From: a virus
Reading direction: 5' to 3' (one strand)
DNA: 64,000 nucleotides
Virus record (IMG/VR): IMGVR_UViG_3300031994_000034
Part shown: positions 1-64,000 of the stretch, one piece after another
Layout: every line of letters begins with the position of its first letter
Numbering within the stretch: position 1 is the first letter of the stretch
The notes under the pieces: generated by a model
The model's input: only the letters and a program-made list of their open reading frames with translations
What the model was told of the DNA's origin: nothing
Database searches by the model: none
Made by a program: the position numbers and the translations under genes

Positions 1-59
1 TTCCAGTACCTTCATAGTTCGTCTTGTCTGTCTTCTATGCTGCAAGATTCTTGCAGCCA

Positions 60-654
60 TCAGTTAAACCAATGCACCTCCGGCGCACCCTGCCATCCCT
101 TCTCCCACACGAACCAGGCGTAGGCTGTGGCCGAACCGCCGGTGTTCTCGAAGTCGCCGTTCATGGCGCATTTCAGCCGTGCATGACTGACCCACACCCT
201 TCGGGGGGGGGTAATTCTCAAACAGCCGTGCGCGACGCTTCCCTTCGAGGAACGTCAGTTTGAGGAACATCGCCACTTTCCTCCCCTCTGGGATGATTGC
301 CAGCGCCTTTTCCACAAACTCCTGTGCGAAGGCATAGGGCGGGTTTGTCACGATATCGCCCTCCCAATGGGTGTTGTCGGGAGAGAGGAAGTCGGCTACC
401 TCTCCAAAGCCTCGGTCGGCAAGGTCGCGACTTACCACCTCGTAGCCAGCCTCCATGAGTTGCTTGGAGATATGGCCCTCTCCGCACGACGGTTCGAGTA
501 TCGGTCCACGGAACTGTTCTATCTTGCAGAGCCAGTCCGTTGCTGCCGGTTCCGTGGCGTAGTAGTCCTTGTCTGCCCGCTCGTGATCGCAGTGGTTACT
601 CGCCCCAATGGTTTTGAAGGTCGATGCGCTGCCGCCTTTCCAGTCTCGTGCCAT
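60..654 (-). pseudogene. N6-adenine DNA methyltransferase, frame split at a C9 tract (possibly phase-variable rather than dead)
   Basis: ORF 64..654 carries motif I EPSCGEGH and motif IV TNPPY. After the homopolymer at 203-211 the tracked frame reads junk, while the neighbouring frame reads RRVWVSHARLKCAMNGDFENTGGSATAYAWFVWEKGWQGAPEVHWFN to a TGA at 60-62. Confidence 0.75.
203..211. repeat. G9/C9 homopolymer inside the methyltransferase gene
   Basis: Nine consecutive G counted on the + strand. Loss of one G (or gain of two) rejoins the two reading frames. Confidence 0.9.
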
Positions 655-666
655 AGGCTTTTAAAG

Positions 667-870
667 TCACATTTTAATCAATTCCTGCACATGTCTCGGT
701 ATCGGTTTCTCTCTGCCTATGTCGATAGTCACTCGGTTGCTCCACTTCTCGCAGTGCATCCGTGCGTTCACCTTCATGTCAGGCACCAGTCCGCAAATGT
801 TCACCCCTCTGCCGTCGGCATAGAGTTTTAAAATCCTCCGTGTGCAATTCATACAATTCCTTGGTGTCAT
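667..870 (-). CDS. small Cys-rich hypothetical protein
   Basis: ORF 667..909. The internal ATG at 870 follows the 9-nt repeat block. Sequence MTPRNCMNCTRR...HCEKW. Confidence 0.5.
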   Translation of the reverse strand: MTPRNCMNCTRRILKLYADGRGVNICGLVPDMKVNARMHCEKWSNRVTIDIGREKPIPRHVQELIKM

Positions 871-905
871 AGTCCTTTCTCTGATTATTCCGAGTATTCG
901 ATTAC

Positions 906-1421
906 TCACTCTTCAATGTACAAATCCTCATTCACGCACAGGTTCAGCGGCTCTTCTCTGGTGAACTGGACCATCACCCCGTACCATCCATCCTCTTTCG
1001 GGTCGGTCGATACGAAGTCAATCATCGCATTGTCCAGGTCAATCCGCGCAAAGTCGCCGTCGATATTCTCCTCCAGCTCCTTCTTGTGCTTATCGAGCAA
1101 CCAGGCGAGGAACTGCTGGCAGTGATACCACGCCTCTTCCCGCGCCTCTGCCGCTGCCTCCCCGTCCGCCATCGCCCTGGCACGGACGAAGAAATACACC
1201 GGGTACGTCCGCTCGGGTCGCGTAATCGTACCGCCACCCTCCACCACGCTCTCCATCATCACCATAGGCGAGAACTTCGGCATAATGCCCTTTGCCATCT
1301 CCACCAACCCGCCCTGCGAGTCCGTCAGGTAAAACCGCTTATTGCCGTTCTCCGGGTTGTCCAGCATCGGCTTATACGTCTTGCACCATTGGCGCACAAT
1401 ACTGTGAAATGTCATAATCAA
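906..1421 (-). CDS. hypothetical protein
   Basis: 171-aa ORF packed in the minus-strand operon. No family recognised. Confidence 0.6.
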   Translation of the reverse strand: MIMTFHSIVRQWCKTYKPMLDNPENGNKRFYLTDSQGGLVEMAKGIMPKFSPMVMMESVVEGGGTITRPERTYPVYFFVRARAMADGEAAAEAREEAWYHCQQFLAWLLDKHKKELEENIDGDFARIDLDNAMIDFVSTDPKEDGWYGVMVQFTREEPLNLCVNEDLYIEE

Positions 1422-1473
1422 TTATGAATTGTGAATTATGAACTATGAATTATGAATTGTGAATTATGAATTG
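1419..1473 (-). repeat. heptamer array (AATTCAT/AATTCAC)n, gene-sense orientation
   Basis: The + strand reads attatgaattgtgaattatgaactatgaatt... It sits between two minus-strand genes and supplies the TAA stop of ORF 1464..2678. Confidence 0.9.
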
Positions 1474-2678
1474 ATTTCCACTCCGAAGTGTGCCGCTGCT
1501 ACCACCACCTTCTCATCCTTCAGCGCAGCTTCCAGCGGTTCCAGCGTCAGGTACTCCTTCCAGTTCACCTTCCATTGCTCAATGCGTTTCTCCCTGGCCT
1601 TCCCCTCTTTTCCTCGCCGCAAGTCGATGAGCCACTTCCGCAGCTCCCGGCGTCTCGCCTTTTGCTCCGAGGTCAGTTCAGTTGGATTACTCTGACTACT
1701 CTGATTACTCTGAGTATTCCGATCACTCTGGCCACCCTCCACGACATAAGCGTTGCCGAGAGCATCGACGCCCACGCGCCCGTCGCGGACCAGCTTCTCC
1801 CACTCCGCATCCAGTTCCAGGTAAATCCCCTTCAGCGTCGCGTCAATCCTCGTCGCCTTCCGCGCCCACGCAGCCCGTGCATCCGGCTTCGCGTTCACGT
1901 CCTCCATCAGCAGGCGCATCTTCTCCCGCGCCTCGTCCAACTCCCTCAGCAGTCCTCTGACAGCCCCTGCCCGCTCCTGCGTCCCCTTCGGCAGCAAGTA
2001 TGCGTACTGGTCAATGTGCTTTGGACGGGCAGGAATAAGCGTGCCCTGCGGTTTCCCAGTAGGGAGGGGAGCAGATACCGCTGCTGGTAGTGTGCCCTGC
2101 GATTCTGTCGCAGGGTTCCCTTGCGTCTTTCCTTGCGCCTGCAGTGCGCCCGTCGGTTTTCCCGTAGGGAGGGGAGTATTCGCCTTTGCCTGCAGTGCGC
2201 CCGTCGGTTCTTGCTTAGGCAAGCGTCCCTTTGGGCCGAGTACCGTCGCAGCCCTCTCGGTTTTCTGATTACTCTGATTATTCCGAGTATTCGGCCCGAC
2301 CTTCCCCGCTGCGCCAGCACCATTGTGAATTGTGAATTGTAAATTGTGAATTGCCGAAAGCTCTTCCGTGAGCTTTCGGACCGCTCTCCATGCACTCTTT
2401 ACCCACAACCGGCTCGGCAGCCACGTCTCCGTCACTGCCATCAATGCCGTCATCAGCACCGCCCCCTCGTGCGCCGCCTCGCAGTCCTCTTTCTCCCACC
2501 TTCCGCTCATCGTCATCAGATTCTGCGCCCGAGCCATCGGCCTATCCGTCAGCGCAAGCAGCCGCTCCCCAGCCGTGCGCAACCACTCCCCCACCCTCTT
2601 GCGGTACGCCTTGCGCTCCTGCGCCGTCATATCCCCGTAGGGTTTCAGGTATTCACCCGTCGTTATCTTCTTAATCAT
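1464..2678 (-). CDS. hypothetical protein with a long low-complexity linker built from repeat cassettes
   Basis: 404-aa ORF. The internal linker contains heptamer-derived IHNLQFTIHN, 9-mer-derived NTRNNQSNQ and QSDRNTQSNQSSQSNP, and PTGKPQGT-type units. Confidence 0.6.
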   Translation of the reverse strand: MIKKITTGEYLKPYGDMTAQERKAYRKRVGEWLRTAGERLLALTDRPMARAQNLMTMSGRWEKEDCEAAHEGAVLMTALMAVTETWLPSRLWVKSAWRAVRKLTEELSAIHNLQFTIHNGAGAAGKVGPNTRNNQSNQKTERAATVLGPKGRLPKQEPTGALQAKANTPLPTGKPTGALQAQGKTQGNPATESQGTLPAAVSAPLPTGKPQGTLIPARPKHIDQYAYLLPKGTQERAGAVRGLLRELDEAREKMRLLMEDVNAKPDARAAWARKATRIDATLKGIYLELDAEWEKLVRDGRVGVDALGNAYVVEGGQSDRNTQSNQSSQSNPTELTSEQKARRRELRKWLIDLRRGKEGKAREKRIEQWKVNWKEYLTLEPLEAALKDEKVVVAAAHFGVEINS

Positions 2679-2747
2679 AAAGCCTTCAGTGTTTAGATGT
2701 TCCCTTGTTCCGTATGCTGCGATACTATCGCAGCCCTGCGAAATCCC

Positions 2748-3071
2748 TCACGCTCGGCAATCGGTATTTTCACTTTTCACTTGCGCAGCGTCCCGGTACA
2801 TCTTCGCCAATTCGTCCGGCAGCAGGTCTCTCTTTAGCATCTCCTTGGCCTGTCCTCCCAGCACGCTGTTGAGCAACTGCCACAGCAGCAGATGGTCTTC
2901 GTCGGTCATACGCTCCGGGGCCTGCGGTTTGTCGTTGATTTTGCACGTCAGGCTCATTTTGTTGCTCTTCCCGAAATACGTCATGCTGAACTGCAGTCTT
3001 ACCCGCTCCAGCTTCTTTTGAAATTTCTCCCTGTCAATCTGTTTCATAATCGTAAATTTTATTTTTTTCAT
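2748..3071 (-). CDS. hypothetical protein
   Basis: ORF 2748..3188. The ATG at 3071 (MKKIKFTIMKQ...) lies 6 nt after the stop of the upstream gene. Confidence 0.55.
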   Translation of the reverse strand: MKKIKFTIMKQIDREKFQKKLERVRLQFSMTYFGKSNKMSLTCKINDKPQAPERMTDEDHLLLWQLLNSVLGGQAKEMLKRDLLPDELAKMYRDAAQVKSENTDCRA

Positions 3072-3076
3072 TTTAC

Positions 3077-3478
3077 TCAGAAGCTCTTTGCTTCCTGTGT
3101 CACCTTCTCCAACTCCCTCTTCTTCTCCATGATTGGCCCAAGGTCCACACGCGGCGCACCCTGGCACCACGCCCGGAAGTTCGGACAACCGCCCGACGAC
3201 CCGAACACCTCCATGTAATCACAGGTGTAGTCGTACCACCGCATCAGTTCCTCCTCCGGCAGGTCGTCCGTCAGGTCCTCAATCATCGTCTGCATCCCGA
3301 AGGCATAGTCCCCGAACATACACGTGTCGCAGAACTCATCCACGAAATACGTGTCCCGGTCATCATACCTCGGCAGCTCATGCTTCTCCGCGAACAGATT
3401 CACAATCTCCACCGCCGCTGCCCGCAGGCCCTTAATTGCCTTCAGCGCCAATTCATGTTTCTTTTCCTTCTCAGTCAT
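3077..3478 (-). CDS. hypothetical protein
   Basis: 133-aa ORF with an acidic Cys-containing sequence. No family recognised. Confidence 0.6.
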   Translation of the reverse strand: MTEKEKKHELALKAIKGLRAAAVEIVNLFAEKHELPRYDDRDTYFVDEFCDTCMFGDYAFGMQTMIEDLTDDLPEEELMRWYDYTCDYMEVFGSSGGCPNFRAWCQGAPRVDLGPIMEKKRELEKVTQEAKSF

Positions 3479-3494
3479 AGCCCTTTCAATTATT

Positions 3495-3920
3495 CTATTC
3501 AGAGAATTTGTTGGGATTTGCCTGCATATCCCAAAGCAACTCCACCAGCGGCGTCGGCTTGTAGTTCCACTTGCCGTCTTCGTACAGTTGCACGTCAGTC
3601 ATCTTGTCGGCGTCCTTGTTGAGAATAACATGGCCAAGCATCTTTTTACTCTCCTCCCGGATGATGCGCGCCACATCCTGCTTGCTGATGTAGCAGTATT
3701 CGCGAGCTTCGCATCCGCGCATCAGGCCCACAAGATTCTCAACCATGTGCTTGCCAGGAAGTGTCTGGTCGGGCGTTGGTGTCCACTCCCAGAGCAGACG
3801 GAAAAGGGTCAGTACCTCCTCATCGGTGGCGTCATTCTGTGTTGGCTTGGCAATCTGCCTTTGCAGTTGCTGCATGTGGCGCACCAGTCGCACCAAAGCC
3901 TTTGTTTCTTCTTTTCTCAT
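3495..3920 (-). CDS. hypothetical protein
   Basis: ORF 3495..4028. The ATG at 3920 lies just downstream of a GTGAAAA heptamer block. An alternative GTG at 4028 overlaps the mazG stop. Confidence 0.5.
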   Translation of the reverse strand: MRKEETKALVRLVRHMQQLQRQIAKPTQNDATDEEVLTLFRLLWEWTPTPDQTLPGKHMVENLVGLMRGCEAREYCYISKQDVARIIREESKKMLGHVILNKDADKMTDVQLYEDGKWNYKPTPLVELLWDMQANPNKFSE

Positions 3921-4024
3921 ACTTTTCACTTTTAACTTTTCACTTTTCGCTCGGCTATGCCGCTTGGCTCGTCCAAATAATCGCTTCAGCGCTTGCGTAG
4001 AAAATCGGAGCAAGAACTCTCCAC

Positions 4025-4387
4025 TCACCTTTCGTCCCCGCTCCCGTCAATCACTCCCCTCTTCTTCCTGTCTGCCAACTTCGCCAGGTTCTCCTCCGCC
4101 ACATCCTCCAGCGACCAGCCCATCACGCGGCACAGTCCACTGAGCTGCCACAGCACATCACCCGCCTCGCGCCGCAGCTCCGCGATTTCCTCGTCCGTCA
4201 TCACATGACGGCTCTCCGTCAGCAGGCTGTTACGGTCAATCGACGCCTCCTCGTGTCTGATACTCTTCGCCACCTTTCCCGCAAACTCGCCCACCTCGCC
4301 CACGAGGTTCAGCATCATGTAAGAGAAGTTCCGGCACGACGGCATACACGTTCCCATCGCCCGCTGTTGATACTCGTTCAGTTCCAT
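4025..4387 (-). CDS. mazG: MazG-like nucleoside triphosphate pyrophosphohydrolase
   Basis: MELNEYQQRA...LVGEVGEFAGKV...EAGDVLWQL...ENLAKLADRKKRGVIDGSGDER matches the MazG/NTP-PPase pattern. ATG at 4387. Confidence 0.8.
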   Translation of the reverse strand: MELNEYQQRAMGTCMPSCRNFSYMMLNLVGEVGEFAGKVAKSIRHEEASIDRNSLLTESRHVMTDEEIAELRREAGDVLWQLSGLCRVMGWSLEDVAEENLAKLADRKKRGVIDGSGDER

Positions 4388-4604
4388 ATTTTTGTTTTTT
4401 CGTGTAATATACATATACCGTATTTCAAGGTCAAGGGCAAACAAACCGAGAGGAAAGAACCACGGCAAAGTTTAGTGACAACTAAACAACAATGCAGCCC
4501 GCGAACAACTATGATGCTCGCATGACATACCCCTCATTTTATGTTTTACAACATATTTTGCTTAAATATTCATTTAATTATTTGCTCAAATGATTAAATA
4601 AGCA

Positions 4605-4612
4605 TACCTTTG
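4605..4612 (+). promoter_or_regulatory. Bacteroidota-type -7 box TACCTTTG
   Basis: Exact TACCTTTG followed by CACCAGCTACAAC, upstream of parA. Confidence 0.55.
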
Positions 4613-4798
4613 CACCAGCTACAACATTCTGACAGCCGAGAGCATATACGGACGTGTCCGGCAACCGCATGGCGGCGGCCCCAAGTTTACTTGACGTGGG
4701 CGCAGCACGGCGGGGCATCAGGCAGAGCCTGTTATGCCGAGGCCAAAGAAATGTCGAACTGAGCGAAACGATGTTCAACATTTTATACGTATATTATT

Positions 4799-5635
4799 AT
4801 GGCAAAAAAACAACGAACACACCAGCTACGTCACATCGTAGCCGTGTCAAACAACAAAGGCGGAGCCGGCAAGACCAGCACCGTCCTGAACCTCGCATCG
4901 GCCATCAGCCGGCGCATCGAAGGTTACAGAGTCCTCGTCATCGACTGTGACCCGCAGCGCAACCTCTCCTACTTCCTCGGTTGGGACGACCGACGCGAAC
5001 TGGATGGCTCCCCCACCCTCTACACCGCCCTGTGCAACGAACAGCAGGGGCTTCCAGTCTATCGTGCCGACAACGGCCTGTACTACACTCCGGCCTCCGT
5101 CAACCTGAACGGTATCGACGCCATTCTTTCCCTGCGTCCCAATCCCAGCAAAGCACTGAAGGAAATCCTTTCAAGACCCATCGACAACCGTACCGATGGT
5201 ACTGTGCTCAGCGATTCTGTCGCTGAGAGTTTCGACTTCATCTTCATCGACACCCAGCCCGCCATGTCGCGCATGACCTATAACGCCCTCTACGCTGCAG
5301 ACGGCTACATCATCCCCACAGAACTGGAAGAGGCCAGCGTCAAGGGTATGGCCAACATCGCCGTAGCCGCAGGTAAGGTGGGAGCCGACACGGGCAACCT
5401 CACCATCCACGGTATCCTTATTACCAAACTCGACGCCAAGCTGCGCTCCGCCAAACTCTATGAGCCGCAAATCCGCCAGTCGTTCCGCGAAACCTTCCAG
5501 ACGGCCATCCGCCGCTCCAAGGACATCATCGAGAGTCAAGCCCTCCGCGAGGACGTGTTCACCACCTACTCCGGCGGTCGTGCTGCAGAAGACTATACCG
5601 CCCTCGCCACCGAGTATCTGAGAAAGTTCGCTTAA
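4799..5635 (+). CDS. parA: ParA/Soj-family partition ATPase
   Basis: Deviant Walker A box VSNNKGGAGKTS, then DCDPQ and the downstream ParA-like layout. Confidence 0.9.
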   Translation: MAKKQRTHQLRHIVAVSNNKGGAGKTSTVLNLASAISRRIEGYRVLVIDCDPQRNLSYFLGWDDRRELDGSPTLYTALCNEQQGLPVYRADNGLYYTPASVNLNGIDAILSLRPNPSKALKEILSRPIDNRTDGTVLSDSVAESFDFIFIDTQPAMSRMTYNALYAADGYIIPTELEEASVKGMANIAVAAGKVGADTGNLTIHGILITKLDAKLRSAKLYEPQIRQSFRETFQTAIRRSKDIIESQALREDVFTTYSGGRAAEDYTALATEYLRKFA

Positions 5636-5639
5636 ATAA

Positions 5640-6019
5640 TCATTCAAGCATTTACTTATTTAATCACACACTTATTTAATTATTTATGTATTCACTTAGA
5701 TGCTCGTTCACTTATTTGCTCAACTACTCAAACAAGCAGATGTCTGTTTAATCATATAAGCAAAACCATATTTAATTAGTTAAGCAAAATAGCATATAAT
5801 CATATAAGCAGATAAGCAGATAAAGAAATACTCGTAAGGCAGATATGCAAATAAGTAGGTAAGTATATGAGCGGACAATCATATAAGCAGATAAGTATAT
5901 GAGTGGTTAATTACATAAGCAAACAAGTATCTAAGCAAAAAAGAAGATGGCCAAGTTATTAAAAAGAGTACGCGCAAAGAAATCATTTAAGTATCTAATC
6001 ATTTAATCAGATAAGTATT
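5640..6019. repeat. AT-rich centromere-like repeat field (candidate parS)
   Basis: CTTATTT copies in the first half. ATAAGCA/ATAAGTA and AATCATATAAGCA (three copies) in the second half. Related motifs flank the module at about 4565-4605 and 6538-6560. Confidence 0.45.
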
Positions 6020-6541
6020 ATGGTAAAGAAAGACAAATTCAAGCAGATGCAGCAGGGTGGGGGAGTGACAGGCTCCTTCGTCGAGTCCCTGGTGCAGGCC
6101 GCCACCACCACAGCGGCCATTCAGCAAAAGGCCGAACAAGAAGCCGCCGCACAGCAGGGGGCCGGGCATCAGATAACCACGAACAATCCGTCAGGCGAAT
6201 CCGATGCCTCCCCGTCTGAGGTCCCCGTCGAGGGGCGGACCACCCTTACCGTCACGCCCGTGGCCGCCCGACAGCCCGGCGGCGAATGGCAATCCATAGA
6301 GCAGCCCAAATTCATGCGCCTGCCTAATCCGCAAATCCCACTCAACGAGTACAATCTGGTTAGCCACTATTGCTCCAGCCTCCCCAATATGACCCGCCAG
6401 GACTTCGTGGAACTTGCCATCGTCGAAAAACTCCACGCCCTCGGGCGACTCTCCGACGAGGAGTTCACCGCTCGACAAACGGAAATACGCAACCGCCCAC
6501 CACGCGGCCAACGGAAAGGAACTAAGCAAACAAGCAGGTAA
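6020..6541 (+). CDS. hypothetical protein, candidate ParA partner by position
   Basis: 173-aa ORF immediately after the repeat field. The C-terminal segment reads MTRQDFVELAIVEKLHALGRLSDEEF. No ParB motif recognised. Confidence 0.55.
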   Translation: MVKKDKFKQMQQGGGVTGSFVESLVQAATTTAAIQQKAEQEAAAQQGAGHQITTNNPSGESDASPSEVPVEGRTTLTVTPVAARQPGGEWQSIEQPKFMRLPNPQIPLNEYNLVSHYCSSLPNMTRQDFVELAIVEKLHALGRLSDEEFTARQTEIRNRPPRGQRKGTKQTSR

Positions 6542-6580
6542 GCATTTAAGTATCTAATTAAAAACCAGCCTCACAAAATC

Positions 6581-7051
6581 ATGCAACAATTCAGCCACGA
6601 CTACACCAAGGTCAGCGAGGCTATGGAAAGCCTCTATTCTGCCACGCGGCTCATCGCCAACGAATGTTACGATGCAGCCCTTGAACGTATTAACGAAGCC
6701 CGCACCATCCTCAGCGAGTACCTCGCCCAGGACAACATGATTCCCGACAACGACGTTGCCGACGGTTGGGTACGCCACAGCGAAGCCCAGGCCGAACTCG
6801 AGGATCTGCGCAGCAGGGTAGGGGACACCCATCGCAGTGCGCCCGACGGTTCGCGGCCCTCAGTAGAAATGGACAGAAAAGAACAAATCATCAAAGAACA
6901 GATTGACGAAGCATGCGTCATGCTTGATATTCTAACAGAATCGATTAAGAAAAAAGCCACCATAGAACCGAACGAAAAAGCCAGCATTAGAGAACTATAT
7001 TACAAGTGCTGGGGTTATATGACACTGGTTGATTCGTCCGATAAATATTAA
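6581..7051 (+). CDS. hypothetical protein
   Basis: 156-aa ORF on the same strand. No family recognised. Confidence 0.55.
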   Translation: MQQFSHDYTKVSEAMESLYSATRLIANECYDAALERINEARTILSEYLAQDNMIPDNDVADGWVRHSEAQAELEDLRSRVGDTHRSAPDGSRPSVEMDRKEQIIKEQIDEACVMLDILTESIKKKATIEPNEKASIRELYYKCWGYMTLVDSSDKY

Positions 7052-7057
7052 ATCGCT

Positions 7058-7228
7058 ATGACACGCACACTATTTCAAGCGCAAGACATTGCATGCACGA
7101 CCGACTGCGCACGATATCGGGAGGGCAATTGCCCGTTTTTTTGGTCAGACAAGGTAAACTGCCCGCGTATTCGTTTCTACATGCACGGGTACGACGTAAG
7201 CGACAGTGACGAGGACTTAACAGATTAG
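7058..7228 (+). CDS. small Cys-rich protein, paralogue 1
   Basis: Hand-translated 56 aa: MTRTLFQAQDIACTTDCARYREGNCPFFWSDKVNCPRIRFY... Below the ORF-track length cutoff. Confidence 0.45.
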   Translation: MTRTLFQAQDIACTTDCARYREGNCPFFWSDKVNCPRIRFYMHGYDVSDSDEDLTD

Positions 7229-7233
7229 ACGAC

Positions 7234-7368
7234 ATGGACAAGGACTTAATAGAAGCCGTGCAGCGGGCGTGTACGACAGACTGCCTCCAGTACCGCCACA
7301 ATACGTGCCCGTATCGTTGGACTGCAAAAATGAAGTGTCCGAACGTAAAGCGGTACCTTGACAAATGA
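7234..7368 (+). CDS. small Cys-rich protein, paralogue 2
   Basis: Hand-translated 44 aa: MDKDLIEAVQRACTTDCLQYRHNTCPYRWTAKMKCPNVKRY... Shares the ACTTDC..YR...CP....K..CP..(K/R)RY pattern with 7058..7228. Confidence 0.45.
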   Translation: MDKDLIEAVQRACTTDCLQYRHNTCPYRWTAKMKCPNVKRYLDK

Positions 7369-7429
7369 TAACCAACTGCGACTCAAAGAAATCATCGACA
7401 AATTCAGTAACCATTAAAACCAAAGAATT

Positions 7430-8389
7430 ATGAAACTGAACATCATCCAACTCGCAAAAGTAGCAAAATGCACCGCCCTGTTATTGTTGGCAGGTGCCGT
7501 ATGGTCCTGCAGCAGCAAGGACGAGGTGGAGGAAATGCTCTCCACAGAGACTACACCCGTCACCTTCCAGGTGGACGCACAGACGACCCCCATCTTCTTC
7601 GACTTCACCGAAGGCTGGCGCTACATCGGCTCCGACACGGTGAAAAGCGCCAGTTACAAGGCATCTGCCATAACACTCGATCTCCGTCAAGGCAAGCACA
7701 ATATTGTTGCCGTGAAAGGCATCGAAACAAGCAACGACGTTCAAAAAACGGGTGTCCACTTTGACCCGAGCAATCGCACATTCTATCTGCAATCCGAGTA
7801 CGATGCACACGGGCTCGAAGCTGAGACTGCAATGCTTGGTGTTCCCTCCGCCGATGTCTGTTATTGGCGCCGTCAGCTCGAAGTGTCGCCATATCTTCTG
7901 CCCGAACAGAAGCCGGAGTACACGCCTGTCACAGCTAAGCTTTACATCGGTCCTCAATCAGTAGTGCCTGCCGAAATACAAAAGGATATGCGTGTCGTCG
8001 GTACTTACATAAAGACAGAAGTCAAAGAAGTGCCCGTCGTCGAGCAAGTGGGCCTGGATAACAATAGCTATAAACTGCGCAAAACTCCGCATGAGATTTA
8101 CGCTGTATTGAGCGGAACGGAGAGCAGCGGCTTATCGTACTCTACCAATTGTCCGTACATCACACTTTGTCCGGAAGGAGGATTGCATGACATCAGCCTC
8201 ACGATCCGCGTGTCGGCAGAGGTAACGATGAGCGACGGCTTTTTCCAACACCCTTACCGTCGGGACTACACGGTGCGTCTTCCAAAATTCTCGCTGCAGC
8301 GCGGTTATGTAACACGCTTGAGGGGCGCAACACTCTACTCTGAAAAACCAGAAGACTGGACCGTAGAGATGGCGCCTTACGAACAGTGA
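7430..8389 (+). CDS. lipoprotein
   Basis: N-terminal signal sequence ending in the lipobox-like AGAVWSC. 319 aa. Confidence 0.7.
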   Translation: MKLNIIQLAKVAKCTALLLLAGAVWSCSSKDEVEEMLSTETTPVTFQVDAQTTPIFFDFTEGWRYIGSDTVKSASYKASAITLDLRQGKHNIVAVKGIETSNDVQKTGVHFDPSNRTFYLQSEYDAHGLEAETAMLGVPSADVCYWRRQLEVSPYLLPEQKPEYTPVTAKLYIGPQSVVPAEIQKDMRVVGTYIKTEVKEVPVVEQVGLDNNSYKLRKTPHEIYAVLSGTESSGLSYSTNCPYITLCPEGGLHDISLTIRVSAEVTMSDGFFQHPYRRDYTVRLPKFSLQRGYVTRLRGATLYSEKPEDWTVEMAPYEQ

Positions 8390-8486
8390 AATACTCACCC
8401 TTTAACTCCACGCCGCCAGCCAGCCACCGCGCCGACTGGCGGTTTCTTTTGCCCATCATTCCGCTCATATCCTCGAAATGGCTCGC

Positions 8487-9190
8487 CTCCCGTTAGGACA
8501 AACCTCCATTCGCGTCTGCGAAACGCGCGTGCGTAACGCATCTACAATGAACTCCCGTTAGGACAAACCTTTCTTCTCCCAAGCGTAACGCGCTTAATAT
8601 CAGCCATTCATTGCAAGGTTTGTCCTAACGGGAACCCGCCGTCACACCTCTCCAGTCCGACCTTCCAATATCATCCCGCCCCGGTTCACTCAAAAAACTC
8701 CCATCAGAACAAACCTCTCCAGGTAGAAACTTATAACGTCTTAAAAATCAATAATTAAAATGAAAAAGAAAGAAAACTCCTCGATTCGAGATAAGTATTT
8801 TTTTGTATATTTAAGAATACGATATAGTATATAGACGCGGCGCAGTGGTTGTAAATCAGCTACTTGCGTCAAAAAAAGTTTGTCCTGCCTGGAACTTTTA
8901 TCCGCAAAAGTTTGTCCTGATGGGAACCGAGTTTTGCCCTGCCTGGAATCGTGCTTTGTCTCAGTGGGAGCACAGGTTTGTCCTATCTGGAGGTTTTATT
9001 CATGAGGTTTGTCCTGATGGGAGCCGGCTTTTGTCCTGTCGGGAGGTTTTGTCCCAACGGGAGCACCACCATGCGGTTTGTCCTTTTAGGAAAAGACTTT
9101 TTGTCTTTTCCGGAAATGTAGGTTTATCTTCTTCGGAAACGCACGTTTATCCTTTTCTGAAACCGAAGTTTGTCCTTTTCGGAAGCGGCA
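8487..9190. repeat. iteron array with AT-rich spacer (candidate replication origin)
   Basis: Four copies of GGTTTGTCCTnnnGGGA(G/A)C-type repeats at 8487-8716 (three inverted, one direct). AT-rich block at 8720-8830. Thirteen direct copies at 8877-9185 spaced about 22-23 bp. Confidence 0.75.
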
Positions 9191-9291
9191 AAACATAACT
9201 CTTTGACCAACAAATCAAACGAATTTGAATAAAAAAGTGCTTAAAAATATAATTTTCTCCCTTTTCGTTTGGAGGTTTATTTATTTATTTA

Positions 9292-9299
9292 TACCTTTG
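9292..9299 (+). promoter_or_regulatory. -7 box TACCTTTG
   Basis: Exact TACCTTTG followed by CCCGCAGCTACAAC, 32 nt upstream of the ATG at 9331. Confidence 0.55.
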
Positions 9300-9330
9300 C
9301 CCGCAGCTACAACTCATTTTTATACTCATC

Positions 9331-10845
9331 ATGGGAAGAAAAAAGAAAGAGAAGAGTATCACCGTAGGTATCTCCGACCTCATCTACCAGCCGCACAAGA
9401 TGTCGCGTCTGCCGGCGCTCGACAGTCGCGTGGCCTCGCGCACCATCCTTGCCATCCTGCAACGTCTGCAGGGACTCTTCGCCCTGGCCCGTGCTCAGGA
9501 ACGCGACCCGCAGCTTTATCTGAAGTTCGAGACCGACCAGTTCGAGGTGAAGAAGTCGGCCACCAGCAGCTTCGAGCGTGGCGACGTGTTGTTTAACCTC
9601 TCCCTCTCCGACATCGCCGAGCCCAACCACTACCCGGAGGTCCGTGCCGCTCTGAAGGGACTGGAGCACGTCAAGGTACTCGTGCCTGTCAAGGAGGAAC
9701 CGGGCAAATACCGCACCTCCTCGCTCATGGACATCAAGGGAGAATACGATGCCGACGGCAATCTCATCGGTACCAACTTCTCCGTTATCGTACCCCGCAT
9801 CACCGCCGAGAACATCCTCGACATCAACCTCCTTGGTGGGTTTAGCAGATTCTTACTTTTCACCGCTTCACAGTTCCGCAGCGACTACGGCTACACGCTC
9901 TACATCCGCCTCTCCGACGAATGGCGCCGCTATGGCGACGTCTTCGAGATAGGCTACGAGGATCTGCGTCAGAACATGGGCTTCGTCCTGGAGAAAGAGG
10001 AATACAAGGACAAGGACGGAAAGGTTAAGGAGCGCATCATCGACCACACCAAGAAGCACGCCTCCTGGTCGCTCTTCTGCCGCTACGTCCTCAACCAGGC
10101 ACAGGAGGAACTGCAGATGATGGCCGATCGCCAGCCGCCCGTCACCGACTTCACCTTCTCCTACGAAGGCCTGCTCAACGGTCAGCCTTTGCCTAAGTAC
10201 AAGCGGCCCGACGCCATCCGCTTCACCATCCACCCCACCGCCGTAGGTCGCAAGTTGGCTGCCGATACGGCCTTCTCTGCCCAGAGCATTCAGGCTCGTC
10301 GCATGATGACTGACATCTTCGGTCTCACTGAAGGCCAGGCTCGCACCTTTATGCGCCGCGTCACCCCCGACAATGTGGGCGACCTCCTGCGTGTGATGCA
10401 GCAACTCCAGTCTGACCTCGATGCCGGACGCCGCAAGGCCAACAACCGCACCGCCGTTGCAGTCGATGAGATAAAGAAGTTCCTCAATAAGCAAAAAGAG
10501 GATGCCATCATAGAAGCCGAGGAGGTACCGACTACTCAGTGTAATCCGACTATTCCTCCGGCTACTCAGAGTGTAGAATCCGAGACCGTCGCCTCTCCCG
10601 ACTCCCGCTGGCAGCAGTTCATCGACCAGGTGCTCGCCGACTGCCCCACCGACAACGATCGCGCCATGCTCGGCCCTTTCCTCCGCGAAAGAATCTGTCA
10701 GGCCGTCTTTGCCGACGACACCCTCGCCCTCACCGTCGGCACCCAAGCCTCCTACGACTGGTTCCGTGACTCCTACGGCTCCTTCTTTGCCAAGGAAAGA
10801 GAAAAGCACCTGCCCGGCATTGAGATAAAATTTTTCCTCGACTAA
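9331..10845 (+). CDS. putative iteron-binding replication initiator
   Basis: 504-aa ORF directly downstream of the iteron array. The N-terminal ISDLIYQPHKMSRLPALDSRVASRTILAIL resembles Rep_3-type initiators. The call is mainly positional. Confidence 0.5.
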   Translation: MGRKKKEKSITVGISDLIYQPHKMSRLPALDSRVASRTILAILQRLQGLFALARAQERDPQLYLKFETDQFEVKKSATSSFERGDVLFNLSLSDIAEPNHYPEVRAALKGLEHVKVLVPVKEEPGKYRTSSLMDIKGEYDADGNLIGTNFSVIVPRITAENILDINLLGGFSRFLLFTASQFRSDYGYTLYIRLSDEWRRYGDVFEIGYEDLRQNMGFVLEKEEYKDKDGKVKERIIDHTKKHASWSLFCRYVLNQAQEELQMMADRQPPVTDFTFSYEGLLNGQPLPKYKRPDAIRFTIHPTAVGRKLAADTAFSAQSIQARRMMTDIFGLTEGQARTFMRRVTPDNVGDLLRVMQQLQSDLDAGRRKANNRTAVAVDEIKKFLNKQKEDAIIEAEEVPTTQCNPTIPPATQSVESETVASPDSRWQQFIDQVLADCPTDNDRAMLGPFLRERICQAVFADDTLALTVGTQASYDWFRDSYGSFFAKEREKHLPGIEIKFFLD

Positions 10846-10865
10846 GCCTGCGTCTTACCCCTGCG

Positions 10866-10910
10866 CCTTGCGGTTTCCCCGCCCCTGCGCCTTGCGGTTT
10901 CCCCGCAAGG
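10866..10910 (+). repeat. tandem CCCCTGCGCCTTGCGGTTTCCCCG units ending in hairpin CCTTGCGG-TTTCC-CCGCAAGG
   Basis: Two adjacent copies. The palindrome at 10890-10910 is the same one found inside the RT and primase genes. Confidence 0.85.
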
Positions 10911-10953
10911 AAACAAGCAAGAGAGGGCCGCAACCACCTGGCACGCTGCCAAT

Positions 10954-10984
10954 AAAAAAGGCGGCCACACCGACCGCCTTTTTA
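10954..10984. terminator. bidirectional intrinsic terminator
   Basis: AAAAAAGGCGG-CCACACCGA-CCGCCTTTTT, with an A-run on the left and a T-run on the right. Confidence 0.6.
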
Positions 10985-11195
10985 AGTTGTAGCTTTGCAT
11001 AAGAAGGTAAGAGATTGCACAAAGGTACGAATAAGCGAGCATAGTACAAAATAAAAAGGCAATTTTCTTTCGGAATATTGAGCGAAAGTACCTTCGACGA
11101 TAGTCAAATCGCACGAAAAAACGCAAAATCAAATACGAATTAACAGATTTTAACCAAACGAAAACACGCCCTCTCGGCTTTCTGATTACTCTGCC

Positions 11196-11807
11196 TCACT
11201 CTCCACTCTTAACTCTCTTCTCCCTCCTCTGCCATTCCCTCCTGATGGCATCCACATGGTAGCTTGGTGTCTTCGTTTCCTCGCAGAACGCCTCCACCAT
11301 CTCCTTGGCCGGGTACCTGCGTCCGCCCTGTTCCTCCGCATATTTCTGGTCGAAGTCCGCCACTGCTGTCCAGAACGTCTTGCGCACGATGCCCTGCAGC
11401 TTCGTCGCCTGCTGTCTGCCGAAGCTCACGTCCCACGTCCACGGCCTTACTACGCCGAGCCGCGTCAGGCACATCTTCGGGCACTCGATGGGTACGAACA
11501 GCGCCAGCTCATCGCGTGTCACGCCGTACAGCTCCGCTGTGGCCTCGGCATCCAGTGTCATCCCGGCCTCGATGCAGTTCCGGCGTGTCACGCTCATGCT
11601 GCCCTTCACCTTCACCGGCTCCATCGTGTCCTCCGCAGCCTGCATCCTGAAGGTTGCCTTGGCTCCCGGCAGGTGCTGCAGGCTCACCACCCGCCGCCCG
11701 TGCGCCGTCACCTCGCCGCCCAGCTCCCGCTCCAGCCAGCCCTGCATATAGTCCGTCACCCTCAGCCACGCCATCGCCGGCTGTCCTCCCTTGCTGTTGT
11801 TAGCCAT
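11196..11807 (-). CDS. hypothetical protein
   Basis: ORF 11196..11861. The ATG at 11807 (MANNSKGGQP...) lies downstream of the minus-strand -7 box. Confidence 0.6.
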   Translation of the reverse strand: MANNSKGGQPAMAWLRVTDYMQGWLERELGGEVTAHGRRVVSLQHLPGAKATFRMQAAEDTMEPVKVKGSMSVTRRNCIEAGMTLDAEATAELYGVTRDELALFVPIECPKMCLTRLGVVRPWTWDVSFGRQQATKLQGIVRKTFWTAVADFDQKYAEEQGGRRYPAKEMVEAFCEETKTPSYHVDAIRREWQRREKRVKSGE

Positions 11808-11832
11808 CGTTCTGTCTTTGGTTTCTTCGGCA

Positions 11833-11840
11833 CAAAGATA
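11833..11840 (-). promoter_or_regulatory. -7 box TATCTTTG (minus strand)
   Basis: The reverse complement of caaagata is TATCTTTG, 26 nt upstream of the ATG at 11807. Confidence 0.45.
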
Positions 11841-11872
11841 CAACTTTTTTCTGAGCTTCAATCACCCATCGA

Positions 11873-12068
11873 AAATTATTAGAAAACGCCCCAAATTATT
11901 AGGATTGCCCCATTTCTAATAATTTGTCTAATAAAATATCAATCAACGACTTACGCCAATTTTTGCCATTTTCAATTATTAGAAAAGAATATTTTGTAAT
12001 AGATTGGCACACAAAAAGATACATCACGTTTTGAGGCAAATTATTAGAAAATGCCCAAATTTTAGGTA
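11873..12068. promoter_or_regulatory. operator-like AAATTATTAGAA repeats
   Basis: The 12-mer (or a near copy) occurs at about 11873, 11973 and 12037 in forward orientation and at about 11915 inverted. Two copies extend as AAATTATTAGAAAAyGCCCnAAATT. Confidence 0.35.
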
Positions 12069-12444
12069 AACTATAAAAAACATAAAAAACTGCAGACACA
12101 ATCTTATTACTTCACAATCCTCATCACGTCGCGCAAGAGCTCCCCGTACTCCTCAATTAGTAAAAAGACATTTTCAAATAAAAGGAAAATGTTGATATAT
12201 AAATAGTTATATATATAGTATAAATAATTCTTTAATATTTTTACTATACTTTATAAATCAAAAAAACCTCGAATAATTAAAATTCTACAATATAAATAAC
12301 ACAAAATCAGCGATTTGTGCCGTATTTGCCGACTTAATATCTCCCGAATATCCTGATATTTTTGCGGCGCTTTTTGGGCCGCTGCGTGTAATAAGTGTTT
12401 AATCTCTTGCGCGTTATGCTGAAAACCCGTACCTTTGCATCGCA

Positions 12445-12597
12445 AACACAAACTGAATAAACCAGAGGTATCCGACCAAAGAACCACCGACCGTGAGGTA
12501 CGTTTCATGTTGTAATTCATAAAAGACGACGGATTTCACCACTTCATCCGTCAGCCGTCGCGCCGATGTTGTAGCTTTCTTTGGCGCGGCGGCTTTC
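12445..12597 (+). ncRNA. candidate small RNA
   Basis: TACCTTTG at 12430-12437, no ORF, then two hairpins (GACGGAT..ATCCGTC and GCCGTCGCGCC..GGCGCGGCGGC) followed by TTTCTC. Confidence 0.25.
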
Positions 12598-12795
12598 TCA
12601 ATTCATAGTTCATAGTTCATAGTTCATAGTTCACTTTTCTCAATTCATAGTTCATAGTTCATAGTTCATAGTTCACTTTTCTCAATTCATAGTCCATAGT
12701 TCATAATTCATAGTCCATAATTCATAGTCCATAGTTCATTTCAGTTCACTTTTCTCAATTCATAGTTCATAGTTCATAGTCCATAGTTCCGCTCG
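12596..12795 (+). repeat. largest heptamer array (AGTTCAT/AATTCAT)n with higher-order TTTTCTCAATTCATAG units
   Basis: About 200 bp of 7-nt units punctuated four times by CACTTTTCTCAATTCATAG. Confidence 0.9.
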
Positions 12796-12906
12796 CTCGG
12801 TTTTCTGATTACTCTGATTACTCCGAGTATTTCGAGTATTCGGCCCGACCTTCCCCTGTGCGCCAGCCCCATTTTTCACTTTTCACTCTTCACTTTTCAC
12901 TTTTCC
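12796..12906 (+). repeat. composite cassette: 9-mer block plus GC segment plus (TTTTCAC)n
   Basis: CTCGGTTTTCTGATTACTCTGATTACTCCGAGTATT..CGGCCCGACCTTCCCC..TGCGCCAGC is near-identical to 2256-2320. It is followed by TTTTCAC x5. Confidence 0.85.
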
Positions 12907-12969
12907 ATTCCTCCCTTGACTCCGCAGCTCATTATACCGATATTACCACCAAAACAAACCCATACCACT

Positions 12970-13590
12970 ATGTACGAAGAATACCAACTCCATTCAGACC
13001 CGGCATCGCCCTTCTATCACCAGTGGCCACAGGCTCCTGCGCCGTCCGACGGTCCCGACTCGGACCGAATCGGCTGCATCGCCAGCATCATCTCGTGGAC
13101 CATCGCCTTTGTCATCTTGTTCATCCTCTGCGCACTCTCCTCCTGCCGCTCCACGCGCACCGTCGTCGTCGAAGCGCGCGACAGCACCTCGACCCACGTC
13201 CATACCAACACCGTCTTCGTGCCCGACACCATCCTCGTGCCCCTGCCGCCCGAGCGCGTCGTAGTCGTGGCCCCCGACACGGTGTCCGACCTCCGCACCT
13301 CCGTGGCCGAGAGCCATGCCGCCATACGCGGTGGGCTCCTCCACCACGAGCTGCGCAACCTCGACGCGCCCCTGCCCGTGCCGGTGCAGACTAAGGTCAT
13401 CACGCGCGACAGTATCGTCTATCTCGAGCGTGAGGTGCCAGTGCCATACGCCGTCGAAGTCGAAGTGCCGGCGCCCCTCACCTGGTGGCAGCACCTCCGC
13501 CTCTGGCTCGGCAACATCCTCCTCATCGCCCTCGCCCTCGCCGCCGGCTACGGAGCCTTCCGCCTTTGGCGCAAGTTCCACCATCTCTGA
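12970..13590 (+). CDS. membrane protein (two hydrophobic segments)
   Basis: ATG at 12970 within ORF 12916..13590. Hydrophobic segments IASIISWTIAFVILFILCAL and LGNILLIALALAAGYGAF. Confidence 0.6.
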   Translation: MYEEYQLHSDPASPFYHQWPQAPAPSDGPDSDRIGCIASIISWTIAFVILFILCALSSCRSTRTVVVEARDSTSTHVHTNTVFVPDTILVPLPPERVVVVAPDTVSDLRTSVAESHAAIRGGLLHHELRNLDAPLPVPVQTKVITRDSIVYLEREVPVPYAVEVEVPAPLTWWQHLRLWLGNILLIALALAAGYGAFRLWRKFHHL

Positions 13591-13690
13591 GTACTCGGAA
13601 TACTCGGAGGACTCAGAAAACTCAGAGTACTCGGAAAACTCTGAATACTCGGATTACTCGGAATACTCTGAGTACTCCGATTACTCCGAA
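13589..13690. repeat. 9-nt array (TACTCnGAn)n
   Basis: gagtactcggaatactcggaggactcagaaaactcagagtactcgg... about 11 units, self-complementary through GAGTACTC. Confidence 0.9.
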
Positions 13691-13694
13691 AACA

Positions 13695-13726
13695 AAAAAG
13701 GCAGCCCGTCAGGACTGCCTTTTTTC
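13695..13726. terminator. bidirectional terminator between convergent genes
   Basis: AAAAAAGGCAG-CCCGTCAGGA-CTGCCTTTTTT. Confidence 0.6.
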
Positions 13727-13737
13727 TCCACTCTCAC

Positions 13738-14034
13738 CTACACCCTCAGCACGAAGTCGTCCGCCCTGAGGATGCAGCAGTCGCGCAGCCGCCGTGTCTG
13801 GCCGCTGGCCGTGAACTGCACCAGCCGCGAGGGGAACGCCCCCGGCCCATCGACATCCACCGCCACCGTCACGCATTCCTCACCCAGGATGCAGTCGCCG
13901 TTCGATGCTGCCACATACCACACCTTCCACGGTACCCGTTCATCTACCATCGCCCACTTGCCGTTCACCTTTTGCCGCGCCTGCCTGGTGCGCTCCGCCA
14001 CCATTCTCAACTCAGATAATGCTAACTGTTTCAT
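13738..14034 (-). CDS. hypothetical protein
   Basis: ORF 13738..14076, ATG at 14034 (MKQLALSELRM...). Confidence 0.5.
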   Translation of the reverse strand: MKQLALSELRMVAERTRQARQKVNGKWAMVDERVPWKVWYVAASNGDCILGEECVTVAVDVDGPGAFPSRLVQFTASGQTRRLRDCCILRADDFVLRV

Positions 14035-14091
14035 GTTTCTATTTTTTTCTTCTCGCACAGATACCACAGATACCACAGATTTTTTATGGAA

Positions 14092-14577
14092 TCAGCCCAG
14101 CCCTTCGCCGCTGCCGCCCTGCGTGTCGCCGCCCGAGCTGGAGCCGCCCTGAGTCGTGCCGCTATCGGTATCGTCCTGGTTGTCGTCATCGTCAGGGTCG
14201 TCTTCGTCCGTGATGAGCTTCACACTCATCGCCTGGACTATCTCGCGCATCTTCACCGAGGCGCGGAACACCAGTTTCTTCCGCCTGATCTTCACGTCCG
14301 CCGCATCGTCCGCCGCCACCGTCGAGATGCTGGGCGACAGCGTACCGATACCCAGGTCCACCGACCGTCCGTCCTTAATCGCGTCCTCCACGGCCAGCAC
14401 CATGTAGCGCAGCACAATCTCTGCAGTCGCCTGCTGTAGTCCCGTCTCGTGACTGATTTCCTTAGCCAGCCGCTCCAGTGAGAACGGGTCCGCCAACCGG
14501 CGCCGGCCCACGAACTTCACTTCCTTCTCCTTGCCGAAGCCTATCTTCGCCTCGGACTTGACATAGTGCAATGCCAT
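14092..14577 (-). CDS. HU-like DNA-binding protein with acidic/Gly-rich tail
   Basis: The core LAKEISHETGLQQATAEIVLRYMVLAVEDAIKDGRSVDLGIGTL resembles Bacteroidota HU-fold proteins. The C-terminus reads DDPDDDDNQDD..GGSSSGG. Confidence 0.6.
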   Translation of the reverse strand: MALHYVKSEAKIGFGKEKEVKFVGRRRLADPFSLERLAKEISHETGLQQATAEIVLRYMVLAVEDAIKDGRSVDLGIGTLSPSISTVAADDAADVKIRRKKLVFRASVKMREIVQAMSVKLITDEDDPDDDDNQDDTDSGTTQGGSSSGGDTQGGSGEGLG

Positions 14578-14938
14578 AATTTTTCCGTTTTTTAATTATT
14601 AAAATTAGTTAAACCTATGTGACAAATCGGGCCTCGATGCCCAAAATACCGTTTCGCGCCCCTCAGAAGATGTTCATGTTGCTCGCGCAACACTCGAATG
14701 TTACCCCCGGTAATACTCGAATATTGTGCCGACAATACTCACATCTTCCAGCGAGACCATCCAAAAGATACACTTTCAACCGCCGCCCAGCAAGGGCGAA
14801 CTGAAGAGGGACAACTGAGTGTTGTCAATACGGGGTGATAATTTCACACAGATACCACAGATTACACAGATTTTTATGCTTTTCAACATAAAATAGAAAA
14901 TAGTTGGAGAAAGATTTGCACAGATAAAAAATGTATTA

Positions 14939-14946
14939 TATCTTTG
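14939..14946 (+). promoter_or_regulatory. -7 box TATCTTTG
   Basis: 27 nt upstream of the ATG at 14973. Confidence 0.45.
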
Positions 14947-14972
14947 CAACCGAAAACAAGCTACAGCGGATT

Positions 14973-15488
14973 ATGGAAAGAAGAGAGATTAAACTACCTG
15001 TCACAAAATTGAAGGGTTATCTGAATGAGGTGGGCATCCCCGTCAAGGTGCTGGCAGAGATGGCCGACATCAATCCCGTGCATCTGTATAAGTGCTTGGC
15101 CGGGGAGGTGGACGAGCGTAATGGTTCTGTGCGTACTCTGAGCGACGAGAATGTGACACGTCTGCAGGAGGCTTTGCACCAATTTTCGCTCCGGCTAAAG
15201 TACATCTTTATATTTTATAATACCGACAAGGAGGTGCGCAAGCGGAATGGACGCTGCTACTGTCCCGACTGTGTGGAGCAGATTAAGACGCAGTTGGCTC
15301 CGTCGCTGAGCATTCTGCCGTTCATGCACTATGCGTTGGGGTGGAATCGTAGTAAGGTGCGCAATGTGATGGACTTCAAGAACAGCATCGCCTATGGCAA
15401 TATCAGTCGGGACGACGTGGACCGCATCAACGTGACGCTTGCCGAAGTCGCTACCCGGCTTGACATATTAACCCTGATAAAAGACTGA
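14973..15488 (+). CDS. hypothetical protein, possible HTH regulator
   Basis: ATG at 14973 within ORF 14931..15488. Segment VKVLAEMADINPVHLYKCLAG is HTH-like. Confidence 0.55.
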   Translation: MERREIKLPVTKLKGYLNEVGIPVKVLAEMADINPVHLYKCLAGEVDERNGSVRTLSDENVTRLQEALHQFSLRLKYIFIFYNTDKEVRKRNGRCYCPDCVEQIKTQLAPSLSILPFMHYALGWNRSKVRNVMDFKNSIAYGNISRDDVDRINVTLAEVATRLDILTLIKD

Positions 15489-15520
15489 CTTCCTCTCTTT
15501 ATATATATAATAAGGTATAG

Positions 15521-15562
15521 GGCTTCGTTGCATACTTTTTATTGCAACGGAGCCTTTGTTTT
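15521..15562 (+). terminator. intrinsic terminator
   Basis: GGCTTCGTTGCA-loop-TGCAACGGAGCC followed by TTTGTTTT. Confidence 0.65.
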
Positions 15563-15599
15563 ATTTTTGGGGTTGCTATTATGTAAACACCATTCAACG

Positions 15600-16010
15600 C
15601 CTTTTCGGTTCCAGCCAAACCACTCTATACATGAAGCGCACCCCGCGCCTCGCTCGGGGCCTCGGGTGGGTGCCGACCCCTTTTAGGGGTCGCATATATG
15701 CCGACCGACCGACCACCGACCAAGCAGCGCCCCACTCCCCATAGGGAGTGACCACCCACCGATGCCGACCCCCCTCCCTAATGCGCCCACCTAACGCAAG
15801 GCTAAGACAGCCCCAGAGGGGCAGTCTTAAAAGTCCGATTTGGTGGGTCGGTTGTCGGACTGGGCAGCAGGGTCGGCCATCCCCTCCATGAGGGGATGAT
15901 GCCTTATGGGGTCGGCAAGGTAGGACGGATTCGGGGCAACCCCATAGGGGTTGAGGTTAGGCTGGGGGTCGAAAGCTGCCGATGGCGTGGACGCGCGCGA
16001 GGCCCCAACA
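15600..16010. repeat. ORF-free GC-rich block with GCCGACC / GGTCGGC motifs and CCCC-loop-GGGG hairpins
   Basis: TGCCGACC appears three times forward (about 15670, 15699, 15763). GGGTCGG-type copies appear four to five times inverted (about 15845-15970). Hairpins include GACCCCttttaGGGGTC, CTCCCCataGGGAG, CATCCCCtccatgaGGGGATG and CAACCCCataGGGGTTG. Confidence 0.6.
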
Positions 16011-16083
16011 CTTTTTTAACATTCCGAAGAATGTTAAAACAAGTGTTAAAAAATATTTCCTCATGACGCGCGCCTCGGAGTCG

Positions 16084-16091
16084 TAACTTTG
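16084..16091 (+). promoter_or_regulatory. -7 box TAACTTTG
   Basis: Upstream of the ATG at 16146, preceded by an AT-rich hairpin with a GC clamp. Confidence 0.4.
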
Positions 16092-16145
16092 CAGCGGCAA
16101 TCGGCCAAAGACGGCCGACCCACTAACGATAAAATTTTCAATTTT

Positions 16146-16847
16146 ATGGCAACTCAAAATTCCAGCCGTGCCCTTAAGGGCAACACCGAGAGCAAGAACG
16201 CTGCAAAGCAAGTGAACAACCAGCCCGCAACCCGTAGGGTTGTCGAGACCCGAGCCATGTGGGATGTGATTTTCAATCACAGCGTCTCGCTGGTGGTGGC
16301 CTATGCACGTGGCCAGAAGCCGACCGACCCTCGCAAAGGCTTTGCCTTTGAAGCTATTGCGACCCAGCCCCACAGTCGAGCCTATGCACAAAACCTCCTC
16401 AGAGGTTTTGTGACAGGCAAGGCCGGCAAAGTCCTGAAGGACTTTGATGACCTATCCAAGGCCGAAAGCCGTGAGAAGATTGCTGTAGCAATCTTGCTCG
16501 ACTGCAAGTTGGCCAAGGAGGGCACCGAAGGTGCCAAGCGCATCTTGGGCAAGGCCACGCCCCAGCGTGAGAAGGCATTCGCCGAGGCAGTTCTTACAGA
16601 ACTGAGCAAACCTACCGAGCAGCCTACTACCCCCAAGGGGGGTAGGGCGAAGAAGTCCGACGACAAGGCTACTGCCCCTAAGGGCAGTAAGGCCAAGGGC
16701 GAGAGCAAGCCTAAGGCTACCACCCCTAAGGGTGGTAAGGCCAAGAGCGAGAGCAAGCCTAAGGCTACCACCCCTAAGGGTGGTAAGGCCAAGAGCGAGA
16801 AGGCAACTGCCCCTAAAGGGGCAAAGGCTAACGGCAAGGCCAAGTAA
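16146..16847 (+). CDS. Lys/Ala/Pro-rich histone-H1-like protein
   Basis: ATG at 16146 in ORF 16089..16847. C-terminal tail reads TTPKGGRAKKSDDKATAPKGSKAKGESKPKATTPKGGKAKSESKPKATTPKGGKAKSEKATAPKGAKANGKAK. Confidence 0.7.
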   Translation: MATQNSSRALKGNTESKNAAKQVNNQPATRRVVETRAMWDVIFNHSVSLVVAYARGQKPTDPRKGFAFEAIATQPHSRAYAQNLLRGFVTGKAGKVLKDFDDLSKAESREKIAVAILLDCKLAKEGTEGAKRILGKATPQREKAFAEAVLTELSKPTEQPTTPKGGRAKKSDDKATAPKGSKAKGESKPKATTPKGGKAKSESKPKATTPKGGKAKSEKATAPKGAKANGKAK

Positions 16848-16884
16848 GTAAGCCTACGGCTTAACGGCCTACCCAGTACAGCCC

Positions 16885-16911
16885 TCACCCCTTAGGGGTG
16901 GGGGTTTTTTG
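16885..16911 (+). terminator. intrinsic terminator
   Basis: TCACCCC-TTAG-GGGTGGGGG followed by TTTTTT. Confidence 0.65.
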
Positions 16912-16914
16912 TTG

Positions 16915-17800
16915 CCGTCCCGATACGTGGGCGGCCACACACGGCCTGGGCGCATAATGCACGCCCACGAATCGCGATCGCGCCCCCGTTCCTTGGGGGT
17001 AGGGTCTGGGGAGGGGGTCGCTGGGTGGACGCCCATAACGGCTTCGGAACGTGGACGGCCACGGCGCGACGGCATGGGCGTCCACCCGTCGCGACATCGT
17101 GGGCGTCCACATCGTCGCTGGTGGGCTTCCATTGTCGGGCTGGGCTTTGGCCGTCCACCTAAACGCGGAGTGGTCGCCCACATGAGGGGAGTGGCAGCCC
17201 CTAAACGCGAAACGACGTGGACGGCCATAACGCATGAACGTGGACTTCCACCTGACGGGAAAATGGACGGCCAGAGGTGCCTAATGGCCGCCCAACGTGG
17301 ACGGGTGTGGACGTCCATTGTGGAGGGTGGTGGTCGCTTATTGGCCGTCCATTGTGGACGGAAGTGGACGCAGGATGTGGGCAGGGGTGGGCGACCATCG
17401 TGGCCTTATCTGGCCGTCCACATTGGACGCGGGTGGTCGCCCATCGTGGACGAAGCTGGACGCTTATTGGCCGCCCATCGTGGGCGGAGGTGGGCGCAGG
17501 GTGTGGGCTTATTGGCCGCCCATCGTGGGCGGAGGTGGGCGCAGGGTGTGGGCTTATCTGGCCGTCCACATTGGATGCGGGTGGTCGCCCATTATGGACG
17601 CGGGTGGTCGCCCATTATGGACGGGAGTTGGACGGCCACCTATCCGCGTGTTGGACCCCCACCTAAAGGCGCAATGGACGGCCACGCGGGTGAAATGGCC
17701 GCCCACCTATTTGCGTTGGCCGCCCACCTGAAGCGCGCATGGACGCAGATGGACGCGCCTTAATTGGGCGCCCACACACGGTGGGCAAGCCTGCTAATCG
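16915..17800. repeat. dense array of TGG(A/G)CG / CG(T/C)CCA motifs, many as 7-3-7 hairpins
   Basis: Hand count of about 28 forward and about 19 inverted copies. Examples: CCGTCCAttgTGGACGG and CCGCCCAtcgTGGGCGG. A perfect 45-bp tandem duplication lies at 17463-17552. Reading frames are open on both strands with no gene signals. Confidence 0.85.
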
Positions 17801-17909
17801 CGCGAGTCCACGCGCAGGAAAAAATGAACTTTTTTTAACATCGTAGATGATTAAAAAAAGTCAATTTTGCGGACCGACCCCAAATTTGGAAAACCGATGT
17901 TCCGTGTCG

Positions 17910-17917
17910 TATATTTG
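17910..17917 (+). promoter_or_regulatory. -7 box TATATTTG
   Basis: Upstream of the ATG at 17976, preceded by the hairpin CTTTTTTTAA..TTAAAAAAAG. Confidence 0.4.
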
Positions 17918-17975
17918 CACTCGGTAACTCGCCACTGACGGCGAAGCCACAAACTCTCAAAATTCAAATCGCTTT

Positions 17976-18989
17976 ATGGCAACACGTAACGACAAGCGCA
18001 ATGGCGCAAACAACGCAACTCACGAGAACATGAACGCTGCAACGCAGCAAGTTGAGAACCGCAAGAACGGCAAGGCTCCTGCTGCCCCTACGCCCCAGGA
18101 TGGCACCCCCGTACCCGCAAAGCTCGAAGAGCTCGAAGCACGTCTGACCGAGAAGACCACCGCCCTTAACGAAGTTAAGAAGCAGTCGCAGAAGCTGTCC
18201 GAGAAACTCGCTAAAGCGAGAGAGGACGCTGACAACCAGCGTTACTGCGTAGCAGTAAGTCGTCAGAACTTGGGCACGGCTACGGAAGACGACCTCGCCA
18301 TCATCGCCAGCCGTAAGGCTGAGAACAACACGGCCGAGGGTTTGGCAAAGTTCTTTGCCAAGGAGTTCAAGGATAGCGACGAAGTCGCTAAGGCTCGTGA
18401 GGATGTCCGTGCCGAGGAGGGCTCTCTCGCTTCGGCTATAGCCGAAACCACTCGCCAGTGGAACAACGGCTACGCCGTTCTCTACGGCTCTATCGGCATG
18501 AACAAGCAGAGCTTGAAGTCCATCCCAACCCTGCTGAAATCGGCGGGTTTTAACCCCTTCCTCCAAGTTGCCACTGCCGACGGCCTAAAGGCCGCTACGG
18601 TCACTCGGACAGCCGTCCGCAAGAACGGCAAAGCCGTCAAGAAGGACGGCAAGAGGGTGTATAGATACACCCTCAGAGAGCGGACCAAGTGGTCGGCCTA
18701 TGGTCTCTTCGAGACTATAGAGCGCAACTTCCGGATGGCCGATGTGTACACCGAGGACGAACTGAAAGTTCGTATCGAACTCCTCAACACCCAAGTCAGT
18801 GCCCTAAAGGCACTGAAGAAGGCCAAGGAGGATGCCAAGTCGGACGTCCCCGAGGTAGCGGCTAAAGCCGCCGAGAGCGAGAAGGCTCTGGCCGATGCTG
18901 CTGAAGCAGCAGGTAAGGCCGTCAAGGAGAACACCAACGCCACCACCCAGCACACCACCAAAGGTGGTAAGGCCGAGAAGGTCGCTTAA
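17976..18989 (+). CDS. Lys/Ala/Glu-rich coiled-coil protein
   Basis: 337-aa ORF rich in K/A/E heptad-like runs. Same upstream and downstream layout as 16146..16847. Confidence 0.7.
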   Translation: MATRNDKRNGANNATHENMNAATQQVENRKNGKAPAAPTPQDGTPVPAKLEELEARLTEKTTALNEVKKQSQKLSEKLAKAREDADNQRYCVAVSRQNLGTATEDDLAIIASRKAENNTAEGLAKFFAKEFKDSDEVAKAREDVRAEEGSLASAIAETTRQWNNGYAVLYGSIGMNKQSLKSIPTLLKSAGFNPFLQVATADGLKAATVTRTAVRKNGKAVKKDGKRVYRYTLRERTKWSAYGLFETIERNFRMADVYTEDELKVRIELLNTQVSALKALKKAKEDAKSDVPEVAAKAAESEKALADAAEAAGKAVKENTNATTQHTTKGGKAEKVA

Positions 18990-20035
18990 CGGCCTATAGG
19001 CCGCAGGGCTTACCGCAGTCGGTGCGGCTAACCCCAAGGGGTTAGGGTCGGTCCGAATCCGACTTGCCCACAATCCTGCACCCATAACGAGGCGTCTGCC
19101 TCGTTCAGCAGGCCGACGAGTTCCATCGGTTTCCCTTCGGGAAAGAGTGAAACCGAGCCTCCTGCCCCTAAAGGGGAGCCTCTTTAAGAGGTCGAGCCAA
19201 GTGCCCAGGCTGCTCCGACCTAAGGTCGGGTGGTGGATGGCTAAGACCATTGAACCCTATCAGGGTTCACAGTAGCGAAGCTGCTGCCTTGCTCTTTGAA
19301 ATGTTGAACGGCTTGTATCCCTGCGTTCCTTATTGGGCGAGCTTTGTCTGGTAGGGAGTTCCGCCAAGAGTCTATCAAGGTTGGCGGTATTGGGTGAAGT
19401 GTAAACAGGACGATGTGTCTATACGGCACGATACGACGGACGGCCATGCGCGGTAGTGGTGGCATAGGACGAGCCAGTAATGGCTCGGAGTAAAGACCCT
19501 ATCGGCATAAAGCAGCCGGACTAAAATGAGCGTATTGTGGACTGGAGATGCTACTGGACTGCACTTGCGAACTGTCGCAGGGTGGGGTGTCATCGGGAAC
19601 GGTGGCATGAGCGCCATACAAGTACGGACGGTGGGAGAGACCACAGAGTGACTGAGACGCTATACGGCTGGGTAGCGGGTGAACACGAGAGCGGTATGGG
19701 CAGTAGGAGACCTCGGCTATAAGACAGCGGTATGCCAACCTATTGGCGGTAATGAGTAGGCGGCGGGCAGTATTGCAACCCCGCGCTATCAAGTAGGAGC
19801 AATCGGCAATTTTGGACGTTACCAAGAATTGACGGAGGAGGAGTGCGAAATGGCGGAAGTCCGCCTGTCTGCACATAGCCGCACAAGTCTGTGAGGCACG
19901 CGAATCTCAACGCTGGGCACGGGTGTCCGGCGCGACTTGGCTATTGGCAACAAGACAGCGGACGGAATGGGCTATTATGGGCGTGCTATGCATCTGCGTA
20001 GTTTCGCTTGGGGTTCGAGTCCCCACACCCCACAA
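18990..20035 (+). ncRNA. candidate large structured RNA (or highly structured 3' UTR) ending in a tRNA-like T-arm
   Basis: About 1 kb with no credible ORF. It holds a chain of short hairpins with tetraloop-like loops (TTTCCCttcgGGAAA, CCGACCtaaGGTCGG, AACCCCaaGGGGTT, CGAGCCagtaatGGCTCG). It ends with TGGGG-TTCGAGT-CCCCA then CACCCCA. Confidence 0.35.
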
Positions 20036-20137
20036 ACGGAATTTTGAGTCTGCTATGGGCGGTCGTCGTGACGACGTTTGGCTATCTGCACGCCCATATT
20101 GTGCGAACATTATTATCCACACTATAAAGTTAAAACG

Positions 20138-20335
20138 ATGGCAAGAGAAACCACTATCGGGAAAGTACACGAAGGAGACTTTGTGCGCTTTCGTGACACC
20201 GACACGGCTCCCGTGTGGGTGCGCCAACACTACGACCGCAGCAGCCGGACCTATTCGCTCTGCAAGTACGACGATGCTAACCACGAGCGTTTCTGCAAGG
20301 GGACGCAAAAATGTTACGTCGATTTCGACTTCTGA
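20138..20335 (+). CDS. hypothetical protein
   Basis: ATG at 20138 (MARETTIGKVHEG...) in ORF 20078..20335. Confidence 0.55.
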   Translation: MARETTIGKVHEGDFVRFRDTDTAPVWVRQHYDRSSRTYSLCKYDDANHERFCKGTQKCYVDFDF

Positions 20336-20338
20336 CCT

Positions 20339-20500
20339 ATGGCTATTGTACTTGAACTGCGCCCGAAGTATCAGGAACTGCGGGCGAAGGAAACCTACAC
20401 TCGCGAGGAAGTCTTGGACATCCTCTGCGAGTTTGCGAAATCTGTCTATCCCGACATCGCACCTGAACGCATTCGGGAAATCGTTATCAACAACTTCTAA
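20339..20500 (+). CDS. hypothetical small protein
   Basis: Hand-translated 53 aa: MAIVLELRPKYQELRAKETYTREEVLDILCEF... CTATGG start context, 3 nt after the upstream stop. Confidence 0.45.
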   Translation: MAIVLELRPKYQELRAKETYTREEVLDILCEFAKSVYPDIAPERIREIVINNF

Positions 20501-20514
20501 ATTTTAGAGAACCT

Positions 20515-20697
20515 ATGAAAAATTTAAAGCTTGCGGGCACTATCTGTGCCTGCATCGGGCTGGCACTATGTACCGGCTCGTCGATTATGAGCGGCATCCT
20601 TGCCGTCTCATTCCTCGGCGTGGCCGTCGTGTGCCTGAATGCAGGTGCACGTAGTGCACATGCCTCCGAACGCAACGCGCTGCAGCAGGCAGCGTAA
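20515..20697 (+). CDS. small membrane protein
   Basis: 60-aa ORF with two hydrophobic stretches. Confidence 0.5.
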   Translation: MKNLKLAGTICACIGLALCTGSSIMSGILAVSFLGVAVVCLNAGARSAHASERNALQQAA

Positions 20698-20708
20698 ACT
20701 CTATCATG

Positions 20709-20768
20709 TCACACAGATTACACAGATCACACGGATTTCTTTCTGTGTTATCTGTGCTATCTGTGTGA
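20709..20768 (+). repeat. hairpin built from 3x9-nt repeats (CACAGATnn arm / TCTGTGnTA arm)
   Basis: tcacacagattacacagatcacacgga-tttctt-tctgtgttatctgtgctatctgtgtga, starting 12 nt after a stop codon. Confidence 0.85.
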
Positions 20769-20806
20769 ACTTATCCCAAAAACTCAATCATTCAAAATTC
20801 AAAATT

Positions 20807-21007
20807 ATGGCAACCAAGAAAACTATGGCAAGCACCGCCAAGAAGCGTGCAACTATCATCGCTATGGCCGCTATCGCAGGGGCAAGTGTATCACAGACAA
20901 CTGCAGCCGCACGTCAGGCCCTGGCCGACATGCGCAATCAGGGTGACCTCGGGCACGTCTATTCCGTGCAATACACATGGGATCCCTTCGACGGGATGCT
21001 GGCGTAA
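20807..21007 (+). CDS. hypothetical protein
   Basis: ATG at 20807 (MATKKTMAST...) in ORF 20639..21007. Confidence 0.5.
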   Translation: MATKKTMASTAKKRATIIAMAAIAGASVSQTTAAARQALADMRNQGDLGHVYSVQYTWDPFDGMLA

Positions 21008-21011
21008 TTTA

Positions 21012-21073
21012 TCTCACACGGATTCCACGGATGACACGGATTTCTTTCTGTGCTATCTGTGTTATCTGTGTGA
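21012..21073 (+). repeat. 9-nt-repeat hairpin
   Basis: tctcacacggattccacggatgacacgga-tttcttt-ctgtgctatctgtgttatctgtgtga. CACGGA pairs with TCTGTG only through G-U on the + strand. Confidence 0.85.
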
Positions 21074-21093
21074 ACTAAAACTCAAAAAAAACT

Positions 21094-21279
21094 ATGGCAA
21101 AGAAACTATCATGGGACGAAGCACTGCAAAGGTTGCTTCGTGGCGAAAGTGTGAACGCCGCCCGCATCAGTGAGGGTGGCGTCTGCTATCTGCGCCACCA
21201 GGCATGGGCGCACGGCTATCGCCTGGAGGACAGTGGCATCTTTGAGTACAGAACCTATTCATTCACTAAAGCGGCATGA
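21094..21279 (+). CDS. hypothetical protein
   Basis: 61-aa ORF, CTATGG start context. Confidence 0.5.
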   Translation: MAKKLSWDEALQRLLRGESVNAARISEGGVCYLRHQAWAHGYRLEDSGIFEYRTYSFTKAA

Positions 21280-21282
21280 ACT

Positions 21283-21564
21283 ATGGCAACAATATCAAAG
21301 GAGCTGAAGGGCTATATCCAACGGGAAGTGGAAGCCCTGTGGCACGCTCGCTGCGACAGTGCAGCGGGCACGGGATGGGGACGCTCGTATGGCGTACCAC
21401 GCGAGAAATTCGCACTGCACAAGGCCGGCATCCGCGTCAAGGAAAACAGCGTGGAGCAGGACGGGCGGAAGTTGGCTATCATACACCGCCGCTATGCCCA
21501 GCGCAAAGTGAACCTATACTATCGTGAACTGAAACCTACTATCGAATGGCTGGAGGCCGCATAA
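21283..21564 (+). CDS. hypothetical protein
   Basis: 93-aa ORF, CTATGG start context, 3 nt after the upstream stop. Confidence 0.55.
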   Translation: MATISKELKGYIQREVEALWHARCDSAAGTGWGRSYGVPREKFALHKAGIRVKENSVEQDGRKLAIIHRRYAQRKVNLYYRELKPTIEWLEAA

Positions 21565-21568
21565 GACT

Positions 21569-22033
21569 ATGGCAAACAAGTTATCTTTCCGGCGGGGCGC
21601 GAAGGTGCGCTACGTCAAGACTCACTACGACTATTGGTGTAACCCTATTGGCACTACCGAAGAGGTCGTGACGATTGTGGATAGCCCGCGTGACCCCGAG
21701 ACGGGGCACTATTGCCGCCACTACGACTGGCACGCTTATGTGAAGGTGCGCAATGCGAAGGGCGAAGTGTATGAGGCAGGGTGCGACAATTTGGAAGTGT
21801 ACAACACTATCTGGGACCTGACGCACGATGAACTCATGCAGCTGCGTGGGCAGGTGGTGCTCGGCTCATGCTATCTGAGCGACTACAACAATAAATTTGG
21901 TATCGACCCCAACCAAGTCTATACCTTCTGCGAGGGTTACGGCGAGGAAATCGGCTGGGACGACGAACAGGACACGCCCGAAGCCTTTGCCGACTATTGC
22001 GAGGGTGTTGAGAAGTGGGAAGAAGCCGCATAA
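21569..22033 (+). CDS. hypothetical protein
   Basis: 154-aa ORF, CTATGG start context. Confidence 0.6.
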   Translation: MANKLSFRRGAKVRYVKTHYDYWCNPIGTTEEVVTIVDSPRDPETGHYCRHYDWHAYVKVRNAKGEVYEAGCDNLEVYNTIWDLTHDELMQLRGQVVLGSCYLSDYNNKFGIDPNQVYTFCEGYGEEIGWDDEQDTPEAFADYCEGVEKWEEAA

Positions 22034-22107
22034 CACACGGATTCTTTTTCTGTGCTATCTGTGCTATCTGTGCGACAAAAACATCAACCTATCAAAATTC
22101 AAAAGTT

Positions 22108-22485
22108 ATGAAGCAAGTACGAGTTAGCGTGTATCGTGCCGCTGATGGGCGCGACTGCACGAATGGTGGCGTGACATCGCGCCACGACGCTATGACCCTC
22201 TTCTATGACTGCCGGAGGGAGGCAGCATTGCAGTACTGTAAGTACAACGGCATCGACCCCGACGGGTGCCTGGTGCTTGTGAAGCGCACGCTGTGGGGCG
22301 AGCAGCACAACTATGCCGCCCCGCTGGTGCATCAGAGCGGCAAGTGCGGCCCTATGTTCGGAGGAAACTTTGTCTTTACCTCGGACAGCCGCATGGCCGA
22401 GGCGATGGGCACAACGTGCTCATGTCCGGTGGAGGTGCATGACCGCTACGAGACCACCGAGGAGTACGCCACATATAGCAACTGA
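22108..22485 (+). CDS. hypothetical protein
   Basis: ATG at 22108 (MKQVRVSVYRA...) in ORF 22015..22485. The upstream part of that ORF is repeat-hairpin sequence. Confidence 0.55.
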   Translation: MKQVRVSVYRAADGRDCTNGGVTSRHDAMTLFYDCRREAALQYCKYNGIDPDGCLVLVKRTLWGEQHNYAAPLVHQSGKCGPMFGGNFVFTSDSRMAEAMGTTCSCPVEVHDRYETTEEYATYSN

Positions 22486-22514
22486 CCACGATTTTATCAA
22501 AAACAGATACGACT

Positions 22515-22805
22515 ATGGAAACTATCATAAACAAGAAATGGAATCGCACCGACGTGTTCGAGCCAGTGACGGAGGTGCCTTTCGGCTATTTCGTCTGGAA
22601 TATAGGGCGGAAGAATTTCCCCTATGAGCGTTGCATACCGCTGGCAAAAGACGGACATAACGAATACGAGTGGCAGCGCAATATCGACCCGACCTCACTC
22701 AAGTATATTGAGGTGGCTACCGAGGAGCTGGCCCTGCGCATATTGAAAGAGGCGTCTATGCGAGGATGCGACCGAGAGAAGTTTTACAGAATGATTAACG
22801 CCTAA
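22515..22805 (+). CDS. hypothetical protein
   Basis: 96-aa ORF, CTATGG start context. Confidence 0.55.
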   Translation: METIINKKWNRTDVFEPVTEVPFGYFVWNIGRKNFPYERCIPLAKDGHNEYEWQRNIDPTSLKYIEVATEELALRILKEASMRGCDREKFYRMINA

Positions 22806-22819
22806 ACGACAATACGACT

Positions 22820-23770
22820 ATGGCAAACCCAAGAGTGTATGTTGGTACTTATGGCAAGTACAACCGTGGCTCGCTGGCCGGTGGTTGGCTGAGTCTGAAA
22901 GAATGCAAGGACTATCAGGACTTCCTGCGGAAATGTGGCAGACTGCATCGCGGGGAGCACGACCCTGAGTTTATGATACAGGACTGCGAGGACTTCCCAG
23001 ACGGGCTGAATTGCGGCGAGTGGCTATCGGAGCAGGATTTCAAGGATGTTATCGCCGCCTGCGAGGAGGAAGAGCGGCAGGAGTCTGTAGCCGACCGGTT
23101 GCGGGTCGCCCTGCGTGAACGTCTGAAGGCCGACGGCAAGGCTGTCCCTGCTGATGACGAGCAGACGCTGCTGGAGGAATACATGAAGGAGTACGAGAAG
23201 GTGTGGCCCGACGACAAGTCGATGCTGGACTATTGCCGCAAGGAGTTCTCGGGTGCCGTGCGCCTGCAGAACGGCGGCATCCTCTATTTCGAGAAGCCGA
23301 GCATCAAGACGGAGTTTTGCTTCGGCTATTCCACCTGCGGACAGGGCGCAGAGTATGACGAGGCGAACAATGCGGCGCGGTCGGCGAGGACGGAGGGCTA
23401 CTTCCTGCACGCCAACCTGGACGAGATGGACGAGCGCATCCGTGCGCTGGAACTGAACTGTTGCTATCCCGAAGGGGAGTGGAATGGCACCTACGACAAC
23501 CTAACGTGGTACATTCAGCGGAAGAGCTATTGCAGCCAAAAGGAGGAACTGAACTTGTTCGAGTTCCGCGCCTGGCGCGAATACGACGTGGAGAACGAGC
23601 CGTGGCGATACACGCCGGGCAGTTACGAGAAGATGTCGGACGCCGACCGCATGACTATCCTCGGCGGCATGAAGCGTGAGCGAGAGAAGTTCGAGAAGCG
23701 GCTGCGTGCCTATCTGAAACGCTACGGCACCACGAAGCTACGCACATGGACCTACTGGCTGGACGAATAG
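22820..23770 (+). CDS. ardA: protein with ArdA-like antirestriction N-terminal domain
   Basis: RVYVGTYGKYNRGSLAGGWLSL...EHDPEFMIQDCEDFP matches the ArdA N-domain pattern (xYVxxLxxYNxGxLxGxW ... E(E/D)xxIxDxExxP). Confidence 0.6.
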   Translation: MANPRVYVGTYGKYNRGSLAGGWLSLKECKDYQDFLRKCGRLHRGEHDPEFMIQDCEDFPDGLNCGEWLSEQDFKDVIAACEEEERQESVADRLRVALRERLKADGKAVPADDEQTLLEEYMKEYEKVWPDDKSMLDYCRKEFSGAVRLQNGGILYFEKPSIKTEFCFGYSTCGQGAEYDEANNAARSARTEGYFLHANLDEMDERIRALELNCCYPEGEWNGTYDNLTWYIQRKSYCSQKEELNLFEFRAWREYDVENEPWRYTPGSYEKMSDADRMTILGGMKREREKFEKRLRAYLKRYGTTKLRTWTYWLDE

Positions 23771-23809
23771 GGTAGTGGATGCTGTGCTATCGGCATGACG
23801 GGCTTTTTC

Positions 23810-23870
23810 AATTCACAATTCATAATTCACAATTCATAATACACAATTCATAATTCATAATTCATAATTA
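23810..23870 (+). repeat. heptamer array (AATTCAC/AATTCAT)n
   Basis: caattcacaattcataattcacaattcataatacacaattcataattcataattcataatt, between two + genes. Confidence 0.9.
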
Positions 23871-23883
23871 AAACTCAATCACT

Positions 23884-24933
23884 ATGGCAAGAACAACCGA
23901 TTATCTCACCTTCATGGTGGATGTGACCCCATACGAGCATGAGGGGAACAACTATAATGCACTGAACATCATCGTGGCCTATCGCAAGGGGCAGGGTTTC
24001 GTTATCTGCTGGCAACCCGTGCGGAAGACGGACATGGGTTATATCACTGGTCCTATGCCGAGCCGCGACCCACTCGTGGGCGGCAAGGGATTCGTGGCAA
24101 AGGAGGCATCGCGCAACAACGCGAAGATACTGGAGATGATGAAGGCGGCCCTATTGCTTGGAGCTGAGGGCATCAAGTTCTTCTTCGACCAGCGCAACTA
24201 CGACCGCCTGAAGGAGTTTATGTGCGACGTATGCAACTACGGCTATACGGCTGACGTCGAGAAGCAACTGCAAGAGACTATCAACAACAACTCAACCGAT
24301 AACAACTCAAAATCATCTACAACTATGGCAAAGAAGAACATGGCCCAGAATGAGAGTGCTAACGTGCAGAACGCACAAGTGAACAACCAGGCAGACGAGC
24401 AGCCCAAACAGGTGACGCAGAAGAAGAAAGCTATTGCCGAGCAGCAGCCTGCCAAATTCTCTGTTGTCCCCTATACCAACAAGCAGGGCGAGACGGGTTA
24501 CTTTCTCTTCGGCTTTGCCTCACAGGAGGAAGCAAAGGGCCTGGCCGACCGCATGGCCAAGAGCGTCCGCGAAGGCTTCCGCTATGAGGACCATACCCGC
24601 TATGACGTGGTAGGCTTCCCGCCCCGCTATGCTCAGATGGCACAGCAGATGTGCGATGCACTGAATGCTGGCGATGCAGCTGCCGTGGCGAAGATTGCAG
24701 CCAGCACCTTCGATGTCTATGCCGCTGCCGTGGCCGACGGCAAGGCTGAGAGCGACCGCAAGCGTGCCGAGCGCAAGGAGGCCGAGGCAAAGGCAAAGGC
24801 TAAGGAGGTAGCCAAGGTGAAGAAGTCCGCAGGTCTCTATTCCAAGGAGGACGTAGCCGCTATGATGCAGACACTATTGAATGGTGGCGACGTTCCGGAG
24901 GACATCAAGGCGTTGCTGGCCAAGGTGGCGTGA
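23884..24933 (+). CDS. hypothetical protein with Lys/Ala/Glu-rich C-terminal part
   Basis: 349-aa ORF, CTATGG start context. No family recognised. Confidence 0.6.
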   Translation: MARTTDYLTFMVDVTPYEHEGNNYNALNIIVAYRKGQGFVICWQPVRKTDMGYITGPMPSRDPLVGGKGFVAKEASRNNAKILEMMKAALLLGAEGIKFFFDQRNYDRLKEFMCDVCNYGYTADVEKQLQETINNNSTDNNSKSSTTMAKKNMAQNESANVQNAQVNNQADEQPKQVTQKKKAIAEQQPAKFSVVPYTNKQGETGYFLFGFASQEEAKGLADRMAKSVREGFRYEDHTRYDVVGFPPRYAQMAQQMCDALNAGDAAAVAKIAASTFDVYAAAVADGKAESDRKRAERKEAEAKAKAKEVAKVKKSAGLYSKEDVAAMMQTLLNGGDVPEDIKALLAKVA

Positions 24934-24983
24934 GTGACTTTTTCAATGCACAGTTCATAATGCATAATTCATAATTAAATCAG

Positions 24984-25044
24984 TCTCGCAGAAATCGCGG
25001 ATATACGCAGAAACATTTCCTCTATTTCCGCTATTTCTGCGGGA
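24984..25044 (+). repeat. 9-nt-repeat hairpin, CGCAGAAAn variant
   Basis: tctcgcagaaatcgcggatatacgcagaaa-ca-tttcctctatttccgctatttctgcggga. The same 9-mer recurs in frame inside the RT gene at about 26520-26550. Confidence 0.8.
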
Positions 25045-25061
25045 CATAAACGAAACGAACT

Positions 25062-25226
25062 ATGGCAAGCATGTATGTGACTATACGCATCGACTATGAT
25101 GCACCCATCGAGACGGACATGGAGACTATCGCAGGGATGGTGTGCGAACGGGCTAACGCTCACAATCACACCATCGAGGATGGCGTGACGATCGAGAATG
25201 TGGAACTATGTGGGATTAACGAATAA
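25062..25226 (+). CDS. hypothetical small acidic protein
   Basis: Hand-translated 54 aa: MASMYVTIRIDYDAPIETDMETIAGMVCERANAHNHTIEDG... CTATGG start context, 11 nt upstream of the RT start. Confidence 0.45.
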   Translation: MASMYVTIRIDYDAPIETDMETIAGMVCERANAHNHTIEDGVTIENVELCGINE

Positions 25227-25237
25227 AGCAAGAAACT

Positions 25238-26830
25238 ATGGACAAGATATTATCAATGTTTTTCGAGGCAGGGCGGTGGGAATACGCCATTGCCAAGGGT
25301 GTGGGTAAGGACGTTCCGAAGAACGTGTTGTACCAACTATGCAAGCCAGAAGTGCGGATGCAGATGTACGAGGCTATCCGCACGGGACAGTACGAGATTG
25401 CACCGCCACATACGGCACTTATCCCGAAGGATACGCCAGGCGAGTTCCGCACGGTGTATGTGAACGAGGCAGCTGACCGTGTGCTGCTATCCATTGCCAA
25501 CGACCTGCTGTTTGAGTTGATGCCAGACAGGGTGCATCCGCGTTGCAAGTCGTACTTGAAAGGTGTTGGTTGTGGGAGGATAGTGCAGGAAGTCAGTACG
25601 GCCATCCTTGCGGCAAAACCGCAAGGTACAGAGAAATTGGGCTGGAAGAGCGACCTGAGTAAGTATTTCGACTCGGTACCTATCCGATTCATAGATGCTG
25701 CCTTCGACATGGTAGAGGAACGGCACGGACATTCGGCCCTGATCGATGTACTGCGAAAGTATTACCATGCCGACCTCTATTTCACTCCCGATGGGGTGCT
25801 GGAAAGCAAGTACCAAAGTCTGAAGCAGGGTTGCTCGGTGGCATCGTGGCTGGCCGACGTCTTACTCTATCACATCGACGAGCGACTGACTAAGTTGAAC
25901 GGCTATTACGTCCGCTATTCGGACGATATGCTCTTTATCGGGCCGGATGCAGAGCAGGCTATGCAGGTCCTCACGGAGGAACTGGCAGCTATGGAAATGC
26001 GGCTCAACCCTAAGAAGGTGGAGTGGCTGGACGAGCGGCACTGGTTTAAGTTCCTGGGCTTCTCTATCCGTGGCAAGGACATCAGTCTGAGCAGTACGAG
26101 AATCAAGACGTTTCAGAGGGAGATTGAGAACAGGACAGTGAAAAGTGGAAAATCTAAGTTCACAATCACTTCGGCTCTCAACTCCGTGAACCGCTATCTG
26201 TATCGTGGCGACGGACAGGGGCATTCGTGGGCAACGCAAGTGCTGCCTATCGTGAACGTAAGACAGGACATCGCCACGCTGAACCTGTTCGTGATGGACT
26301 GTCTGCGGGCTGCCTGTACGGGCAAGACGAAAGTGGGCGGTCTGGGCTATGACAAGCAGGGTAGGGACGGCTGCATCGTCCGTGGCAGGGGCAGGAATGT
26401 GAGTGCCAACCGCAGGAAGACGGGCGACGACATCGGCGGCTATCTGTCGCTGAGCTGTATGCAGAACGCGATGCGGACGAGCAAGGCGGCGTATGACTCG
26501 CTGGTGCGCTCACTCAACTTCTCGCAGAAAACGCAGAAAGCGCAGAAATCTGATGCTACGAGCATCGAGGAACTGGAGGCGGCGTATGCGGTGTATAAGC
26601 ACTCCATTCCGAGCGAAAGGACGATGGGGCGTGTGCCTCGCTTCTATGCGCTGCCCGAAAGCGAGTTGAGCAATGACGATATGCTCTATGGCGTTCCCCG
26701 TGAACAGGCGGAGCGCGAATTGGAGAAGGTGCTGGCAGGGTTCACGATGCCTGAAGGGGCAGGGTGGTTCTGGCAGAGCGAGAACGACAAGGACTTGGTG
26801 GTGCTGCGCTCATGGTGCAGTGCCGCATAG
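25238..26830 (+). CDS. reverse transcriptase (unclassified prokaryotic RT)
   Basis: RT motifs in order: IPKDTPGEFRTVYV (1), ADRVLLSIANDLL (2), KSDLSKYFDSVP (3), LKQGCSVASWLADVLL (4), YVRYSDDMLFIG with YSDD at 25916-25927 (5), MRLNPKKV (6), FKFLGFSI (7). A 230-aa C-terminal extension has no recognisable domain. Confidence 0.9.
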   Translation: MDKILSMFFEAGRWEYAIAKGVGKDVPKNVLYQLCKPEVRMQMYEAIRTGQYEIAPPHTALIPKDTPGEFRTVYVNEAADRVLLSIANDLLFELMPDRVHPRCKSYLKGVGCGRIVQEVSTAILAAKPQGTEKLGWKSDLSKYFDSVPIRFIDAAFDMVEERHGHSALIDVLRKYYHADLYFTPDGVLESKYQSLKQGCSVASWLADVLLYHIDERLTKLNGYYVRYSDDMLFIGPDAEQAMQVLTEELAAMEMRLNPKKVEWLDERHWFKFLGFSIRGKDISLSSTRIKTFQREIENRTVKSGKSKFTITSALNSVNRYLYRGDGQGHSWATQVLPIVNVRQDIATLNLFVMDCLRAACTGKTKVGGLGYDKQGRDGCIVRGRGRNVSANRRKTGDDIGGYLSLSCMQNAMRTSKAAYDSLVRSLNFSQKTQKAQKSDATSIEELEAAYAVYKHSIPSERTMGRVPRFYALPESELSNDDMLYGVPREQAERELEKVLAGFTMPEGAGWFWQSENDKDLVVLRSWCSAA

Positions 26831-26879
26831 ACTATTCGCCACCGCACAGTGGCTATCCCTGCGTAGGGCGGCGCATCTT

Positions 26880-27255
26880 TAAGGTGCCGGCGTTTCAAAC
26901 ACGGGTTTCACTGGAGCCCATCTGGCAGATTTCCCAGATTGGCTCGGTTCAGCCCGTGCCACGCCGGCACTTATCATCGACGGAATAAAGACGATGTGCC
27001 AGGCCGCAAGGCGCAGGGAAGAGGGTAGCGCATACTGCCTATACAGACTATCAGAACGGCACAATTCAGCAATTCGAGCTATTAAGTCTTCTTTCACGTC
27101 GAACCCTTCGGGTCCGCAGGTACGGCGCTTCGCCGCTTCCGCTGGCTTCGCAGCCAGTACCTGCGGAACCGGGCGGGTCGCGTTCAGAAGACCAAAGCTC
27201 GAATCTTCATCGACACCATAAAGCGCTATGCCGCGCCGTGAGGATGGACTGAAAA
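26880..27255 (+). ncRNA. structured RNA module A (RT-adjacent)
   Basis: Nested helices GTGCCGGCG(26884)/CGCCGGCAC(26962), CACGGG/CCCGTG, GAGCC-ATCTGG/CCAGAT-GGCTC. Long-range TTCGAGCT..GTCTTC / GAAGAC..AGCTCGAA enclosing CCGCAGGTAC/GTACCTGCGG. No ORF. Confidence 0.6.
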
Positions 27256-27291
27256 ACAAAATTATCAACCATTTCAAAACTTAAAATCATT

Positions 27292-28380
27292 ATGAAGACT
27301 ATCAACAACGACGTGAACAACAACATGAGTAACAACAACGAGACAAAGGTGATGTGTCCTGTATGCGGCACGGAGTTCGCCATCGGCGAGCACGAACACA
27401 GAGTGAAGAACGCTGTCAGCATCGGCAAGGACAGTGGGCTGGGTGAGGTCTATCTGCCTGTGAGCAAGCGAGGCGACGCGCTGAAGGCTGCGGGCGTAGA
27501 TACGACGAAGTATTTCTCCATCAACCTGCCTACGGGTGGCAGTCAACTGATGAAGATGACGGACGGGGGTGTGCCTGTGGCAGTGACGGACGACGACCCT
27601 ATCATGGCGGCTATCCGCACACAGGGCACGGTACCTAACCGCTCGCTGTTCCGCCGCTGGGTGATGAGTCAGGTGTTCCACGGCTTGCAGTGTTCGGGCG
27701 GTTTCACGCAGTGGCTGAAGTGGCACGGCTATAAGTATCAGTGGGAGATGCTGGTGGAGGAACTGCGTGTGCAGGCCAAGCTCTACGGCAAGGACATGGA
27801 GAACTATGACGCCCGCAACCGTTGGTTTAACCGTGAACTGGCTGTGACGATGGCGAAGGACTATGTGGAGCAGCTGCGCAAGGATGCACACAAACGTCCG
27901 ACGCACAAGTGCAAGGGTGTGCCCTACATCCGCTTCTCGAACGAGAACTATTTCGTGAGCGACATCGAGAAGAAATTGATTACTCCCGTACATACACGTA
28001 TCGTCGCCATCGAGAGGGCAAAGAATCCTCAGCAACTCTACGATGCCGTGCGTAACTTCTGGTGGAAAATGCCAAGCGGCAGTCAGTATTACGACCAGTG
28101 CGCCGCATGGAAGGATGCCTATAAGGGCATGGGTGCCTATGCCACGATGCAGAACCTGCTGCGCTTCCACGGCTGCGGTTTTCCCAACGGCAACCAGTTC
28201 TATCATGCCCGTCTGTCCAACCTGCAAATGCTGGAGAATGCTGCTAAGGCATACGCCAATGGTGAGGGCTGGCGTCTGTTCGGTCTGATGAAGCAGATGC
28301 TGGAGATGAACGGCATCGACATCAAGGCAAAGATGCAGGAGTGGGCGCAGGCAAAGAAGGCTAAGAACCTGCGCCGATAA
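27292..28380 (+). CDS. hypothetical protein with N-terminal CxxC zinc-ribbon-like motif
   Basis: 362-aa ORF (MKTINNDVNNN..VMCPVCGTEFAIGEHEH...) bracketed by the RNA modules. No family recognised. Confidence 0.65.
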   Translation: MKTINNDVNNNMSNNNETKVMCPVCGTEFAIGEHEHRVKNAVSIGKDSGLGEVYLPVSKRGDALKAAGVDTTKYFSINLPTGGSQLMKMTDGGVPVAVTDDDPIMAAIRTQGTVPNRSLFRRWVMSQVFHGLQCSGGFTQWLKWHGYKYQWEMLVEELRVQAKLYGKDMENYDARNRWFNRELAVTMAKDYVEQLRKDAHKRPTHKCKGVPYIRFSNENYFVSDIEKKLITPVHTRIVAIERAKNPQQLYDAVRNFWWKMPSGSQYYDQCAAWKDAYKGMGAYATMQNLLRFHGCGFPNGNQFYHARLSNLQMLENAAKAYANGEGWRLFGLMKQMLEMNGIDIKAKMQEWAQAKKAKNLRR

Positions 28381-28434
28381 GCCATACACGAAAAGGCCGT
28401 GCGACCTATCCGCTGTGAGACGTGCAGACATTTT

Positions 28435-28800
28435 AGTCGATCAGGATTTCAACCTGTACGTTCATCTCGTGAGGTCCGACATCCATATTGGAATGCGGAC
28501 CTCCACGAGATGACCTTACAGGCCATCCTGATTGTCTCATCGACACGATACAGACACGCACCATGCACGGAGCACAGCGACTATACACCCCAGCACAGGG
28601 GACGGGCACTGCAAGACAGACGCAATTTAGTGAACAGTAGATAAGGGAAGGCGGCCTGCATCCGTCGTATCCCTATTGTTATACGACGGCTGGAACCGCC
28701 TTCGTATCTCACTGTTGACATCGAACGAGTAAAGACGATGTGCCGAGTCTGTGAGCAGTGACCTATCAGGGAGCGCACCCTATCATGCCGCAAGACATCC
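28435..28800 (+). ncRNA. structured RNA module B-I
   Basis: GATCAGGAT(28439)/ATCCTGAT(28525) enclosing CCTGTA/TACAGG and CATCTCGTGAGGTCCG/CGGACCTCCACGAGATG. Then the ATCGAC..ATACAG signature and the hairpin CCGTCGTAT/ATACGACGG. Confidence 0.55.
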
Positions 28801-28809
28801 ACGCTTTTC

Positions 28810-29105
28810 AAAGCGCCGGTTCACAGTTTGCCTGGGTTCCACTGGGATATTCCCAGTTCCCCAGGTAAGTTGCACCGGCACTTATCGAACCTATACAGCC
28901 ATGCGCCGAGGATGGTGAGCGACAACGGGAACGGCTGCGCATACAGCCTATGAGGTTTGCAGAGCGGAACTTTCAAACGACATCAGACTTAGATAAGCTC
29001 GCCTCAGTTAGGGCGGCCAGCCTACCCGCTGGCGGCCTTAACGAGGAGAGCTCCCTCTGATGCCCATATCAACCGAATAAAGCACTATGCCAGTCCGCGA
29101 GGCAG
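28810..29105 (+). ncRNA. structured RNA module B-II
   Basis: GCCGGT/ACCGGC, CCTGGG/CCCAGG and ACTGGG/CCCAGT replace the module A helices with compensatory changes. A 15-bp hairpin GTTAGGGCGGCCAGC/GCTGGCGGCCTTAAC has a + strand G-U pair. Confidence 0.6.
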
Positions 29106-29151
29106 ACGAAAAAAGAAGGTACAACTTAAAACAAAAATACGCAATAAAATT

Positions 29152-29496
29152 ATGAAAATTAAATCATCTATCGGAAAGAATGTGAACGAGGCGGTGAAAA
29201 ACTGCCGTGAGGTATTGGCAAACGAAACCGTGAACCTGCTGAAGCAGATGCGTGTAGAGCCAGGGCAGGAGGTGCTGTTCAAGAGGGCGCTGTTCCTCTA
29301 TCAGCACAAGGGAATGACCACTGAGACCATTGTCTGCGACCGCATCGCCTACTTCGGACGTGAGGGCAGCGAACCCTATTACATCGTCAGCATGGGCAAG
29401 GACGAGTACGTATCGCCAAAGAGCAATCTTTTTCTCTCGACAGACAGTCTGCAGGGTATCTACGAAGAGGTACGCCGCGTGGTGAGGGAAGAATAA
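29152..29496 (+). CDS. hypothetical protein
   Basis: 114-aa ORF. Confidence 0.55.
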   Translation: MKIKSSIGKNVNEAVKNCREVLANETVNLLKQMRVEPGQEVLFKRALFLYQHKGMTTETIVCDRIAYFGREGSEPYYIVSMGKDEYVSPKSNLFLSTDSLQGIYEEVRRVVREE

Positions 29497-29555
29497 TCTG
29501 TGGTATCTGTGCTATCTGTGTGAGAATGTCGCACGGAAATCACAGAAATCACGAA
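29497..29555 (+). repeat. 9-nt-repeat hairpin
   Basis: tctgtggtatctgtgctatctgtgtga-gaatgt-cgcacggaaatcacagaaatcacgaa, starting immediately after a stop codon. Confidence 0.8.
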
Positions 29556-29587
29556 AAAAGAAGGAACAATTAAAAACAAAACGAACT

Positions 29588-30073
29588 ATGATGGAAGATT
29601 TATTCACACGGAAACAGATGGAGAACGCGGTGATGCTGGCCGCTGACCTCTATCAGGGAATGTATTACAGCCCTGCAACCGACGGCGGTGCGCTGGAAGT
29701 GGCAGGTGCTATCATTGACGAAGCCGTGAAGATGGAGGCGTGGATGACGGAGAAATATGGTAAGGACGACGACCAGTATCTCGACCACCTGGATGAGTAC
29801 GAGACTCTATTGAAAAAGAAGTATGGCCTGCAGAAGAACGAGGTGACGGTTATCTTCGGGGAGAATGCGGCACAGGCCTATATGAACGACGGCGTGGACG
29901 GGCTGTGCGAGTTTATCGACGAAGGTCAGCTGGTGCGAATGACGTTCGACACGTTGGCCGAGCGGAGGGCGTATATCAGTGGCATAGACGATGCCGACGG
30001 CTGGTTGGGCAGCGCTGTGCTGGAAGACAGTGATGCCGAGAGCGAGAGAGTGAAGGCTTTATTGGACAATTAA
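29588..30073 (+). CDS. hypothetical acidic protein
   Basis: 161-aa ORF, CTATG start context. Confidence 0.6.
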   Translation: MMEDLFTRKQMENAVMLAADLYQGMYYSPATDGGALEVAGAIIDEAVKMEAWMTEKYGKDDDQYLDHLDEYETLLKKKYGLQKNEVTVIFGENAAQAYMNDGVDGLCEFIDEGQLVRMTFDTLAERRAYISGIDDADGWLGSAVLEDSDAESERVKALLDN

Positions 30074-30087
30074 AACAAGAAACGACT

Positions 30088-30447
30088 ATGACTGTATTGG
30101 AACAAAGATTCATGGAGCGGGTGCCAAACCTGCTGGGCGACATCGCAGAGTCGCCGGAAACTATCGCCAAGGCCAAGCAGCCGAAACAGAAAGTATGGGT
30201 GTTAACCTATGTCGGGCTGAGTGACAGCGACTATGAAGCCAACGGCTATAGTGAGTGCCATGTGTGCGGCACGTTGGAAGCAGCCAAGGAGAAAATGCGT
30301 CAGCTGCGCGACGCGGAGATTGAGAACTGCAAGGTCGAAGGGCGCGACTATGAGATTCTGGAAGACGAGACAACGGAACTGCGCATGTCGTGGTGCTGCC
30401 ACGGCGAGCAGGTGCGACTGGAAATCCACGAAGAGGAAGTGAAATAA
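30088..30447 (+). CDS. hypothetical protein
   Basis: 119-aa ORF, CTATG start context. Confidence 0.6.
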   Translation: MTVLEQRFMERVPNLLGDIAESPETIAKAKQPKQKVWVLTYVGLSDSDYEANGYSECHVCGTLEAAKEKMRQLRDAEIENCKVEGRDYEILEDETTELRMSWCCHGEQVRLEIHEEEVK

Positions 30448-30507
30448 TCTGTGCTATCTGTGCTATCTGTGTGAGAAAATAACCACGGATGGCACGGATG
30501 TCACGGA
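30448..30507 (+). repeat. 9-nt-repeat hairpin
   Basis: tctgtgctatctgtgctatctgtgtga-gaaaataa-ccacggatggcacggatgtcacgga. G-U pairing works only on the + strand. Confidence 0.85.
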
Positions 30508-30514
30508 AAAAGAA

Positions 30515-30599
30515 GTATCTTTGACCTGCGGTCGAAGGTACTCACGCTCGGAAAAGCTCAAATAAATTTGGCTTTCCGCTCACTTAATCGTACCTTTGC
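30515..30599 (+). repeat. 85-nt dispersed leader element, copy 1
   Basis: gtatctttgacctgcggtcgaaggtactcacgctcggaaaagctca...cttaatcgtacctttgc aligns with 37329-37414. It ends in TACCTTTG (30591-30598). Confidence 0.75.
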
Positions 30600-30616
30600 A
30601 AAAACAACTAACGAAT

Positions 30617-30781
30617 ATGAGAGTGATTGTAACTATTAAGGCAGGCAACAAGGCTGCCGAGAGCTTCTGTCAGGAGTTAGAAATGACCTTGCAGGAGTGC
30701 GAAAAATTGAAAGACATCGCCCGTAAGGTTAACCAGCGGGCAGGAGAAGAGTGCATAACCGCATACGTGCATCAGATTTGA
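30617..30781 (+). CDS. hypothetical small protein
   Basis: ATG at 30617 (MRVIVTIKAGNK...), downstream of the -7 box. Confidence 0.5.
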   Translation: MRVIVTIKAGNKAAESFCQELEMTLQECEKLKDIARKVNQRAGEECITAYVHQI

Positions 30782-30786
30782 GAATT

Positions 30787-30972
30787 ATGAGTAAGACTAT
30801 TAAATTTGAGATTGCACGCGATCATAGTATCGCTACTGCGTGCCCATACGGAATGAGGAACCCAAGAGTGAAGCACTGGCTGATTTTGGTTGGTTCGCTT
30901 CCATGTGGTAACTGCCAATACTTCGGGCATGATAACTATCCCGAGCATTCTATCGAATGTAATCATCCCTAA
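30787..30972 (+). CDS. small Cys-rich protein
   Basis: ATG at 30787 (MSKTIKFEIARD...CPYG...CGNCQYFGH...). Confidence 0.5.
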   Translation: MSKTIKFEIARDHSIATACPYGMRNPRVKHWLILVGSLPCGNCQYFGHDNYPEHSIECNHP

Positions 30973-30984
30973 TAACATTATGTT

Positions 30985-31344
30985 ATGGACGAAACATTGA
31001 AATACTTTAAGATATCGGGCGGCGATATATCGGTCAATGTGGTGGTGGCCTGCAAGCCCGACGAGGTGGAGCTGCTGCACGAGAAGTATGCCGGCTATAC
31101 GCTGGAGGAGACGGAATGCCCCGAGGGTGCTCAGATAGTCTGCGCCTCGCCGCACATCAATCCCGATCCATTCGTGATGCACAACCCGGCGGCGTACCTC
31201 GACGATGTGTATGCCAACGTGAAGAGCGCGAAATATGACGGTCCGAACTGCGGGCGCTGCCAGAACCGCTTCCGCTATTCGGAGTTCTGCACCTGCCACT
31301 ACAGGCAGGCTAAACCATGCTACCGCTTCAAGCTGGAGCGGTAA
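30985..31344 (+). CDS. hypothetical Cys-rich protein
   Basis: 119-aa ORF. The C-terminus contains CGRCQNRFRYSEFCTCH. Confidence 0.55.
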   Translation: MDETLKYFKISGGDISVNVVVACKPDEVELLHEKYAGYTLEETECPEGAQIVCASPHINPDPFVMHNPAAYLDDVYANVKSAKYDGPNCGRCQNRFRYSEFCTCHYRQAKPCYRFKLER

Positions 31345-31543
31345 ACCTTACAGTCCTGCACGGCCACCGAGCCTACCACTTGACTGGATGCGGGGCGCAA
31401 TCATGTTGTACATAACTTTTGAATTTTGAGTGACGGGCTGCTGCGCTGTGAAGCGCGGCAGTCTTTTTTAAGAAGACTATCAACCATCGGAATACTCAGA
31501 ATGCTCCGAGCAATCAGAGTAATCCGAATAACCATAACAGCCT

Positions 31544-31930
31544 ATGACAACGAAAGAACTTATCCCGGCACCGATTGACAACAAGAACCTGATGGAAGAC
31601 GCCTTCGAGGATGACGTGTTCCAAGACTTCTATGCAGCACCAGACCACCGCAAGCGCAATATGCGCCACCTCATTGGGATGCACCGCGAGTGGGGCGGCG
31701 AGTTCGGCTGTGCTATCGTAGATGCCAAGTGGCACCATGCCGACAATATCGTCTGCATCAATGTACTGGCCGCGCCCCCTGCGGAGGACTTCGACATGGT
31801 GCGCAAGGAGGTGTATGCCGCCGCCGCAGACACCTTCAAGAGCTGGCAGTGCGAGGATAACCCCGGACTGGTGGTGAAAACGGAGGTACGCGATGCGACG
31901 CTGATTGTGACATTCTATTTCGAGGTGTGA
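31544..31930 (+). CDS. hypothetical protein
   Basis: 128-aa ORF, CTATG start context. Confidence 0.6.
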   Translation: MTTKELIPAPIDNKNLMEDAFEDDVFQDFYAAPDHRKRNMRHLIGMHREWGGEFGCAIVDAKWHHADNIVCINVLAAPPAEDFDMVRKEVYAAAADTFKSWQCEDNPGLVVKTEVRDATLIVTFYFEV

Positions 31931-32121
31931 TGACAACGAGAGCTATCAACGCAGCACTGCTCGCCGGAAAGGTGGTGGTGCTCAGGGACGACCCGCTGCT
32001 GTGTATCGTCCCCGACCTGTGGGGCGAGCTGGTGGTGGTGAGCCGAGGGCAGGAACCCTTCGACACCCGACCGGCTACTCCGAGCGACAAACGAAAAGCG
32101 GTCATCCTAATCAATTCATAA
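31927..32121 (+). CDS. hypothetical protein
   Basis: 64-aa ORF with an ATGA start-stop overlap with the upstream gene. Confidence 0.5.
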   Translation: MMTTRAINAALLAGKVVVLRDDPLLCIVPDLWGELVVVSRGQEPFDTRPATPSDKRKAVILINS

Positions 32122-32169
32122 TTCATAATTCATAATGCACAATTCATAATTCACAATTCATAATTTACT

Positions 32170-33636
32170 ATGACAACAATGAACTACAACATCGTCAAGA
32201 CTGCTGAGGGCAGCATGACGACGTACCGAGTGGTCGGTGCGGAACAGGCGGACAATCAGGCTATCTGTCAGGCTCTGACGGAGGCGGCCAAGGATGTGTG
32301 GCAGTACCTGACGGCAATGCCCGGTGCCTATACCGCCACCGAGATGAGAAAGACGGACCTTAGCCTGCGCAACGGATTGGAACTCCCCATGGAGTTGCAC
32401 ACGCTGCGTGTGGAGTGCGGAAAGTTCAACCTCTGTGTGAAGCCCATCGACGACTATGGGAAGCCAAACTACAGCACTATCTTCCGTGTGCTGACCGAGT
32501 TTGAGAAGTTGGCTCGTGTGAAGCAGGGCGACCGCGCTGTGTTCACGGTGGGCAAGGAACTGGGTGCGCTGGTGTGCGAGGCTCGTGTGGTGTTGCCAAG
32601 CGACATGAAGGCCATCTGCGCCTGCTGCGGTGACGACCCCCTGTACCCTTCGATGAGCTATCCCGCCCTCGACCTCGACCGCCGTTGCATCGTGGCTACG
32701 GACGCTGTGCTGATGGTGGCGAAGAAAGTCACCGTAGCCTCTATTCACTACGAGGACAAGGTACCCGAGACGTTCTACCTGCCCAAGGAGGTGGAGCGGA
32801 TGCAGGGTGAAGTGACGGTCCGGCTGTATGAGCAGGGCTGCACGGTCACGGACCAGAAGGGCACGGAGGTGAGCGTGGAGCATGAGAGGCCTTATCCCAA
32901 GTGGCACACGGTATGGCCGCCGTTGCGCGGTGGCATGACCCTCGTGGACAGCAAGGCATGGACAAAGGTGGTGAAGAGTGCCATGAACGGGATGCCGCAG
33001 AATAGCAAGTTGAAGGACGAGTCGCTGTTGCTGACCCACTATCCCGCATCGGCCAACCTCACGCTGAGGGGCTATGATGGTGCAGAGATGGTGAACGAAC
33101 AGTGTATCACGGACTGCGTGGCGACCGACGAGGTACCCTACCGCATAGGAGTGTACGCACCGCGACTGCTGAAAGCCCTGGCCTTGCAGCCCAAGACGAT
33201 GTGGATGGGATATTCGGAGTATGACACGCGGCCTACCCGCCTGGTGATGGAGAACGCAGAGGCGGAGATGGTGGTGGAACTCTATCGGTATGACGTGGAC
33301 GACCTGCGCGATGCGCTGATGCCGACGGATGAGGAGTATGTGGTGAGCGACACCCGCCGCCTCTATCACTGCTACGACAAGGACGGCTGGCTGCTGGAGC
33401 GGGTGGAAACGAAATATCCCACCTGTGGAGAGCTGAAGACTCAGAGTAATCTGAGTACTCCGACTACTCAGAGGACTCTGAGGGCTCGGAGAACTCCGAC
33501 TACTCAGAGTACTCCGACTACTCCGATTACTCAGAGTACTCCGACTATTCGGACTACTCCGACTACTCAGACCACCGCACCACTATCTCTCGCTGACCGA
33601 CTGCGCGAGGCCCTGCGGGCACGACTGGCAGCGTGA
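32170..33636 (+). CDS. beta-sliding-clamp-like protein with 9-mer-repeat-encoded Thr/Pro/Gln tail
   Basis: Segments RRCIVATDAVLMVAKK and ERPYPKWHTVWP resemble the DnaN patterns ATDghRLa and fPdY..viP. The tail TQSNLSTPTTQRTL..TPTTQSTPTTPITQSTPTIRTTPTTQTT comes from the array at 33439-33573. Confidence 0.45.
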   Translation: MTTMNYNIVKTAEGSMTTYRVVGAEQADNQAICQALTEAAKDVWQYLTAMPGAYTATEMRKTDLSLRNGLELPMELHTLRVECGKFNLCVKPIDDYGKPNYSTIFRVLTEFEKLARVKQGDRAVFTVGKELGALVCEARVVLPSDMKAICACCGDDPLYPSMSYPALDLDRRCIVATDAVLMVAKKVTVASIHYEDKVPETFYLPKEVERMQGEVTVRLYEQGCTVTDQKGTEVSVEHERPYPKWHTVWPPLRGGMTLVDSKAWTKVVKSAMNGMPQNSKLKDESLLLTHYPASANLTLRGYDGAEMVNEQCITDCVATDEVPYRIGVYAPRLLKALALQPKTMWMGYSEYDTRPTRLVMENAEAEMVVELYRYDVDDLRDALMPTDEEYVVSDTRRLYHCYDKDGWLLERVETKYPTCGELKTQSNLSTPTTQRTLRARRTPTTQSTPTTPITQSTPTIRTTPTTQTTAPLSLADRLREALRARLAA

Positions 33637-33709
33637 GCAATTCATAATGCACAATTCACAATGCACAATTCATAATTCACAATTCATAATTCATAATTCA
33701 TAATTGACT

Positions 33710-34171
33710 ATGGCAGACAACAGTTATGCAGTAACGAACCTGCGCACTATCAAAGAAAACATCATGGCCTACGCAAGCCATGCAGAAGGGTATCAGTATT
33801 CACCGCTCTATGAGAAGATAGAGGCGGCACAGATAGCCGTACAGCAGCTTATCGACGCTATTAGCGGCGAACCTGCCGACACGACACCTGCGGACGACCC
33901 GGCGCAGGATGTCTATGCCGAGTACAGCGCGGACATGCGCAAGGCGGTGGCTTATGTCAACGAACAACTGGAGTCGGAGGACAAGGCCATTATTTGTGCC
34001 AAGGTGGATAAAAACTTCCGGCAACACATGAACCCCTCCTACAACATTGATGACGACAAGATCATCGACCTGCTGGAAGAATACGGTGCGGACCACGACC
34101 TCCCGGAAGGGTGGTGGGAAGAGGAGGCAGACATCGACGACATCGTGCTGCTGATTAACTTCGAGATGTAG
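33710..34171 (+). CDS. hypothetical acidic protein
   Basis: ATG at 33710 (MADNSYAV...), CTATGG start context. Confidence 0.6.
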   Translation: MADNSYAVTNLRTIKENIMAYASHAEGYQYSPLYEKIEAAQIAVQQLIDAISGEPADTTPADDPAQDVYAEYSADMRKAVAYVNEQLESEDKAIICAKVDKNFRQHMNPSYNIDDDKIIDLLEEYGADHDLPEGWWEEEADIDDIVLLINFEM

Positions 34172-34278
34172 GTCACACAGATAGCACAGATAACACGGAA
34201 AGACAATTCATAATTCTTGCGCCGCTACGCTCTGCAAGCGAACAAGTTCGAGCGCATAATTCATAATTCACAATTTAT

Positions 34279-34680
34279 ATGGAAAAGATGACTAAACAAC
34301 AGGCTATTCAATACATCACGGACCTGATGGCGACCATTCAGGCAGCGTACTTCAAAGGACGAATGGAGGGGCATACGCTGTGGGTGCATGAGAGAATGGA
34401 CGACAGTGCGGCTATCAGCATTGACCTCTACAACTTCGGAGGTGACGGCAAGCCGGTGTGCGAAGGTCTGCTGCCTTGCACCGTCACCTACGACGACAGC
34501 TCGCAGGGTAAAGGTTGGCTCTACTGCATGTGCTACAATCCCGACGATGTGACGCCCCTGACATTCATCTTTGACAGCGATGCCTTCGGCGACATCAACC
34601 TCGACCCGGAGGATGTACACGAAGATGTGCTGCAGAACATCGCCACATGGCTGGAACAGGCTATGCGGCCTATCAACTAA
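34279..34680 (+). CDS. hypothetical protein
   Basis: 133-aa ORF. Confidence 0.6.
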   Translation: MEKMTKQQAIQYITDLMATIQAAYFKGRMEGHTLWVHERMDDSAAISIDLYNFGGDGKPVCEGLLPCTVTYDDSSQGKGWLYCMCYNPDDVTPLTFIFDSDAFGDINLDPEDVHEDVLQNIATWLEQAMRPIN

Positions 34681-34719
34681 ACCACGAATTTTTCACTATT
34701 CACTTTTAACTTTTCATTT

Positions 34720-34977
34720 ATGTTAAACATTGTTATCACAGGCTGTTTTAACAAATCAGCCATCGACGGCTATGGCCGTCAGGCCGTGCGCTCTATGATA
34801 GCGCACTGCGGACACAAGGTTTGCTCTGAGTTGAGCAGCAAGACCGACTATCTGTGCATTGGCACCGCCAACGTGCCGGGCAGGGGAGTGGGACCGGCCA
34901 AGATGCAGAAAGCGAAGGCCCTCGGCATCCCCGTCATCACGCTGGACCAGTTGCAGGCACTGCTCGACGTCGCGTAA
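34720..34977 (+). CDS. stand-alone BRCT-domain protein
   Basis: IVITGCF..R..V...I..CGHKVCSELSSKTDYLCIG.....G.GPAKMQKAKALGIPVITLDQL follows the BRCT pattern of the NAD-ligase C-terminus. Confidence 0.6.
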   Translation: MLNIVITGCFNKSAIDGYGRQAVRSMIAHCGHKVCSELSSKTDYLCIGTANVPGRGVGPAKMQKAKALGIPVITLDQLQALLDVA

Positions 34978-35003
34978 ACTTTAACAATTAAAACCCGATT
35001 ACT

Positions 35004-35177
35004 ATGAAGTACAACGTAAGTATCACGAGAATTGGCTATGCCCACACGAACTTCGAGGTGGAAGCCGATAGCGAATTGGAAGCGTGGGAGAAGGCTACGG
35101 ATATGGCCGGCGATTGCGACTTCTCGGAGTGCGATGCCGACTATGAATGCGATGGCATTACACCGATGGCAAAGTAG
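35004..35177 (+). CDS. hypothetical small acidic protein
   Basis: Hand-translated 57 aa: MKYNVSITRIGYAHTNFEVEADSELEAWEKATDMAGDCDFSECDADYECDGITPMAK. Confidence 0.45.
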   Translation: MKYNVSITRIGYAHTNFEVEADSELEAWEKATDMAGDCDFSECDADYECDGITPMAK

Positions 35178-35250
35178 GGTGGGGGGATTGCTCCGCCCAG
35201 AAATCAAACAAATCTATTCAAATCTAACAAAAACTCAAAAAACGGAAACG

Positions 35251-35562
35251 ATGGAAGCAATCATTCCCCTGCAAGAACTTATTGCTGATTTGTGTCAGCA
35301 ACACATCAATGCACAGAAGGAGTGTCCTTGCACCTGGCACAACCAGGAAACAGGTGAGGATATCACGACTTTCCGTGGTAAGACCTATAGAAACCTTACG
35401 TTTCAGCAAGTCTGTGATTTGAAGACGTGCAGAGAATTTGGTATTTACCACAATCTTTGTCAGGCTCTGGATTATCAGGACTGGCTCATCGGTCATCCCG
35501 CCGACCGGAATGCTGAGTATTACCTGCGAGAAATGAGAAAGAACTTGAACTTGCGAAATTAA
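35251..35562 (+). CDS. hypothetical protein
   Basis: ATG at 35251 (MEAIIPLQELIADL...) in ORF 35032..35562. Confidence 0.55.
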   Translation: MEAIIPLQELIADLCQQHINAQKECPCTWHNQETGEDITTFRGKTYRNLTFQQVCDLKTCREFGIYHNLCQALDYQDWLIGHPADRNAEYYLREMRKNLNLRN

Positions 35563-35576
35563 AACTCAAAATCACT

Positions 35577-37301
35577 ATGAACTTATTTACGAATAACCCC
35601 GATTTCTATCCTACGCCCAAGGAGGTTATCGGGCAGATGATGATGGGCGAAGAAGTGACTGGCAAAATCATTCTGGAACCGAGTGCCGGCAGCGGAAACA
35701 TCGTTGACTGGCTGAAGGAGAATGGCGCAGCGGAGGTGATTGCCTGCGAGAACGACCCGCATTGCAGGAAGCTATTGGCTGACAAGTGTCGGTTGGTGGC
35801 AGACGACTTCCTGACGGTGACGAGCGAGCAGGTGAGTCACGTGGATATGATTGTGATGAACCCGCCCTTCTCGAAGGGCGTCGAGCACATCCTTCACGCT
35901 TTCGAGATTGCGCCTCCGGGATGTACGGTGATTGCGCTTTGCAACGCTGACAGTGTGAGTGAACATCACAGCTACAGCCGCAACCAAATCCTGTACGAGA
36001 ACATCCAGCTCTATGGCTACACGGAGTGTCTGGGCAAGGTGTTTGAGACCGCCGAGCGCAAGACGAGCGTGGTGGTGTCGCTGGTGAAGCTCTATAAGGA
36101 GGGCACGGGCGAAGAGGAATGGCAAGACTATATTTTCAGCCAGCAGGACGAGGACGCACTGAACATGAACGAGACAGAGGGACTGGTGCAGTACAATGTG
36201 GTGCGCGAAATGGTGAACCGCTACATGAGTGCCGTGAAGATGTTCGACGAGGTGATGGAGATGACACAGCGCATCAACGAGACGGCACGTGCTACGGATG
36301 GAAAGTATGATGCACCACCTATTGAGTTTCGTGCCGTAGAGTCTCGCGATGGTCGTGCCACTACCGTCACTCGTGAGGAGTACAAGAAGCAGCTGAAGAA
36401 ATACTATTGGCGCACTATCTTCCGGATGCTGAAGATGGGGAAGTACGAGACACAATCGCTGCGTGAGCAGATGAACCGCTTTGTGGAGAAACAGGTGAAC
36501 GTGCCTTTCACGATGGGTAACATCTACAGGGTGCTCGACATGATTGTGCAGACGCACGGCCAGCGTATGCACAAGGCACTGGTGGAAGCCTTCGAGAATA
36601 TCTGTTCTTTCAGTGCTGAGAACTCCACGGCTGGCGAGAAGTGGAAGACGAATGCGAACTACATGGTTAACCGCAAGTTCATCATCCCCTATATGTGCGA
36701 CGGCTACGACTGGGAATATTCTGGGGAAGCCTGGAGTATGGCCCGCAAGAGGGTAGGGCGCGAGTATGTGGAAGTCAGCGGTTCCAGTGTAGAGGAGATG
36801 TACGATGTCTGCAAGGCGCTGTGCTACATGACTGGGCGCGACTACAACGAGATTCCTTCACTGCCTGGTGGGTATGGTGGCCGGCGTGTCGCATGGAACA
36901 CTTGGTTTATCTGGGGCTTCTTTCGCTGCAAGGCGTTCAAGAAGGGCACTATGCACTTCGAGTTCCTGGACGAGGACGTGTGGTATAAGTTCAATGCCGA
37001 AGTTGCCAAGACAAAGGGCTGGACACTGCCCAAGAAGAGCGACGGTTGGCAGCAGTCTCCGTCGAAACTCATTCCCCGCATCGACAAGGGCGACCTATTC
37101 CGCTGCAAGAAGGATGTGAAATACAGTGATGGAACAATGGCGTACCGCAAGGATATGGTGTACCGCTCCGAACGGGAACATGGTTATTCCTTGGGTTTCA
37201 TTACCAACGAGAGCGGAAACGCAAACCACGCATGGCCTATCTATCAGGACAAAGGCAAAGGTGTGGACGACTGGCGCGACTGGTTCGAGAAAGTAGCATG
37301 A
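35577..37301 (+). CDS. N6-adenine DNA methyltransferase with large C-terminal domain
   Basis: Motif I ILEPSAGSGNIVDWL and motif IV MNPPFS. 574 aa. Confidence 0.8.
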   Translation: MNLFTNNPDFYPTPKEVIGQMMMGEEVTGKIILEPSAGSGNIVDWLKENGAAEVIACENDPHCRKLLADKCRLVADDFLTVTSEQVSHVDMIVMNPPFSKGVEHILHAFEIAPPGCTVIALCNADSVSEHHSYSRNQILYENIQLYGYTECLGKVFETAERKTSVVVSLVKLYKEGTGEEEWQDYIFSQQDEDALNMNETEGLVQYNVVREMVNRYMSAVKMFDEVMEMTQRINETARATDGKYDAPPIEFRAVESRDGRATTVTREEYKKQLKKYYWRTIFRMLKMGKYETQSLREQMNRFVEKQVNVPFTMGNIYRVLDMIVQTHGQRMHKALVEAFENICSFSAENSTAGEKWKTNANYMVNRKFIIPYMCDGYDWEYSGEAWSMARKRVGREYVEVSGSSVEEMYDVCKALCYMTGRDYNEIPSLPGGYGGRRVAWNTWFIWGFFRCKAFKKGTMHFEFLDEDVWYKFNAEVAKTKGWTLPKKSDGWQQSPSKLIPRIDKGDLFRCKKDVKYSDGTMAYRKDMVYRSEREHGYSLGFITNESGNANHAWPIYQDKGKGVDDWRDWFEKVA

Positions 37302-37328
37302 TAACCTGTGAGATTTGAATCAGATTTT

Positions 37329-37414
37329 GTATAATTTGACCTACGGTCGAAGTTCCTTACGCTCGGCAAAGCTCATGCAAGCATGGCTGTGCGCTTGCTT
37401 AATCGGAACTTTCT
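37329..37414 (+). repeat. 85-nt dispersed leader element, copy 2
   Basis: gtataatttgacctacggtcgaagttccttacgctcggcaaagctca...gcttaatcggaactttc. The hairpin GACCtacGGTC corresponds to GACCtgcGGTC in copy 1. Confidence 0.75.
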
Positions 37415-37458
37415 GTGCTATCTGTGCTATCTGTGTGACATTAAAAACAAGAAAGAAT

Positions 37459-37836
37459 ATGACGAAGTATATTATCAGCTGCAACATTGACAAGGATGGT
37501 TGGGGTAAATATGTTCCTGGCCAGAAATGCCGTAATGTGTCGCTACACGAACTGACTGCCTACTACTATTGGCCTGACGTAGTGAGAATGTTTTTCCTCG
37601 AAATGTGCGATCATGGGCTGCCCGACTCTATCACCTTCAAGAAGGATGGTGTAAAGATAACGGCCAAGATGACATGGAAGGCAGGGAAAGAGTGGATAGA
37701 ATTCCGACCCGTGAGTGAAGAATATGCCAAGCAGGAAGGCTACATCGAAATGCGCGACATAGACTGGATTGAACATCTACGCACCGACCTGAAGAACAAT
37801 ACCCGTACTTTGTTGAATGGACAGCCTACAAAGTAG
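37459..37836 (+). CDS. hypothetical protein
   Basis: ATG at 37459 (MTKYIISCNID...) in ORF 37315..37836. Confidence 0.6.
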   Translation: MTKYIISCNIDKDGWGKYVPGQKCRNVSLHELTAYYYWPDVVRMFFLEMCDHGLPDSITFKKDGVKITAKMTWKAGKEWIEFRPVSEEYAKQEGYIEMRDIDWIEHLRTDLKNNTRTLLNGQPTK

Positions 37837-37837
37837 T

Positions 37838-37999
37838 ATGACTGGCATCTATGGCCTCACCTTGCGGGCCTCGGACGGACGGGAACGACGCACGTTGGCG
37901 TGGCTCCCCACCGAGGCTATCCGGCAGGACTTCTACGAGAAAGCCCGACGCAACGGGATAAGTATAGTTATCAATTCACAATTCACAATTCACAATTAA
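37838..37999 (+). CDS. hypothetical small protein
   Basis: ATG at 37838. The C-terminus INSQFTIHN and the stop are supplied by a heptamer array. Confidence 0.4.
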   Translation: MTGIYGLTLRASDGRERRTLAWLPTEAIRQDFYEKARRNGISIVINSQFTIHN

Positions 38000-38012
38000 C
38001 AATTAAAAGACT

Positions 38013-38072
38013 GTGATAGAGAACTGGTTTATAGCAAATTTGTTGTTACTTTGTTGGTTGAAAGGAAAGTAA
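38013..38072 (+). CDS. 19-aa hydrophobic micro-ORF, copy 1 (GTG start)
   Basis: Hand-translated (V/M)IENWFIANLLLLCWLKGK. Confidence 0.35.
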   Translation: MIENWFIANLLLLCWLKGK

Positions 38073-38100
38073 TCGCCTGCGGCGAAGCGAAAAGTGAACA

Positions 38101-38310
38101 ATGAAAAGTAAAATCTACACCATCGACGTACAAGTGGACGGCGAATGGAAGGAATGGAACGGCATAGACTATGCCGAATCCGTGCCAGAGGAAAAGGCGG
38201 AGATGTGCAAACAGTTGCGCCTGCTGAAGCGCAACGGCTACAAGGCACGTCGCCGCTATGTGAGAGAGACAATCATGGAGTTTTTAACCGTTAAAAGAAA
38301 TAGCCTATGA
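38101..38310 (+). CDS. hypothetical basic protein
   Basis: 69-aa ORF. Confidence 0.55.
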   Translation: MKSKIYTIDVQVDGEWKEWNGIDYAESVPEEKAEMCKQLRLLKRNGYKARRRYVRETIMEFLTVKRNSL

Positions 38311-38366
38311 TAGAAAACTGGATTATCGCAATTTTGCTCATCCTTTGTTGGTTAAAAGGCAAATAA
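38307..38366 (+). CDS. 19-aa hydrophobic micro-ORF, copy 2
   Basis: MIENWIIAILLILCWLKGK. The ATG overlaps the upstream TGA (ATGA). Confidence 0.45.
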   Translation: MIENWIIAILLILCWLKGK

Positions 38367-38381
38367 AAACGAGAAACGACT

Positions 38382-38660
38382 ATGGGGTTTGTATATGCAG
38401 TGATTAAGGGGGAGCAGGCGCTGAAGGCGTACTGCTCCCGCCGCTGGAAAGGCCAGCGCATACAGTGGACGGGCGTGTTCGGACATATCGACGAATGCAC
38501 CGTGGAGACTATCTGGGCCTTTGAGCCTGACGGCCAGTGTGCCCAATACTTCATCCTCTACCTGCCGCACCCCAAGGGCGAGCACAACGACCAGAACGCC
38601 GTGCGCCACCAGGTGTATGAGGAAATCAGACAAGGAACCATCAAACTGTTGAACGTATGA
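38382..38660 (+). CDS. hypothetical protein
   Basis: 92-aa ORF, CTATGG start context. Confidence 0.55.
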   Translation: MGFVYAVIKGEQALKAYCSRRWKGQRIQWTGVFGHIDECTVETIWAFEPDGQCAQYFILYLPHPKGEHNDQNAVRHQVYEEIRQGTIKLLNV

Positions 38661-38842
38661 ACATCTACAAATTCATCGACCATCTGCAGGAACGCGCAGC
38701 GGAACTGGAGCCGGAAGCCGAAATCCTCGTGGAAGGCGAGGATGGCACACTCTATGACTTCGAGATTCAGGACACGCCCGAAGCCTTCGACGGCTTCGAT
38801 ACGTTCTACCCAGCCGGGCTGAAGATAGTGCTTTGCAAGTGA
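38657..38842 (+). CDS. hypothetical acidic protein
   Basis: 61-aa ORF with an ATGA overlap. Confidence 0.5.
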   Translation: MNIYKFIDHLQERAAELEPEAEILVEGEDGTLYDFEIQDTPEAFDGFDTFYPAGLKIVLCK

Positions 38843-38881
38843 AAAATCATATTTTTTCTGTAGATAATTTAAAAAAAGCTG

Positions 38882-38889
38882 TATCTTTG
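38882..38889 (+). promoter_or_regulatory. -7 box TATCTTTG
   Basis: Followed by CAGCAGCTACAAC. Upstream of the ATG at 38922. Confidence 0.5.
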
Positions 38890-38921
38890 CAGCAGCTACA
38901 ACAACTTAAAATCAACCGAAT

Positions 38922-39185
38922 ATGTATAAAGTGTTTTTTCAGACCCCTGGAGAGTTCTCCCAAGCGGTTATTATGCCAGGATTCAAGCCTGCAGAGTTTT
39001 CCACTATTGAAGAAGCCAAGGCCTATATCGCTAACCAAGTGCGCGAAGAAGATAAAGTACAGGATGGAGATAACTCCACTGCCGCCACTATCTGCTATGA
39101 AGTTTACGATGGCTCGCCCTACGACGAGGAGGGCGAAGTGACAGAGCCCGTCTATATGAGCGACGAATACTACTTTAAGCCCTAA
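38922..39185 (+). CDS. hypothetical protein
   Basis: 87-aa ORF. Confidence 0.55.
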   Translation: MYKVFFQTPGEFSQAVIMPGFKPAEFSTIEEAKAYIANQVREEDKVQDGDNSTAATICYEVYDGSPYDEEGEVTEPVYMSDEYYFKP

Positions 39186-39206
39186 GCGAAATGTTGGGAA
39201 TGTGTT

Positions 39207-39701
39207 ATGGCATACTTGAACAAGGAACAATACGCTTATCGCCGCGAAAGTGCGGCGCGTAGGAATGCCGACAATGAGGCGGTGGCCGTGGAGCACGGCA
39301 TGACGGAGGAACAGGCTGGACTCATCTCCGACCTGTGCCGTCTGCGCCACGAACTGCACACAAATATGGACAGAGTGACGCGAAGCGATACCGACTTGCG
39401 CATCAAGGCGCAACTGGTGGCGGCTAATGCTGCCATCAAGGAAAGCGGACTGACGCCCGTCCCCTGCATCCCGACGGACGAGGGCGACTATATCGACATC
39501 GACGACATCGACCTGCTGCAGGAGATTGAGGACTGGCCGGAGTCTGGTACCGATGAATGGCAGGAGAAGTGGAATGAGGAATACTCCCGCATCTATGATG
39601 AACTGGAGCAACTGAACTCGGACATCGAACACTATCTTGCCGATATCGACCGGCAGTATGGTACGGCATGGTGCCCGAGCGGAGCTTTGAGAATCTTCTG
39701 A
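39207..39701 (+). CDS. hypothetical acidic protein
   Basis: 164-aa ORF. Confidence 0.6.
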   Translation: MAYLNKEQYAYRRESAARRNADNEAVAVEHGMTEEQAGLISDLCRLRHELHTNMDRVTRSDTDLRIKAQLVAANAAIKESGLTPVPCIPTDEGDYIDIDDIDLLQEIEDWPESGTDEWQEKWNEEYSRIYDELEQLNSDIEHYLADIDRQYGTAWCPSGALRIF

Positions 39702-39703
39702 CT

Positions 39704-39880
39704 ATGACGTACAAACTGTGTATGCTCTCCGAACTGGCACCGATGTCGGTGGAGAGAACCATAGAGGCGCAGAACGACCAAGAGGCTATTGCTGAAGCTG
39801 AGACTTTTTCCGATGCAGTGCCGGTCCTTGTCTGCATGGACCTCTATGATGAGAATAACAAATTAGTGAAACATTGGTAA
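39704..39880 (+). CDS. hypothetical small protein
   Basis: ATG at 39704 (MTYKLCMLSE...) in ORF 39668..39880. Confidence 0.45.
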   Translation: MTYKLCMLSELAPMSVERTIEAQNDQEAIAEAETFSDAVPVLVCMDLYDENNKLVKHW

Positions 39881-39897
39881 AACGCATACGAATATGA

Positions 39898-40026
39898 CAG
39901 AGAACCGGATTGTCGCGCAACCACATCTCTCGCATCGAGACGGGTAAGTACAATGTGGGCTTTGACATCCTTGTGAAGGTGGCCAAGGCACTGGATATGG
40001 AGCTGGATTTTATCAGAACTGATTAA
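39898..40026 (+). pseudogene. 5'-truncated XRE-family HTH remnant
   Basis: The frame reads QRTGLSRNHISRIETGKYNVGFDILVKVAKALDMELDFIRTD, which is the second half of a Cro/C1-type HTH. There is no in-frame ATG. The 5' end is replaced by the micro-ORF leader AAAACGCATACGAATATGACAGAGAAC. Confidence 0.5.
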
Positions 40027-40046
40027 CAATTAAAAGCTACACAACT

Positions 40047-41066
40047 ATGGCAACAAAATCAACAATGCAGTTAGAAGCACTGCGCAATACCGAGAACAGA
40101 AAGCACGCAACGAAAAGCGTATGCGATATGTTGGTGAAGCTGTCGCAAGACGGCTATGTCCGTACAGGACACTATACAGGCAGCGGTCGCCACACCAAGG
40201 CCGTTGACCAGACACTGGAGGTGGTGATGTCCCTGAAGCGCCTGCAGATAAGTCACGCCGAGGGCAACGACGCGCCGCGTGGCGGCGTGGCCGGCAACTA
40301 TGTGGTGCTGACCAGCGAGGCACTGATGAAGCTCATAGGCAAGACCGACACCTATAGGCAGCTGCGCAAGCAGGCCGGCGCGGAGTGGAAGTACATCGTG
40401 CAGAAACCCTACACCGACAAAGAACTGCTGGAGCTGGCCCGGCAGAAAGTGGAGTGGGTGACCGACGAATACAAGGACGACCCCGACGGCCGCTACTGGC
40501 TGAACGTATATCATGGAGCCGAGGTCTATGAGCTGATTATCCGGCACGGACGCATCGTAGGCAGCATCTGCGAAGGCTTCCATCCTACCATCCCCCGTGC
40601 CGACAACCGCATATCGCCGAGCCGTGAGAGGTGGATTGACGCACTGAAGGAGGCAGTCTGCGAACACATCGGCAGCGACTGGCATTTTGCCAAGGCCGAC
40701 GGCTCTGGCACGGCCTTCTTCCTGCGCGAAGCCCCGCAGGATAAGGAACTGCAGAAGTACGTCAAGGAGTACATGGTACCCTCTATGGACTGGCGCGACG
40801 GCGGCTACCATACGAACTACGAGATAAAGGGCACCGAGCAGAAGCCCCGCTATCTGCTGCAGCCCTCTGAGCAGCAGTCCGGCGGCTGGGTATGCACCGA
40901 CACGGAGAACGGCATCGTCTGCCGCTTCCAGGCCCACCGCTTCAACGAGACCTCCAAGATGACCTTCCTGGAGGACGTGCCCCAGCCCGATGCCCTGCAG
41001 ATAGCCCGCCTGATGCGGGAGATGGGCGACTGGCTGGCCGAGCATCACGGAGATATTTTGTTTTAA
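40047..41066 (+). CDS. hypothetical protein
   Basis: 339-aa ORF, CTATGG start context. Confidence 0.65.
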   Translation: MATKSTMQLEALRNTENRKHATKSVCDMLVKLSQDGYVRTGHYTGSGRHTKAVDQTLEVVMSLKRLQISHAEGNDAPRGGVAGNYVVLTSEALMKLIGKTDTYRQLRKQAGAEWKYIVQKPYTDKELLELARQKVEWVTDEYKDDPDGRYWLNVYHGAEVYELIIRHGRIVGSICEGFHPTIPRADNRISPSRERWIDALKEAVCEHIGSDWHFAKADGSGTAFFLREAPQDKELQKYVKEYMVPSMDWRDGGYHTNYEIKGTEQKPRYLLQPSEQQSGGWVCTDTENGIVCRFQAHRFNETSKMTFLEDVPQPDALQIARLMREMGDWLAEHHGDILF

Positions 41067-41089
41067 GAAACTAAAAAACGCATACGAAT

Positions 41090-41149
41090 ATGACAGAGAA
41101 CTGGATTATCGCCATCCTCCTTTTGCTTTGCTGGCTGAAGGGAAAGTAA
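41090..41149 (+). CDS. 19-aa hydrophobic micro-ORF, copy 3
   Basis: MTENWIIAILLLLCWLKGK, followed by the hairpin AGCCCCGTG-GGTGG-CACGGGGCT. Confidence 0.45.
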   Translation: MTENWIIAILLLLCWLKGK

Positions 41150-41304
41150 ACAGAAAAAGCCCCGTGGGTGGCACGGGGCTTAATCCACAGCCCAAGGGCT
41201 GACGAATGACAATCCATCGGATTGCGCTGCGAAGGTACGACAATCCGCTGGATGTTGCAAGAAAATGTCAAAAAAGGAAAGAAAATGTCGAAAAAGGAAA
41301 GATT

Positions 41305-41580
41305 ATGAAACTAAGTGTACAAGAAACCGAGAAGCGCTTCGGCCATGAGGTAGTCAAGCAACTAACCGACATGCAGGCTGAGCCTACGGGACGTCTCATC
41401 TATCCCGCATTTGAACCGCAACACAAAGGCATGAGCGAATACGTTGCCTGCCTGTCTGTTGACGGTGGCAGGCTGGATGCGTATTACTTCCAGCCTGAAG
41501 ATGCCGACGAATGGGAGTATGGTGAGATGAACGGCATCGAGTATGGCGGCATTGAATACATAGAGTTTGTAGAAGACTGA
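41305..41580 (+). CDS. hypothetical acidic protein
   Basis: ATG at 41305 (MKLSVQETEKRF...), preceded by a 20-bp tandem repeat at 41261-41300. Confidence 0.55.
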   Translation: MKLSVQETEKRFGHEVVKQLTDMQAEPTGRLIYPAFEPQHKGMSEYVACLSVDGGRLDAYYFQPEDADEWEYGEMNGIEYGGIEYIEFVED

Positions 41581-41588
41581 AAACTGAT

Positions 41589-41771
41589 ATGAAGAAAGCA
41601 AATAATCGGACCTGCGCCGTATGCGGCAAGGTCATCACCAGCGGCTATGTCTGGGACGGAACGGACACGTTCTGTTCCGACGAGTGCGCCGCCAAAGTCT
41701 TCGACGGCGACGAGGGTTGCGTCGATATCTTGATAGATGACGGGCGAATAGTGTGGGAGGATAAGTTTTGA
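41589..41771 (+). CDS. small zinc-finger protein
   Basis: 60-aa ORF containing CAVCGK...FCSDEC. Confidence 0.5.
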   Translation: MKKANNRTCAVCGKVITSGYVWDGTDTFCSDECAAKVFDGDEGCVDILIDDGRIVWEDKF

Positions 41772-42014
41772 GGATTCTTGCGACGGAATCGCAAGACACA
41801 CTACCTATATATAACGTGCGTGTGCGCGCGTAAATGAACACTATTGTTGCCATAAGCATCATAGTGATTTTGAGTTTTGGGCCGCTGCGTCGGGATGACG
41901 CGGCGGTTTTTTTGTAAAATTCGATAATTCCTTCAAACATTATTGCGATAAATCAAATTTAATTTATTATATTTGCATCCGCTCTTGCCTTTTTACAAAA
42001 TAAATTATAGTGAT

Positions 42015-42311
42015 ATGAAAAAGTTCTATAAAATGACAGACGAAGAACTTAGATTCTTTGCGTTCCGGCAAGCCATCGGAGCGGCAGAAACGACACGCTT
42101 CCGTACTGCAGATGGCACGCGCGGCATGAATGAAGATGAAATTAAAGAGTACGCCGGGGCGATTCTTTCTTCAATCACGTTCTTCAACAAGCGCGACCCG
42201 CGCTATGCCGAGGAGATGCGCTATCGTGAGCTGTGCCGCCAGCAGAAGGAGGAGCGTGACGCGGCGGACAAACAGCGGCACGCAGAACGGGCAGAGGTTT
42301 ATGTCCTCTGA
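42015..42311 (+). CDS. hypothetical protein
   Basis: ATG at 42015, downstream of TATATTTG at 41968-41975. Confidence 0.55.
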   Translation: MKKFYKMTDEELRFFAFRQAIGAAETTRFRTADGTRGMNEDEIKEYAGAILSSITFFNKRDPRYAEEMRYRELCRQQKEERDAADKQRHAERAEVYVL

Positions 42312-42386
42312 CTTCTCGCTGGTGCTATACAGAGAAGAACGGCTGCCTTGCTAATCAAGTAGGGCGGCCGTTCCTGCTTCAGTAAT

Positions 42387-43007
42387 TCACTTTTTGTTTG
42401 ATGGTTTCCCATATTCCCCCATTGCTTCGGCGGCGATAGAGAGTTGGGAATCCTGGAAGTGCTCGATATTGACGTTGATGCGGCGGAGCAGGGTGTTATG
42501 CGCCTGCAGGAGGTCGCTGTATTTCTTTGTGAGGTCATCGGCCTGCTGTCGAGTGGCTCGCATGAGCTGGTTGTGGTCGGTTATCTGCTCGCGGAGGGCT
42601 GCAATCAGATCATCTTTGGTAGAGAGTTCACGCTTCAAGGACATGATGGTTTCGTCCTTGGCGGCAAGAGCGGCGTTGATGAGACTGCTCATGTCGGGGG
42701 TGTCTGTCTCGCCTGTCGTGGTCGTTTGAGACTGATTGCTGCTAATCGGTGCTAAGTCGGCAACGAGCATTATGTCGCTATCACCGCGAAGCCATGCCGG
42801 ATTGAAGACGTTGCCAAAGGCTGAGTTCACCTTTCTTAGCGTTTCTTGTTTTACTCTTTTGATTTTGCCATTTAGCGCACGGGAGATGGTGGCCTCAAAT
42901 AGGCCTGACTTTCGCGCAACATCTGCCTGGTTGTGAGCTTCGGTGTTGGCGTAAATCCAATCAAGCATCTGCTTGAAGATTTCATTTTCTTTTGTTTGCA
43001 TAGCCAT
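42387..43007 (-). CDS. XRE/cI-like HTH repressor with coiled-coil C-terminal half
   Basis: This is the only minus-strand gene in about 49 kb. HTH segment QADVARKSGLFEATISRALNGK. Divergent from the downstream + operon. Confidence 0.65.
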   Translation of the reverse strand: MAMQTKENEIFKQMLDWIYANTEAHNQADVARKSGLFEATISRALNGKIKRVKQETLRKVNSAFGNVFNPAWLRGDSDIMLVADLAPISSNQSQTTTTGETDTPDMSSLINAALAAKDETIMSLKRELSTKDDLIAALREQITDHNQLMRATRQQADDLTKKYSDLLQAHNTLLRRINVNIEHFQDSQLSIAAEAMGEYGKPSNKK

Positions 43008-43066
43008 AAATATATTAAATAATGTTAATACTTGTTTCGGCTTGCACTACATCTCACTTTTTCTTC

Positions 43067-43074
43067 TTACCTTT
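43067..43074 (+). promoter_or_regulatory. -7 box TACCTTTG (rightward)
   Basis: Exact 8-mer, 187 nt upstream of the ATG at 43261. Confidence 0.5.
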
Positions 43075-43200
43075 GTAGTCCCGAAATAAATAAAGTAAGG
43101 TTCGTTTAAGTCGGGAACAGGAAGAGCCTGCAGGCGCGTCAAAGAGCGTCTTTCAGCGGAAAGCGTAGTGCCACCGATGCTAATTATTGAACTATCCATT

Positions 43201-43208
43201 GCAAAGGT
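43201..43208 (-). promoter_or_regulatory. -7 box TACCTTTG (leftward, toward the repressor)
   Basis: The reverse complement of caaaggta is the exact 8-mer, 194 nt upstream of the repressor ATG at 43007. Confidence 0.5.
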
Positions 43209-43260
43209 AAGACTTTTCCTGCGTTTTTGAATGTAATTGGAGATAATAAATAAAGAAAAA

Positions 43261-43455
43261 ATGCAAGAGAGAGTATCAAGACGGGAACTGAGGGACATGC
43301 GGGTCGGGCAGACGCGCATCTTCACACTGGCAGACAAGAAGAAGATACAGTCGGCCCGCGTGCAGGCGCAGATGTTGAAGAACGAGGAGGAGATGGGATT
43401 CCAAGTGAAGGCGGACTATACATCGGCCAGCGTGAGCATTACACGGACGAAATAA
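43261..43455 (+). CDS. hypothetical small basic protein (Cro-position gene)
   Basis: ATG at 43261 (MQERVSRRELRDMRVGQTRIF...). Confidence 0.5.
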   Translation: MQERVSRRELRDMRVGQTRIFTLADKKKIQSARVQAQMLKNEEEMGFQVKADYTSASVSITRTK

Positions 43456-43474
43456 CCTATATACATATTATATT

Positions 43475-44107
43475 ATGAAACTAACACGCTATCTGACACG
43501 CTATCTGAAGAACTTGCTCCGCGCCCTTGCGGGGCACAATCCGTTTTGGTTGGAGTTGGATGAACAACAACGTCTCCATAGGGAGGCCGAAGCCAAGGTG
43601 CAGGCGCAGGATGCAGAACTGCGGGCTGCAAAGGAATCGCAGAAGGCCGCCGAGGAACAGGTGGGGAGCTACCAGAACCTGACGGAGAACCTGCGCAAGC
43701 GCATCACGGAAAAGGAAATAGAAAATGATCGGCAGCGGCGCGACTATACGCAGGCGGTAAACATCTTGCGCGAACAGCACCGGCTGCAGCGAGAGGAGTT
43801 GGAGCAGAAGAACCAGGAACTGCGCGACGACCTGCAGGCTACACTGGAGCAGCTGCAGCGCGTAAACAAAGATATCGGGCGCGAAATGATGAACACCAAC
43901 CTGCTGTCGAAGACGAACAGTGCGCTCGTTGACCTCTGTCAGGCCATGGCATCGGAGGACACGGAGAAGATGAAGGCGGTGGTGGAGTATTTGGAATGGA
44001 GCAACCCGCTCTCGCGCATCGCACAGTATCACTTGAATGTGTTGGTGAGAAAGAAAGAGTTGGAAGAAAGAAGAGAGGTGAAGGCTGAAACGGATGAAAA
44101 TGCTTAG
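43475..44107 (+). CDS. coiled-coil protein
   Basis: 210-aa ORF with long E/Q/R/L heptad-like stretches. Confidence 0.6.
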   Translation: MKLTRYLTRYLKNLLRALAGHNPFWLELDEQQRLHREAEAKVQAQDAELRAAKESQKAAEEQVGSYQNLTENLRKRITEKEIENDRQRRDYTQAVNILREQHRLQREELEQKNQELRDDLQATLEQLQRVNKDIGREMMNTNLLSKTNSALVDLCQAMASEDTEKMKAVVEYLEWSNPLSRIAQYHLNVLVRKKELEERREVKAETDENA

Positions 44108-44216
44108 GCAGCCGGAACCTGTGGCCCGAGAACGCAAAACTGCGCCACTCCCTGTTTTTACGTTCTTGGAATATACGGATTAGACGGATTTATAATTAAC
44201 CATAAAAGCTACAACA

Positions 44217-44549
44217 ATGGATGGAACAGACAATTTTACCCCCCCCACCTCCACCCTCGAAAAGCAGGTGTGCAAGTGCTGCGGGCGGGAACTGCCGGTC
44301 TCGCAATTCGGGCGCGGCGGCTACGGGTTGCACAAGACGTGCAACGAATGTATGGGCAAGAAGAAGTCCGAGGGACGCAAGAAGCGCGACGAGATAGCCG
44401 ACCTGCGCAGACAGGTGGAAGAGGCGCGGCAACTGCGGCTCCGCGACTTTCAGCCACGCGAACTGATGATACGACTGCGCGAGCTGGGCTACGAAGGCGT
44501 GCTCACCTATACGCAACGGCATGAGATTGACATAGCGAAGGTTGATTGA
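44217..44549 (+). CDS. zinc-ribbon protein with C8 tract at codons 8-10
   Basis: 110-aa ORF containing CKCCGR...CNEC. The C8 run lies at 44239-44246. Confidence 0.6.
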   Translation: MDGTDNFTPPTSTLEKQVCKCCGRELPVSQFGRGGYGLHKTCNECMGKKKSEGRKKRDEIADLRRQVEEARQLRLRDFQPRELMIRLRELGYEGVLTYTQRHEIDIAKVD

Positions 44550-44630
44550 ACCACAGATTTCGCGAATTGAACGAATTTTCTGTGTTATCTGTGAGATATT
44601 AAACGAGTTAAAGTCAATAACTTGAAGAAT

Positions 44631-44708
44631 ATGAAAAAGATTTGTGTAAGACTTGGAGCGGTGGCATCGGTGCTGCTCGCGCTCGTAATTGTGATAGGAG
44701 GGAAGTAG
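44631..44708 (+). CDS. 25-aa hydrophobic micro-ORF
   Basis: Hand-translated MKKICVRLGAVASVLLALVIVIGGK. Its stop lies 2 nt before the next ATG. Confidence 0.35.
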   Translation: MKKICVRLGAVASVLLALVIVIGGK

Positions 44709-44710
44709 TT

Positions 44711-44995
44711 ATGGGATTCTTCTTGTTCTATATAGCATCTACGTCCTTGGCACTGTTTGTAACTTACCTGTATGCGTTTCGCGGCTACAGGCACAGTTTT
44801 CTCCATAATGATTGGATAAAGATGCTTGACTCCATGCCGCCTGTGACATGGATTCTCTGTCTGATGATAAGTTTTATGCCAGCGCTAAATCTTGCAGGCA
44901 GCTTTGTCGGCCTTGTGTGGCCTTTGACTGGAGAGCTTGGAGGTGATGAAATTAAGATTGACCATTGGTTGTATCGGACAAGGGAAAAATCATAA
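44711..44995 (+). CDS. small membrane protein
   Basis: ATG at 44711 (MGFFLFYIASTSLALFV...). Three hydrophobic segments. Confidence 0.55.
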   Translation: MGFFLFYIASTSLALFVTYLYAFRGYRHSFLHNDWIKMLDSMPPVTWILCLMISFMPALNLAGSFVGLVWPLTGELGGDEIKIDHWLYRTREKS

Positions 44996-45099
44996 ATAAG
45001 GCTTTGGTATGAAAAAGGAATAGCGTACACGCTACGCCTGTCGTGGAATGGCAGTAGGCTGTGCGTATTGGAATAAGAAACCTTTGCGCACAGCCACTT

Positions 45100-45182
45100 G
45101 GGAGCGAAAGCCTGTAAATGGTGCAACAGGCATTAGTAAAACTTGCCGGTGAGCGAGGGTTCGAGTCCCTACACTCCCACCA
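45100..45182 (+). other. tRNA-like element (acceptor plus T-arm plus encoded CCA) with non-canonical interior
   Basis: GGGAGCG...AGGG-TTCGAGT-CCCT-(A)CACTCCC-A-CCA. The 3' 25 nt are homologous to 20009-20033. I could not fold a standard D-arm or anticodon arm. Confidence 0.4.
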
Positions 45183-45196
45183 TTGATAATAAAATT

Positions 45197-48100
45197 GTGA
45201 ACAAGAATAATTTCGACATATTAAATGGCCTGAGCCTCGTGGAGGTGATGCGAGGGTGGGGCAGGGTGCCGATGCGCGACGGTGATGCGTCGGCATCGTT
45301 CCTGTGTCCGTGGCATGATGATCATAGACCGTCGCTCATCGTTGACAAGGTGGTGCGGAAGGGTGCGACGGACCTCGGGTTTAAGTGCTTCGCTTGCCAC
45401 GAGGAGGGCTTCGGGGCTGTGCAGTTAGCTGCACGGCTGATGGGTCTGCCGTCGGGTAAGGTGCCCGACGCGGACCGTGAGCGTGTGCTGACAGAACTGG
45501 CTACGCGCTGCAACGTGGAGTTGGAGCAGGAGGAGGGCGAGAAGCAATATTACAACACACTGCGGACACAGATTATCGGTTGGGACGCCTTTCGCCAGGC
45601 CGAGGTGCAGTATGCTGAATGGGATGGCAAGGAACCGCAGTTCGAGCGCGGAGAGTGGACGGAAGAAGGACTGAAGGCACTGGGATTCAAGGTGGCGCTG
45701 ACAAGCCGCAAGATGAAGAAATCGGAATACACGGAGTACTCTGGGTATTCCGAGAAGTCTGAGATTCAGCAAGGCGATATGCTGACGCAGTTCGACCCAG
45801 ACACGGGCGAGGCGCTTTACTGGTGCTCGTTGGGTGCCGGGTTCTATCGCGGACCGAAGAAGGCAGAGGCACGGACTATCCGGGCCTGGGGTGCGGAAGT
45901 GGAGCGGCTGTTTGGCGTGGAGCCGGTGGCGAGGTTCATCCGTCGGAAGGAGAATGAGAAAAAGGGCGGCTACTACGTAAGCATCGTGAGAGCCACAAAG
46001 AACTATCCTATCTTCATGTTCCGCTATGCGTGGGGCGTGAAGAAGTATGAACCGAAGGACTTCTACGGCACGACGAAGTGGACGTGGTGGTGTCTCGCGG
46101 AAGATGCCGACTTGGAACACCGTTGGTATGCTGATGCCGGGCTGACGGACGCGCTGGAAGGTGCGGTGCCGGAGGTGGACGAGCGGCACCCCTACGAGAA
46201 GCAGAAGGATAAGGACGGAAAGGAAACGGGCAAAGTGAAGTTTGGGCGCGTGGTGCTCTGTAGCGGTCCGAGGGATGCGATGGCGGTGTATAGCCATAGC
46301 AATGCCCATGTGGTGTGGCTGCACTCTGAGCAGGCGGGCTTTGACAAGAAGAACGGCAACGTGCGGCCTAACCGCTGGCTCCGGGCTTTTATCAAGAAGT
46401 TGCTGGGCGTGACGAAGGAGGGCGGGCTTTATGTCTGCTACGACGAGGATGCCACGGGGCTGGCGGCAAGCCAGGCTATTGCACTGAATAATCCGCAGGT
46501 GCGGTGGCTGAGACTGCCGAAGGAGCTGGGGATGATCCTTGCGGGAAAACCGCAAGGCACACTGCAGAAATCGCTGAAGGACGTGACGGACTTTGTGACG
46601 CGCTTCGCGGAGGTGGAGGGGCTGATGCCCGCCGACGTGCAGCACGACGACCCGGTGGAGTGGTTCGACAATGCGTTGTTCGACACGCCGACGTGCCAGT
46701 TCTGGCAGTATGAAAGTGAGCGGAAGGACAAGGACGGTTCGCCGCGCAACAGATATAAGTTCGACCTGCGCAATACACCCGTGTTTCTCCGTGCGAGGGG
46801 CATGGTGCGAAAGTATGTGGAGCAGGGCGATGACTCCTATTCGCGCTTTTTCTTGTTGGGCAACGACCATACGTTCTGTGAGTTATTCGCGGGACAGAAG
46901 GGGAGCAACAAACTCGTGGCACAGAGCCGTGACCTCATGGCGGAATGGCTCAGGGCGCACAAAGAATACAACGACGAGAAGGGTGCGCTCTCACGCGCTA
47001 TTTTTTCTGCGAAGATGGAGCAGAGCGTGATGGAGAGCATCGAGACGGTGGACTTCGACGACAAGAGTTTTGGCGAGGACTTTGACCACTTCTTCTTCAA
47101 GAATGTGGCAGTAAAGGTGACAGCCGACAAGATAGAGAAGGTACCGTACAGCAGCATGAAGTGGTGGACCAGTGCCGACGCTATCCTTGACGGTAAGTTC
47201 GAGGTGGTGCCGCAAGCGTGGCGCGTGGAGGTAAATCCATTCTACGAGCCGGAGCGCATCAAGCACGAAGAGATATTGCAGACCGCCAAGACCAGCGAGG
47301 AACGGGCACAGGAAAATATGCGCTGGGATCAGTGGGAGGCGCTGTGGAAGTACCGTCTCGTGACAGACAAACCCATAGGCGAGATGCCTATGCACTTCCG
47401 CTTCCTGTATAACACATGCCGCATCTTCTGGGAGAAGGAGCAGTCGCAGGAGCTGACGAAGACGGAGAAGCAGGTGCAGGATATGTACTTCATCGCCATG
47501 CTCCATGCCCTCGGCTCGGCGTTGGTAAGACACCGCTCCGCCAACCGTCAGCAGTTCATCCACATCACCGACAACGGTACACGGCGAGAGGATTTGGCAT
47601 CGGGTGGCACGGGTAAGACCGCCATCTTGGAAATGCTCTCGCTCGTGCGTTGTTCCCTCGCCATCGACGGCAAGGCGCTGGAAGGCTCGAACATCATCCT
47701 GGAACAGGAACTCGGAAAGATTGTACCGGGGCTACACAACGTGGTCTGTCTGGACGAACTGCCAGCCGGGTTCTCTCCCAAGAAGATGTATAACATGCCG
47801 CTGGGCGTGACCTCACGCGGACTGTATCACGGCTCTGTCCGGCTCACGGGCGACGACCTGCCGAAGTTTGTGGTGGCCAGCAACGAGCAGTTGGACCTAA
47901 GCAGCGACTCTACGAGCCGTCGCATCTATCAGATCCTCGTCGGCGACTGGTATCATCCGCGCAGCATGGACGGTTCGCGTCCGGCACACACACCTGCCGA
48001 CGACTTCCGCAAGGACTACCACGTCAAAGAAGTGTCGCGCAACCTGCCCGCAACTTTGCTCAACGAGGCCAGGAACCTCCTGCTCGGCTGTGTGCAGCTC

Positions 48101-48658
48101 TTCTTCCAACTGCCCGACGAGACCCTGCGCCCGCCACGTGACAGCCGTGCCCTGCTGCGTCAGGCACTGGCGGCCAGCAAGGATGAGCAGTTCACGCTCT
48201 GGATAGCGCAGTACCTCGCTGACAAGCGGCACCTCGGTGCGCCCATCGCCCAGCGCGAACTGGCCATCTCGCTGCTCGACTACTGCGGAATCAGCGTAGG
48301 CGAGAAGACCCTGAAGGCAGCCTACAAGCGCATCCGCGACAACCTGACCGACTACATCAAGACCAGCATCTACGTCGTGGACCCGCCCGTGGTGTTGCTG
48401 ACCCCAACGGACAGAGAACGTGGATTCCGGCAGTGCGCGGCATGGCAATACCCCAAGGCCTCCGACGGCTACAGCATAGCCCTCAACGACAAGGGCGAGC
48501 GGATGCCGCGCGAACTTCGCAACAGCACAAGGGTATATTACTTCTATGTCAAGAGTCGCATACCGAGGCACTTCTACAGCCCCGACCATGTGGGCGACAA
48601 AGACTATGTGCAGGCGGCGCCGGAGAAGGATCCGGAGGCGGGCGAGCAATCGGAATAA
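45197..48658 (+). CDS. primase-helicase fusion (CHC2 zinc finger, TOPRIM, P-loop NTPase)
   Basis: FLCPWHDDHRPSLIV (CHC2). VVLCSGPRDAMAV ... YVCYDEDATG (TOPRIM-like). LASGGTGKTAILE and VVCLDEL (Walker A and B). The start is uncertain: GTG at 45197 chosen, since the ORF opens at TTG 45143 inside the tRNA-like element. Confidence 0.8.
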   Translation: MNKNNFDILNGLSLVEVMRGWGRVPMRDGDASASFLCPWHDDHRPSLIVDKVVRKGATDLGFKCFACHEEGFGAVQLAARLMGLPSGKVPDADRERVLTELATRCNVELEQEEGEKQYYNTLRTQIIGWDAFRQAEVQYAEWDGKEPQFERGEWTEEGLKALGFKVALTSRKMKKSEYTEYSGYSEKSEIQQGDMLTQFDPDTGEALYWCSLGAGFYRGPKKAEARTIRAWGAEVERLFGVEPVARFIRRKENEKKGGYYVSIVRATKNYPIFMFRYAWGVKKYEPKDFYGTTKWTWWCLAEDADLEHRWYADAGLTDALEGAVPEVDERHPYEKQKDKDGKETGKVKFGRVVLCSGPRDAMAVYSHSNAHVVWLHSEQAGFDKKNGNVRPNRWLRAFIKKLLGVTKEGGLYVCYDEDATGLAASQAIALNNPQVRWLRLPKELGMILAGKPQGTLQKSLKDVTDFVTRFAEVEGLMPADVQHDDPVEWFDNALFDTPTCQFWQYESERKDKDGSPRNRYKFDLRNTPVFLRARGMVRKYVEQGDDSYSRFFLLGNDHTFCELFAGQKGSNKLVAQSRDLMAEWLRAHKEYNDEKGALSRAIFSAKMEQSVMESIETVDFDDKSFGEDFDHFFFKNVAVKVTADKIEKVPYSSMKWWTSADAILDGKFEVVPQAWRVEVNPFYEPERIKHEEILQTAKTSEERAQENMRWDQWEALWKYRLVTDKPIGEMPMHFRFLYNTCRIFWEKEQSQELTKTEKQVQDMYFIAMLHALGSALVRHRSANRQQFIHITDNGTRREDLASGGTGKTAILEMLSLVRCSLAIDGKALEGSNIILEQELGKIVPGLHNVVCLDELPAGFSPKKMYNMPLGVTSRGLYHGSVRLTGDDLPKFVVASNEQLDLSSDSTSRRIYQILVGDWYHPRSMDGSRPAHTPADDFRKDYHVKEVSRNLPATLLNEARNLLLGCVQLFFQLPDETLRPPRDSRALLRQALAASKDEQFTLWIAQYLADKRHLGAPIAQRELAISLLDYCGISVGEKTLKAAYKRIRDNLTDYIKTSIYVVDPPVVLLTPTDRERGFRQCAAWQYPKASDGYSIALNDKGERMPRELRNSTRVYYFYVKSRIPRHFYSPDHVGDKDYVQAAPEKDPEAGEQSE

Positions 48659-48674
48659 TCAGAGTATTCAGAAA

Positions 48675-49049
48675 ATGGAACAGGAGAAGCATCAGCAGAG
48701 AGTCATTGTCATCCGCAAGTCGCGGTTGACCGGACGGGCGATATGGATATACGAAGGCCCTACACGCAGGGCGGCGCATTGGGCCTATTGGTATGCACGC
48801 CGCAAGGAGGTGCAGCGCGTGAACACCTGGTGCGACAGGGCCTTGCGCCGCAAGGCGAACATCCTGCGACTGTTGAACAAGTGCCTGGAGCACATTCCGC
48901 TGGATGCCGTGCTCACGCCGGAGCAGAATGCAGCTGCACGCACGCTCCGAAAGATAAGCGAAGAGGCGTACATGCCGGACATGGAGTTCTATAACCAAGT
49001 CATAGCTGCACACAAAGTGCAGGCAGTTAATGATTTGAGAAGGAAATAG
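48675..49049 (+). CDS. hypothetical basic protein
   Basis: ATG at 48675 (MEQEKHQQRVIV...) in ORF 48546..49049. Confidence 0.55.
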   Translation: MEQEKHQQRVIVIRKSRLTGRAIWIYEGPTRRAAHWAYWYARRKEVQRVNTWCDRALRRKANILRLLNKCLEHIPLDAVLTPEQNAAARTLRKISEEAYMPDMEFYNQVIAAHKVQAVNDLRRK

Positions 49050-49099
49050 AGGATTTGTCTAACCAGTATTATGTTTAGTTTCTTGTCATTTAGAGTACT

Positions 49100-49432
49100 A
49101 TGAACTACCATGTAAAAGAAAAATGGGTCTCCAAACCGTGTAATTGCAGAAATGAGTTTGCGACGCCACGCGACCATCATCAGTATGGATATGAGACTGA
49201 ACATGATTTTTCAGCTGCTCTCCATAGACTGCACAGCCGATGGTCGGGCTGGACGGGTACGGAGATCGGCAGGCGCAACGGCTTCATCCGTCTGCGCTTC
49301 GTGGGCGTCTATGGCGACGTGAGCAACGTGTGGCTCCCGGACTTCATGCTGGAGCGCGTGCCGGAGCCGATGGGCGACACGAGTGGCGACAGCACGGAGG
49401 AGCTGCTTGACGAGATATTCAAGTTCGACTAA
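49100..49432 (+). CDS. hypothetical protein
   Basis: 110-aa ORF, CTATG start context. Confidence 0.55.
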
Positions 49433-49446
49433 ATACACCAATCACC

Positions 49447-49590
49447 ATGACAAGAGAACAGTATATAGAGCGCATGGCCCGTGCGATGTACGGCGAGCGC
49501 TGGCAGTGTGCCGAGGCACAAGAGAAGGCCTCCCGCATGGCGGACAAGGCGGCTGCGGTATATCCATTCGACACGGAGGAACAACCATGA
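49447..49590 (+). CDS. hypothetical small protein
   Basis: Hand-translated 47 aa: [51 protein letters not shown] overlap with infA. Confidence 0.4.
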
Positions 49591-49814
49591 GCAAGCAAGA
49601 TTTCATCAAGACTAAGGGCAAAGTGACGGAAGCCCTCGGCGGCGACCGCTTTCGCGTGGAGTTGGAGAATGGTGCCGTCATCCTCGGCACACTCTCGGGC
49701 AAGATGCGGCAACGGCATATCCGCGTGATGCCAGGCGATGCGGTGGAAGTGGAAATGTCGCCCTACGACCTTACGCGGGGACGGATAGCATACAGGTATA
49801 ACAAACAACGATAG
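49587..49814 (+). CDS. infA: translation initiation factor IF-1 homologue
   Basis: [71 protein letters not shown] aligns along its length with bacterial InfA (..[18 protein letters not shown]...IRIL.GD.V.VE.SPYDL.KGRI..R). Confidence 0.85.
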
Positions 49815-49823
49815 ACATACGAT
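49714..49823 (+). repeat. 110-bp direct repeat, copy 1 (3' end of infA)
   Basis: ggcatatccgcgtgatgccaggcgatgcgg...gatagacatacgat. Four mismatches to 50185-50294. Confidence 0.9.
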
Positions 49824-49824
49824 T

Positions 49825-50184
49825 ATGGCAACAATGAATTTCTTCCTCTCTATCTGTGGAGTGATAGCCTACGTGGCGATGGCGTATCTGGCCATCACGG
49901 CCTATGTCCGCTTGCGGCATGTAGGCTCGAAACTGGACGAGCTGCAAGCCACGACGGCAAAATTGTGCGCCCTGGTGTCGGCCTTGAAGCTGCAGAGCGA
50001 TTTCGACCACATCAACGACATGAAGGACACCCTTCGGCAGCTCGTAGAGGCCGAGCGGTTTGAAGATGCTGCGAAACTGCAAGCCGTCATCGCCGAACAG
50101 GAAGAGCTTGCGCTGAAGAACATGAAGGCGCTTCAGGATTCCTACGGTGGCAAGGAACTGGTGGTGCGCATAGGACGTAAGTGA
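49825..50184 (+). CDS. membrane-anchored protein with UVR-like motif
   Basis: N-terminal TM segment [41 protein letters not shown] resembles a UvrB/C-type motif. Confidence 0.55.
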
Positions 50185-50294
50185 GGCATATCCGCGTGAT
50201 GCCAGGCGATGCGGTAGAAGTGGAAATGTCGCTCTACGACCTTACGCGTGGACGGATAGCATACAGGTACAACAAACAACGATAGACATACGAT
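50185..50294 (+). repeat. 110-bp direct repeat, copy 2 (non-coding infA 3' relic)
   Basis: See 49714-49823. It begins right after the TGA at 50182-50184. Confidence 0.9.
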
Positions 50295-50598
50295 GAAGCG
50301 AGTATATATCAGCGGTGCCATAGCGCACTATGATTTGAACGAGCGCAGGGCGGCCTTCGGGCGTGCCGCAGCGTTTCTGCGCGGTCAGGGCTACGACGTG
50401 TTCAATCCGTTCGAGAACGGCCTTTCGCAGGACGAGGACTGGCGCAAGCACATGAGGGTGGACATCCGTGCTCTGGTGGACTGCGATACCATCTATATGC
50501 TCAGGGGGTGGGAATTGTCGAAGGGTGCGAAGTTAGAGCTGGATGTAGCCAGCAGTTGCGGCATACCCGTGTGGTTCCAGAGAGAAGCGGAGGAGTAA
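50293..50598 (+). CDS. DUF4406 / nucleoside 2-deoxyribosyltransferase-like protein
   Basis: MKRVYISGAI....N...F..A...L...G..VFNP......W..HM..DI..L..CD.IYML.GWE.S.GA..E pattern. Confidence 0.55.
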   Translation: MKRVYISGAIAHYDLNERRAAFGRAAAFLRGQGYDVFNPFENGLSQDEDWRKHMRVDIRALVDCDTIYMLRGWELSKGAKLELDVASSCGIPVWFQREAEE

Positions 50599-50604
50599 AC
50601 CGTT

Positions 50605-51729
50605 ATGTCTGCGCCGAAGTCCATAAGCATTTCTCCCCTGCCGGCCCTGCCGAAGTGCTGGAGTGACCTCTCGTGGCAGCAGCTCTGCCAGTGTTGGGAG
50701 GCGAAGATGCGCTACGGCGGCAACCCCGACGTTGCTCGGGCGGCGGCGTTGTTGAAGATGGTCGGGCTGGGGCGGAGTAATCAGAAAGCTCAGATAGACC
50801 CCCTCACCGGCGAGACCAGCCACATTCTCTCCGCTGCCGACGGACGCCTCTTCACCGTCACTCCCCGCGAACTGGCATGGATGGCTCAAAAGGCACTGCC
50901 CTGGTTTGACTATCCCTACGGCGACATGGGCGAGAAGGAGGAACGCGACGAGCAGGGAAAGATTACGAAAGAAGGGCGCGAGGCAGTGAGCGGTTACGTC
51001 AGTGATTTTCGCGACGCGATGATCCTGCCGGAGACGGAGGTGGTTATCGTGGGCGACAGGCTGTTGGCCGGCAGCGAATGGGAGCGCATGAGCGATAAGG
51101 AAAGAAAACTCTTAACTCTACACTCTAAACTCTCCACTCTCCACTTCTCCCTTCCCCAGATGGCGTGCAATAACATCACATGGCAGCAGTATCGCTCCAT
51201 GCAGGCACTGGCCCCGCAACTCTTCCACGAAGGGAACAGCGAGGAGGAAGCCCTCGACCTGCAGGCGCAGTTCTTGGCCTACTGCCTTGTGCCAGCCAAG
51301 GAGGATACCGCCACCGACGACCGATTTCGTCCGCGCCGCATCTACCGTTACGAAGCGGAACGTGCCGAGCAGACCATCCCGTTCTGGCGGGAGCGGTTAA
51401 CCCGGATCAGCCAGAATACTCAGAGTAATCAGGACACTCAGACCGTTCTCCCCCTCTTCCACATCTGCTTCCAGGCCTATCACACCGCCGTTCTCTACTA
51501 CGAGAAGGCCTATCCTCTCCTGTTCACTGATATCGGTAAGAGCCAGGAGTTCCGCGACGCCCTGCAAGGCGAAGTCGGCACCGTCAACTCCGTAATGAAA
51601 TACCAGGGCTACTCAGATCCTCAACAGGTCTATGATGCCAATCTCCCCATCATCCTCGATACGCTCAACACGATGGCAAAAGAGGCTAAGGAGATAGAGA
51701 AAATGAACGCTAAAATTAAGAAGAAATAA
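50605..51729 (+). CDS. hypothetical protein
   Basis: 374-aa ORF. It contains in-frame repeat insertions LLTLHSKLSTLHFSL and QNTQSNQDTQT. Confidence 0.6.
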   Translation: MSAPKSISISPLPALPKCWSDLSWQQLCQCWEAKMRYGGNPDVARAAALLKMVGLGRSNQKAQIDPLTGETSHILSAADGRLFTVTPRELAWMAQKALPWFDYPYGDMGEKEERDEQGKITKEGREAVSGYVSDFRDAMILPETEVVIVGDRLLAGSEWERMSDKERKLLTLHSKLSTLHFSLPQMACNNITWQQYRSMQALAPQLFHEGNSEEEALDLQAQFLAYCLVPAKEDTATDDRFRPRRIYRYEAERAEQTIPFWRERLTRISQNTQSNQDTQTVLPLFHICFQAYHTAVLYYEKAYPLLFTDIGKSQEFRDALQGEVGTVNSVMKYQGYSDPQQVYDANLPIILDTLNTMAKEAKEIEKMNAKIKKK

Positions 51730-51733
51730 AATT

Positions 51734-51934
51734 ATGGCAAGAGGTGCAATAAAAAACTCTGTACTGCTGCAGGAGGCGGCAAAAATGATTGCTGAATATC
51801 TTGAATCGGAGGTGTGCGACTTAATGGCCGACGAATACGACGGCGCTACTTATTGTCCGCCGGACTGCCCCAAAACCGTGGATGACGGATGCGTGTTGCA
51901 TCTTCTTAGGCTAAAGTGCATGAAAAAGCGATAA
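51734..51934 (+). CDS. hypothetical small Cys-containing protein
   Basis: 66-aa ORF. Confidence 0.5.
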   Translation: MARGAIKNSVLLQEAAKMIAEYLESEVCDLMADEYDGATYCPPDCPKTVDDGCVLHLLRLKCMKKR

Positions 51935-51967
51935 ACACGAAGTTATAACCAATTATAAAGCTACAAC

Positions 51968-53767
51968 ATGGAACAAATAACCCTACTTTACATCGACCTC
52001 TTCTGTGGCGCGGGCGGCACCAGCAGCGGCGTGGAGTATGCCCGCGTGGACGGCAGAAAGTGCGCCAAGGTCATTGCCTGTGTCAACCACGACAAGAATG
52101 CTATCCTCTCGCACCAGGCCAATCACCCGCACACGCTCCACTTCACCGAGGACATCCGCACGCTGGAACTGTCGCCGATGGTGACACACCTGCGGAAGAT
52201 GAAGGCGAGATACCCAAAGGCTCGTGTGGTACTATGGGCCTCACTGGAGTGTACGAACTTCTCAAAGGCCAAGGGTGGTCAGCCCCGCGATGCCGACAGC
52301 CGCACACTGGCAGATCACCTGTTCCGCTACATTGAGGCACTCGACGTTGACTACATCCAGATAGAGAACGTGGAGGAGTTTATGTGCTGGGGAGCGCTCG
52401 ATGAGAACGGTAAACCCGTGAGCAAGGACCAGGGCAGCGACTACCTGCGGTGGGTGCGCAAGGTGCAGGAATATGGCTACGACTTCGACTGGCGCATCCT
52501 GAATGCTGCCGACTTCGGAGCATACACCTCGCGCAAACGCTACTTCGGGCAGTTTGCCCGCCGTGGGCTGCCCATTGTCTTCCCCGAACAGACCTACGCG
52601 AAGAATGGCGACGAGGGAGGTCTCTTCAAAATGTACCACAAGTGGCGTGCCGTCCGCGACGTGCTCGACCTCGACGACGACGGCGAGAGCATCTTCACCC
52701 GCAAGAAGCCACTCTGCGAGAAGACGCTGGAACGCATCTACGCCGGCCTGGTGAAATTTGTGGCAGGAGGAAAGAAACAGTGCGAGGCGTGGATTCTGAA
52801 ATACAACTCCATGAACCAGCAGAACCACCACAACGCACCCTCCCTCGATGAGCCGTGCCCCACGGTGGCGTGCCAGAACCGCCTCGGACTGGTGAAGTGT
52901 CAGTTCCTCTCGAAGCAGTTTAGCGGCGACCCTGACAGCAAGAACATCGACATCGAGCAGCCTGCCGGCACCGTGACCACCATCGACCATCATGCACTGG
53001 TGTCATCAAGGTTCCTTACGGAGTATTTTGGTGGTGCTGACCACAACCATAGCATCGAGGAACCTGCGACCACTGTGACGACCAAGGAACGTCACGCCTT
53101 TGTGACGGCATACTACGGGAACGGCTACAACTCGTCGATTGACAGTCCTGCACCCACCGTGACCACGAAGGACAGGATTTCTCTCGTGAGCACGAAGTTC
53201 ATCGCCAACGAATACAGCGGCGGCGGTCAGCTCTCCAGCATTGAACAGCCGAACCCCGCCGTTCTCACTACGCCCAAGCAGAAAATTGTTACCTGCAAGC
53301 CGTGGTTGATGAGCACCGACTTCAATAATGTCGGAAGTTCTGTTGATGGGCCGGCACCAGTTATAACAGCATGTCACAAATATCATTACCTGATGAATCC
53401 CTATTCATTCAAGAGCGACGGCGGCAGCATCGAGAAACCTTGCTTTACGCTGATAGCGAGGATGGATAAGATGCCGCCCTACCTCATTACCACCAAGGAG
53501 GGCGAGGTGGGCATCGCCATCTACGAGAGCGACAGCCTCTGGACGCGAAAGGTGAAGGAGTTTATGGCTGCTTATGGCATCATCGACATTTGTATGCGTA
53601 TGCTGAACATCGGCGAACTGAAACGCATCATGGGCTTCCCCACCGACTACGTTCTCGTAGGTACCCAAGCCGAGCAAAAGAAATACATCGGCAACGCCGT
53701 GGAGGTGAACATGAGCCGCGTGCTCTGCGAGGCACTGGCCCGGAAACTTGAAAGTATTAACAAATAA
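51968..53767 (+). CDS. DNA cytosine-5 methyltransferase with seven tandem TRD-like repeats
   Basis: Motif I DLFCGAGGTSSG, motif IV-like SLECTNFS, motif VI ENV, motif VIII SRKRYFG, motif IX LNIGELKRIMGFP, motif X GNAVEV. Between VIII and IX there are seven (I/V/L)(D/E)xPxxx(V/I/L) units. Confidence 0.85.
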   Translation: MEQITLLYIDLFCGAGGTSSGVEYARVDGRKCAKVIACVNHDKNAILSHQANHPHTLHFTEDIRTLELSPMVTHLRKMKARYPKARVVLWASLECTNFSKAKGGQPRDADSRTLADHLFRYIEALDVDYIQIENVEEFMCWGALDENGKPVSKDQGSDYLRWVRKVQEYGYDFDWRILNAADFGAYTSRKRYFGQFARRGLPIVFPEQTYAKNGDEGGLFKMYHKWRAVRDVLDLDDDGESIFTRKKPLCEKTLERIYAGLVKFVAGGKKQCEAWILKYNSMNQQNHHNAPSLDEPCPTVACQNRLGLVKCQFLSKQFSGDPDSKNIDIEQPAGTVTTIDHHALVSSRFLTEYFGGADHNHSIEEPATTVTTKERHAFVTAYYGNGYNSSIDSPAPTVTTKDRISLVSTKFIANEYSGGGQLSSIEQPNPAVLTTPKQKIVTCKPWLMSTDFNNVGSSVDGPAPVITACHKYHYLMNPYSFKSDGGSIEKPCFTLIARMDKMPPYLITTKEGEVGIAIYESDSLWTRKVKEFMAAYGIIDICMRMLNIGELKRIMGFPTDYVLVGTQAEQKKYIGNAVEVNMSRVLCEALARKLESINK

Positions 53768-53779
53768 AAAGCTACAACA

Positions 53780-54235
53780 ATGATGAAACCAACAGAACTA
53801 ATGAACGGCGACTATGTCCGCGTGAATAGACCGGGACTTTGCATCAAGGAGGGTACCGTAGTGCAAATTTTGTCAGTTGACAGCGCGGATAGCCTCGTGA
53901 ATTTCAATTTGAAGGGCTCAGCAGTGTGCAAGCCTATCAATGACGATGACTATGAGGGAGGCATCTGGCTCAATTATCTTGACCCTATCCCTCTCACCAA
54001 GGAAATTCTGAAGAAGAACGGGTGGGAGTACAACGACGAAGAAGCAAAATTCTTCCCCAAAACATGGGTCGGCGGCGGACTGATGCTCCAGGAGCGTGAC
54101 GAAGGATTTATGATTGTTGTCACTTCAGACTACGACGACGAAGACACCAATGACACCCCGTTCGTTTTGCTTTACGTCCACGAATTGCAGCACGCCCTGC
54201 GGCTAAGAAGAATTGAAAAGGAGATAGAAGTATGA
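53780..54235 (+). CDS. hypothetical protein
   Basis: 151-aa ORF with the AGCTACAACA leader motif before the ATG. Confidence 0.6.
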   Translation: MMKPTELMNGDYVRVNRPGLCIKEGTVVQILSVDSADSLVNFNLKGSAVCKPINDDDYEGGIWLNYLDPIPLTKEILKKNGWEYNDEEAKFFPKTWVGGGLMLQERDEGFMIVVTSDYDDEDTNDTPFVLLYVHELQHALRLRRIEKEIEV

Positions 54236-55128
54236 AAACTTCTCTTACAGAACAGACGATACAACGGGTGCTGTCGGGATTCTTTGCGACGAACAGCGTG
54301 CGGTACAACATCGACGGGCTGTATGTGTTCGCATGGGAAAGCGACAAGCTGCTGAAGACTAAAGCGGGCTACTATTATGAGTTTGAGATTAAGATTTGCC
54401 GCTCAGACTTCAAGCATGATTTCACCAAGGTGGATAAGCACGCCATTCTTCGAGGTGATAAGTACATGCCAAAGTTCTGGGAGTACTTCGAGTTGAACAA
54501 ACATCACTACCCCACGTTGGAGCTGTGGGAAGCTGATTGCAGGAAACACAGCCAGCACTATTTTTGCGACCACTTCAAGCGCCCAAATTACTTCTACTAC
54601 GCCGTGCCGAAAGATATGGTGAGCGTTGATGAAGTGCCGGAGTATGCCGGGCTGATATATATCGAGGAGGAAGCCGACAAATGGGACTGCCACCGCTACA
54701 CAATCGAGAAGAAAGCGCCATGCCTACACAAGGAGAAATACACCGACGATGCACTGGGTCTGGGCGAGAAGTTCTACTACAATATGACTCGTTGGCGCGA
54801 CACGGCTCATAACTTCCAGCGTGACTATAATGAGAAATGCAAGGAGCTGAAGGACGAACTGGCATCCCATGGCCACGAGAAGACCTACGAGCAACTACAG
54901 CGCGAACTGACCTACGCCCTGCAACGTGAGGACGCACTGCGTGAGGAAGTCCGCGAGAAGACGCGACAGATGTTGCAACGCAGCTACGACCTGAAATACG
55001 ACGACATTGAACGGCACTTATTCATGGACGAACTGGAAAGGCTGGGCGTGGATGTGAAGCAATGCTACGCCGAAATCCGCGAGAAAGCCACTGCGAAATA
55101 CAAAGAAAGATACCCATATAACAATTAA
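54232..55128 (+). CDS. possible PD-(D/E)xK nuclease-fold protein (MmcB-like)
   Basis: YVFAWESDKLL..KAGYYYEFEIKICRSDFKHDFTK resembles the E..D...ExK core. ATGA overlap with the upstream gene. Confidence 0.4.
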   Translation: MKTSLTEQTIQRVLSGFFATNSVRYNIDGLYVFAWESDKLLKTKAGYYYEFEIKICRSDFKHDFTKVDKHAILRGDKYMPKFWEYFELNKHHYPTLELWEADCRKHSQHYFCDHFKRPNYFYYAVPKDMVSVDEVPEYAGLIYIEEEADKWDCHRYTIEKKAPCLHKEKYTDDALGLGEKFYYNMTRWRDTAHNFQRDYNEKCKELKDELASHGHEKTYEQLQRELTYALQREDALREEVREKTRQMLQRSYDLKYDDIERHLFMDELERLGVDVKQCYAEIREKATAKYKERYPYNN

Positions 55129-55140
55129 AAAGCTACAACA

Positions 55141-55866
55141 ATGAAACTGAAACACATCACCTTCACGGGCATCGACGCCCGAACCGACCTGCAGGAACTG
55201 CAGGACATACAACGGCAGTACCCACTGGCGGAGTTTGGTGTGCTGACAAGCTACCACTGGTATGAGAACACGCAGCGCTACCTCAATCCGCAGTTCCTGC
55301 CCAACCTCTATGGACGTGGGCTGAACCTCGCCCTGCACATCTGCGGCTCGGCGGCCCACGACGCTATAGACGGGTTTTGGAACCGCATCAACCGCCACAC
55401 CGTAGCGTATCTCTACAGGTGTATGTTCCAGCGCGTGCAGCTCAACGTGGCCAACCGCAGCGACAACCCCGACCGTCTGGCCAGTATGCCGCCCAACTGC
55501 TGCGCCGATGTCATCATCCAGCAGCGCCCCGGCGATGCAGCGCTCTTTGAGCGCAGCCTGTGGGTAGGCCGCGTGAACCCCCGGCTCAGGACTGTATCAA
55601 TGCTGATAGACGGCAGCGGCGGGCTGGGCATCGACACGCCCATCAGTATTTACCAATCAGCAGAAAAGATCGGCTATGCCGGCGGCATCTCGCCCGACAA
55701 CGTGGCCGGCAAACTGACGTACCTCTTCGAGAACGTCCGCGACGGCGAGTTCTGGATTGACATGGAGAGCGGCGTAAGGACAGACGACTGGTTCGACCTC
55801 GACAAGGTGCGCCGCGTGCTGGAGACGTGCCAGCCGATTATTAAGGAATATAGCAGGGAGGACTGA
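55141..55866 (+). CDS. TrpF-like (phosphoribosylanthranilate isomerase-like) TIM-barrel protein
   Basis: MLIDGSGGLGIDTP....IGYAGGISPDNV....WIDMESGVRT parallels the TrpF C-terminal half. Confidence 0.4.
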   Translation: MKLKHITFTGIDARTDLQELQDIQRQYPLAEFGVLTSYHWYENTQRYLNPQFLPNLYGRGLNLALHICGSAAHDAIDGFWNRINRHTVAYLYRCMFQRVQLNVANRSDNPDRLASMPPNCCADVIIQQRPGDAALFERSLWVGRVNPRLRTVSMLIDGSGGLGIDTPISIYQSAEKIGYAGGISPDNVAGKLTYLFENVRDGEFWIDMESGVRTDDWFDLDKVRRVLETCQPIIKEYSRED

Positions 55867-55869
55867 GCG

Positions 55870-56007
55870 ATGGCAGCATTCCAGTGTTTCTTCTGTGCGA
55901 AGTTCGCCAAGTGCGACGACCACAGGGCAGACTGCCAGGCGTGGGAGGCCAAGCCGACAGAGACCGTCCGCAAGCGCGGCGGGAAAATGGAAGTAAAATT
56001 CAAATGA
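55870..56007 (+). CDS. hypothetical small Cys-rich protein
   Basis: Hand-translated 45 aa: MAAFQCFFCAKFAKCDDHRADCQAWEAKPTETVRKRGGKMEVKFK. GGAGGAnTGAnCGATG junction. Confidence 0.4.
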   Translation: MAAFQCFFCAKFAKCDDHRADCQAWEAKPTETVRKRGGKMEVKFK

Positions 56008-56066
56008 CAACAGGCATTATGAGTACACAACCGACTTGTATTGTAAAGCCGGAGGGGAACTGATTT

Positions 56067-56297
56067 ATGGCTCAAGAAGTAATTTCCTACACCCTCCGCT
56101 CAGACAGCAGCCAAACACCCTGTCCTCATGGCATGAAGGCTACATGCCTCAACTGCGGTATAAAGGAACCACGCCTGGTGCATGTCGGTTCATGGATGGA
56201 GCGCGACTGTCCTTTCTTTGTCGAAGACAAAGGCGGGCGGAATGGCGTCGTATGCGACTTTATACCTGACACATTCACCATTTATAATTCGAGATAG
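56067..56297 (+). CDS. hypothetical Cys-rich protein
   Basis: 76-aa ORF. Confidence 0.5.
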   Translation: MAQEVISYTLRSDSSQTPCPHGMKATCLNCGIKEPRLVHVGSWMERDCPFFVEDKGGRNGVVCDFIPDTFTIYNSR

Positions 56298-56299
56298 CT

Positions 56300-56647
56300 A
56301 TGCCCTACGGAATATGTAAAGTATGTGGATGCACGGACAACGATCCGTGCTTCAACCCAAAACACGGCAACTGCTGGTGGGCTGATGATACGCACGAACT
56401 GTGCAGTCATTGCGCCGATCCAGCGATTGCCAACGACCCAGAGACCGTTCACTGCATCAACTCACACGACCCATATAAGCAATCCATAGCTGAAAGGCTA
56501 ATATGCCTTCACTGTCGGCATTGGCACAAAGACAAGGATAGCGGCGATATTGAGGATGAAGATGCTTGGGGCGAATGCGACGTCAATGAATGGCGTGCGT
56601 ATGGCAGTGACCCCATGTGTGTGGATTTTGACGAAAAGGAGGACTAA
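56300..56647 (+). CDS. hypothetical Cys/His-rich protein
   Basis: 115-aa ORF containing CKVCGC..C..HC..C. Confidence 0.55.
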   Translation: MPYGICKVCGCTDNDPCFNPKHGNCWWADDTHELCSHCADPAIANDPETVHCINSHDPYKQSIAERLICLHCRHWHKDKDSGDIEDEDAWGECDVNEWRAYGSDPMCVDFDEKED

Positions 56648-56650
56648 ACA

Positions 56651-57253
56651 ATGTCGAGAAACTTCATACACAGGATTGACTTGCACCTAAAGGCAGGCAA
56701 GAGCGGACGATGGGAGGTCAGGCCGTTCACCGTCAGCGAACAGGACACGAAATGGTCTAAAGTGCGCTGCATCATCAACGGGTGCAGCGAGAGGGCGCTC
56801 GAAGCTGGCGACTACTGGATGCTGACAAAGGACGGCTTGCTGTATATGTCGAATACACCAGCCGAGGTGTGCGACCATGCCGACTTTATCGGAATGGCAT
56901 CTGGCAGCGTGCTCATTGCGGGACTGGGACTGGGCATGGTGGTGCAGGCATTGCTCGACCGTGGGCAGTGCCGGCGCATCGTAGTGGTAGAGAAATCGCA
57001 AGACGTAATCAACCTTGTGGCACCGTGCTATCAGGACCCGCGCGTGGAGATTGTCTGCGAAGACATTTTTCTGTACCGCCCGACGGAGCATTTCGACTAT
57101 GCGTGGTTCGACATCTGGCCAGACATCAGCGGCGACAACTATCCCGAGATGAAGCGTCTGCACCGTCGTTTTGCCCGCAGCGTGACGTTCCGATTCAGTT
57201 GGTGCCGCAAGGAGGCTCGCAAGCGGTACAATAGCGATATGCACGAGGCATAA
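56651..57253 (+). CDS. class I SAM-dependent methyltransferase fold (substrate unknown)
   Basis: VLIAGLGLGMVVQALL...IVVVEKSQDVI...FDYAWFDIW resembles a spermidine-synthase-like Rossmann methyltransferase. Confidence 0.5.
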   Translation: MSRNFIHRIDLHLKAGKSGRWEVRPFTVSEQDTKWSKVRCIINGCSERALEAGDYWMLTKDGLLYMSNTPAEVCDHADFIGMASGSVLIAGLGLGMVVQALLDRGQCRRIVVVEKSQDVINLVAPCYQDPRVEIVCEDIFLYRPTEHFDYAWFDIWPDISGDNYPEMKRLHRRFARSVTFRFSWCRKEARKRYNSDMHEA

Positions 57254-57323
57254 CTGAATAATTTTTGAATGTAATTTTGAATAATTTCCCTGCGACAGCA
57301 GGATAAGAACAAAGAAGCGAATT

Positions 57324-57854
57324 ATGGACGAACAAAAGATCGTAACGCTAAACCACCTGAAGAATTGGGTGGATGATTGGGTGAGAACCTGCCACAAGAA
57401 TAATGTGAACCCCAGTGACGTGCCCTTCCTTATTGAGAACGACAGACGCCAATACAGGCCATTCTCGGGCAGTATCGGTTTCGGCAGCCGTGGCGTAACG
57501 GTGGCCATCGAATACTTCAATAGCGACATCGTGCGCTACGAGCCCAAGGACAAGCGGCCCGAAGGCGGTGGCGAGTATTGGAAGAGCCGTGGAGCCAGTT
57601 CGGATGATGTCAGTGGCTTTGTGGAATCGAAGCCTGCAGGTGAGCGTTTGCTGCGCATGGTGAAGTACGTCCTCGAAACGGACGAACCGAAGACGCGGCT
57701 CGACTACCGCGAGTTTGAACCGAACTGGATTCAGTTCAAGTTCTCTGCCGAGGAATTTGACGTGGAGAAACTCGACCAGATGGCCCGCGACAACGGCAAC
57801 GTACTGACCGAGGCTATCGTCAGGAAGTGCGTGAAAGAACTGAAGGAGGAGTGA
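57324..57854 (+). CDS. hypothetical protein
   Basis: 176-aa ORF. Confidence 0.6.
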   Translation: MDEQKIVTLNHLKNWVDDWVRTCHKNNVNPSDVPFLIENDRRQYRPFSGSIGFGSRGVTVAIEYFNSDIVRYEPKDKRPEGGGEYWKSRGASSDDVSGFVESKPAGERLLRMVKYVLETDEPKTRLDYREFEPNWIQFKFSAEEFDVEKLDQMARDNGNVLTEAIVRKCVKELKEE

Positions 57855-57857
57855 GCG

Positions 57858-58067
57858 ATGACCGACCGTATGAAGATAGAACGCGGCAAGACTTATGTCT
57901 GCCTGAAGAGCCTGCACAGCAACGTGGGACCTGACCACATGGCTTTCACCGAGGGCAGCGAGTACACCGCCGACCATGACAATGCCCTCTACGGCGACGA
58001 TAACCTGAGTTACGCCCTGCCCGCCCACTGGCGGCTGGCCGACTGGTTTAAACTGAAGGAGGAGTGA
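57858..58067 (+). CDS. hypothetical protein
   Basis: 69-aa ORF with the GGAGGAGTGAGCGATG junction. Confidence 0.5.
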   Translation: MTDRMKIERGKTYVCLKSLHSNVGPDHMAFTEGSEYTADHDNALYGDDNLSYALPAHWRLADWFKLKEE

Positions 58068-58070
58068 GCG

Positions 58071-58535
58071 ATGGAAAGAGAGCAGATAACCATCAACGGC
58101 ATGGAGTTCCGCGCCGAGCAGCTGATGCCCAATTACCAGGGCAAGTACGACTGCATCTGCGAGAACTGTATCTTCAATGCCGACTGGGTGGACTTCGGAG
58201 AGGACTTCCCATGCATGAAGGTGAAGTGCATGATAAACGACGGGCGTAACGGCAACCGCAACGTGTGGACCGCCGTTGGCGACCGCGATCTGTTAAAGCG
58301 AAAGCCAGTCACCTGGTGGGTGTCGTTCACCTACAACTACGAGTACCTTGAATGCGACGGCATCTGGGAGAGCGACAGCAGCAGCGACGCACGCAGATTC
58401 CTGTGCCGCGAGGAGAATATAGAGAAGAAGGTTATGGAATACGTCAAGGAAGAGCTCGCCTACGACAACGGCGATATCCGCAACATCAAGATTGAGATAG
58501 AAGACCACTACATCACAACCGACAACGAAGTGTGA
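58071..58535 (+). CDS. hypothetical protein
   Basis: 154-aa ORF with the GGAGGAGTGAGCGATG junction. Confidence 0.6.
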   Translation: MEREQITINGMEFRAEQLMPNYQGKYDCICENCIFNADWVDFGEDFPCMKVKCMINDGRNGNRNVWTAVGDRDLLKRKPVTWWVSFTYNYEYLECDGIWESDSSSDARRFLCREENIEKKVMEYVKEELAYDNGDIRNIKIEIEDHYITTDNEV

Positions 58536-58582
58536 CCGACAGCTTCAAATTATGAACACAACGAATAAACGAGAAACGAATT

Positions 58583-59047
58583 ATGAAGTACATCAACGCA
58601 GATAAAATCAAGGCCGAGATAAAACGGCGAATGTCCGAAGAAGTGGCATTGTTCGAAGAACAGTGCCAGGGCGGGCGGGAGCCGAGCCCGAGCAGCGCCG
58701 TCGTACACATGAGATACCAGCAGCTGCTGAAGTTTATCGACCAGATGCAGCAGGAGGAGCCACTGCCTCCAGGCATTGAGAATGAGAGCCGGAAGAAGGA
58801 GATTCGACCAGGAAGGCGTAAAGGAAATCATCAGCAAGGAGGACCCGCAGCCATGAGACTACTGCTACGATGGATATTCTACATTGCTTGCGTCACGGCG
58901 GCGTACTTCCTGCTCGACATCGGCTTCGGCCAGTATTGGCAGGCTTCGCGCCTGGTGGGCTTCATCAGCAGGAACGCGGGCGTATGCCTGCTGCTGATTA
59001 CGGGAGCCTACCTCCAGAGGCAGATAATAGATCGAGAAATGGAATAA
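58583..59047 (+). CDS. hypothetical protein with C-terminal membrane segments
   Basis: 154-aa ORF. The second half reads MRLLLRWIFYIACVTAAYFLLDIGF... Confidence 0.5.
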   Translation: MKYINADKIKAEIKRRMSEEVALFEEQCQGGREPSPSSAVVHMRYQQLLKFIDQMQQEEPLPPGIENESRKKEIRPGRRKGNHQQGGPAAMRLLLRWIFYIACVTAAYFLLDIGFGQYWQASRLVGFISRNAGVCLLLITGAYLQRQIIDREME

Positions 59048-59065
59048 TGGAAAAGACAACGGATT

Positions 59066-59410
59066 ATGACGAAAATCAGCGAGCTACGCAAGCAACTCGG
59101 CTTAGACAGCCGTATGGGCAAGGTGAAATGCAAGGTGTGCGGCAAGGAGCTGGAAGTACCAAATATGTATTCGGAGCGCGACCGCAATGCTGTGCTCAAG
59201 CCCTACTGCTGCACCACTACGGTGCTCCACGTGCAGTGGCTCATCCACCACGGGTGGCACGTCAGCAACTACGATGCCGACCCCGCCGGGGCGTTCTACT
59301 GTCCAGACTGCTTCCCCAAGGGCACGCCTGAGTTCAGCAGCAGTGCGGCAGGCAAGGACTGGTGCGAGCAGGCCGAGCGGTGGATGAGAGAGAACGACGG
59401 CAAACAATAA
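59066..59410 (+). CDS. zinc-ribbon protein
   Basis: 114-aa ORF containing CKVCGK ... CPDC. Confidence 0.55.
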   Translation: MTKISELRKQLGLDSRMGKVKCKVCGKELEVPNMYSERDRNAVLKPYCCTTTVLHVQWLIHHGWHVSNYDADPAGAFYCPDCFPKGTPEFSSSAAGKDWCEQAERWMRENDGKQ

Positions 59411-59446
59411 ATATTAGAAACAATAATCATTTAAACGACAACGACA

Positions 59447-60175
59447 ATGAAGAAAAGAAACTACAAGCGCATCTTCCGCCCCGGAACGCTATTCCGTGTG
59501 GCGGGCACAAACGCCGTGTTCATGTCGCTCGGACTGAACCCGAAGGACAACCGGCAGATTCTCTCATTCAACGGTATGGACATCGTGCGCCGCTGTGTCG
59601 TGAAGCGTGCCGATGGACGCGCCGTGCCCGTCACAAGGCGCGAGCAGCAGACCTACTGGGCCGTGATGCGCGAGGTGATAGCACAGCGCGAGGAAGCACC
59701 GAAATTCTCGCCGGGCGACTGGATTACTGAAATCAGCACCGGACGCTACGACCTGGTTGAGAGATACAGCAACGGCTACTACGCCTGCGAGAACTGCGGA
59801 TTCCCGAAGCACTACCAAGTAGGCTACCGTCGCTGGAACATCAACGATGCCCGCCCCGGCAACATCCTCTTCTATCACCCCACGAAGATGGCCTTCATTT
59901 TTAAGGGTTTCGAGGGTGACGACCGCAAGCTGAAGCTCTTCTGCAGCTGCAACATCGAGGCACCCGACCAGCCAGGATTCTTCCAGCTCTACGACGAGGA
60001 CGAGTATTTTGGACGAGCCGACGACCCCAACATCATCCTCGGCGTCATCCCTGCCAACAACAAGCAGGGCCGGACGATGTTCGCCAAGATGCAAAGCGAG
60101 GGCTACGACCTGAAGACGTGTCGGGACGGTCGGCTCGTACTGGTGAAGACACGGAACGAGCAAAAGGAGGACTGA
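59447..60175 (+). CDS. hypothetical protein
   Basis: 242-aa ORF. Confidence 0.6.
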   Translation: MKKRNYKRIFRPGTLFRVAGTNAVFMSLGLNPKDNRQILSFNGMDIVRRCVVKRADGRAVPVTRREQQTYWAVMREVIAQREEAPKFSPGDWITEISTGRYDLVERYSNGYYACENCGFPKHYQVGYRRWNINDARPGNILFYHPTKMAFIFKGFEGDDRKLKLFCSCNIEAPDQPGFFQLYDEDEYFGRADDPNIILGVIPANNKQGRTMFAKMQSEGYDLKTCRDGRLVLVKTRNEQKED

Positions 60176-60178
60176 CCG

Positions 60179-60379
60179 ATGGACAGCCGAATGGGAATTT
60201 ATGTGTCGTTTGGCAAGGAGGACATCATCCTCGACTGCAAGTACTGTAGCAAGACCGATAAGAAAGGTTTTGGCCTTCATCACGCCTATGGTCATGAGTG
60301 CTTGCTGAAGCCAGAGAAGCGCCGGTGCAACCGCTGTCGATGGTGCTACTTTGGCCCGCATCACACTCACGGATACTGA
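60179..60379 (+). CDS. hypothetical Cys/His-rich protein
   Basis: 66-aa ORF with the GGAGGACTGACCGATG junction. Confidence 0.5.
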   Translation: MDSRMGIYVSFGKEDIILDCKYCSKTDKKGFGLHHAYGHECLLKPEKRRCNRCRWCYFGPHHTHGY

Positions 60380-60441
60380 ATATTTTTTAACTGATTTTTA
60401 GCCAATTTCTGCCAAAAAGGGCATCACAACGAAAGAGCAAT

Positions 60442-60756
60442 ATGACACTGGACGAGGCAATCAATCACTGCGACGAGCGGGCGTGCGGCGACACGGCGTG
60501 CGCCTTGGAGCACCGCCAGCTGAAGGCATGGCTGGAGGAACTGAAGAGAATCGGCGAATGCACATGGCACCAGCCCGGCGACGACCCGCGACGAGAGAAG
60601 GACTACAAAGGGCGCGACCGCCATATCCTCGTGCTCGAAAAGGACGGCACGCTGCGCAAGACGTGGCCCATCCTCTACCGTGCGGAAGACACCCTGCGCT
60701 GGGCCTACGTCGCCGACCTGATGCCCAAAGACATCGACTATGAGAGAATGTATTAA
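60442..60756 (+). CDS. hypothetical protein
   Basis: 104-aa ORF. Confidence 0.55.
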   Translation: MTLDEAINHCDERACGDTACALEHRQLKAWLEELKRIGECTWHQPGDDPRREKDYKGRDRHILVLEKDGTLRKTWPILYRAEDTLRWAYVADLMPKDIDYERMY

Positions 60757-60773
60757 CAATTAAAGCTACAACA

Positions 60774-61325
60774 ATGACAACATCAGAACCGAAGAAAGGC
60801 TTGGAATCGCTGACCGCCGAATACTATCGTTGTTTGGAGCGCGAGCCTGGGCGAAAGGAAGAATGGCGGCAGAAGTACGAATGGGCACTGGCTCGCGCAC
60901 AGCAGTATGCCGACCGCCTTGGCACTGACCGTGAGACAGTGCTGGCAGCATGGGAGGAAGACCGTGACTACTGGTACGTGAACTACTATCAGGAGAGCAA
61001 CCAACCCGACCTTGCCGGCAAAATCGGTGCCGTGACGCTCGCCGAATGGCGGGCCGAGGGTGAACAACTCTACGGCAAAGAACAGCTCGACTGGCGTTTC
61101 CGCTGCCCCGCCTGCGGACATGTGCAAACCATGCGGCAATTCAAGGAGGCTGGGCTGAACCTGCAACTGGCCTACCTCAACTGTGCCTCGCGCCACAATC
61201 TCGGCGGCAAGGCAGACTGTAAGTGGACCATCGGCGGACTGCTCCGTGTTGGAGGCCGCTACGTCATCGACGCCAAGTTTCGCCCACGTTTGATATTTGA
61301 GTTTGCTGACAGAGAAACAAAGTAA
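60774..61325 (+). CDS. hypothetical protein
   Basis: 183-aa ORF with the AGCTACAACA leader. Contains CPACGH. Confidence 0.6.
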   Translation: MTTSEPKKGLESLTAEYYRCLEREPGRKEEWRQKYEWALARAQQYADRLGTDRETVLAAWEEDRDYWYVNYYQESNQPDLAGKIGAVTLAEWRAEGEQLYGKEQLDWRFRCPACGHVQTMRQFKEAGLNLQLAYLNCASRHNLGGKADCKWTIGGLLRVGGRYVIDAKFRPRLIFEFADRETK

Positions 61326-61327
61326 TA

Positions 61328-61615
61328 ATGAAACCTATGGAAAAGAAAACAATCAAATGGCATTCGGCAACGGAAAGCCCCGGCAAGAAAAGATTCGTCG
61401 GCGCCTTCATCAAGAAAGGGCGCAGCGAGGATCAACTGACGTTCAAAGTCATTCGCTACTTCACAGACGGCGTTGTGCCATGTGAAAGTTGCGAGGAAGG
61501 AGGCGATGAGCTGTGTGTGGCATGGACTGACTACAAGGAACTAATCAAAGGCATCACGCCCACGATGATTGCCAATGCCAAGCGCGGCGCGTGGGGCTGG
61601 TGGAAGGAGGAATGA
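61328..61615 (+). CDS. hypothetical protein
   Basis: 95-aa ORF. Confidence 0.55.
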   Translation: MKPMEKKTIKWHSATESPGKKRFVGAFIKKGRSEDQLTFKVIRYFTDGVVPCESCEEGGDELCVAWTDYKELIKGITPTMIANAKRGAWGWWKEE

Positions 61616-61618
61616 CCT

Positions 61619-61774
61619 ATGGACAGACAAGAATTTGAATGGCGGATAGATCAACTTCTAAGAGAATACATTCTCAACAACGATAATGAGGACATCAACA
61701 TCCGCAACAAGATATCGTGGGCGGGTGAGTCTCGCAAATGGTTAGTTGATATATCTGTAAGAAAAATAATATGA
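61619..61774 (+). CDS. hypothetical small protein
   Basis: Hand-translated 51 aa: MDRQEFEWRIDQLLREYILNNDNEDINIRNKISWAGESRKWLVDISVRKII. GGAGGAATGACCTATG junction. Confidence 0.4.
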   Translation: MDRQEFEWRIDQLLREYILNNDNEDINIRNKISWAGESRKWLVDISVRKII

Positions 61775-61818
61775 TTAAGAACCATCCATATTGGTGCAAA
61801 CAGTAAAAGCTACAACAA

Positions 61819-62148
61819 ATGAAACTTATCAATTTTATCAAAGGACTAAGGCTACGCCGCGAAGCAAAGCGCGAAGGCGTGCCATTCAGAGAGTGTATGT
61901 GGTATAATTGCCGGGCCATGCTGCCAAAAGACATCCTTGCCGAAAAATCCTTCATCGAAATCTTCGATGCGGACGGTCGTTATATCGACTGTCCCGGCAT
62001 CGGAGGCGAAGTCGTCTATAACGCCCACGGCAGACGCTACAGCTACCGCGTCGTTGGGTTCAAGAACGATTCGCCCAACCGTGACTGGCTTTATGATACC
62101 GACTACATCAACCCCGTGGTGGAATACGTAGGGAAAGTAAAAGAGTAA
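61819..62148 (+). CDS. hypothetical protein
   Basis: 109-aa ORF with the AGCTACAACA leader. Confidence 0.55.
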   Translation: MKLINFIKGLRLRREAKREGVPFRECMWYNCRAMLPKDILAEKSFIEIFDADGRYIDCPGIGGEVVYNAHGRRYSYRVVGFKNDSPNRDWLYDTDYINPVVEYVGKVKE

Positions 62149-62161
62149 AAAGATTATCACC

Positions 62162-62794
62162 ATGTCACTCGACCTCTACATCTACTCCCGCCGCCCTGTG
62201 CGGCACCAAGGCACTGGCGTATTCGTCCGCGACAACGGGCAGACACGCGAACTGAAAACCATCGACGAGGTGCGGCAGCACTTCCCCGACGCCGATCTCT
62301 CGGACATCCACGTCACCGACTACGAGGACAACGAACTGTTCCACATGAACCTCACCCACAACCTCACGGACATGGCCTCGCACGTCCCCATCGCGGGCAC
62401 CGACGGATACCTCACGCTGCCACAAGACTACGAGCGCGACAAACCCGACTTCACGCCCAAACCACTCTCGGCCTACAACCTGCTGTGGCACCCCGAGACT
62501 AATCCGCTGCTGGAGCAGACCACCATCCACCGCAAGGACACGGCGGATGGCGGTGAGAAGGTCGGCGAGGTGTTGGAACAGCCCGTGACGCGCATCACGC
62601 CCGAGCTGGTCCGTCAGGTTATGGCTGTGTCATTCTATATTACGCATCACCGCGACGAACTCACGCCCTACAATTCAGACAACGGCTGGGGTACCTACGA
62701 ACAGCTCCGTGACCGTACCCGCAATCTCCTCCTCTGTCTGCTCGAAATCCCCGCAGAAGAGTACGACCAATACTGTCTGTACTGCTGGACATGA
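62162..62794 (+). CDS. hypothetical protein
   Basis: 210-aa ORF. Confidence 0.6.
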   Translation: MSLDLYIYSRRPVRHQGTGVFVRDNGQTRELKTIDEVRQHFPDADLSDIHVTDYEDNELFHMNLTHNLTDMASHVPIAGTDGYLTLPQDYERDKPDFTPKPLSAYNLLWHPETNPLLEQTTIHRKDTADGGEKVGEVLEQPVTRITPELVRQVMAVSFYITHHRDELTPYNSDNGWGTYEQLRDRTRNLLLCLLEIPAEEYDQYCLYCWT

Positions 62795-62833
62795 TTTTTC
62801 TAAACAACTAATTAACATAAAACCAAACAAACA

Positions 62834-63394
62834 ATGACAACAAAGACATCCCAATGGTTCGAGTGCAAAGTGCGCTACGACCAGATGCAGGAAAATGGCC
62901 TGCTGAAGAAAGTGACAGAACAGTATGTAGTAGAAGCTCTCAGTTATACCGAGGCAGAAGCTGCCATCATCAAGCAGATTGCTCCCTACATCAGCGGCGA
63001 CTTCGAGATTACCGGCATCAAGCCCGCCGCCTACCGCGACGTGATATTCATGTCGGAAGCTGCGAAGAAGTTCCATAATGAGGTGGACGAAATGACACGT
63101 GCCTTGCAGAAAGGCGATGGTCAGAAAGCAGATGAAGTATTTCATCGTCCACTGGAGCAACAGAACAACACCGACACGTTGTTCTTTAAGGCCAAAATCC
63201 AATTCATCACCCTCGACGAGAAGAGCGGCAAGGAGAAGCGCACTCCAATGACCTATCTTGTGCAGGCTACTTCGCTCGACAATGCCGTGCAAAATATCGG
63301 CGTAGCCATGCAAGGCACGATGATTGACTACGCCAAGTCGAGCGTCGCCGAGACCAAAATCCTTGATGTCTTCGAGCATTGTGCAGCAGAATAA
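62834..63394 (+). CDS. hypothetical protein (resembles the Bacteroidota DUF4494 family)
   Basis: WFECKVRYDQMQENGLLKKVTEQYVVEALSYTEAEAAIIKQIAPYISGDFEI. Family assigned from memory only. Confidence 0.55.
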   Translation: MTTKTSQWFECKVRYDQMQENGLLKKVTEQYVVEALSYTEAEAAIIKQIAPYISGDFEITGIKPAAYRDVIFMSEAAKKFHNEVDEMTRALQKGDGQKADEVFHRPLEQQNNTDTLFFKAKIQFITLDEKSGKEKRTPMTYLVQATSLDNAVQNIGVAMQGTMIDYAKSSVAETKILDVFEHCAAE

Positions 63395-63434
63395 ATCGTA
63401 AATCGGTGGCAACGAACTGCCATTCTAACCGACT

Positions 63435-63938
63435 ATGGATACAAGACAACAACGTAATCCAAGTGTGTCCTCGTATGAGTGGTACACCCCGAAGTGGATT
63501 ATCGACGAGTTGGGACCCTTTGACCTCGACCAATGCGCACCGTTGCCGCATCTCCGTCCCTATGATATCGCACCAGCGTGTTATACAGAGCAAGATGATG
63601 GCCTGAAACAGGAATGGCGTGGTGTCGTGTGGCTTAACCCGCCGTACTCGCGCAAGTTACTCACTCTATTCGTAATGAAGCTGGCTGAGCACAACAACGG
63701 TATTGCCTTGCTGGTTAATAGAACGGACAACGTACTCTTTCAGGATGTTATCTTTCAGAAGGCCGCTTCGCTGCTGTTTATGCGCAACAGGGTGAAGTTC
63801 ATGCGCCCCGACGGTACCACGGGCAACCCCTTCTTCGGTTCGGTGCTTGTTGCCTTCGGATCTGAATGTGACCGACGATTGCGCCGATGTTCGATTGAAG
63901 GGAAATATGTAATACTCAATCCACAAGACAGTAAATAA
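63435..63938 (+). CDS. phage-type N6-adenine DNA methyltransferase (Dam-like)
   Basis: EWYTPKWIIDELGPFDLDQCA ... VWLNPPYS fits the small phage Dam family pattern. Confidence 0.75.
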   Translation: MDTRQQRNPSVSSYEWYTPKWIIDELGPFDLDQCAPLPHLRPYDIAPACYTEQDDGLKQEWRGVVWLNPPYSRKLLTLFVMKLAEHNNGIALLVNRTDNVLFQDVIFQKAASLLFMRNRVKFMRPDGTTGNPFFGSVLVAFGSECDRRLRRCSIEGKYVILNPQDSK

Positions 63939-63942
63939 ATCT

Positions 63943-64000
63943 ATGAGCAAACGAAAATCCCTGCAGCCCTGGCTCGAATACTTCGACATGCTGCACACCT
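63943..64000 (+). CDS. hypothetical protein, 5' fragment running off the window
   Basis: ATG at 63943 (MSKRKSLQPWLEYFDMLHT...), CTATG start context. Confidence 0.35.
   Translation, partial: MSKRKSLQPWLEYFDMLHT

Follow-up and report, generated by a model that had tools for sequence, protein, structure and literature searches.

Among the long simple-sequence repeats of bacteria, those with a 7-nt unit are the commonest, and we know of none with an established function. In cyanobacteria, STRR heptamers were reportedly described by Mazel in 1990. Many cyanobacteria are a lineage whose ribosomes ignore or rarely use the Shine-Dalgarno (SD) sequence, and the choice of start codons by Bacteroidia without that sequence is understood only in part. 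Translation is also enhanced without an SD sequence by the Omega leader of tobacco mosaic virus (TMV), which is made of ACAAUUAC repeats and a CAA-rich tract.

The TAACTGA direct repeats are mostly intergenic and forward, and lie a few nucleotides upstream of start codons that have no ribosome-binding site (PMC4679880). Strains differ in them by 7-nt insertions or deletions, some extend into the end of the preceding ORF, and they occur in marine Beggiatoaceae, in cyanobacteria and in five Bacteroidetes; a translational role was proposed (PMC4679880). Among long simple-sequence repeats (SSRs) of 5-11 nt, heptanucleotides are the commonest prokaryotic class in the survey of Mrazek 2007 as it is cited in PMC4679880, with slippage proposed as their origin. 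In Bacteroidetes, mRNA structure and an A at -3 tune initiation, and AUGs are depleted around start codons (Baez 2019, PMC6847099); most transcripts are described there as leadered.

Element and host

The window, as the whole analysed stretch of 64,000 nt is called here, belongs to a plasmid-like/phage-like element of ~178 kb with Bacteroidota hallmarks, namely TAnnTTTG promoters, an SD-less start context with A at -3, and an HU-HIG protein. Its top phage matches were Bacteroidota phages. The motif GTAYCTTTG (TAnnTTTG -7 box) gave 6 matches against 0.59 expected, all 6 intergenic and all except the match at 11020 aimed at the adjacent gene start; the leaders of these host-type promoters would be 20-40 nt long. 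The start contexts of 95 genes had A at -3 in 66% and T at -1 in 64%, and were A-rich and G-poor from -21 to -3 (G 5-13% at -21 to -14). No general SD was found in these contexts, nor was an SD or canonical ribosome-binding site found between repeat and start codon in those of the array-preceded genes. For most genes in the window, ordinary A-rich leaders suffice.

A Pfam scan of the 95 called proteins (E <= 0.001) limited the regulators to one Cro/C1-type HTH protein (42387-43007) and one HU-HIG protein (14092-14577). The same scan, confined to the window in a contig that extends ~114 kb further, found no sigma factor or RNA polymerase gene, and no ribbon-helix-helix (RHH), CopG/Arc/MetJ or ToxR-like protein. 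Rfam gave no matches in the whole window at gathering thresholds, and at permissive thresholds its matches in two long non-coding regions were no better than chance. No tRNA or tmRNA genes were found in the window, megablast of 24-kb stretches against phage and plasmid collections returned no matches, and single-protein searches of genome contigs and viral contigs found no related loci.

Array census and position

A period scan of the window found 15 period-7 arrays totalling 637 nt, as compared to 0-1 arrays for periods of 8, 10, 11 and 12. They ranged from 2.3 to ~27 units with variant units interspersed, and the largest count may be imprecise, since the short contigs L235 and L244-L247 break inside arrays. 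With up to 2 mismatches, (AATTCAY)3 had 37 matches in the window versus 0.01 expected from 100 dinucleotide-preserving shuffles, and with up to 3 mismatches (TTTTCAC)3 had 8 versus 0.00. An array was found at, or a few bases from, every coordinate given by an earlier sequence-only reading of this DNA. The arrays are listed here, together with the promoter element that lies upstream of the largest.

1417-1473, minus strand: AATTCAY array of 8 units; holds the stop of ORF 1464-2678 and reaches the ATG at 1415
2320-2353, minus strand: AATTCAC array of 4.6 units inside the 404-aa ORF 1464-2678, translated as AIHNLQFTIHNG
2766-2782, minus strand: marginal array of 2.3 copies of GTGAAAA in gene sense, inside the 3' end of ORF 2748-3047
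3920-3951, minus strand: four GAAAAGT/GTGAAAA units in gene sense (TTTTCAC on the plus strand); ends at the ATG at 3920
12429-12437, plus strand: host-type Bacteroidota -7 box (GTACCTTTG), directed at the super-array that follows it downstream
12596-12795, plus strand: heptad super-array of ~27 units, 200 nt, in the long leader of gene 12970-13590
12870-12909, plus strand: TTTTCAC/TCTTCAC array of ~5 units in gene sense; ends 61 nt upstream of the ATG at 12970
23808-23873, plus strand: AATTCAY array of 8 units between ardA (22820-23770) and gene 23884-24933
24944-24978, plus strand: degenerate AATGCAY/AGTTCAT/AATTCAT array directly after the stop of gene 23884-24933; next ATG at 84 nt
32111-32168, plus strand: AATTCAY array of ~8 units; holds the stop of ORF 31930-32121 (ends ...LINS*) and reaches the ATG at 32170 (called start 32179)
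33638-33708, plus strand: AATTCAY/AATGCAC array of ~10 units, filling the junction of genes 32179-33636 and 33710-34171
34204-34278, plus strand: AATTCAY array interrupted by a 39-nt insert; follows a 9-mer half-site (CACAGATAG) and ends at the ATG at 34279
34686-34718, plus strand: TTTTCAC TATTCAC TTTTAAC TTTTCAT, ending 1 nt before the ATG at 34720
37968-38008, plus strand: three AATTCAC, then AATTAAC and AATTAAA; holds the stop of ORF 37838-37999; next ATG at 93 nt
38087-38107, plus strand: weak GTGAAAA-like stretch (GCGAAAAGTGAACAATGAAAA) with 3 mismatches, overlapping the ATG at 38101
51107-51145, plus strand: unrelated heptamer array, five AACTCTN units, inside ORF 50605-51729

Intergenic sequence held 510 of the 637 array nt (80%) as compared to 21% of the window. 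The earlier statement that the arrays occupy gene junctions is confirmed, except that 2320-2353 and 2766-2782 lie inside called ORFs. The companion statement, that they run in gene sense, was borne out for all nine AATTCAY/AGTTCAT arrays, with AATTCAY matches on the minus strand at 1417-2352, where the genes are on the minus strand, and on the plus strand at 12600-38000, where the genes are on the plus strand. It fails for the TTTTCAC family, whose sense strand reads TTTTCAC at 12870 and 34686 and GTGAAAA at 2766, 3921 and 38087; array 3920-3951 shows this family used in either orientation. The complement of the AATTCAY family carries ATG (ATGAATT), and the family occurs in the ATG-free orientation only (9/9); TTTTCAC/GTGAAAA has no ATG on either strand, and both of its orientations occur. 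Six of the nine AATTCAY arrays end 0-25 nt from an ATG and the other three at 84-175 nt. Within each array all units are direct repeats. The consensus unit is nnTnCAY, with AATTCAY, AGTYCAT, AATGCAY and TTTTCAC as dialects and variation at positions 1, 2, 4 and 7. If recombination spread the arrays, the orientation counts within the window are non-independent events.

The super-array at 12596-12795 is built of four blocks, each of which opens with (T)TTTCTC and AATTCAT, continues with AGTTCAT, AGTCCAT or AATTCAT, and closes with AGTTCAC. Between it and the ATG at 12970 are 175 nt, and ~160 nt separate it from the -7 box upstream; because of the place of that box, the arrays from 12596 to 12909 are predicted to fall inside a transcribed leader. 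It stands within a divergent control region that adjoins a replication/partition module and two HU-family genes. This array, which heads the earlier reading, has no adjoining start codon. As the gene beside it, the minus-strand ORF 12994-13584 was rejected for the plus-strand ORF 12970-13590 on codon score (0.10 versus 0.18) and on start context, and because public records call the plus-strand ORF.

Other repeats share the element with the heptamers. At junctions the arrays are accompanied by hairpins of 9-nt repeats, which lack a U-tract. Downstream of parA (4388-4798) there are separate 8/16-nt repeats, and the putative rep gene (8390-9330) is preceded by GTTTGTCCTnnnGGGA iterons; upstream of either gene, other repeats but no heptads were found. 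The heptamer arrays were accordingly rejected as a plasmid centromere or as replication iterons.

Predicted RNA properties

Every unit that ends in T creates TAA (CATAATT) or TAG (CATAGTT) once per 7 nt, and arrays 1417, 12596, 23808, 32111 and 33638 therefore carry stops in all three frames. An earlier suggestion of three-frame stops thus holds, by sequence, for these five arrays and not for 2320, where the CAC-type units supply no stop and are read through; there, 7 nt more would bring a stop at aa 135 and 7 nt less a frameshifted 241-aa product. The two ORFs that had been said to end in arrays do so, 1464-2678 with ...VEINS* and 37838-37999 with ...FTIHN*. A role of the arrays as translational insulators, as the earlier reading proposed, would fit the data. 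Since three arrays contain the stop codon of the upstream ORF, those three at least would be present in mRNA.

In-array AUGs are few and come from AATGCAY units. The upstream ORFs they open have 4-19 codons (several read MHNS*) and are all closed by in-array stops ahead of the main ATG; no ATG occurs in 12596-12969. In mRNA sense the arrays are G-poor and predicted to be unstructured, with minimum free energies (MFE) of 0 to -7.5 kcal/mol and z-scores of +0.3 to +1.7. The MFE of the super-array was 0 kcal/mol over 150 nt, and that of array 23808-23873 was also 0; all 200 of its shuffles folded equally well or better. From -50 to +20, mean folding was -3.3 kcal/mol for array genes and -7.4 for other genes, a difference that was not significant (n = 5, p = 0.07); internal coding 70-mers averaged -17.6.

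Variation among relatives

Identical arrays were present in Logan contigs from SRR9006654 and SRR9006655, which with ERZ27256871 are the source samples, and arrays recurred in relatives from at least six other samples; they are not assembly artefacts. In the close relatives, which are 90-97% identical to the window, arrays occupied the same junctions. Of the two outcomes by which the earlier reading would have been refuted, absence from close relatives and an assembly artefact, neither was observed. A junction-spanning pattern with a variable gap had no matches in JGI metagenomes; a second, exact pattern found one relative, L248.

Unit numbers at shared junctions differed among independent assemblies and these relatives. 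The super-array kept its position and orientation, with 5, 5, 9 and 5 units per block in the window, 5, 8, 5 and 5 in L240-L243, and 2, 3 and 13 in L248, which has three blocks and not four; L248 also has about one unit fewer in array 12870-12909. Relative L236 has 7 units, as compared to 8 in the window, in array 23808-23873, with otherwise identical flanks, and 3 more units in array 32111-32168. Its array at 24944-24978 is present with substituted units, and homology ends 16 nt downstream. At 33638-33708, L236 shares the 5' half unchanged and has AATTTTCT AATTCTCT AATTCTTG in place of the 3' half, while L238 carries GAAGAGT/GAAGAAT and AAATTGT heptamers at that junction instead. The array at 34204-34278 is an uninterrupted 5-unit array in L236. 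That at 34686-34718 is identical in L238 and absent in L236, which has an extra 153-aa gene there. Three AATTCAC in array 37968-38008 correspond to one in L238. More distant relatives have other repeat units, or no array, at orthologous junctions; in L008, a more distant ArdA/MutS_I relative, no junction arrays were found.

Public sequences

The pattern (AATTCAY)4 was widespread, with 58 viral loci and more than 120 genome loci, and occurred also in Microcystis, Nostocales, Stigonema and Scytonema. In 194 non-redundant public arrays of at least four AATTCAY units, an ORF start lay within 25 nt downstream in sense in 51 cases and in antisense in 16. Only about a quarter of the public arrays are thus sense-upstream within that distance. 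Many meet the ATG as CATAATT-ATG. Arrays also occur singly in the chromosomes of many phyla, and several in Bacteroidales chromosomes lie between divergent -7 boxes, outside predicted transcripts.

The ~225 loci retrieved by pattern scans (~180 for AATTCAY) contained 203 further period-7 arrays of other units. In the 57 bystander heptamer arrays that adjoin starts, G was below C on the sense strand in 40 and above it in 15. A composition-matched control, (ATCATAY)4, had 28 loci in viral contigs versus 58 for AATTCAY. A uniquely privileged status of AATTCAY was rejected, since the control heptamer is about half as common and many other units share its loci.

Discussion

Of the readings considered, we hold most likely, with somewhat less than even confidence, that the arrays are structure-free, stop-rich leaders for SD-independent initiation, made by slippage. 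The heptanucleotide SSRs would serve as transcribed leaders and intercistronic spacers of accessory-gene cassettes. A ribosome coming from the upstream cistron, or started at a stray in-array AUG, would halt inside the array, and the next AUG would follow on a runway free of structure, in the A(-3)/Y(-2)/U(-1) context of the element. We propose that runway and context together meet the initiation needs of SD-blind Bacteroidia ribosomes. Replication slippage would let the unit number drift, apparently without harm, and because the units are common to many junctions, the arrays may also be occasional recombination substrates. We infer both their transcription and an effect on translation. In favour are the SD-less host type, the lack of RNA structure, the six AATTCAY arrays that end close to an ATG, the in-array stops and scarce AUGs, the ATG-free orientation, the sense bias of public arrays, the changes in 7-nt steps at fixed junctions, and the TAACTGA precedent. 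An IF-1 homologue encoded by the element (49587-49814; Pfam eIF-1a, 85 bits) is circumstantial evidence in the same direction. Against leaders speak the three AATTCAY arrays whose next ATG is 84-175 nt away, and a super-array whose 200 nt far exceed any leader's need. The non-significant difference in start-region folding, the small share of public arrays close upstream of an ORF start in sense, the Bacteroidales arrays outside predicted transcripts, the frequency of the control heptamer and the many genes with ordinary A-rich leaders also count against it.

A bolder form of the leader reading, which we consider doubtful, makes heptamer arrays a general, modular, slippage-tunable substitute for the SD sequence, combining ribosome loading (standby) with insulation, and used in lineages that ignore or rarely use the SD, especially by mobile elements. 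A single-strand binder with an OB fold might recognise the 7-nt register, for instance S1, a cold-shock protein or the element's IF-1 homologue. If true, it would explain why heptanucleotides are the commonest of the long simple repeats and why they cluster before starts without a ribosome-binding site.

Less probable than the leader reading, and clearly on the unlikely side, is that the arrays are neutral microsatellites, raised by polymerase slippage in AT-rich spacers and with no function of their own. Purifying selection would remove only those copies that place AUGs or secondary structure before genes; genomes rich in heptamers would carry many unit types, and tracts would persist where harmless. 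The free variation in unit number and order among relatives that are 90-97% identical, and the quite different units or missing arrays at orthologous junctions of more distant ones, speak for neutrality, and so do the abundance of the control heptamer in viral contigs, which shows that the AATTCAY unit is not special, the many arrays of other units at the fetched loci, and the leading place of heptanucleotides among long SSRs in Mrazek 2007 as cited in PMC4679880. Neutrality fits less well with junctions and orientation kept across relatives from many samples, with a four-block super-array layout common to the window and L240-L243 (three blocks in L248), and with one junction that keeps its heptamer-array character though the unit has been replaced. 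The uniformly sense AATTCAY arrays of the window, the 51:16 bias in public arrays and the very high density of 15 arrays in 64 kb also argue against it.

That the arrays act as double-stranded DNA, coated by a protein with a 7-bp register that co-regulates the accessory genes or organises the DNA, seems to us improbable. The models for such operator or architectural sites are the pSM19035 heptads with omega/ParB and, in the ctxAB promoter, the TTTTGAT heptads with ToxR/H-NS; known precedents require at least four contiguous heptads (PMC9499535), and the ctxAB heptads bind regulators (10.1101/2021.05.14.444153). One unit at many junctions of the element, with other dialects in relatives, is to be expected of co-evolution with an element-encoded binder, the largest array sits in a divergent control region beside the replication/partition module and two HU-family genes, and the Bacteroidales chromosomal arrays between divergent -7 boxes point the same way. 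However, the Pfam scan of the 95 proteins gave no RHH, ToxR-like or other obvious candidate, omega sites combine direct with inverted heptads and the arrays have no inverted ones, and neither parA nor the putative rep gene has an array before it. A bound operator would also have no need for strict gene-sense orientation, and the loose unit sequence and freely varying unit number argue against it.

Promoters are a still weaker candidate. Alternating AATTCAC/AATTCAT spells TTCACA-N17-CATAAT in every register, and the mRNAs would be leaderless, the last CATAAT lying 4-5 nt before the ATG at four junctions; the reader could be a sigma factor or RNA polymerase that is non-canonical or specified by the element, or the host could lie outside Bacteroidota. 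A sigma-70 scan of 20-39 kb found 40 sites versus 14.8 expected, with the excess in arrays, which match the consensus at 10 of 12 positions. The spacing is constant (CATAAT-TGACT-ATG, CATAAT-TTACT-ATG, CATAAT-TGATT-ATG and CACAAT-TTAT-ATG) and the orientation is gene-sense. That consensus differs from the TAnnTTTG type of the host promoters in the window, with their 20-40-nt leaders, and Bacteroidetes transcripts are mostly leadered (PMC6847099). Moreover, the AGTTCAT, TTTTCAC and GTGAAAA arrays are off consensus, upstream ORFs overlap three arrays and one array is translated, the Pfam scan found no sigma factor or RNA polymerase gene in the window, and at the public CATAATT-ATG junctions transcription would start past the start codon.

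An equally slight probability attaches to recombination linkers, which the sequence-only reading had put forward after the boundary sequences proposed for lambdoid phages. Shared arrays would supply homology for the gain, loss and swap of gene cassettes and be kept for that reason, as in those phages or in the PeSL cassettes of T4-type phages, a precedent for cassette exchange (PMC2839356). Compared with the window, L236 is mosaic, with cassettes inserted, deleted and replaced, and its breakpoints at 24994, 34690, 34726, 37962 and 38085 touch heptamer arrays. The 3' half swapped in array 33638-33708, an identical 18-nt leader (AATTAAAACTCAATCACT) ahead of two different genes, and a 110-nt duplication that brackets one cassette also speak for exchange. 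When L236 was compared with the window, breakpoints lay near (within 16 nt of) heptamer arrays in 5 of 26 cases versus 12% expected from their share of junction space (p = 0.19), and in 8 of 26 versus 22% with the 9-mer arrays added (p = 0.21). Most breakpoints were at plain gene boundaries, and the arrays that occur singly in chromosomes of many phyla do not suit linkers either. The suggestion is at best weakly borne out: some breakpoints touch arrays, and their enrichment was not significant.

Least probable are contingency (phase-variation) loci, in which gain or loss of 7-nt units, 7 not being a multiple of 3, switches genes on or off or fuses and splits ORFs. Array 2320-2353, where one unit either way truncates or frameshifts the 404-aa product, is the only one placed as such a locus would be, within a reading frame or between the elements of a promoter; the rest form leaders or spacers. 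Copy number differs between relatives, and unit changes would alter the C-termini of the three ORFs that end inside arrays. Most arrays, however, are intergenic with no effect of unit number on reading frames, no variant of the in-ORF array was seen, and the affected genes are not of a surface or restriction type with known benefit from switching.

For the leader reading, small genes of the element are preceded at defined positions by numerous arrays that differ in unit type, and its graded relatives, which differ in unit number and type at shared junctions, make a convenient natural test set for a role in translation. If the arrays are inert, the case still shows a fast turnover of junction sequence in such elements. 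Heptamer repeats also break short-read assemblies.

Comparison with described repeats

The resemblance to the TMV Omega leader is an analogy only: that leader is likewise G-poor, unstructured and repeat-containing, but it belongs to a eukaryotic viral RNA and has an 8-nt unit repeated three times.

Omega (ParB)/parS of pSM19035 (PMC9499535) and the ctxAB TTTTGAT heptads share with the window arrays at least four contiguous 7-bp units, in variable number, upstream of genes on a plasmid. In those systems direct and inverted units are mixed, lie upstream of maintenance or toxin promoters and have known binders, whereas the arrays here are direct only; unlike omega/parS, the window has no RHH or ToxR-like protein and no array before the par or rep genes.

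The PeSL (promoter-early stem-loop) cassettes of T4-type phages are likewise short repeated modules between small accessory ORFs in hyperplastic regions (PMC2839356, PMC4122927), where close relatives differ by insertion, deletion and replacement of cassettes, and the window junctions also pair hairpins, the 9-mer arrays without a U-tract, with a repeat that looks sigma-70-like. PeSLs are single promoter-plus-terminator units and not tandem heptamers, however; the host promoter type differs, and breakpoints were not enriched at the window arrays (5/26 versus 12%, p = 0.19).

The SSRs of Mrazek and the STRR heptamers are abundant, intergenic, copy-variable heptanucleotide tandem arrays attributed to slippage, as the window arrays are here. 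Those surveys are not known to have reported a link to start codons or to the gene cassettes of mobile elements.

The sequence-only reading had known of no described system with this architecture, but the TAACTGA heptamer repeats had already been described (MacGregor 2015, PMC4679880). Like them, the window arrays are tandem 7-nt repeats with variants, mostly intergenic and forward, placed before starts that lack a ribosome-binding site, and changed between strains in 7-nt steps. The units are different (AATTCAY, AGTYCAT and TTTTCAC), which makes this the same kind of feature in another sequence family. Here, several unit families coexist at a much higher density (15 in 64 kb), and they are carried, together with 9-nt-repeat hairpins, by a plasmid-like/phage-like element, whereas the TAACTGA repeats are chromosomal. 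The window arrays thus fall into a class of bacterial heptamer repeats that was described before.

Heptamer arrays in the window

Tandem Repeats Finder and our own period scan placed heptamer arrays at, or a few bases from, every position named in the sequence-only reading, and the feature is real and non-random. In the window, (AATTCAY)3 with at most 2 mismatches gave 37 matches (0.01 expected from dinucleotide-preserving shuffles; Y is C or T), and (TTTTCAC)3 with at most 3 mismatches gave 8 (0.00 expected). The period scan of the window returned 15 arrays of period 7, covering 637 nt, and 0-1 arrays at periods 8, 10, 11 and 12. With gene calls taken from public records containing the window sequence, 80% of array bases were intergenic, compared with 21% of the window. 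Contrary to the earlier assignment to gene junctions, the arrays at 2320 and 2766 lie inside ORFs, the former being translated as AIHNLQFTIHNG. Gene-sense orientation was confirmed for every AATTCAY/AGTTCAT array, each sharing its strand with the genes beside it, but not for the TTTTCAC family, which occurs both ways. The ORF ends previously read as falling in arrays were correct, and a third ORF likewise terminates in one.

Units follow the consensus nnTnCAY (AATTCAY, AGTYCAT, AATGCAY, AATACAC and TTTTCAC). In gene sense, AATTCAY arrays nearly lack G and present TAA or TAG each 7 nt, so that three T-type units close all three frames. Within them ATG is confined to AATGCAY variant units, and the uORFs starting from in-array ATGs run for 4-19 codons (several reading MHNS-stop), all terminating within the array. 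Array RNA was predicted to be unfolded (MFE 0 to -7.5 kcal/mol, z-scores +0.3 to +1.7), the MFE being exactly 0 over 23800-23905 and over a 150-nt stretch of the super-array at 12596-12795. Six of nine arrays reach a start codon via a degenerate final unit (...AATTGACT-ATG, ...AATTTACT-ATG, ...AATTGATT-ATG, ...AATTTAT-ATG); for those at 24944 and 37968 the next start is 84-93 nt away.

The element and its host type

The window is part of a 177.6-kb ENA metagenome contig (L001). A 45-nt tandem repeat (17462-17568, in gene 16957-17763) is one copy shorter in the window than in L001; beyond that copy, the two differ over 64 kb by one mismatch and a 1-nt gap (13839-17522). A plasmid-type maintenance module (4799-10845) contains the following:

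4799-5635, ParA
5636-6019, centromere-like 8/16-nt repeats
8470-9200, about 15 iterons, GTTTGTCCTnnnGGGA, in both orientations, ahead of a 504-aa ORF (9331-10845; no Pfam match)

A long same-strand block of small genes encodes ArdA, two DNA methylases, a reverse transcriptase, a primase-like 1169-aa protein, MazG and an IF-1 homologue. The contig flank adds an amidase with a PG-binding domain, YopX and a Tad2-like protein, and related contigs of 52 and 126 kb are listed as viral in IMG/VR. The plasmid-type module and phage-like genes on one contig suggest a phage-plasmid or large plasmid.

The host is of Bacteroidota type. TAnnTTTG -7 boxes were enriched (6 vs 0.59 expected), all of them intergenic. 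Start contexts had A at -3 in 66% and T at -1 in 64%; leaders were rich in A and poor in G, and start codons in the window showed no general Shine-Dalgarno (SD) sequence. An HU-HIG protein is encoded, and the DUF4942 methylase has its nearest phage homologues among Flavobacteriia phages.

Three regions of the element were recorded separately. The IF-1 homologue (49587-49814; 75 aa; Pfam eIF-1a, 85 bits) ends in sequence that recurs: 49714-49823, comprising the last 110 nt of the gene and downstream leader, is repeated at 50185-50294 with 96% identity, and the copies bracket the next gene (49834-50184) in a way that resembles a cassette-insertion footprint. In the block 25238-29151, the gene for a 530-aa reverse transcriptase precedes two long non-coding stretches, GC-rich and with many inverted repeats, which lie at 26831-27291 and 28381-29151 on either side of a 362-aa ORF. 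Layout and non-coding sequences are conserved in the more distant relative L003, two other genes replace the whole of 24995-29115 in the closest mosaic relative, L236, and Rfam gave no match for the non-coding stretches; the block may be an RT-plus-ncRNA system. Finally, a 1.1-kb non-coding region (18990-20137) with a terminal tRNA-like T-arm (GGGGTTCGAGTCCCC) may be a large unclassified RNA. ARAGORN and Rfam returned nothing significant for it, and its counterparts (L236 329-1237; about 9780-9830 of locus L037) end ...GGTTCGATTCCCC...CTTCTACTATTGAGA, with an (AATTCAT)4 array immediately after.

Arrays in relatives

The super-array lies within a 1.16-kb divergent region ahead of gene 12970-13590, and is followed downstream by 9-mers and then a TTTTCAC array.

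12429-12437, host-type -7 box, GTACCTTTG, about 160 nt upstream of the super-array and directed into it
12596-12795, super-array, 200 nt in four blocks, each opened by (T)TTTCTC

Its place and orientation are kept in relatives from five other samples and units per block vary, the counts being approximate for this longest array (5,5,9,5 in the window; 5,8,5,5 in L240-L243; 2,3,13 in L248). Arrays also break short-read assemblies, and the short contigs L235 and L244-L247 start inside them. The AT-rich part of the same region, between genes 11196-11807 (-) and 12970-13590 (+), carries five TTCTAATAATT boxes at about 11850-12250; these may serve to bind a regulator or form a site of origin type, and their sequence is conserved in L248.

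The absence from close relatives that the sequence-only reading had allowed for was not found: L236 (90-97% identity in shared blocks) retains most arrays at the same junctions with changed contents.

Arrays at shared positions in the window and L236.
ArdA to 349-aa gene: window, 8 units; L236, 7 units
63-aa to 485-aa gene: window, about 8 units; L236, three more
485-aa to 153-aa gene: window, AATTCAY throughout; L236, 5' half the same, 3' half AATTTTCT/AATTCTCT
153-aa to 133-aa gene: window, interrupted by a 39-nt insert; L236, uninterrupted
34686-34718: window, TTTTCAC array; L236, no array, an extra gene in its place

The more distant L238 has AATTCAC once where the window has it three times, and at the 485-aa junction quite different heptamers, GAAGAGT and AAATTGT. 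In L003 (46% protein identity) the units are 10-11 nt long (AAAATTRTAT) and set in an inverted arrangement, and a still more distant ArdA locus showed no arrays. The arrays are therefore real and heritable; at short distances they hold their positions, while unit number and unit type change quickly.

At the position of window 37963-38084, L236 carries an IS605-family OrfB/TnpB gene together with HNH and BRCT genes (15911-17344), directly 3' of the ORF whose window copy ends in an AATTCAC array. The L003 junctions at 1-163, 1352-1492, 8880-9062 and 10218-10348 form long GC-clamped hairpins (GGTCGCTCCGCTC...GAGCGnAGCGACC) with AT-rich arms, AAAATTRTAT units on one side and complements on the other. 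Their 3' arm, TAATTTTG, reads as a TAnnTTTG -7 box, an arrangement reminiscent of plasmid leading-region single-strand promoters.

Distribution beyond the element

(AATTCAY)4 was present at 58 IMG/VR loci and at least 120 loci in species-representative genomes. Among the matches listed, the genome loci were mostly in Bacteroidales/Prevotella/Rikenellaceae MAGs, with others in cyanobacteria, Lentisphaerae, Ruminococcus and Treponema. An ORF start lay within 25 nt downstream of 51/194 non-redundant arrays in sense and 16/194 in antisense, again among the matches listed. The AATTCAY unit is not unique, since the composition-matched control (ATCATAY)4 occurred at 28 viral loci and (TTTTCAC)4 at 18. 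The loci listed by the pattern scans contained 203 further heptamer arrays of other units, and those adjoining starts were G-poor in sense (G<C in 40, G>C in 15). Divergent -7 boxes flank some of the chromosomal arrays, which puts these outside predicted transcripts.

Other junction and leader motifs

At other junctions, three CACAGAnnn 9-nt units followed by three inverted TCTGTGnnn units form hairpins (RNA MFE -28 to -38 kcal/mol, z -4.5 to -8) whose stems lack a following U-tract.

20698-20806, 21008-21093, 29497-29587, 30448-30510: hairpins at gene junctions
14053-14082, 14846-14872, 22046-22076, 34175-34196, 37408-37438: half-sites
1685-1730, 12804-12840, 13592-13690, 31500-31540, 33439-33572: second 9-mer family
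55855-55869, 56636-56650, 57843-57857, 58056-58070, 60164-60178: SD-like motif
44205-44216, 51956-51967, 53770-53782, 55129-55140, 60762-60773, 61806-61818: AAAGCTACAAC(A)-ATG leader
4625-4640, 9305-9320, 38890-38905: GCTACAAC after TAnnTTTG -7 boxes

The three-plus-three layout also occurs in L238 and L003 with differing units (CGCAGAAAT/ATTTCTGCG), so that one arm changes in step with the other. The second family, TACTCNGAN and its complement in either orientation, is partly intergenic and partly in ORF 3' ends, where it is translated as S/T/Q/N-rich low-complexity linkers, as in the last 66 codons of ORF 32179-33636. The SD-like (A)GGAGGA(C/G)T(G/A)A(G/A/C)C(G/A) abuts ATG in five genes of one cluster and overlaps upstream ORF ends, which is odd in a lineage with supposedly SD-blind ribosomes. 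The AAAGCTACAAC(A)-ATG leader precedes many genes past 44 kb. The same GCTACAAC lies 3' of the -7 boxes in three clear promoters, which makes it a possible marker of transcript starts or of a processing site.

Possible roles of the arrays

We tentatively favour, at a little short of an even chance, an RNA-level leader or spacer. Bacteroidia ribosomes initiate without SD pairing, at an unstructured start region with A at -3, and AUG is scarce near their starts (PMC6847099). A sense-strand array, free of structure, rich in stops and soon closing any AUG inside it, would end upstream or stray translation and offer the next AUG cleanly. The earlier idea of three-frame insulators is compatible with the data and is absorbed here. 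The orientation of the two families also fits: the family whose complement would place ATG in all frames occurs in sense only, and the family free of ATG on either strand in both orientations. Against the leader reading, three arrays lie a long way from starts, and the super-array greatly exceeds the length that such a role would need. Start regions of array genes folded less than ordinary leaders (-3.3 vs -7.4 kcal/mol, n = 5), without reaching significance (p = 0.07).

The main rival, that the arrays are neutral slippage products on which selection acts only as a filter, seems distinctly less probable. DNA-level operators read in heptads are improbable, as a Pfam scan of the 95 proteins called in the window (E <= 0.001) showed no RHH or other obvious candidate and arrays contain direct units only. 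For sigma-70-like promoters giving leaderless mRNAs the TTCACA-N17-CATAAT geometry is striking, but host promoters are of another type, and we regard this reading as very unlikely. Just as unlikely are the recombination linkers proposed in the sequence-only reading, since L236 breakpoints were not enriched at arrays beyond chance (5/26 vs 12% expected, p = 0.19). Phase variation, plausible for the in-ORF array at 2320 only, is the least credible.

Comparison with known heptamer repeats

The sequence-only reading knew of no described system; this was mistaken, and the TAACTGA heptamer repeats of Beggiatoaceae, cyanobacteria and a few Bacteroidetes are the closest precedent (PMC4679880). Like the present arrays, those repeats are forward-oriented, sit within a few nt of start codons that lack an RBS, in some cases overlap upstream ORF ends, and differ between strains by 7-nt indels (PMC4679880). 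The unit sequence is the sole structural feature in which the present arrays depart from TAACTGA-type repeats, and they were therefore assigned to that known kind. A post-transcriptional role has been proposed for TAACTGA repeats, which S1, Csp or CsrA might read (PMC4679880), and heptanucleotides are the commonest long simple repeats according to Mrazek, as reported there. A Nostoc preprint describes heptamer repeats near start codons with regulatory effects, giving no mechanism. What this case adds to the known class is a set of unit families, spread broadly through Bacteroidales and viral contigs and dense on a mobile element, together with a series of relatives in which units turn over at fixed junctions and a connection to SD-less initiation. 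The heptamer class is already described, and this element is a good test bed for its function.

Follow-up and report, generated by a model that had tools for sequence, protein, structure and literature searches.

What does a block of some 870 bp packed with short inverted repeats do in a viral genome, and which protein binds it? The stretch of DNA analyzed here (the window; 64 000 nucleotides of the IMG/VR virus record IMGVR_UViG_3300031994_000034) contains such a block at 16915-17800. An earlier note had described it as about 47 copies of TGG(A/G)CG and CG(T/C)CCA between two genes for histone H1-like proteins and had offered three readings: an array of binding sites for a dimeric protein, a field of cruciforms or single-stranded hairpins, or a very structured RNA. 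As judged from its sequence, the element is a large Bacteroidales phage with plasmid-like maintenance genes. The contig to which the window belongs (177.6 kb) encodes an endolysin, YopX and a Tad2-like protein in the flanks, and the array is internal to it. This group of phages, with large genomes of about 100-180 kb, occurs widely in Bacteroidales of the gut and rumen, and no other cis-element of these genomes is as conspicuous as the array. One relative that carries an array, the Bacteroides phage BS-TP1, is in culture together with its host, so the function of the array is directly testable; BS-TP1 is without a chromosomal counterpart (PMC12694917).

Two other assignments of the element were discarded. 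The leading region or oriT of a conjugative plasmid was suggested by an ArdA-like protein, ArdC, PcfJ/K, a primase-like protein and methyltransferases; it was dropped on the strength of the phage genes on the same contig, the relatives in IMG/VR and the cultured phage with a homologous gene and array, and neither a relaxase nor a type IV secretion gene was detected. For the pMMCAT megaplasmid of gut Bacteroidales, neither the locus nor the protein was matched in PLSDB, and the paper on it is silent on such repeats.

Motif and lattice of the array

The array and its two internal features are as follows.

16928-17774, no strand: repeat array, defined by motif counts, lattice analysis and comparison with the relative L003
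17285-17629, + strand: dense central sub-array of TGGNC half-sites alternating at 13 and 10 bp (mean 11.5 bp)
17462-17551, no strand: perfect 45-bp tandem duplication (17462-17506 identical to 17507-17551), with two lattice units per copy

The interval 16915-17800 contains 46 motifs (27 TGG(A/G)CG and 19 CG(T/C)CCA), in good agreement with the number given earlier. Their density is 52 per kb, compared with 1.5 per kb in the remaining window, and such a density is thus peculiar to the array rather than typical of the genome. The two hexamers are the halves of a single unit, the 10-bp palindrome TGGNCGNCCA, which is present in 25 perfect copies, all inside 16928-17774 and none in the remainder of the 64 kb window; dinucleotide shuffles contained 1.06 +/- 1.02 copies and none of 100 attained 25. 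Four one-mismatch copies lie inside the array, and the 28 outside it correspond to the chance level (~30 expected in the whole window). No further array sites were found in the 64 kb window or in 20 kb of its flanks.

The sites are phased. About 37 positions of a 23-bp lattice spanning ~850 bases are filled by perfect, one-mismatch, degenerate and half sites, and the Fourier harmonics of the array lie at 23, 11.5, 7.67 and 5.75. The lattice corresponds to 2 x 11.5 bp, or about two helical turns. The earlier estimate of one motif every 18 bp is a mean over overlapping half-sites; the true spacing is 23 bp, subdivided into 13+10 bp at 17285-17629. The extra half-sites of this central sub-array are exclusively on the + strand, and the half-sites of the array show a strand bias of 50 versus 26. 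The sub-array is also the portion that grows and shrinks among relatives, and a 170-bp indel relative to L003 is located there. The 45-bp tandem duplication, which had been described previously, is a sign of recent array growth. Near-duplicates (17377-17468 versus 17525-17616, 80% identity) and the 7-3-7 and 7-4-7 palindromes were likewise recovered.

Coding potential, transcription and conservation

Long open reading frames cross the array on both strands, as already pointed out in the earlier note; none has a Pfam match. Conservation was assessed by aligning the array of the window with that of L003. The lengths of the indels (1, 2, 1, 24, 170, 12 and 8) are not confined to multiples of 3 and the mismatches show no codon phase (37/32/37), and hence the array is non-coding; no conserved open reading frame was found in the comparison, and a protein-coding gene was ruled out. 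The specified bases of the sites are 95.8% identical, the spacers 75.8% and the two N positions 69% (Fisher p = 1.5e-9). This difference between core bases (96%) and spacers (76%) indicates that the array bases are selected as binding sites.

The array is preceded by one further element.

16880-16910, + strand: intrinsic terminator at the end of the upstream gene, with a G+C-rich stem of 12 bp and then a T run, kept in L003

The terminator shields the array from read-through transcription, and no promoter is predicted inside the array, as had been surmised; the array is probably untranscribed. A structured RNA, or a cruciform or single-strand hairpin field, is thereby made highly improbable, along with other observations. 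The array does fold better than shuffled sequences (z = -6.8 as RNA and -5.0 as DNA), but this is no more than any array of palindromes yields by construction, and the core arms are only 4 bp long. Conservation tracks the motif bases and not their pairing partners, and the 24-bp and 170-bp indels are tolerated. Rfam covariance models at gathering thresholds had no match in the whole window; with the folding scores accounted for by the palindromes, a known RNA was ruled out. Thus, of the three original readings, the array of dimeric binding sites is favored, by the excess conservation of the motif bases, the retention of the lattice in relatives and the linkage to the upstream gene, and the other two are unsupported. 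We consider it likely that the interval is a cis-acting array of ~37 dyad-symmetric protein-binding sites.

The relatives fall into two families. In family 1, 12 of 13 loci have the array, each time flanked by the same pair of genes, and the lattice is kept in relatives as far as 51% protein identity. In L008 the array is absent and the two flanking genes are fused in frame; if this variant is real, the array is dispensable for the persistence of that variant at least. Family 2 (L011-L013 and BS-TP1) contains TGG-N4-CCA arrays that are 1-1.4 kb long and repeat every 21 bp, located directly after a homologue of the upstream gene, and the motif type TGG-N4-CCA is common to both families. The array is without annotation even in BS-TP1. 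A metagenome-wide scan for three phased palindromes recovered the family-1 arrays and no new context; the matches L136, L140 and L148 were rejected as unrelated simple 23-bp tandem repeats, and the remaining matches had few sites. The DNA of the locus had no similarity match in phage and plasmid collections. A search of IMG/VR with the BS-TP1 terminase returned >370 related stretches, and no family-1 contig was among the 80 loci listed from this search.

Neighboring genes and the candidate binder

The surroundings of the array contain the following genes and DNA elements.

14973-15488, + strand: gene for a conserved 171-residue neighbor, present in family 1 only (structure model with pLDDT 93)
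15780-15999, no strand: isolated array-like elements, GCGCCCACCTAACGC at 15783-15797 and CGTGGACGCG at 15986-15995
16146-16847, + strand: gene for the candidate array-binding protein (233 residues), from the open reading frame and family alignment
17830-17859, no strand: A+T-rich inverted repeat TTTTTTTAACATC / GATGATTAAAAAAA, located 3' of the array and 5' of the next promoter
17885-17917, + strand: promoter of the downstream gene, which we take from the general consensus to be of Bacteroidota type (TTTG at 17885, TAtaTTTG at 17910-17917)
17976-18989, + strand: downstream gene for a 337-residue coiled-coil protein with a small β-domain, always adjoining the array in family 1

Only one of the two flanking genes is H1-like in the sense of the earlier note. 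The upstream 233-residue protein consists of a disordered segment (residues 1-25), a conserved and probably helical domain of ~135 residues (30-165) and a variable histone-H1-like tail rich in Lys, Pro and Ala with TPKGGKAK repeats; the downstream 337-residue protein is for the most part a coiled coil and has a short basic terminus. Pfam, PHROG and PDB sequence searches with the 233-residue protein or its family gave no match, and the family has just 33 cluster representatives among 1.84 billion proteins. The N-terminal domain is novel and belongs to a family without known relatives. The earlier suggestion of a flanking Lys-rich protein as partner of the array fits this protein: its gene, by way of the N-terminal domain, is the only one that accompanies the arrays in two distant phage families. 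Its putative DNA-binding ability is deduced from just two features, the linkage to the array and the basic tail, the latter missing from the homologue gp57 of BS-TP1. On this basis we lean towards the upstream 233-residue protein as the binder of the array.

Binding by another protein, namely the HTH-like 171-residue protein, the 337-residue coiled-coil protein, the phage HU or a host protein, seems rather unlikely. The 171-residue protein is the best conserved neighbor (51-98% identity), and the two helical modules of its model locally resemble, if only weakly, HTH domains of the Cro/XRE and paired types, which would make it a candidate for an alternative or accessory binder; the gene for the 337-residue protein always lies directly 3' of the array in family 1. 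Fold searches with these two models gave no significant match, and a PDB sequence search with four proteins (three neighbors and the Rep-like protein) returned nothing significant. However, homologues of the 171- and 337-residue proteins were not detected near family-2 arrays or anywhere in BS-TP1, and the genes downstream of the family-2 arrays are unrelated to that of the 337-residue protein, whereas the motif TGG-N4-CCA occurs in both families with the upstream N-terminal domain as the only common neighbor. Of the binders that the earlier note had also proposed, the product of 17976-18989 does not accompany the family-2 array, nor, within the limits of the tests, does the HU-like phage protein encoded at 14092-14577.

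The isolated elements at 15780-15999 precede the upstream gene's own promoter, and L012 has similar half-site-rich DNA upstream of the homologous gene; they are possible autoregulatory sites. On the other side of the array, sigma-70-like predictions overlap the promoter at 17885-17917, and at the position matching 17830-17859 the inverted repeat of relatives differs in sequence. The downstream genes form a co-oriented block encoding the ArdA-like protein, ArdC, methyltransferases and a reverse transcriptase, and the array is always just 5' of the promoter of this block. Together with the half-sites that adjoin both flanking promoters, the H1-like tail of the upstream protein and the phage HU homologue encoded nearby, this arrangement would suit a silencer, insulator or regulatory hub, that is, a repressive block similar to phi29 p6 or H-NS at the head of a long rightward early and anti-defense operon, which it would switch. 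We regard such a function as unlikely, although, like a lytic origin, as a serious rival of the favored reading, since the confinement of the sites to a single locus, their number (dozens, far beyond the need of one promoter) and the retention of the array in two families with wholly different downstream genes all argue against it.

Comparison with known systems and possible roles

Our tentative reading is that the array is where the upstream protein assembles a phased nucleoprotein complex, most probably as a kind of centromere, and that it would serve genome maintenance of an extrachromosomal phage. Dimers would occupy successive palindromes on almost one face of the helix, and the additional half-sites of the central sub-array would bring in further subunits. 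Interaction between adjacent dimers could then wrap or condense the DNA into a single large nucleoprotein complex, with the basic tails providing non-specific DNA contacts for bridging or for tethering to the nucleoid, and the isolated sites beside both flanking promoters could mediate autoregulation. Here we infer the identity of the binder, the wrapping of the DNA and the biological role of the array. A segregation or anchoring role as such is rather doubtful. If the array is a centromere or tether, it would represent a new maintenance system with a new sequence-specific DNA-binding fold and a possible stabilizing cassette for Bacteroides genetics.

The proposed role would be comparable to that of sopC/SopB, parC/ParR, stbDR/StbA or EBV FR/EBNA1. 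EBV oriP FR contains ~20 phased palindromes, and in EBNA1 a dimeric domain is fused to basic chromosome-tethering regions; EBNA1/FR maintains the extrachromosomal viral genome through hitch-hiking. This is a eukaryotic virus without homology to the present system, and tethering by the array would be purely conjectural. sopC is composed of 12 repeats of 43 bp, and every one of them includes a 16-bp inverted repeat (PMC3177203). The array resembles it as a long tandem series of dyad sites directly 3' of the putative binder gene and confined to one locus (PMC3177203), for which a single large nucleoprotein complex would be expected; it differs in its period (23 bp instead of 43 bp), in having about three times as many sites and in belonging to a Bacteroidales phage. 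Unlike SopB, the 233-residue protein is not of the ParB/SopB/KorB family by Pfam, PHROG and PDB searches, and no ParA gene is adjacent. With respect to ParABS/SopABC, the array therefore shares the uniqueness of the sites to one locus, but not a ParB-family binder or an adjacent parA-parB pair. A small DNA-binding protein paired with helix-phased short repeats is also found in R388 StbA/stbDR and ParR/parC, and StbA acts without an NTPase of its own and also regulates promoters (10.1101/2022.04.29.490116; PMC3098194). stbDR and parC are direct repeats, ~10 in number, spaced at one helical turn and located upstream of the operon, whereas the array has palindromes at two turns, 29-60 sites and a location downstream of the gene. 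The histone-like protein p6 of phi29 binds as a dimer every 24 bp or a monomer every 12 bp (11 bp in GA-1), and its DNA wraps around a protein core in a complex that serves replication as well as early and late transcription (PMC10899789). These values are close to the 23/11.5 bp DNA lattice of the array. However, p6 recognizes bendability and nucleates from the termini of a linear genome with protein-primed replication (PMC10899789), whereas the motif of the array is strictly conserved, the array is internal in both the 177.6-kb contig and BS-TP1, and there is no sequence similarity to p6.

Other maintenance loci are present 8-12 kb upstream of the array, in the form of a ParA locus and a Rep-iteron origin.

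4799-5635: ParA-like gene, 11 kb from the array and followed by its own small genes
5747-5930: 8-bp repeat array of the ParA locus
about 8480-9190: iterons of the Rep3-like gene, GTTTGTCCTnnnGGGA
9331-10845: Rep3-like initiator gene

The iterons of the Rep3-like gene differ in L001 and L002, in which TGGNCGNCCA is constant, and the array is therefore not a plasmid-type origin; the oriV iterons of the Rep3-like initiator were ruled out, as that gene has its own, different iterons. The array does share with iteron origins (Rep3/RepA and the lambda O-some) repeats phased at ~22-23 bp, and with the lambda origin dyad-symmetric, dimer-bound repeats beside A+T-richer DNA. It differs in having ten times more sites, no DnaA boxes and no strongly A+T-rich unwinding element. 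No Phage_rep_O or replisome-organizer Pfam domain was found in any flanking protein, and the resemblance to lambda is architectural only.

A (lytic) phage replication origin, in which the upstream protein would bind oversized dyad iterons and melt the A+T-rich inverted repeat for the phage replisome, is a possible but unlikely explanation. Dyad-symmetric sites with a period of about two helical turns would be appropriate, all relatives have an inverted repeat of higher A+T content after the array, and BS-TP1-type phages encode DnaB, primase and Pol III with neither origin nor initiator annotated. Positive GC skew begins near the array in the window and in BS-TP1. In the window, the GC-skew minimum and the array are 2 kb apart; the offset varies in relatives, and in several of these the cumulative minimum lies 1.4-5 kb away, which would also fit an origin. 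The 24-bp-periodic p6 complex of phi29, moreover, activates replication (PMC10899789). Against this, the BS-TP1 skew, once detrended, has its extremes at switches in gene orientation and not at the array. Origins usually need 3-10 sites, compared with the 29-60 of the array. The adjoining DNA is only 56-62% A+T, and no DnaA box lies within 8 kb of the array apart from one weak site at 8898. The A+T-rich inverted repeat appears to be associated with promoters, because one of the same kind also precedes the promoter of the upstream gene. A classical Rep-iteron origin is present elsewhere in family 1, and the L008 variant does without the array. If the array did turn out to be an origin, this phage group would gain its first mapped one.

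A signal for DNA entry or packaging, such as an injection stop similar to the T5 iss or a pac site with many terminase-binding repeats, is very unlikely. A large untranslated region of repeats and palindromes bordering a block rich in anti-restriction genes is similar in general appearance to the T5 iss (bioRxiv 10.1101/866236). The latter, however, is in a terminal repeat and has eight DnaA boxes (bioRxiv 10.1101/866236), and neither feature was found for the array. The terminase genes of BS-TP1 are ~40 kb from the array and the ends of its assembly overlap by 141 bp, and thus nothing points to a genome end close to the array. Such a signal would also leave unexplained why the array is consistently linked to a small gene of its own.

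Returning to the maintenance reading, no NTPase gene adjoins the array. It is conceivable, although improbable, that the array and the H1-tailed protein constitute an NTPase-independent 'hitch-hiking' segregation device of Bacteroidales phages, in which sequence-specific dimers cover the phased palindromes and the tails tether the genome to the host nucleoid. Such a device would be a bacterial analogue of EBV FR/EBNA1 or KSHV TR/LANA and could explain how large Bacteroidales phages of the gut and rumen persist as non-integrated, carried episomes. A second segregation device is not obviously needed, however, because family 1 has the ParA-like gene with its own repeats.

The left border of the array is a further conserved segment.

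16912-17025, no strand: left border segment, ~95% identical to L003

It contains the first 10-mer at 16928, a wide dyad (TGGGCG-CATAATG-CACGCCCA) at 16947-16967 and four consecutive G-tracts at about 17002-17022. Motifs of the GCATAATGC type flank the arrays in L002, L012 and BS-TP1 as well.

Architecture of the array

The interval 16915-17800 holds 46 occurrences of the hexamers TGG(A/G)CG and CG(T/C)CCA (27 and 19), close to the ∼47 claimed in an earlier note, and their density, 52 per kb against ∼1.5 per kb in the remaining window, is not typical of the genome. In register, the hexamers are half-sites of a 10-bp palindrome, TGGNCGNCCA, all 25 perfect copies of which lie within 16928-17774, with no others in the 64 kb; dinucleotide-shuffled sequences contain 1.06 ± 1.02 copies (25 or more in 0 of 100). 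Copies with one mismatch number four inside the array and 28 outside, which is chance level. The repetition described earlier stands, but its spacing of every 18 bp gives way to a 23-bp lattice of palindromes: start-to-start spacings concentrate at 23 bp and its multiples, additional TGGNC half-sites are spaced alternately 13 and 10 bp apart (mean 11.5 bp) in 17285-17629, and Fourier peaks fall at 23, 11.5, 7.67 and 5.75 bp. Counting degenerate units, ∼37 lattice positions are occupied. The perfect 45-bp duplication reported previously was recovered (17462-17506 = 17507-17551), as were the longer near-duplicates (80% identity). Four G-tracts (GGGGGTAGGGTCTGGGGAGGGGG) at the left border (∼17002-17022) make up a G-quadruplex-type motif, identical in the related locus L003 and missing from more distant relatives.

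Features around the array
14973-15488 (+), gene for a 171-aa protein
15630-16010, GC-rich non-coding stretch
16010-16050, A+T-rich perfect inverted repeat
16146-16847 (+), gene for the 233-aa Lys-rich upstream protein
16880-16906 plus T run, strong intrinsic terminator ending the upstream gene directly before the array
16928-17774, array
17830-17859, A+T-rich perfect inverted repeat
17885-17917, next promoter after the array, which we take to be of the Bacteroidota type
17976-18989 (+), gene for the 337-aa downstream protein

Long open reading frames cross the array on both strands, and a Pfam search of them gave no match. The array was aligned with that of L003, the nearest relative in which the array is complete; the downstream protein of L003 is 78% identical to that of the window. 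The alignment contains gaps of 1, 2, 1, 24, 170, 12 and 8 bp and 106 substitutions distributed over the codon phases as 37/32/37; a protein-coding gene was rejected on the Pfam result, these gap lengths and the flat phase distribution, and the conserved protein across the interval that the earlier note had allowed for is not seen. Identity is 95.8% over the eight specified motif bases, 75.8% in spacers and 69% at the two N positions (Fisher p = 1.5e-9), a pattern characteristic, on sequence grounds, of selection acting on short recognition sites.

No promoter-like sites were found within the array and an Rfam search of the whole window found nothing. The array folds better than shuffles (z = -6.8 as RNA and -5.0 as DNA), which is what any palindrome array yields; a known RNA was rejected because of the empty Rfam search and a folding excess attributable to the palindromes, and a role as RNA or cruciform is most improbable.

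The array and its neighbours in related elements

In family 1, which includes the window, 12 of 13 loci carry the array between homologues of the 16146-16847 and 17976-18989 genes, in some cases with one small extra gene inserted; these arrays have 11-30 recognisable sites with the same 22-23 bp period. The exception is L008 (contig NODE_131, 125 753 bp, 6.6x coverage), which has no array; there a single reading frame (10001-11197; P0064, 398 aa) joins the first 80 residues of the Lys-rich protein to the 337-aa protein, either through a real natural deletion or through misassembly. Family 2 consists of the human-gut loci L011-L013 and a cultured phage of Bacteroides, BS-TP1 (111.7 kb; portal, terminase, tail, DnaB, primase and Pol III). 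Its members have an unannotated 1-1.4 kb array directly after the gene for the upstream-protein homologue, with the site TGG-N4-CCA and a period of ∼21 bp; the L012 array has 26 sites against 0.16 per kb outside it, and the GenBank record of BS-TP1 leaves the corresponding 1.5-kb interval blank.

The upstream protein consists of a conserved N-domain (residues ∼30-165) and a tail of TPKGGKAK-like repeats of variable length. Its family is tiny (1.84 billion proteins yield 33 cluster representatives), with no relatives found in Pfam, PHROG or the PDB. The N-domain is also present in the distant family 2, at 51% and 31% identity, where no homologues of the 171-aa and 337-aa neighbours are detectable. 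Since upstream gene and array are kept together in both families, the pair is the conserved unit, and we infer from this linkage that the upstream protein is the best candidate binder. Array-like elements before this gene's own promoter (15783-15797 and 15986-15995), with similar DNA upstream of the homologous gene in L012, hint at autoregulation. The 171-aa protein is modelled as two helical modules (pLDDT 93), for which fold searches gave only non-significant local likeness to Cro/XRE, paired-box and HNF-1-type helix-turn-helix proteins; the 337-aa model (pLDDT 70), a coiled coil with a small β domain, had no relative in a fold search. Either protein could have an accessory function in family 1.

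Several non-coding elements accompany the array. Both flanking genes have the A+T-rich inverted repeat 50-100 bp upstream of the -7 promoter box, and relatives retain one of different sequence at the same promoter-side place (L001 9870-9910, L002 9880-9925, L003 1290-1335). The ∼400-bp GC-rich stretch between the 171-aa and Lys-rich genes, with several CCCC-loop-GGGG hairpins, is partly kept in L008 (9450-9850) and has no Rfam match; it may represent a structured RNA or a further cis-acting site. After the family-2 array come a promoter-like site and a ∼400-nt non-coding leader (L012 12180-12630; BS-TP1 locus L016 13440-13893), of which at least the 3' end is clearly similar between the two and which may be a regulatory RNA. 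Two unrelated metagenomic contigs (L136 1-170 and L148 180-360) carry simple 23-bp tandem repeats of 7-8 identical units that contain the same TGG(A/T)CG(A/T)CCA palindrome, one set lying shortly before a gene for a short-chain dehydrogenase; the resemblance is probably a coincidence.

Candidate roles

The 10-bp palindrome implies binding by a dimer, and with a period of 23 bp in family 1 and 21 bp in family 2, successive dimers would come to lie on nearly the same helix face. The 11.5-bp half-site sub-lattice, located in the expandable centre of the array, suggests further subunits, one per turn, and the upstream protein's H1-like tail would contribute non-specific DNA contacts that serve bridging or nucleoid tethering. 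The analogy is with phased arrays that in other systems nucleate complexes in which DNA is wrapped or condensed, such as parC with ParR and the lambda iterons with O. Further examples are SopB on sopC (12 × 43 bp, each with a 16-bp inverted repeat; PMC3177203), StbA on stbDR (10.1101/2022.04.29.490116; PMC3098194) and phi29 p6, which binds as a dimer every 24 bp and a monomer every 12 bp (PMC10899789), compared with 23 and 11.5 bp here. A phased dyad-site array assembling a nucleoprotein complex is known in kind; new are the motif TGGNCGNCCA, the scale (29-60 sites), the putative partner family and the host group, which consists of large phages of Bacteroidales, the cultured BS-TP1 among them.

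Although a ParA-like locus is already present elsewhere in the element, no NTPase adjoins the array and the L008 variant lacks it, a centromere-like or anchoring role is tentatively ranked first, in view of the gene-then-array layout, a number of sites typical of centromeres rather than origins, the single locus per genome, the basic tail of the upstream protein and a plasmid-like lifestyle, no chromosomal copies of BS-TP1 having been found (PMC12694917).

Candidate replication and partition features elsewhere in the window
4799-5635, ParA-like ATPase
5747-5930, 8-bp repeats after the ParA-like gene (AGCAGATA, ∼13 copies; also 24- and 32-bp periods)
6020-6541 and 6581-7051, small genes
8440-9330, copies of GTTTGTCCTnnnGGGA, at least 14 of them direct and 3 inverted (∼8480-9190), together with A+T-rich stretches
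9331-10845, 504-aa ORF

The 5747-5930 repeats are likely to be the partition centromere of a small type-I-like system that includes the two small genes. The region 8440-10845 is, by its sequence, a classical-looking plasmid-type origin, the ORF after the iterons being distantly similar to syntenic L001 and L008 proteins with weak Rep3_C and Rep3_N matches. The syntenic gene in L001 and L002 has quite different iterons (CGGACAAAAACATAAC and TTTCGACAAAT), whereas TGGNCGNCCA is retained in all three elements; because Rep-side iterons vary while the array motif is constant, the array was rejected as the iteron set of the Rep3-like initiator, which has GTTTGTCCTnnnGGGA. A lytic origin, ranked second, is doubtful. 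In its favour, these phages encode a replisome yet have no known origin, the inverted repeat after the array is A+T-richer and the GC skew turns nearby; against it, the sites are too numerous, no DnaA boxes were found, the array flank is only 56-62% A+T and the skew of BS-TP1 tracks gene orientation. Silencing or insulation of the early operon is unlikely, and a T5-iss-like (10.1101/866236) or pac signal very unlikely.

Identity of the element

Searches of phage and plasmid collections gave no DNA match to the window, which belongs to a metagenomic contig of 177 591 bp. The window also encodes several DNA methyltransferases, an ArdA-like protein, a reverse transcriptase, MazG and a 1136-aa primase-like protein, and the contig flanks encode an endolysin (PG_binding_1 and Amidase_2; phrog_822, E = 6e-61), YopX, a Tad2-like protein and another HU. 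Three relatives were found in IMG/VR, and relatives' contigs cluster at 110-140 kb in rumen and gut samples, including Bacteroidales MAGs. We conclude that the element belongs to the large phages of Bacteroidales and carries plasmid-like maintenance genes.

The reverse transcriptase (25238-26830, 530 aa) is 68% identical to BS-TP1 gp79 (79351-80613 of the BS-TP1 record), which GenBank labels `tail protein' although the record's own note lists a PHROG reverse-transcriptase family; gp79 is distinct from the annotated reverse transcriptase gp25, which adjoins gp27, shown as a DGR target in the BS-TP1 paper. Motifs like AAATTATTAGAAAA occur in 4-5 copies in A+T-rich DNA (GC 37%) at 11880-12070, after gene 11256-11882, and intergenic regions of the window are full of short tandem arrays, which could serve a global regulator as operator arrays.

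Short tandem arrays
12602-12789, 23810-23869, 32113-32165, 33638-33705, 37972-38004, 1420-1472, 13592-13690, 33456-33572 and many others
7-bp units: TTCATAG (26 copies); AATTCAT/CAATTCA (5-10 copies at several promoter-side positions)
9-bp units: TACTCGGAA (11 copies); TACTCCGAC (13 copies); ATCTGTGCT/ACACAGATT (∼3 copies at more than eight places)

GATC is strongly depleted in the whole window (0.6 per kb versus ∼4 per kb expected for a tetramer) and CCGG has zero occurrences in the array, which fits restriction avoidance in an element encoding many methyltransferases.
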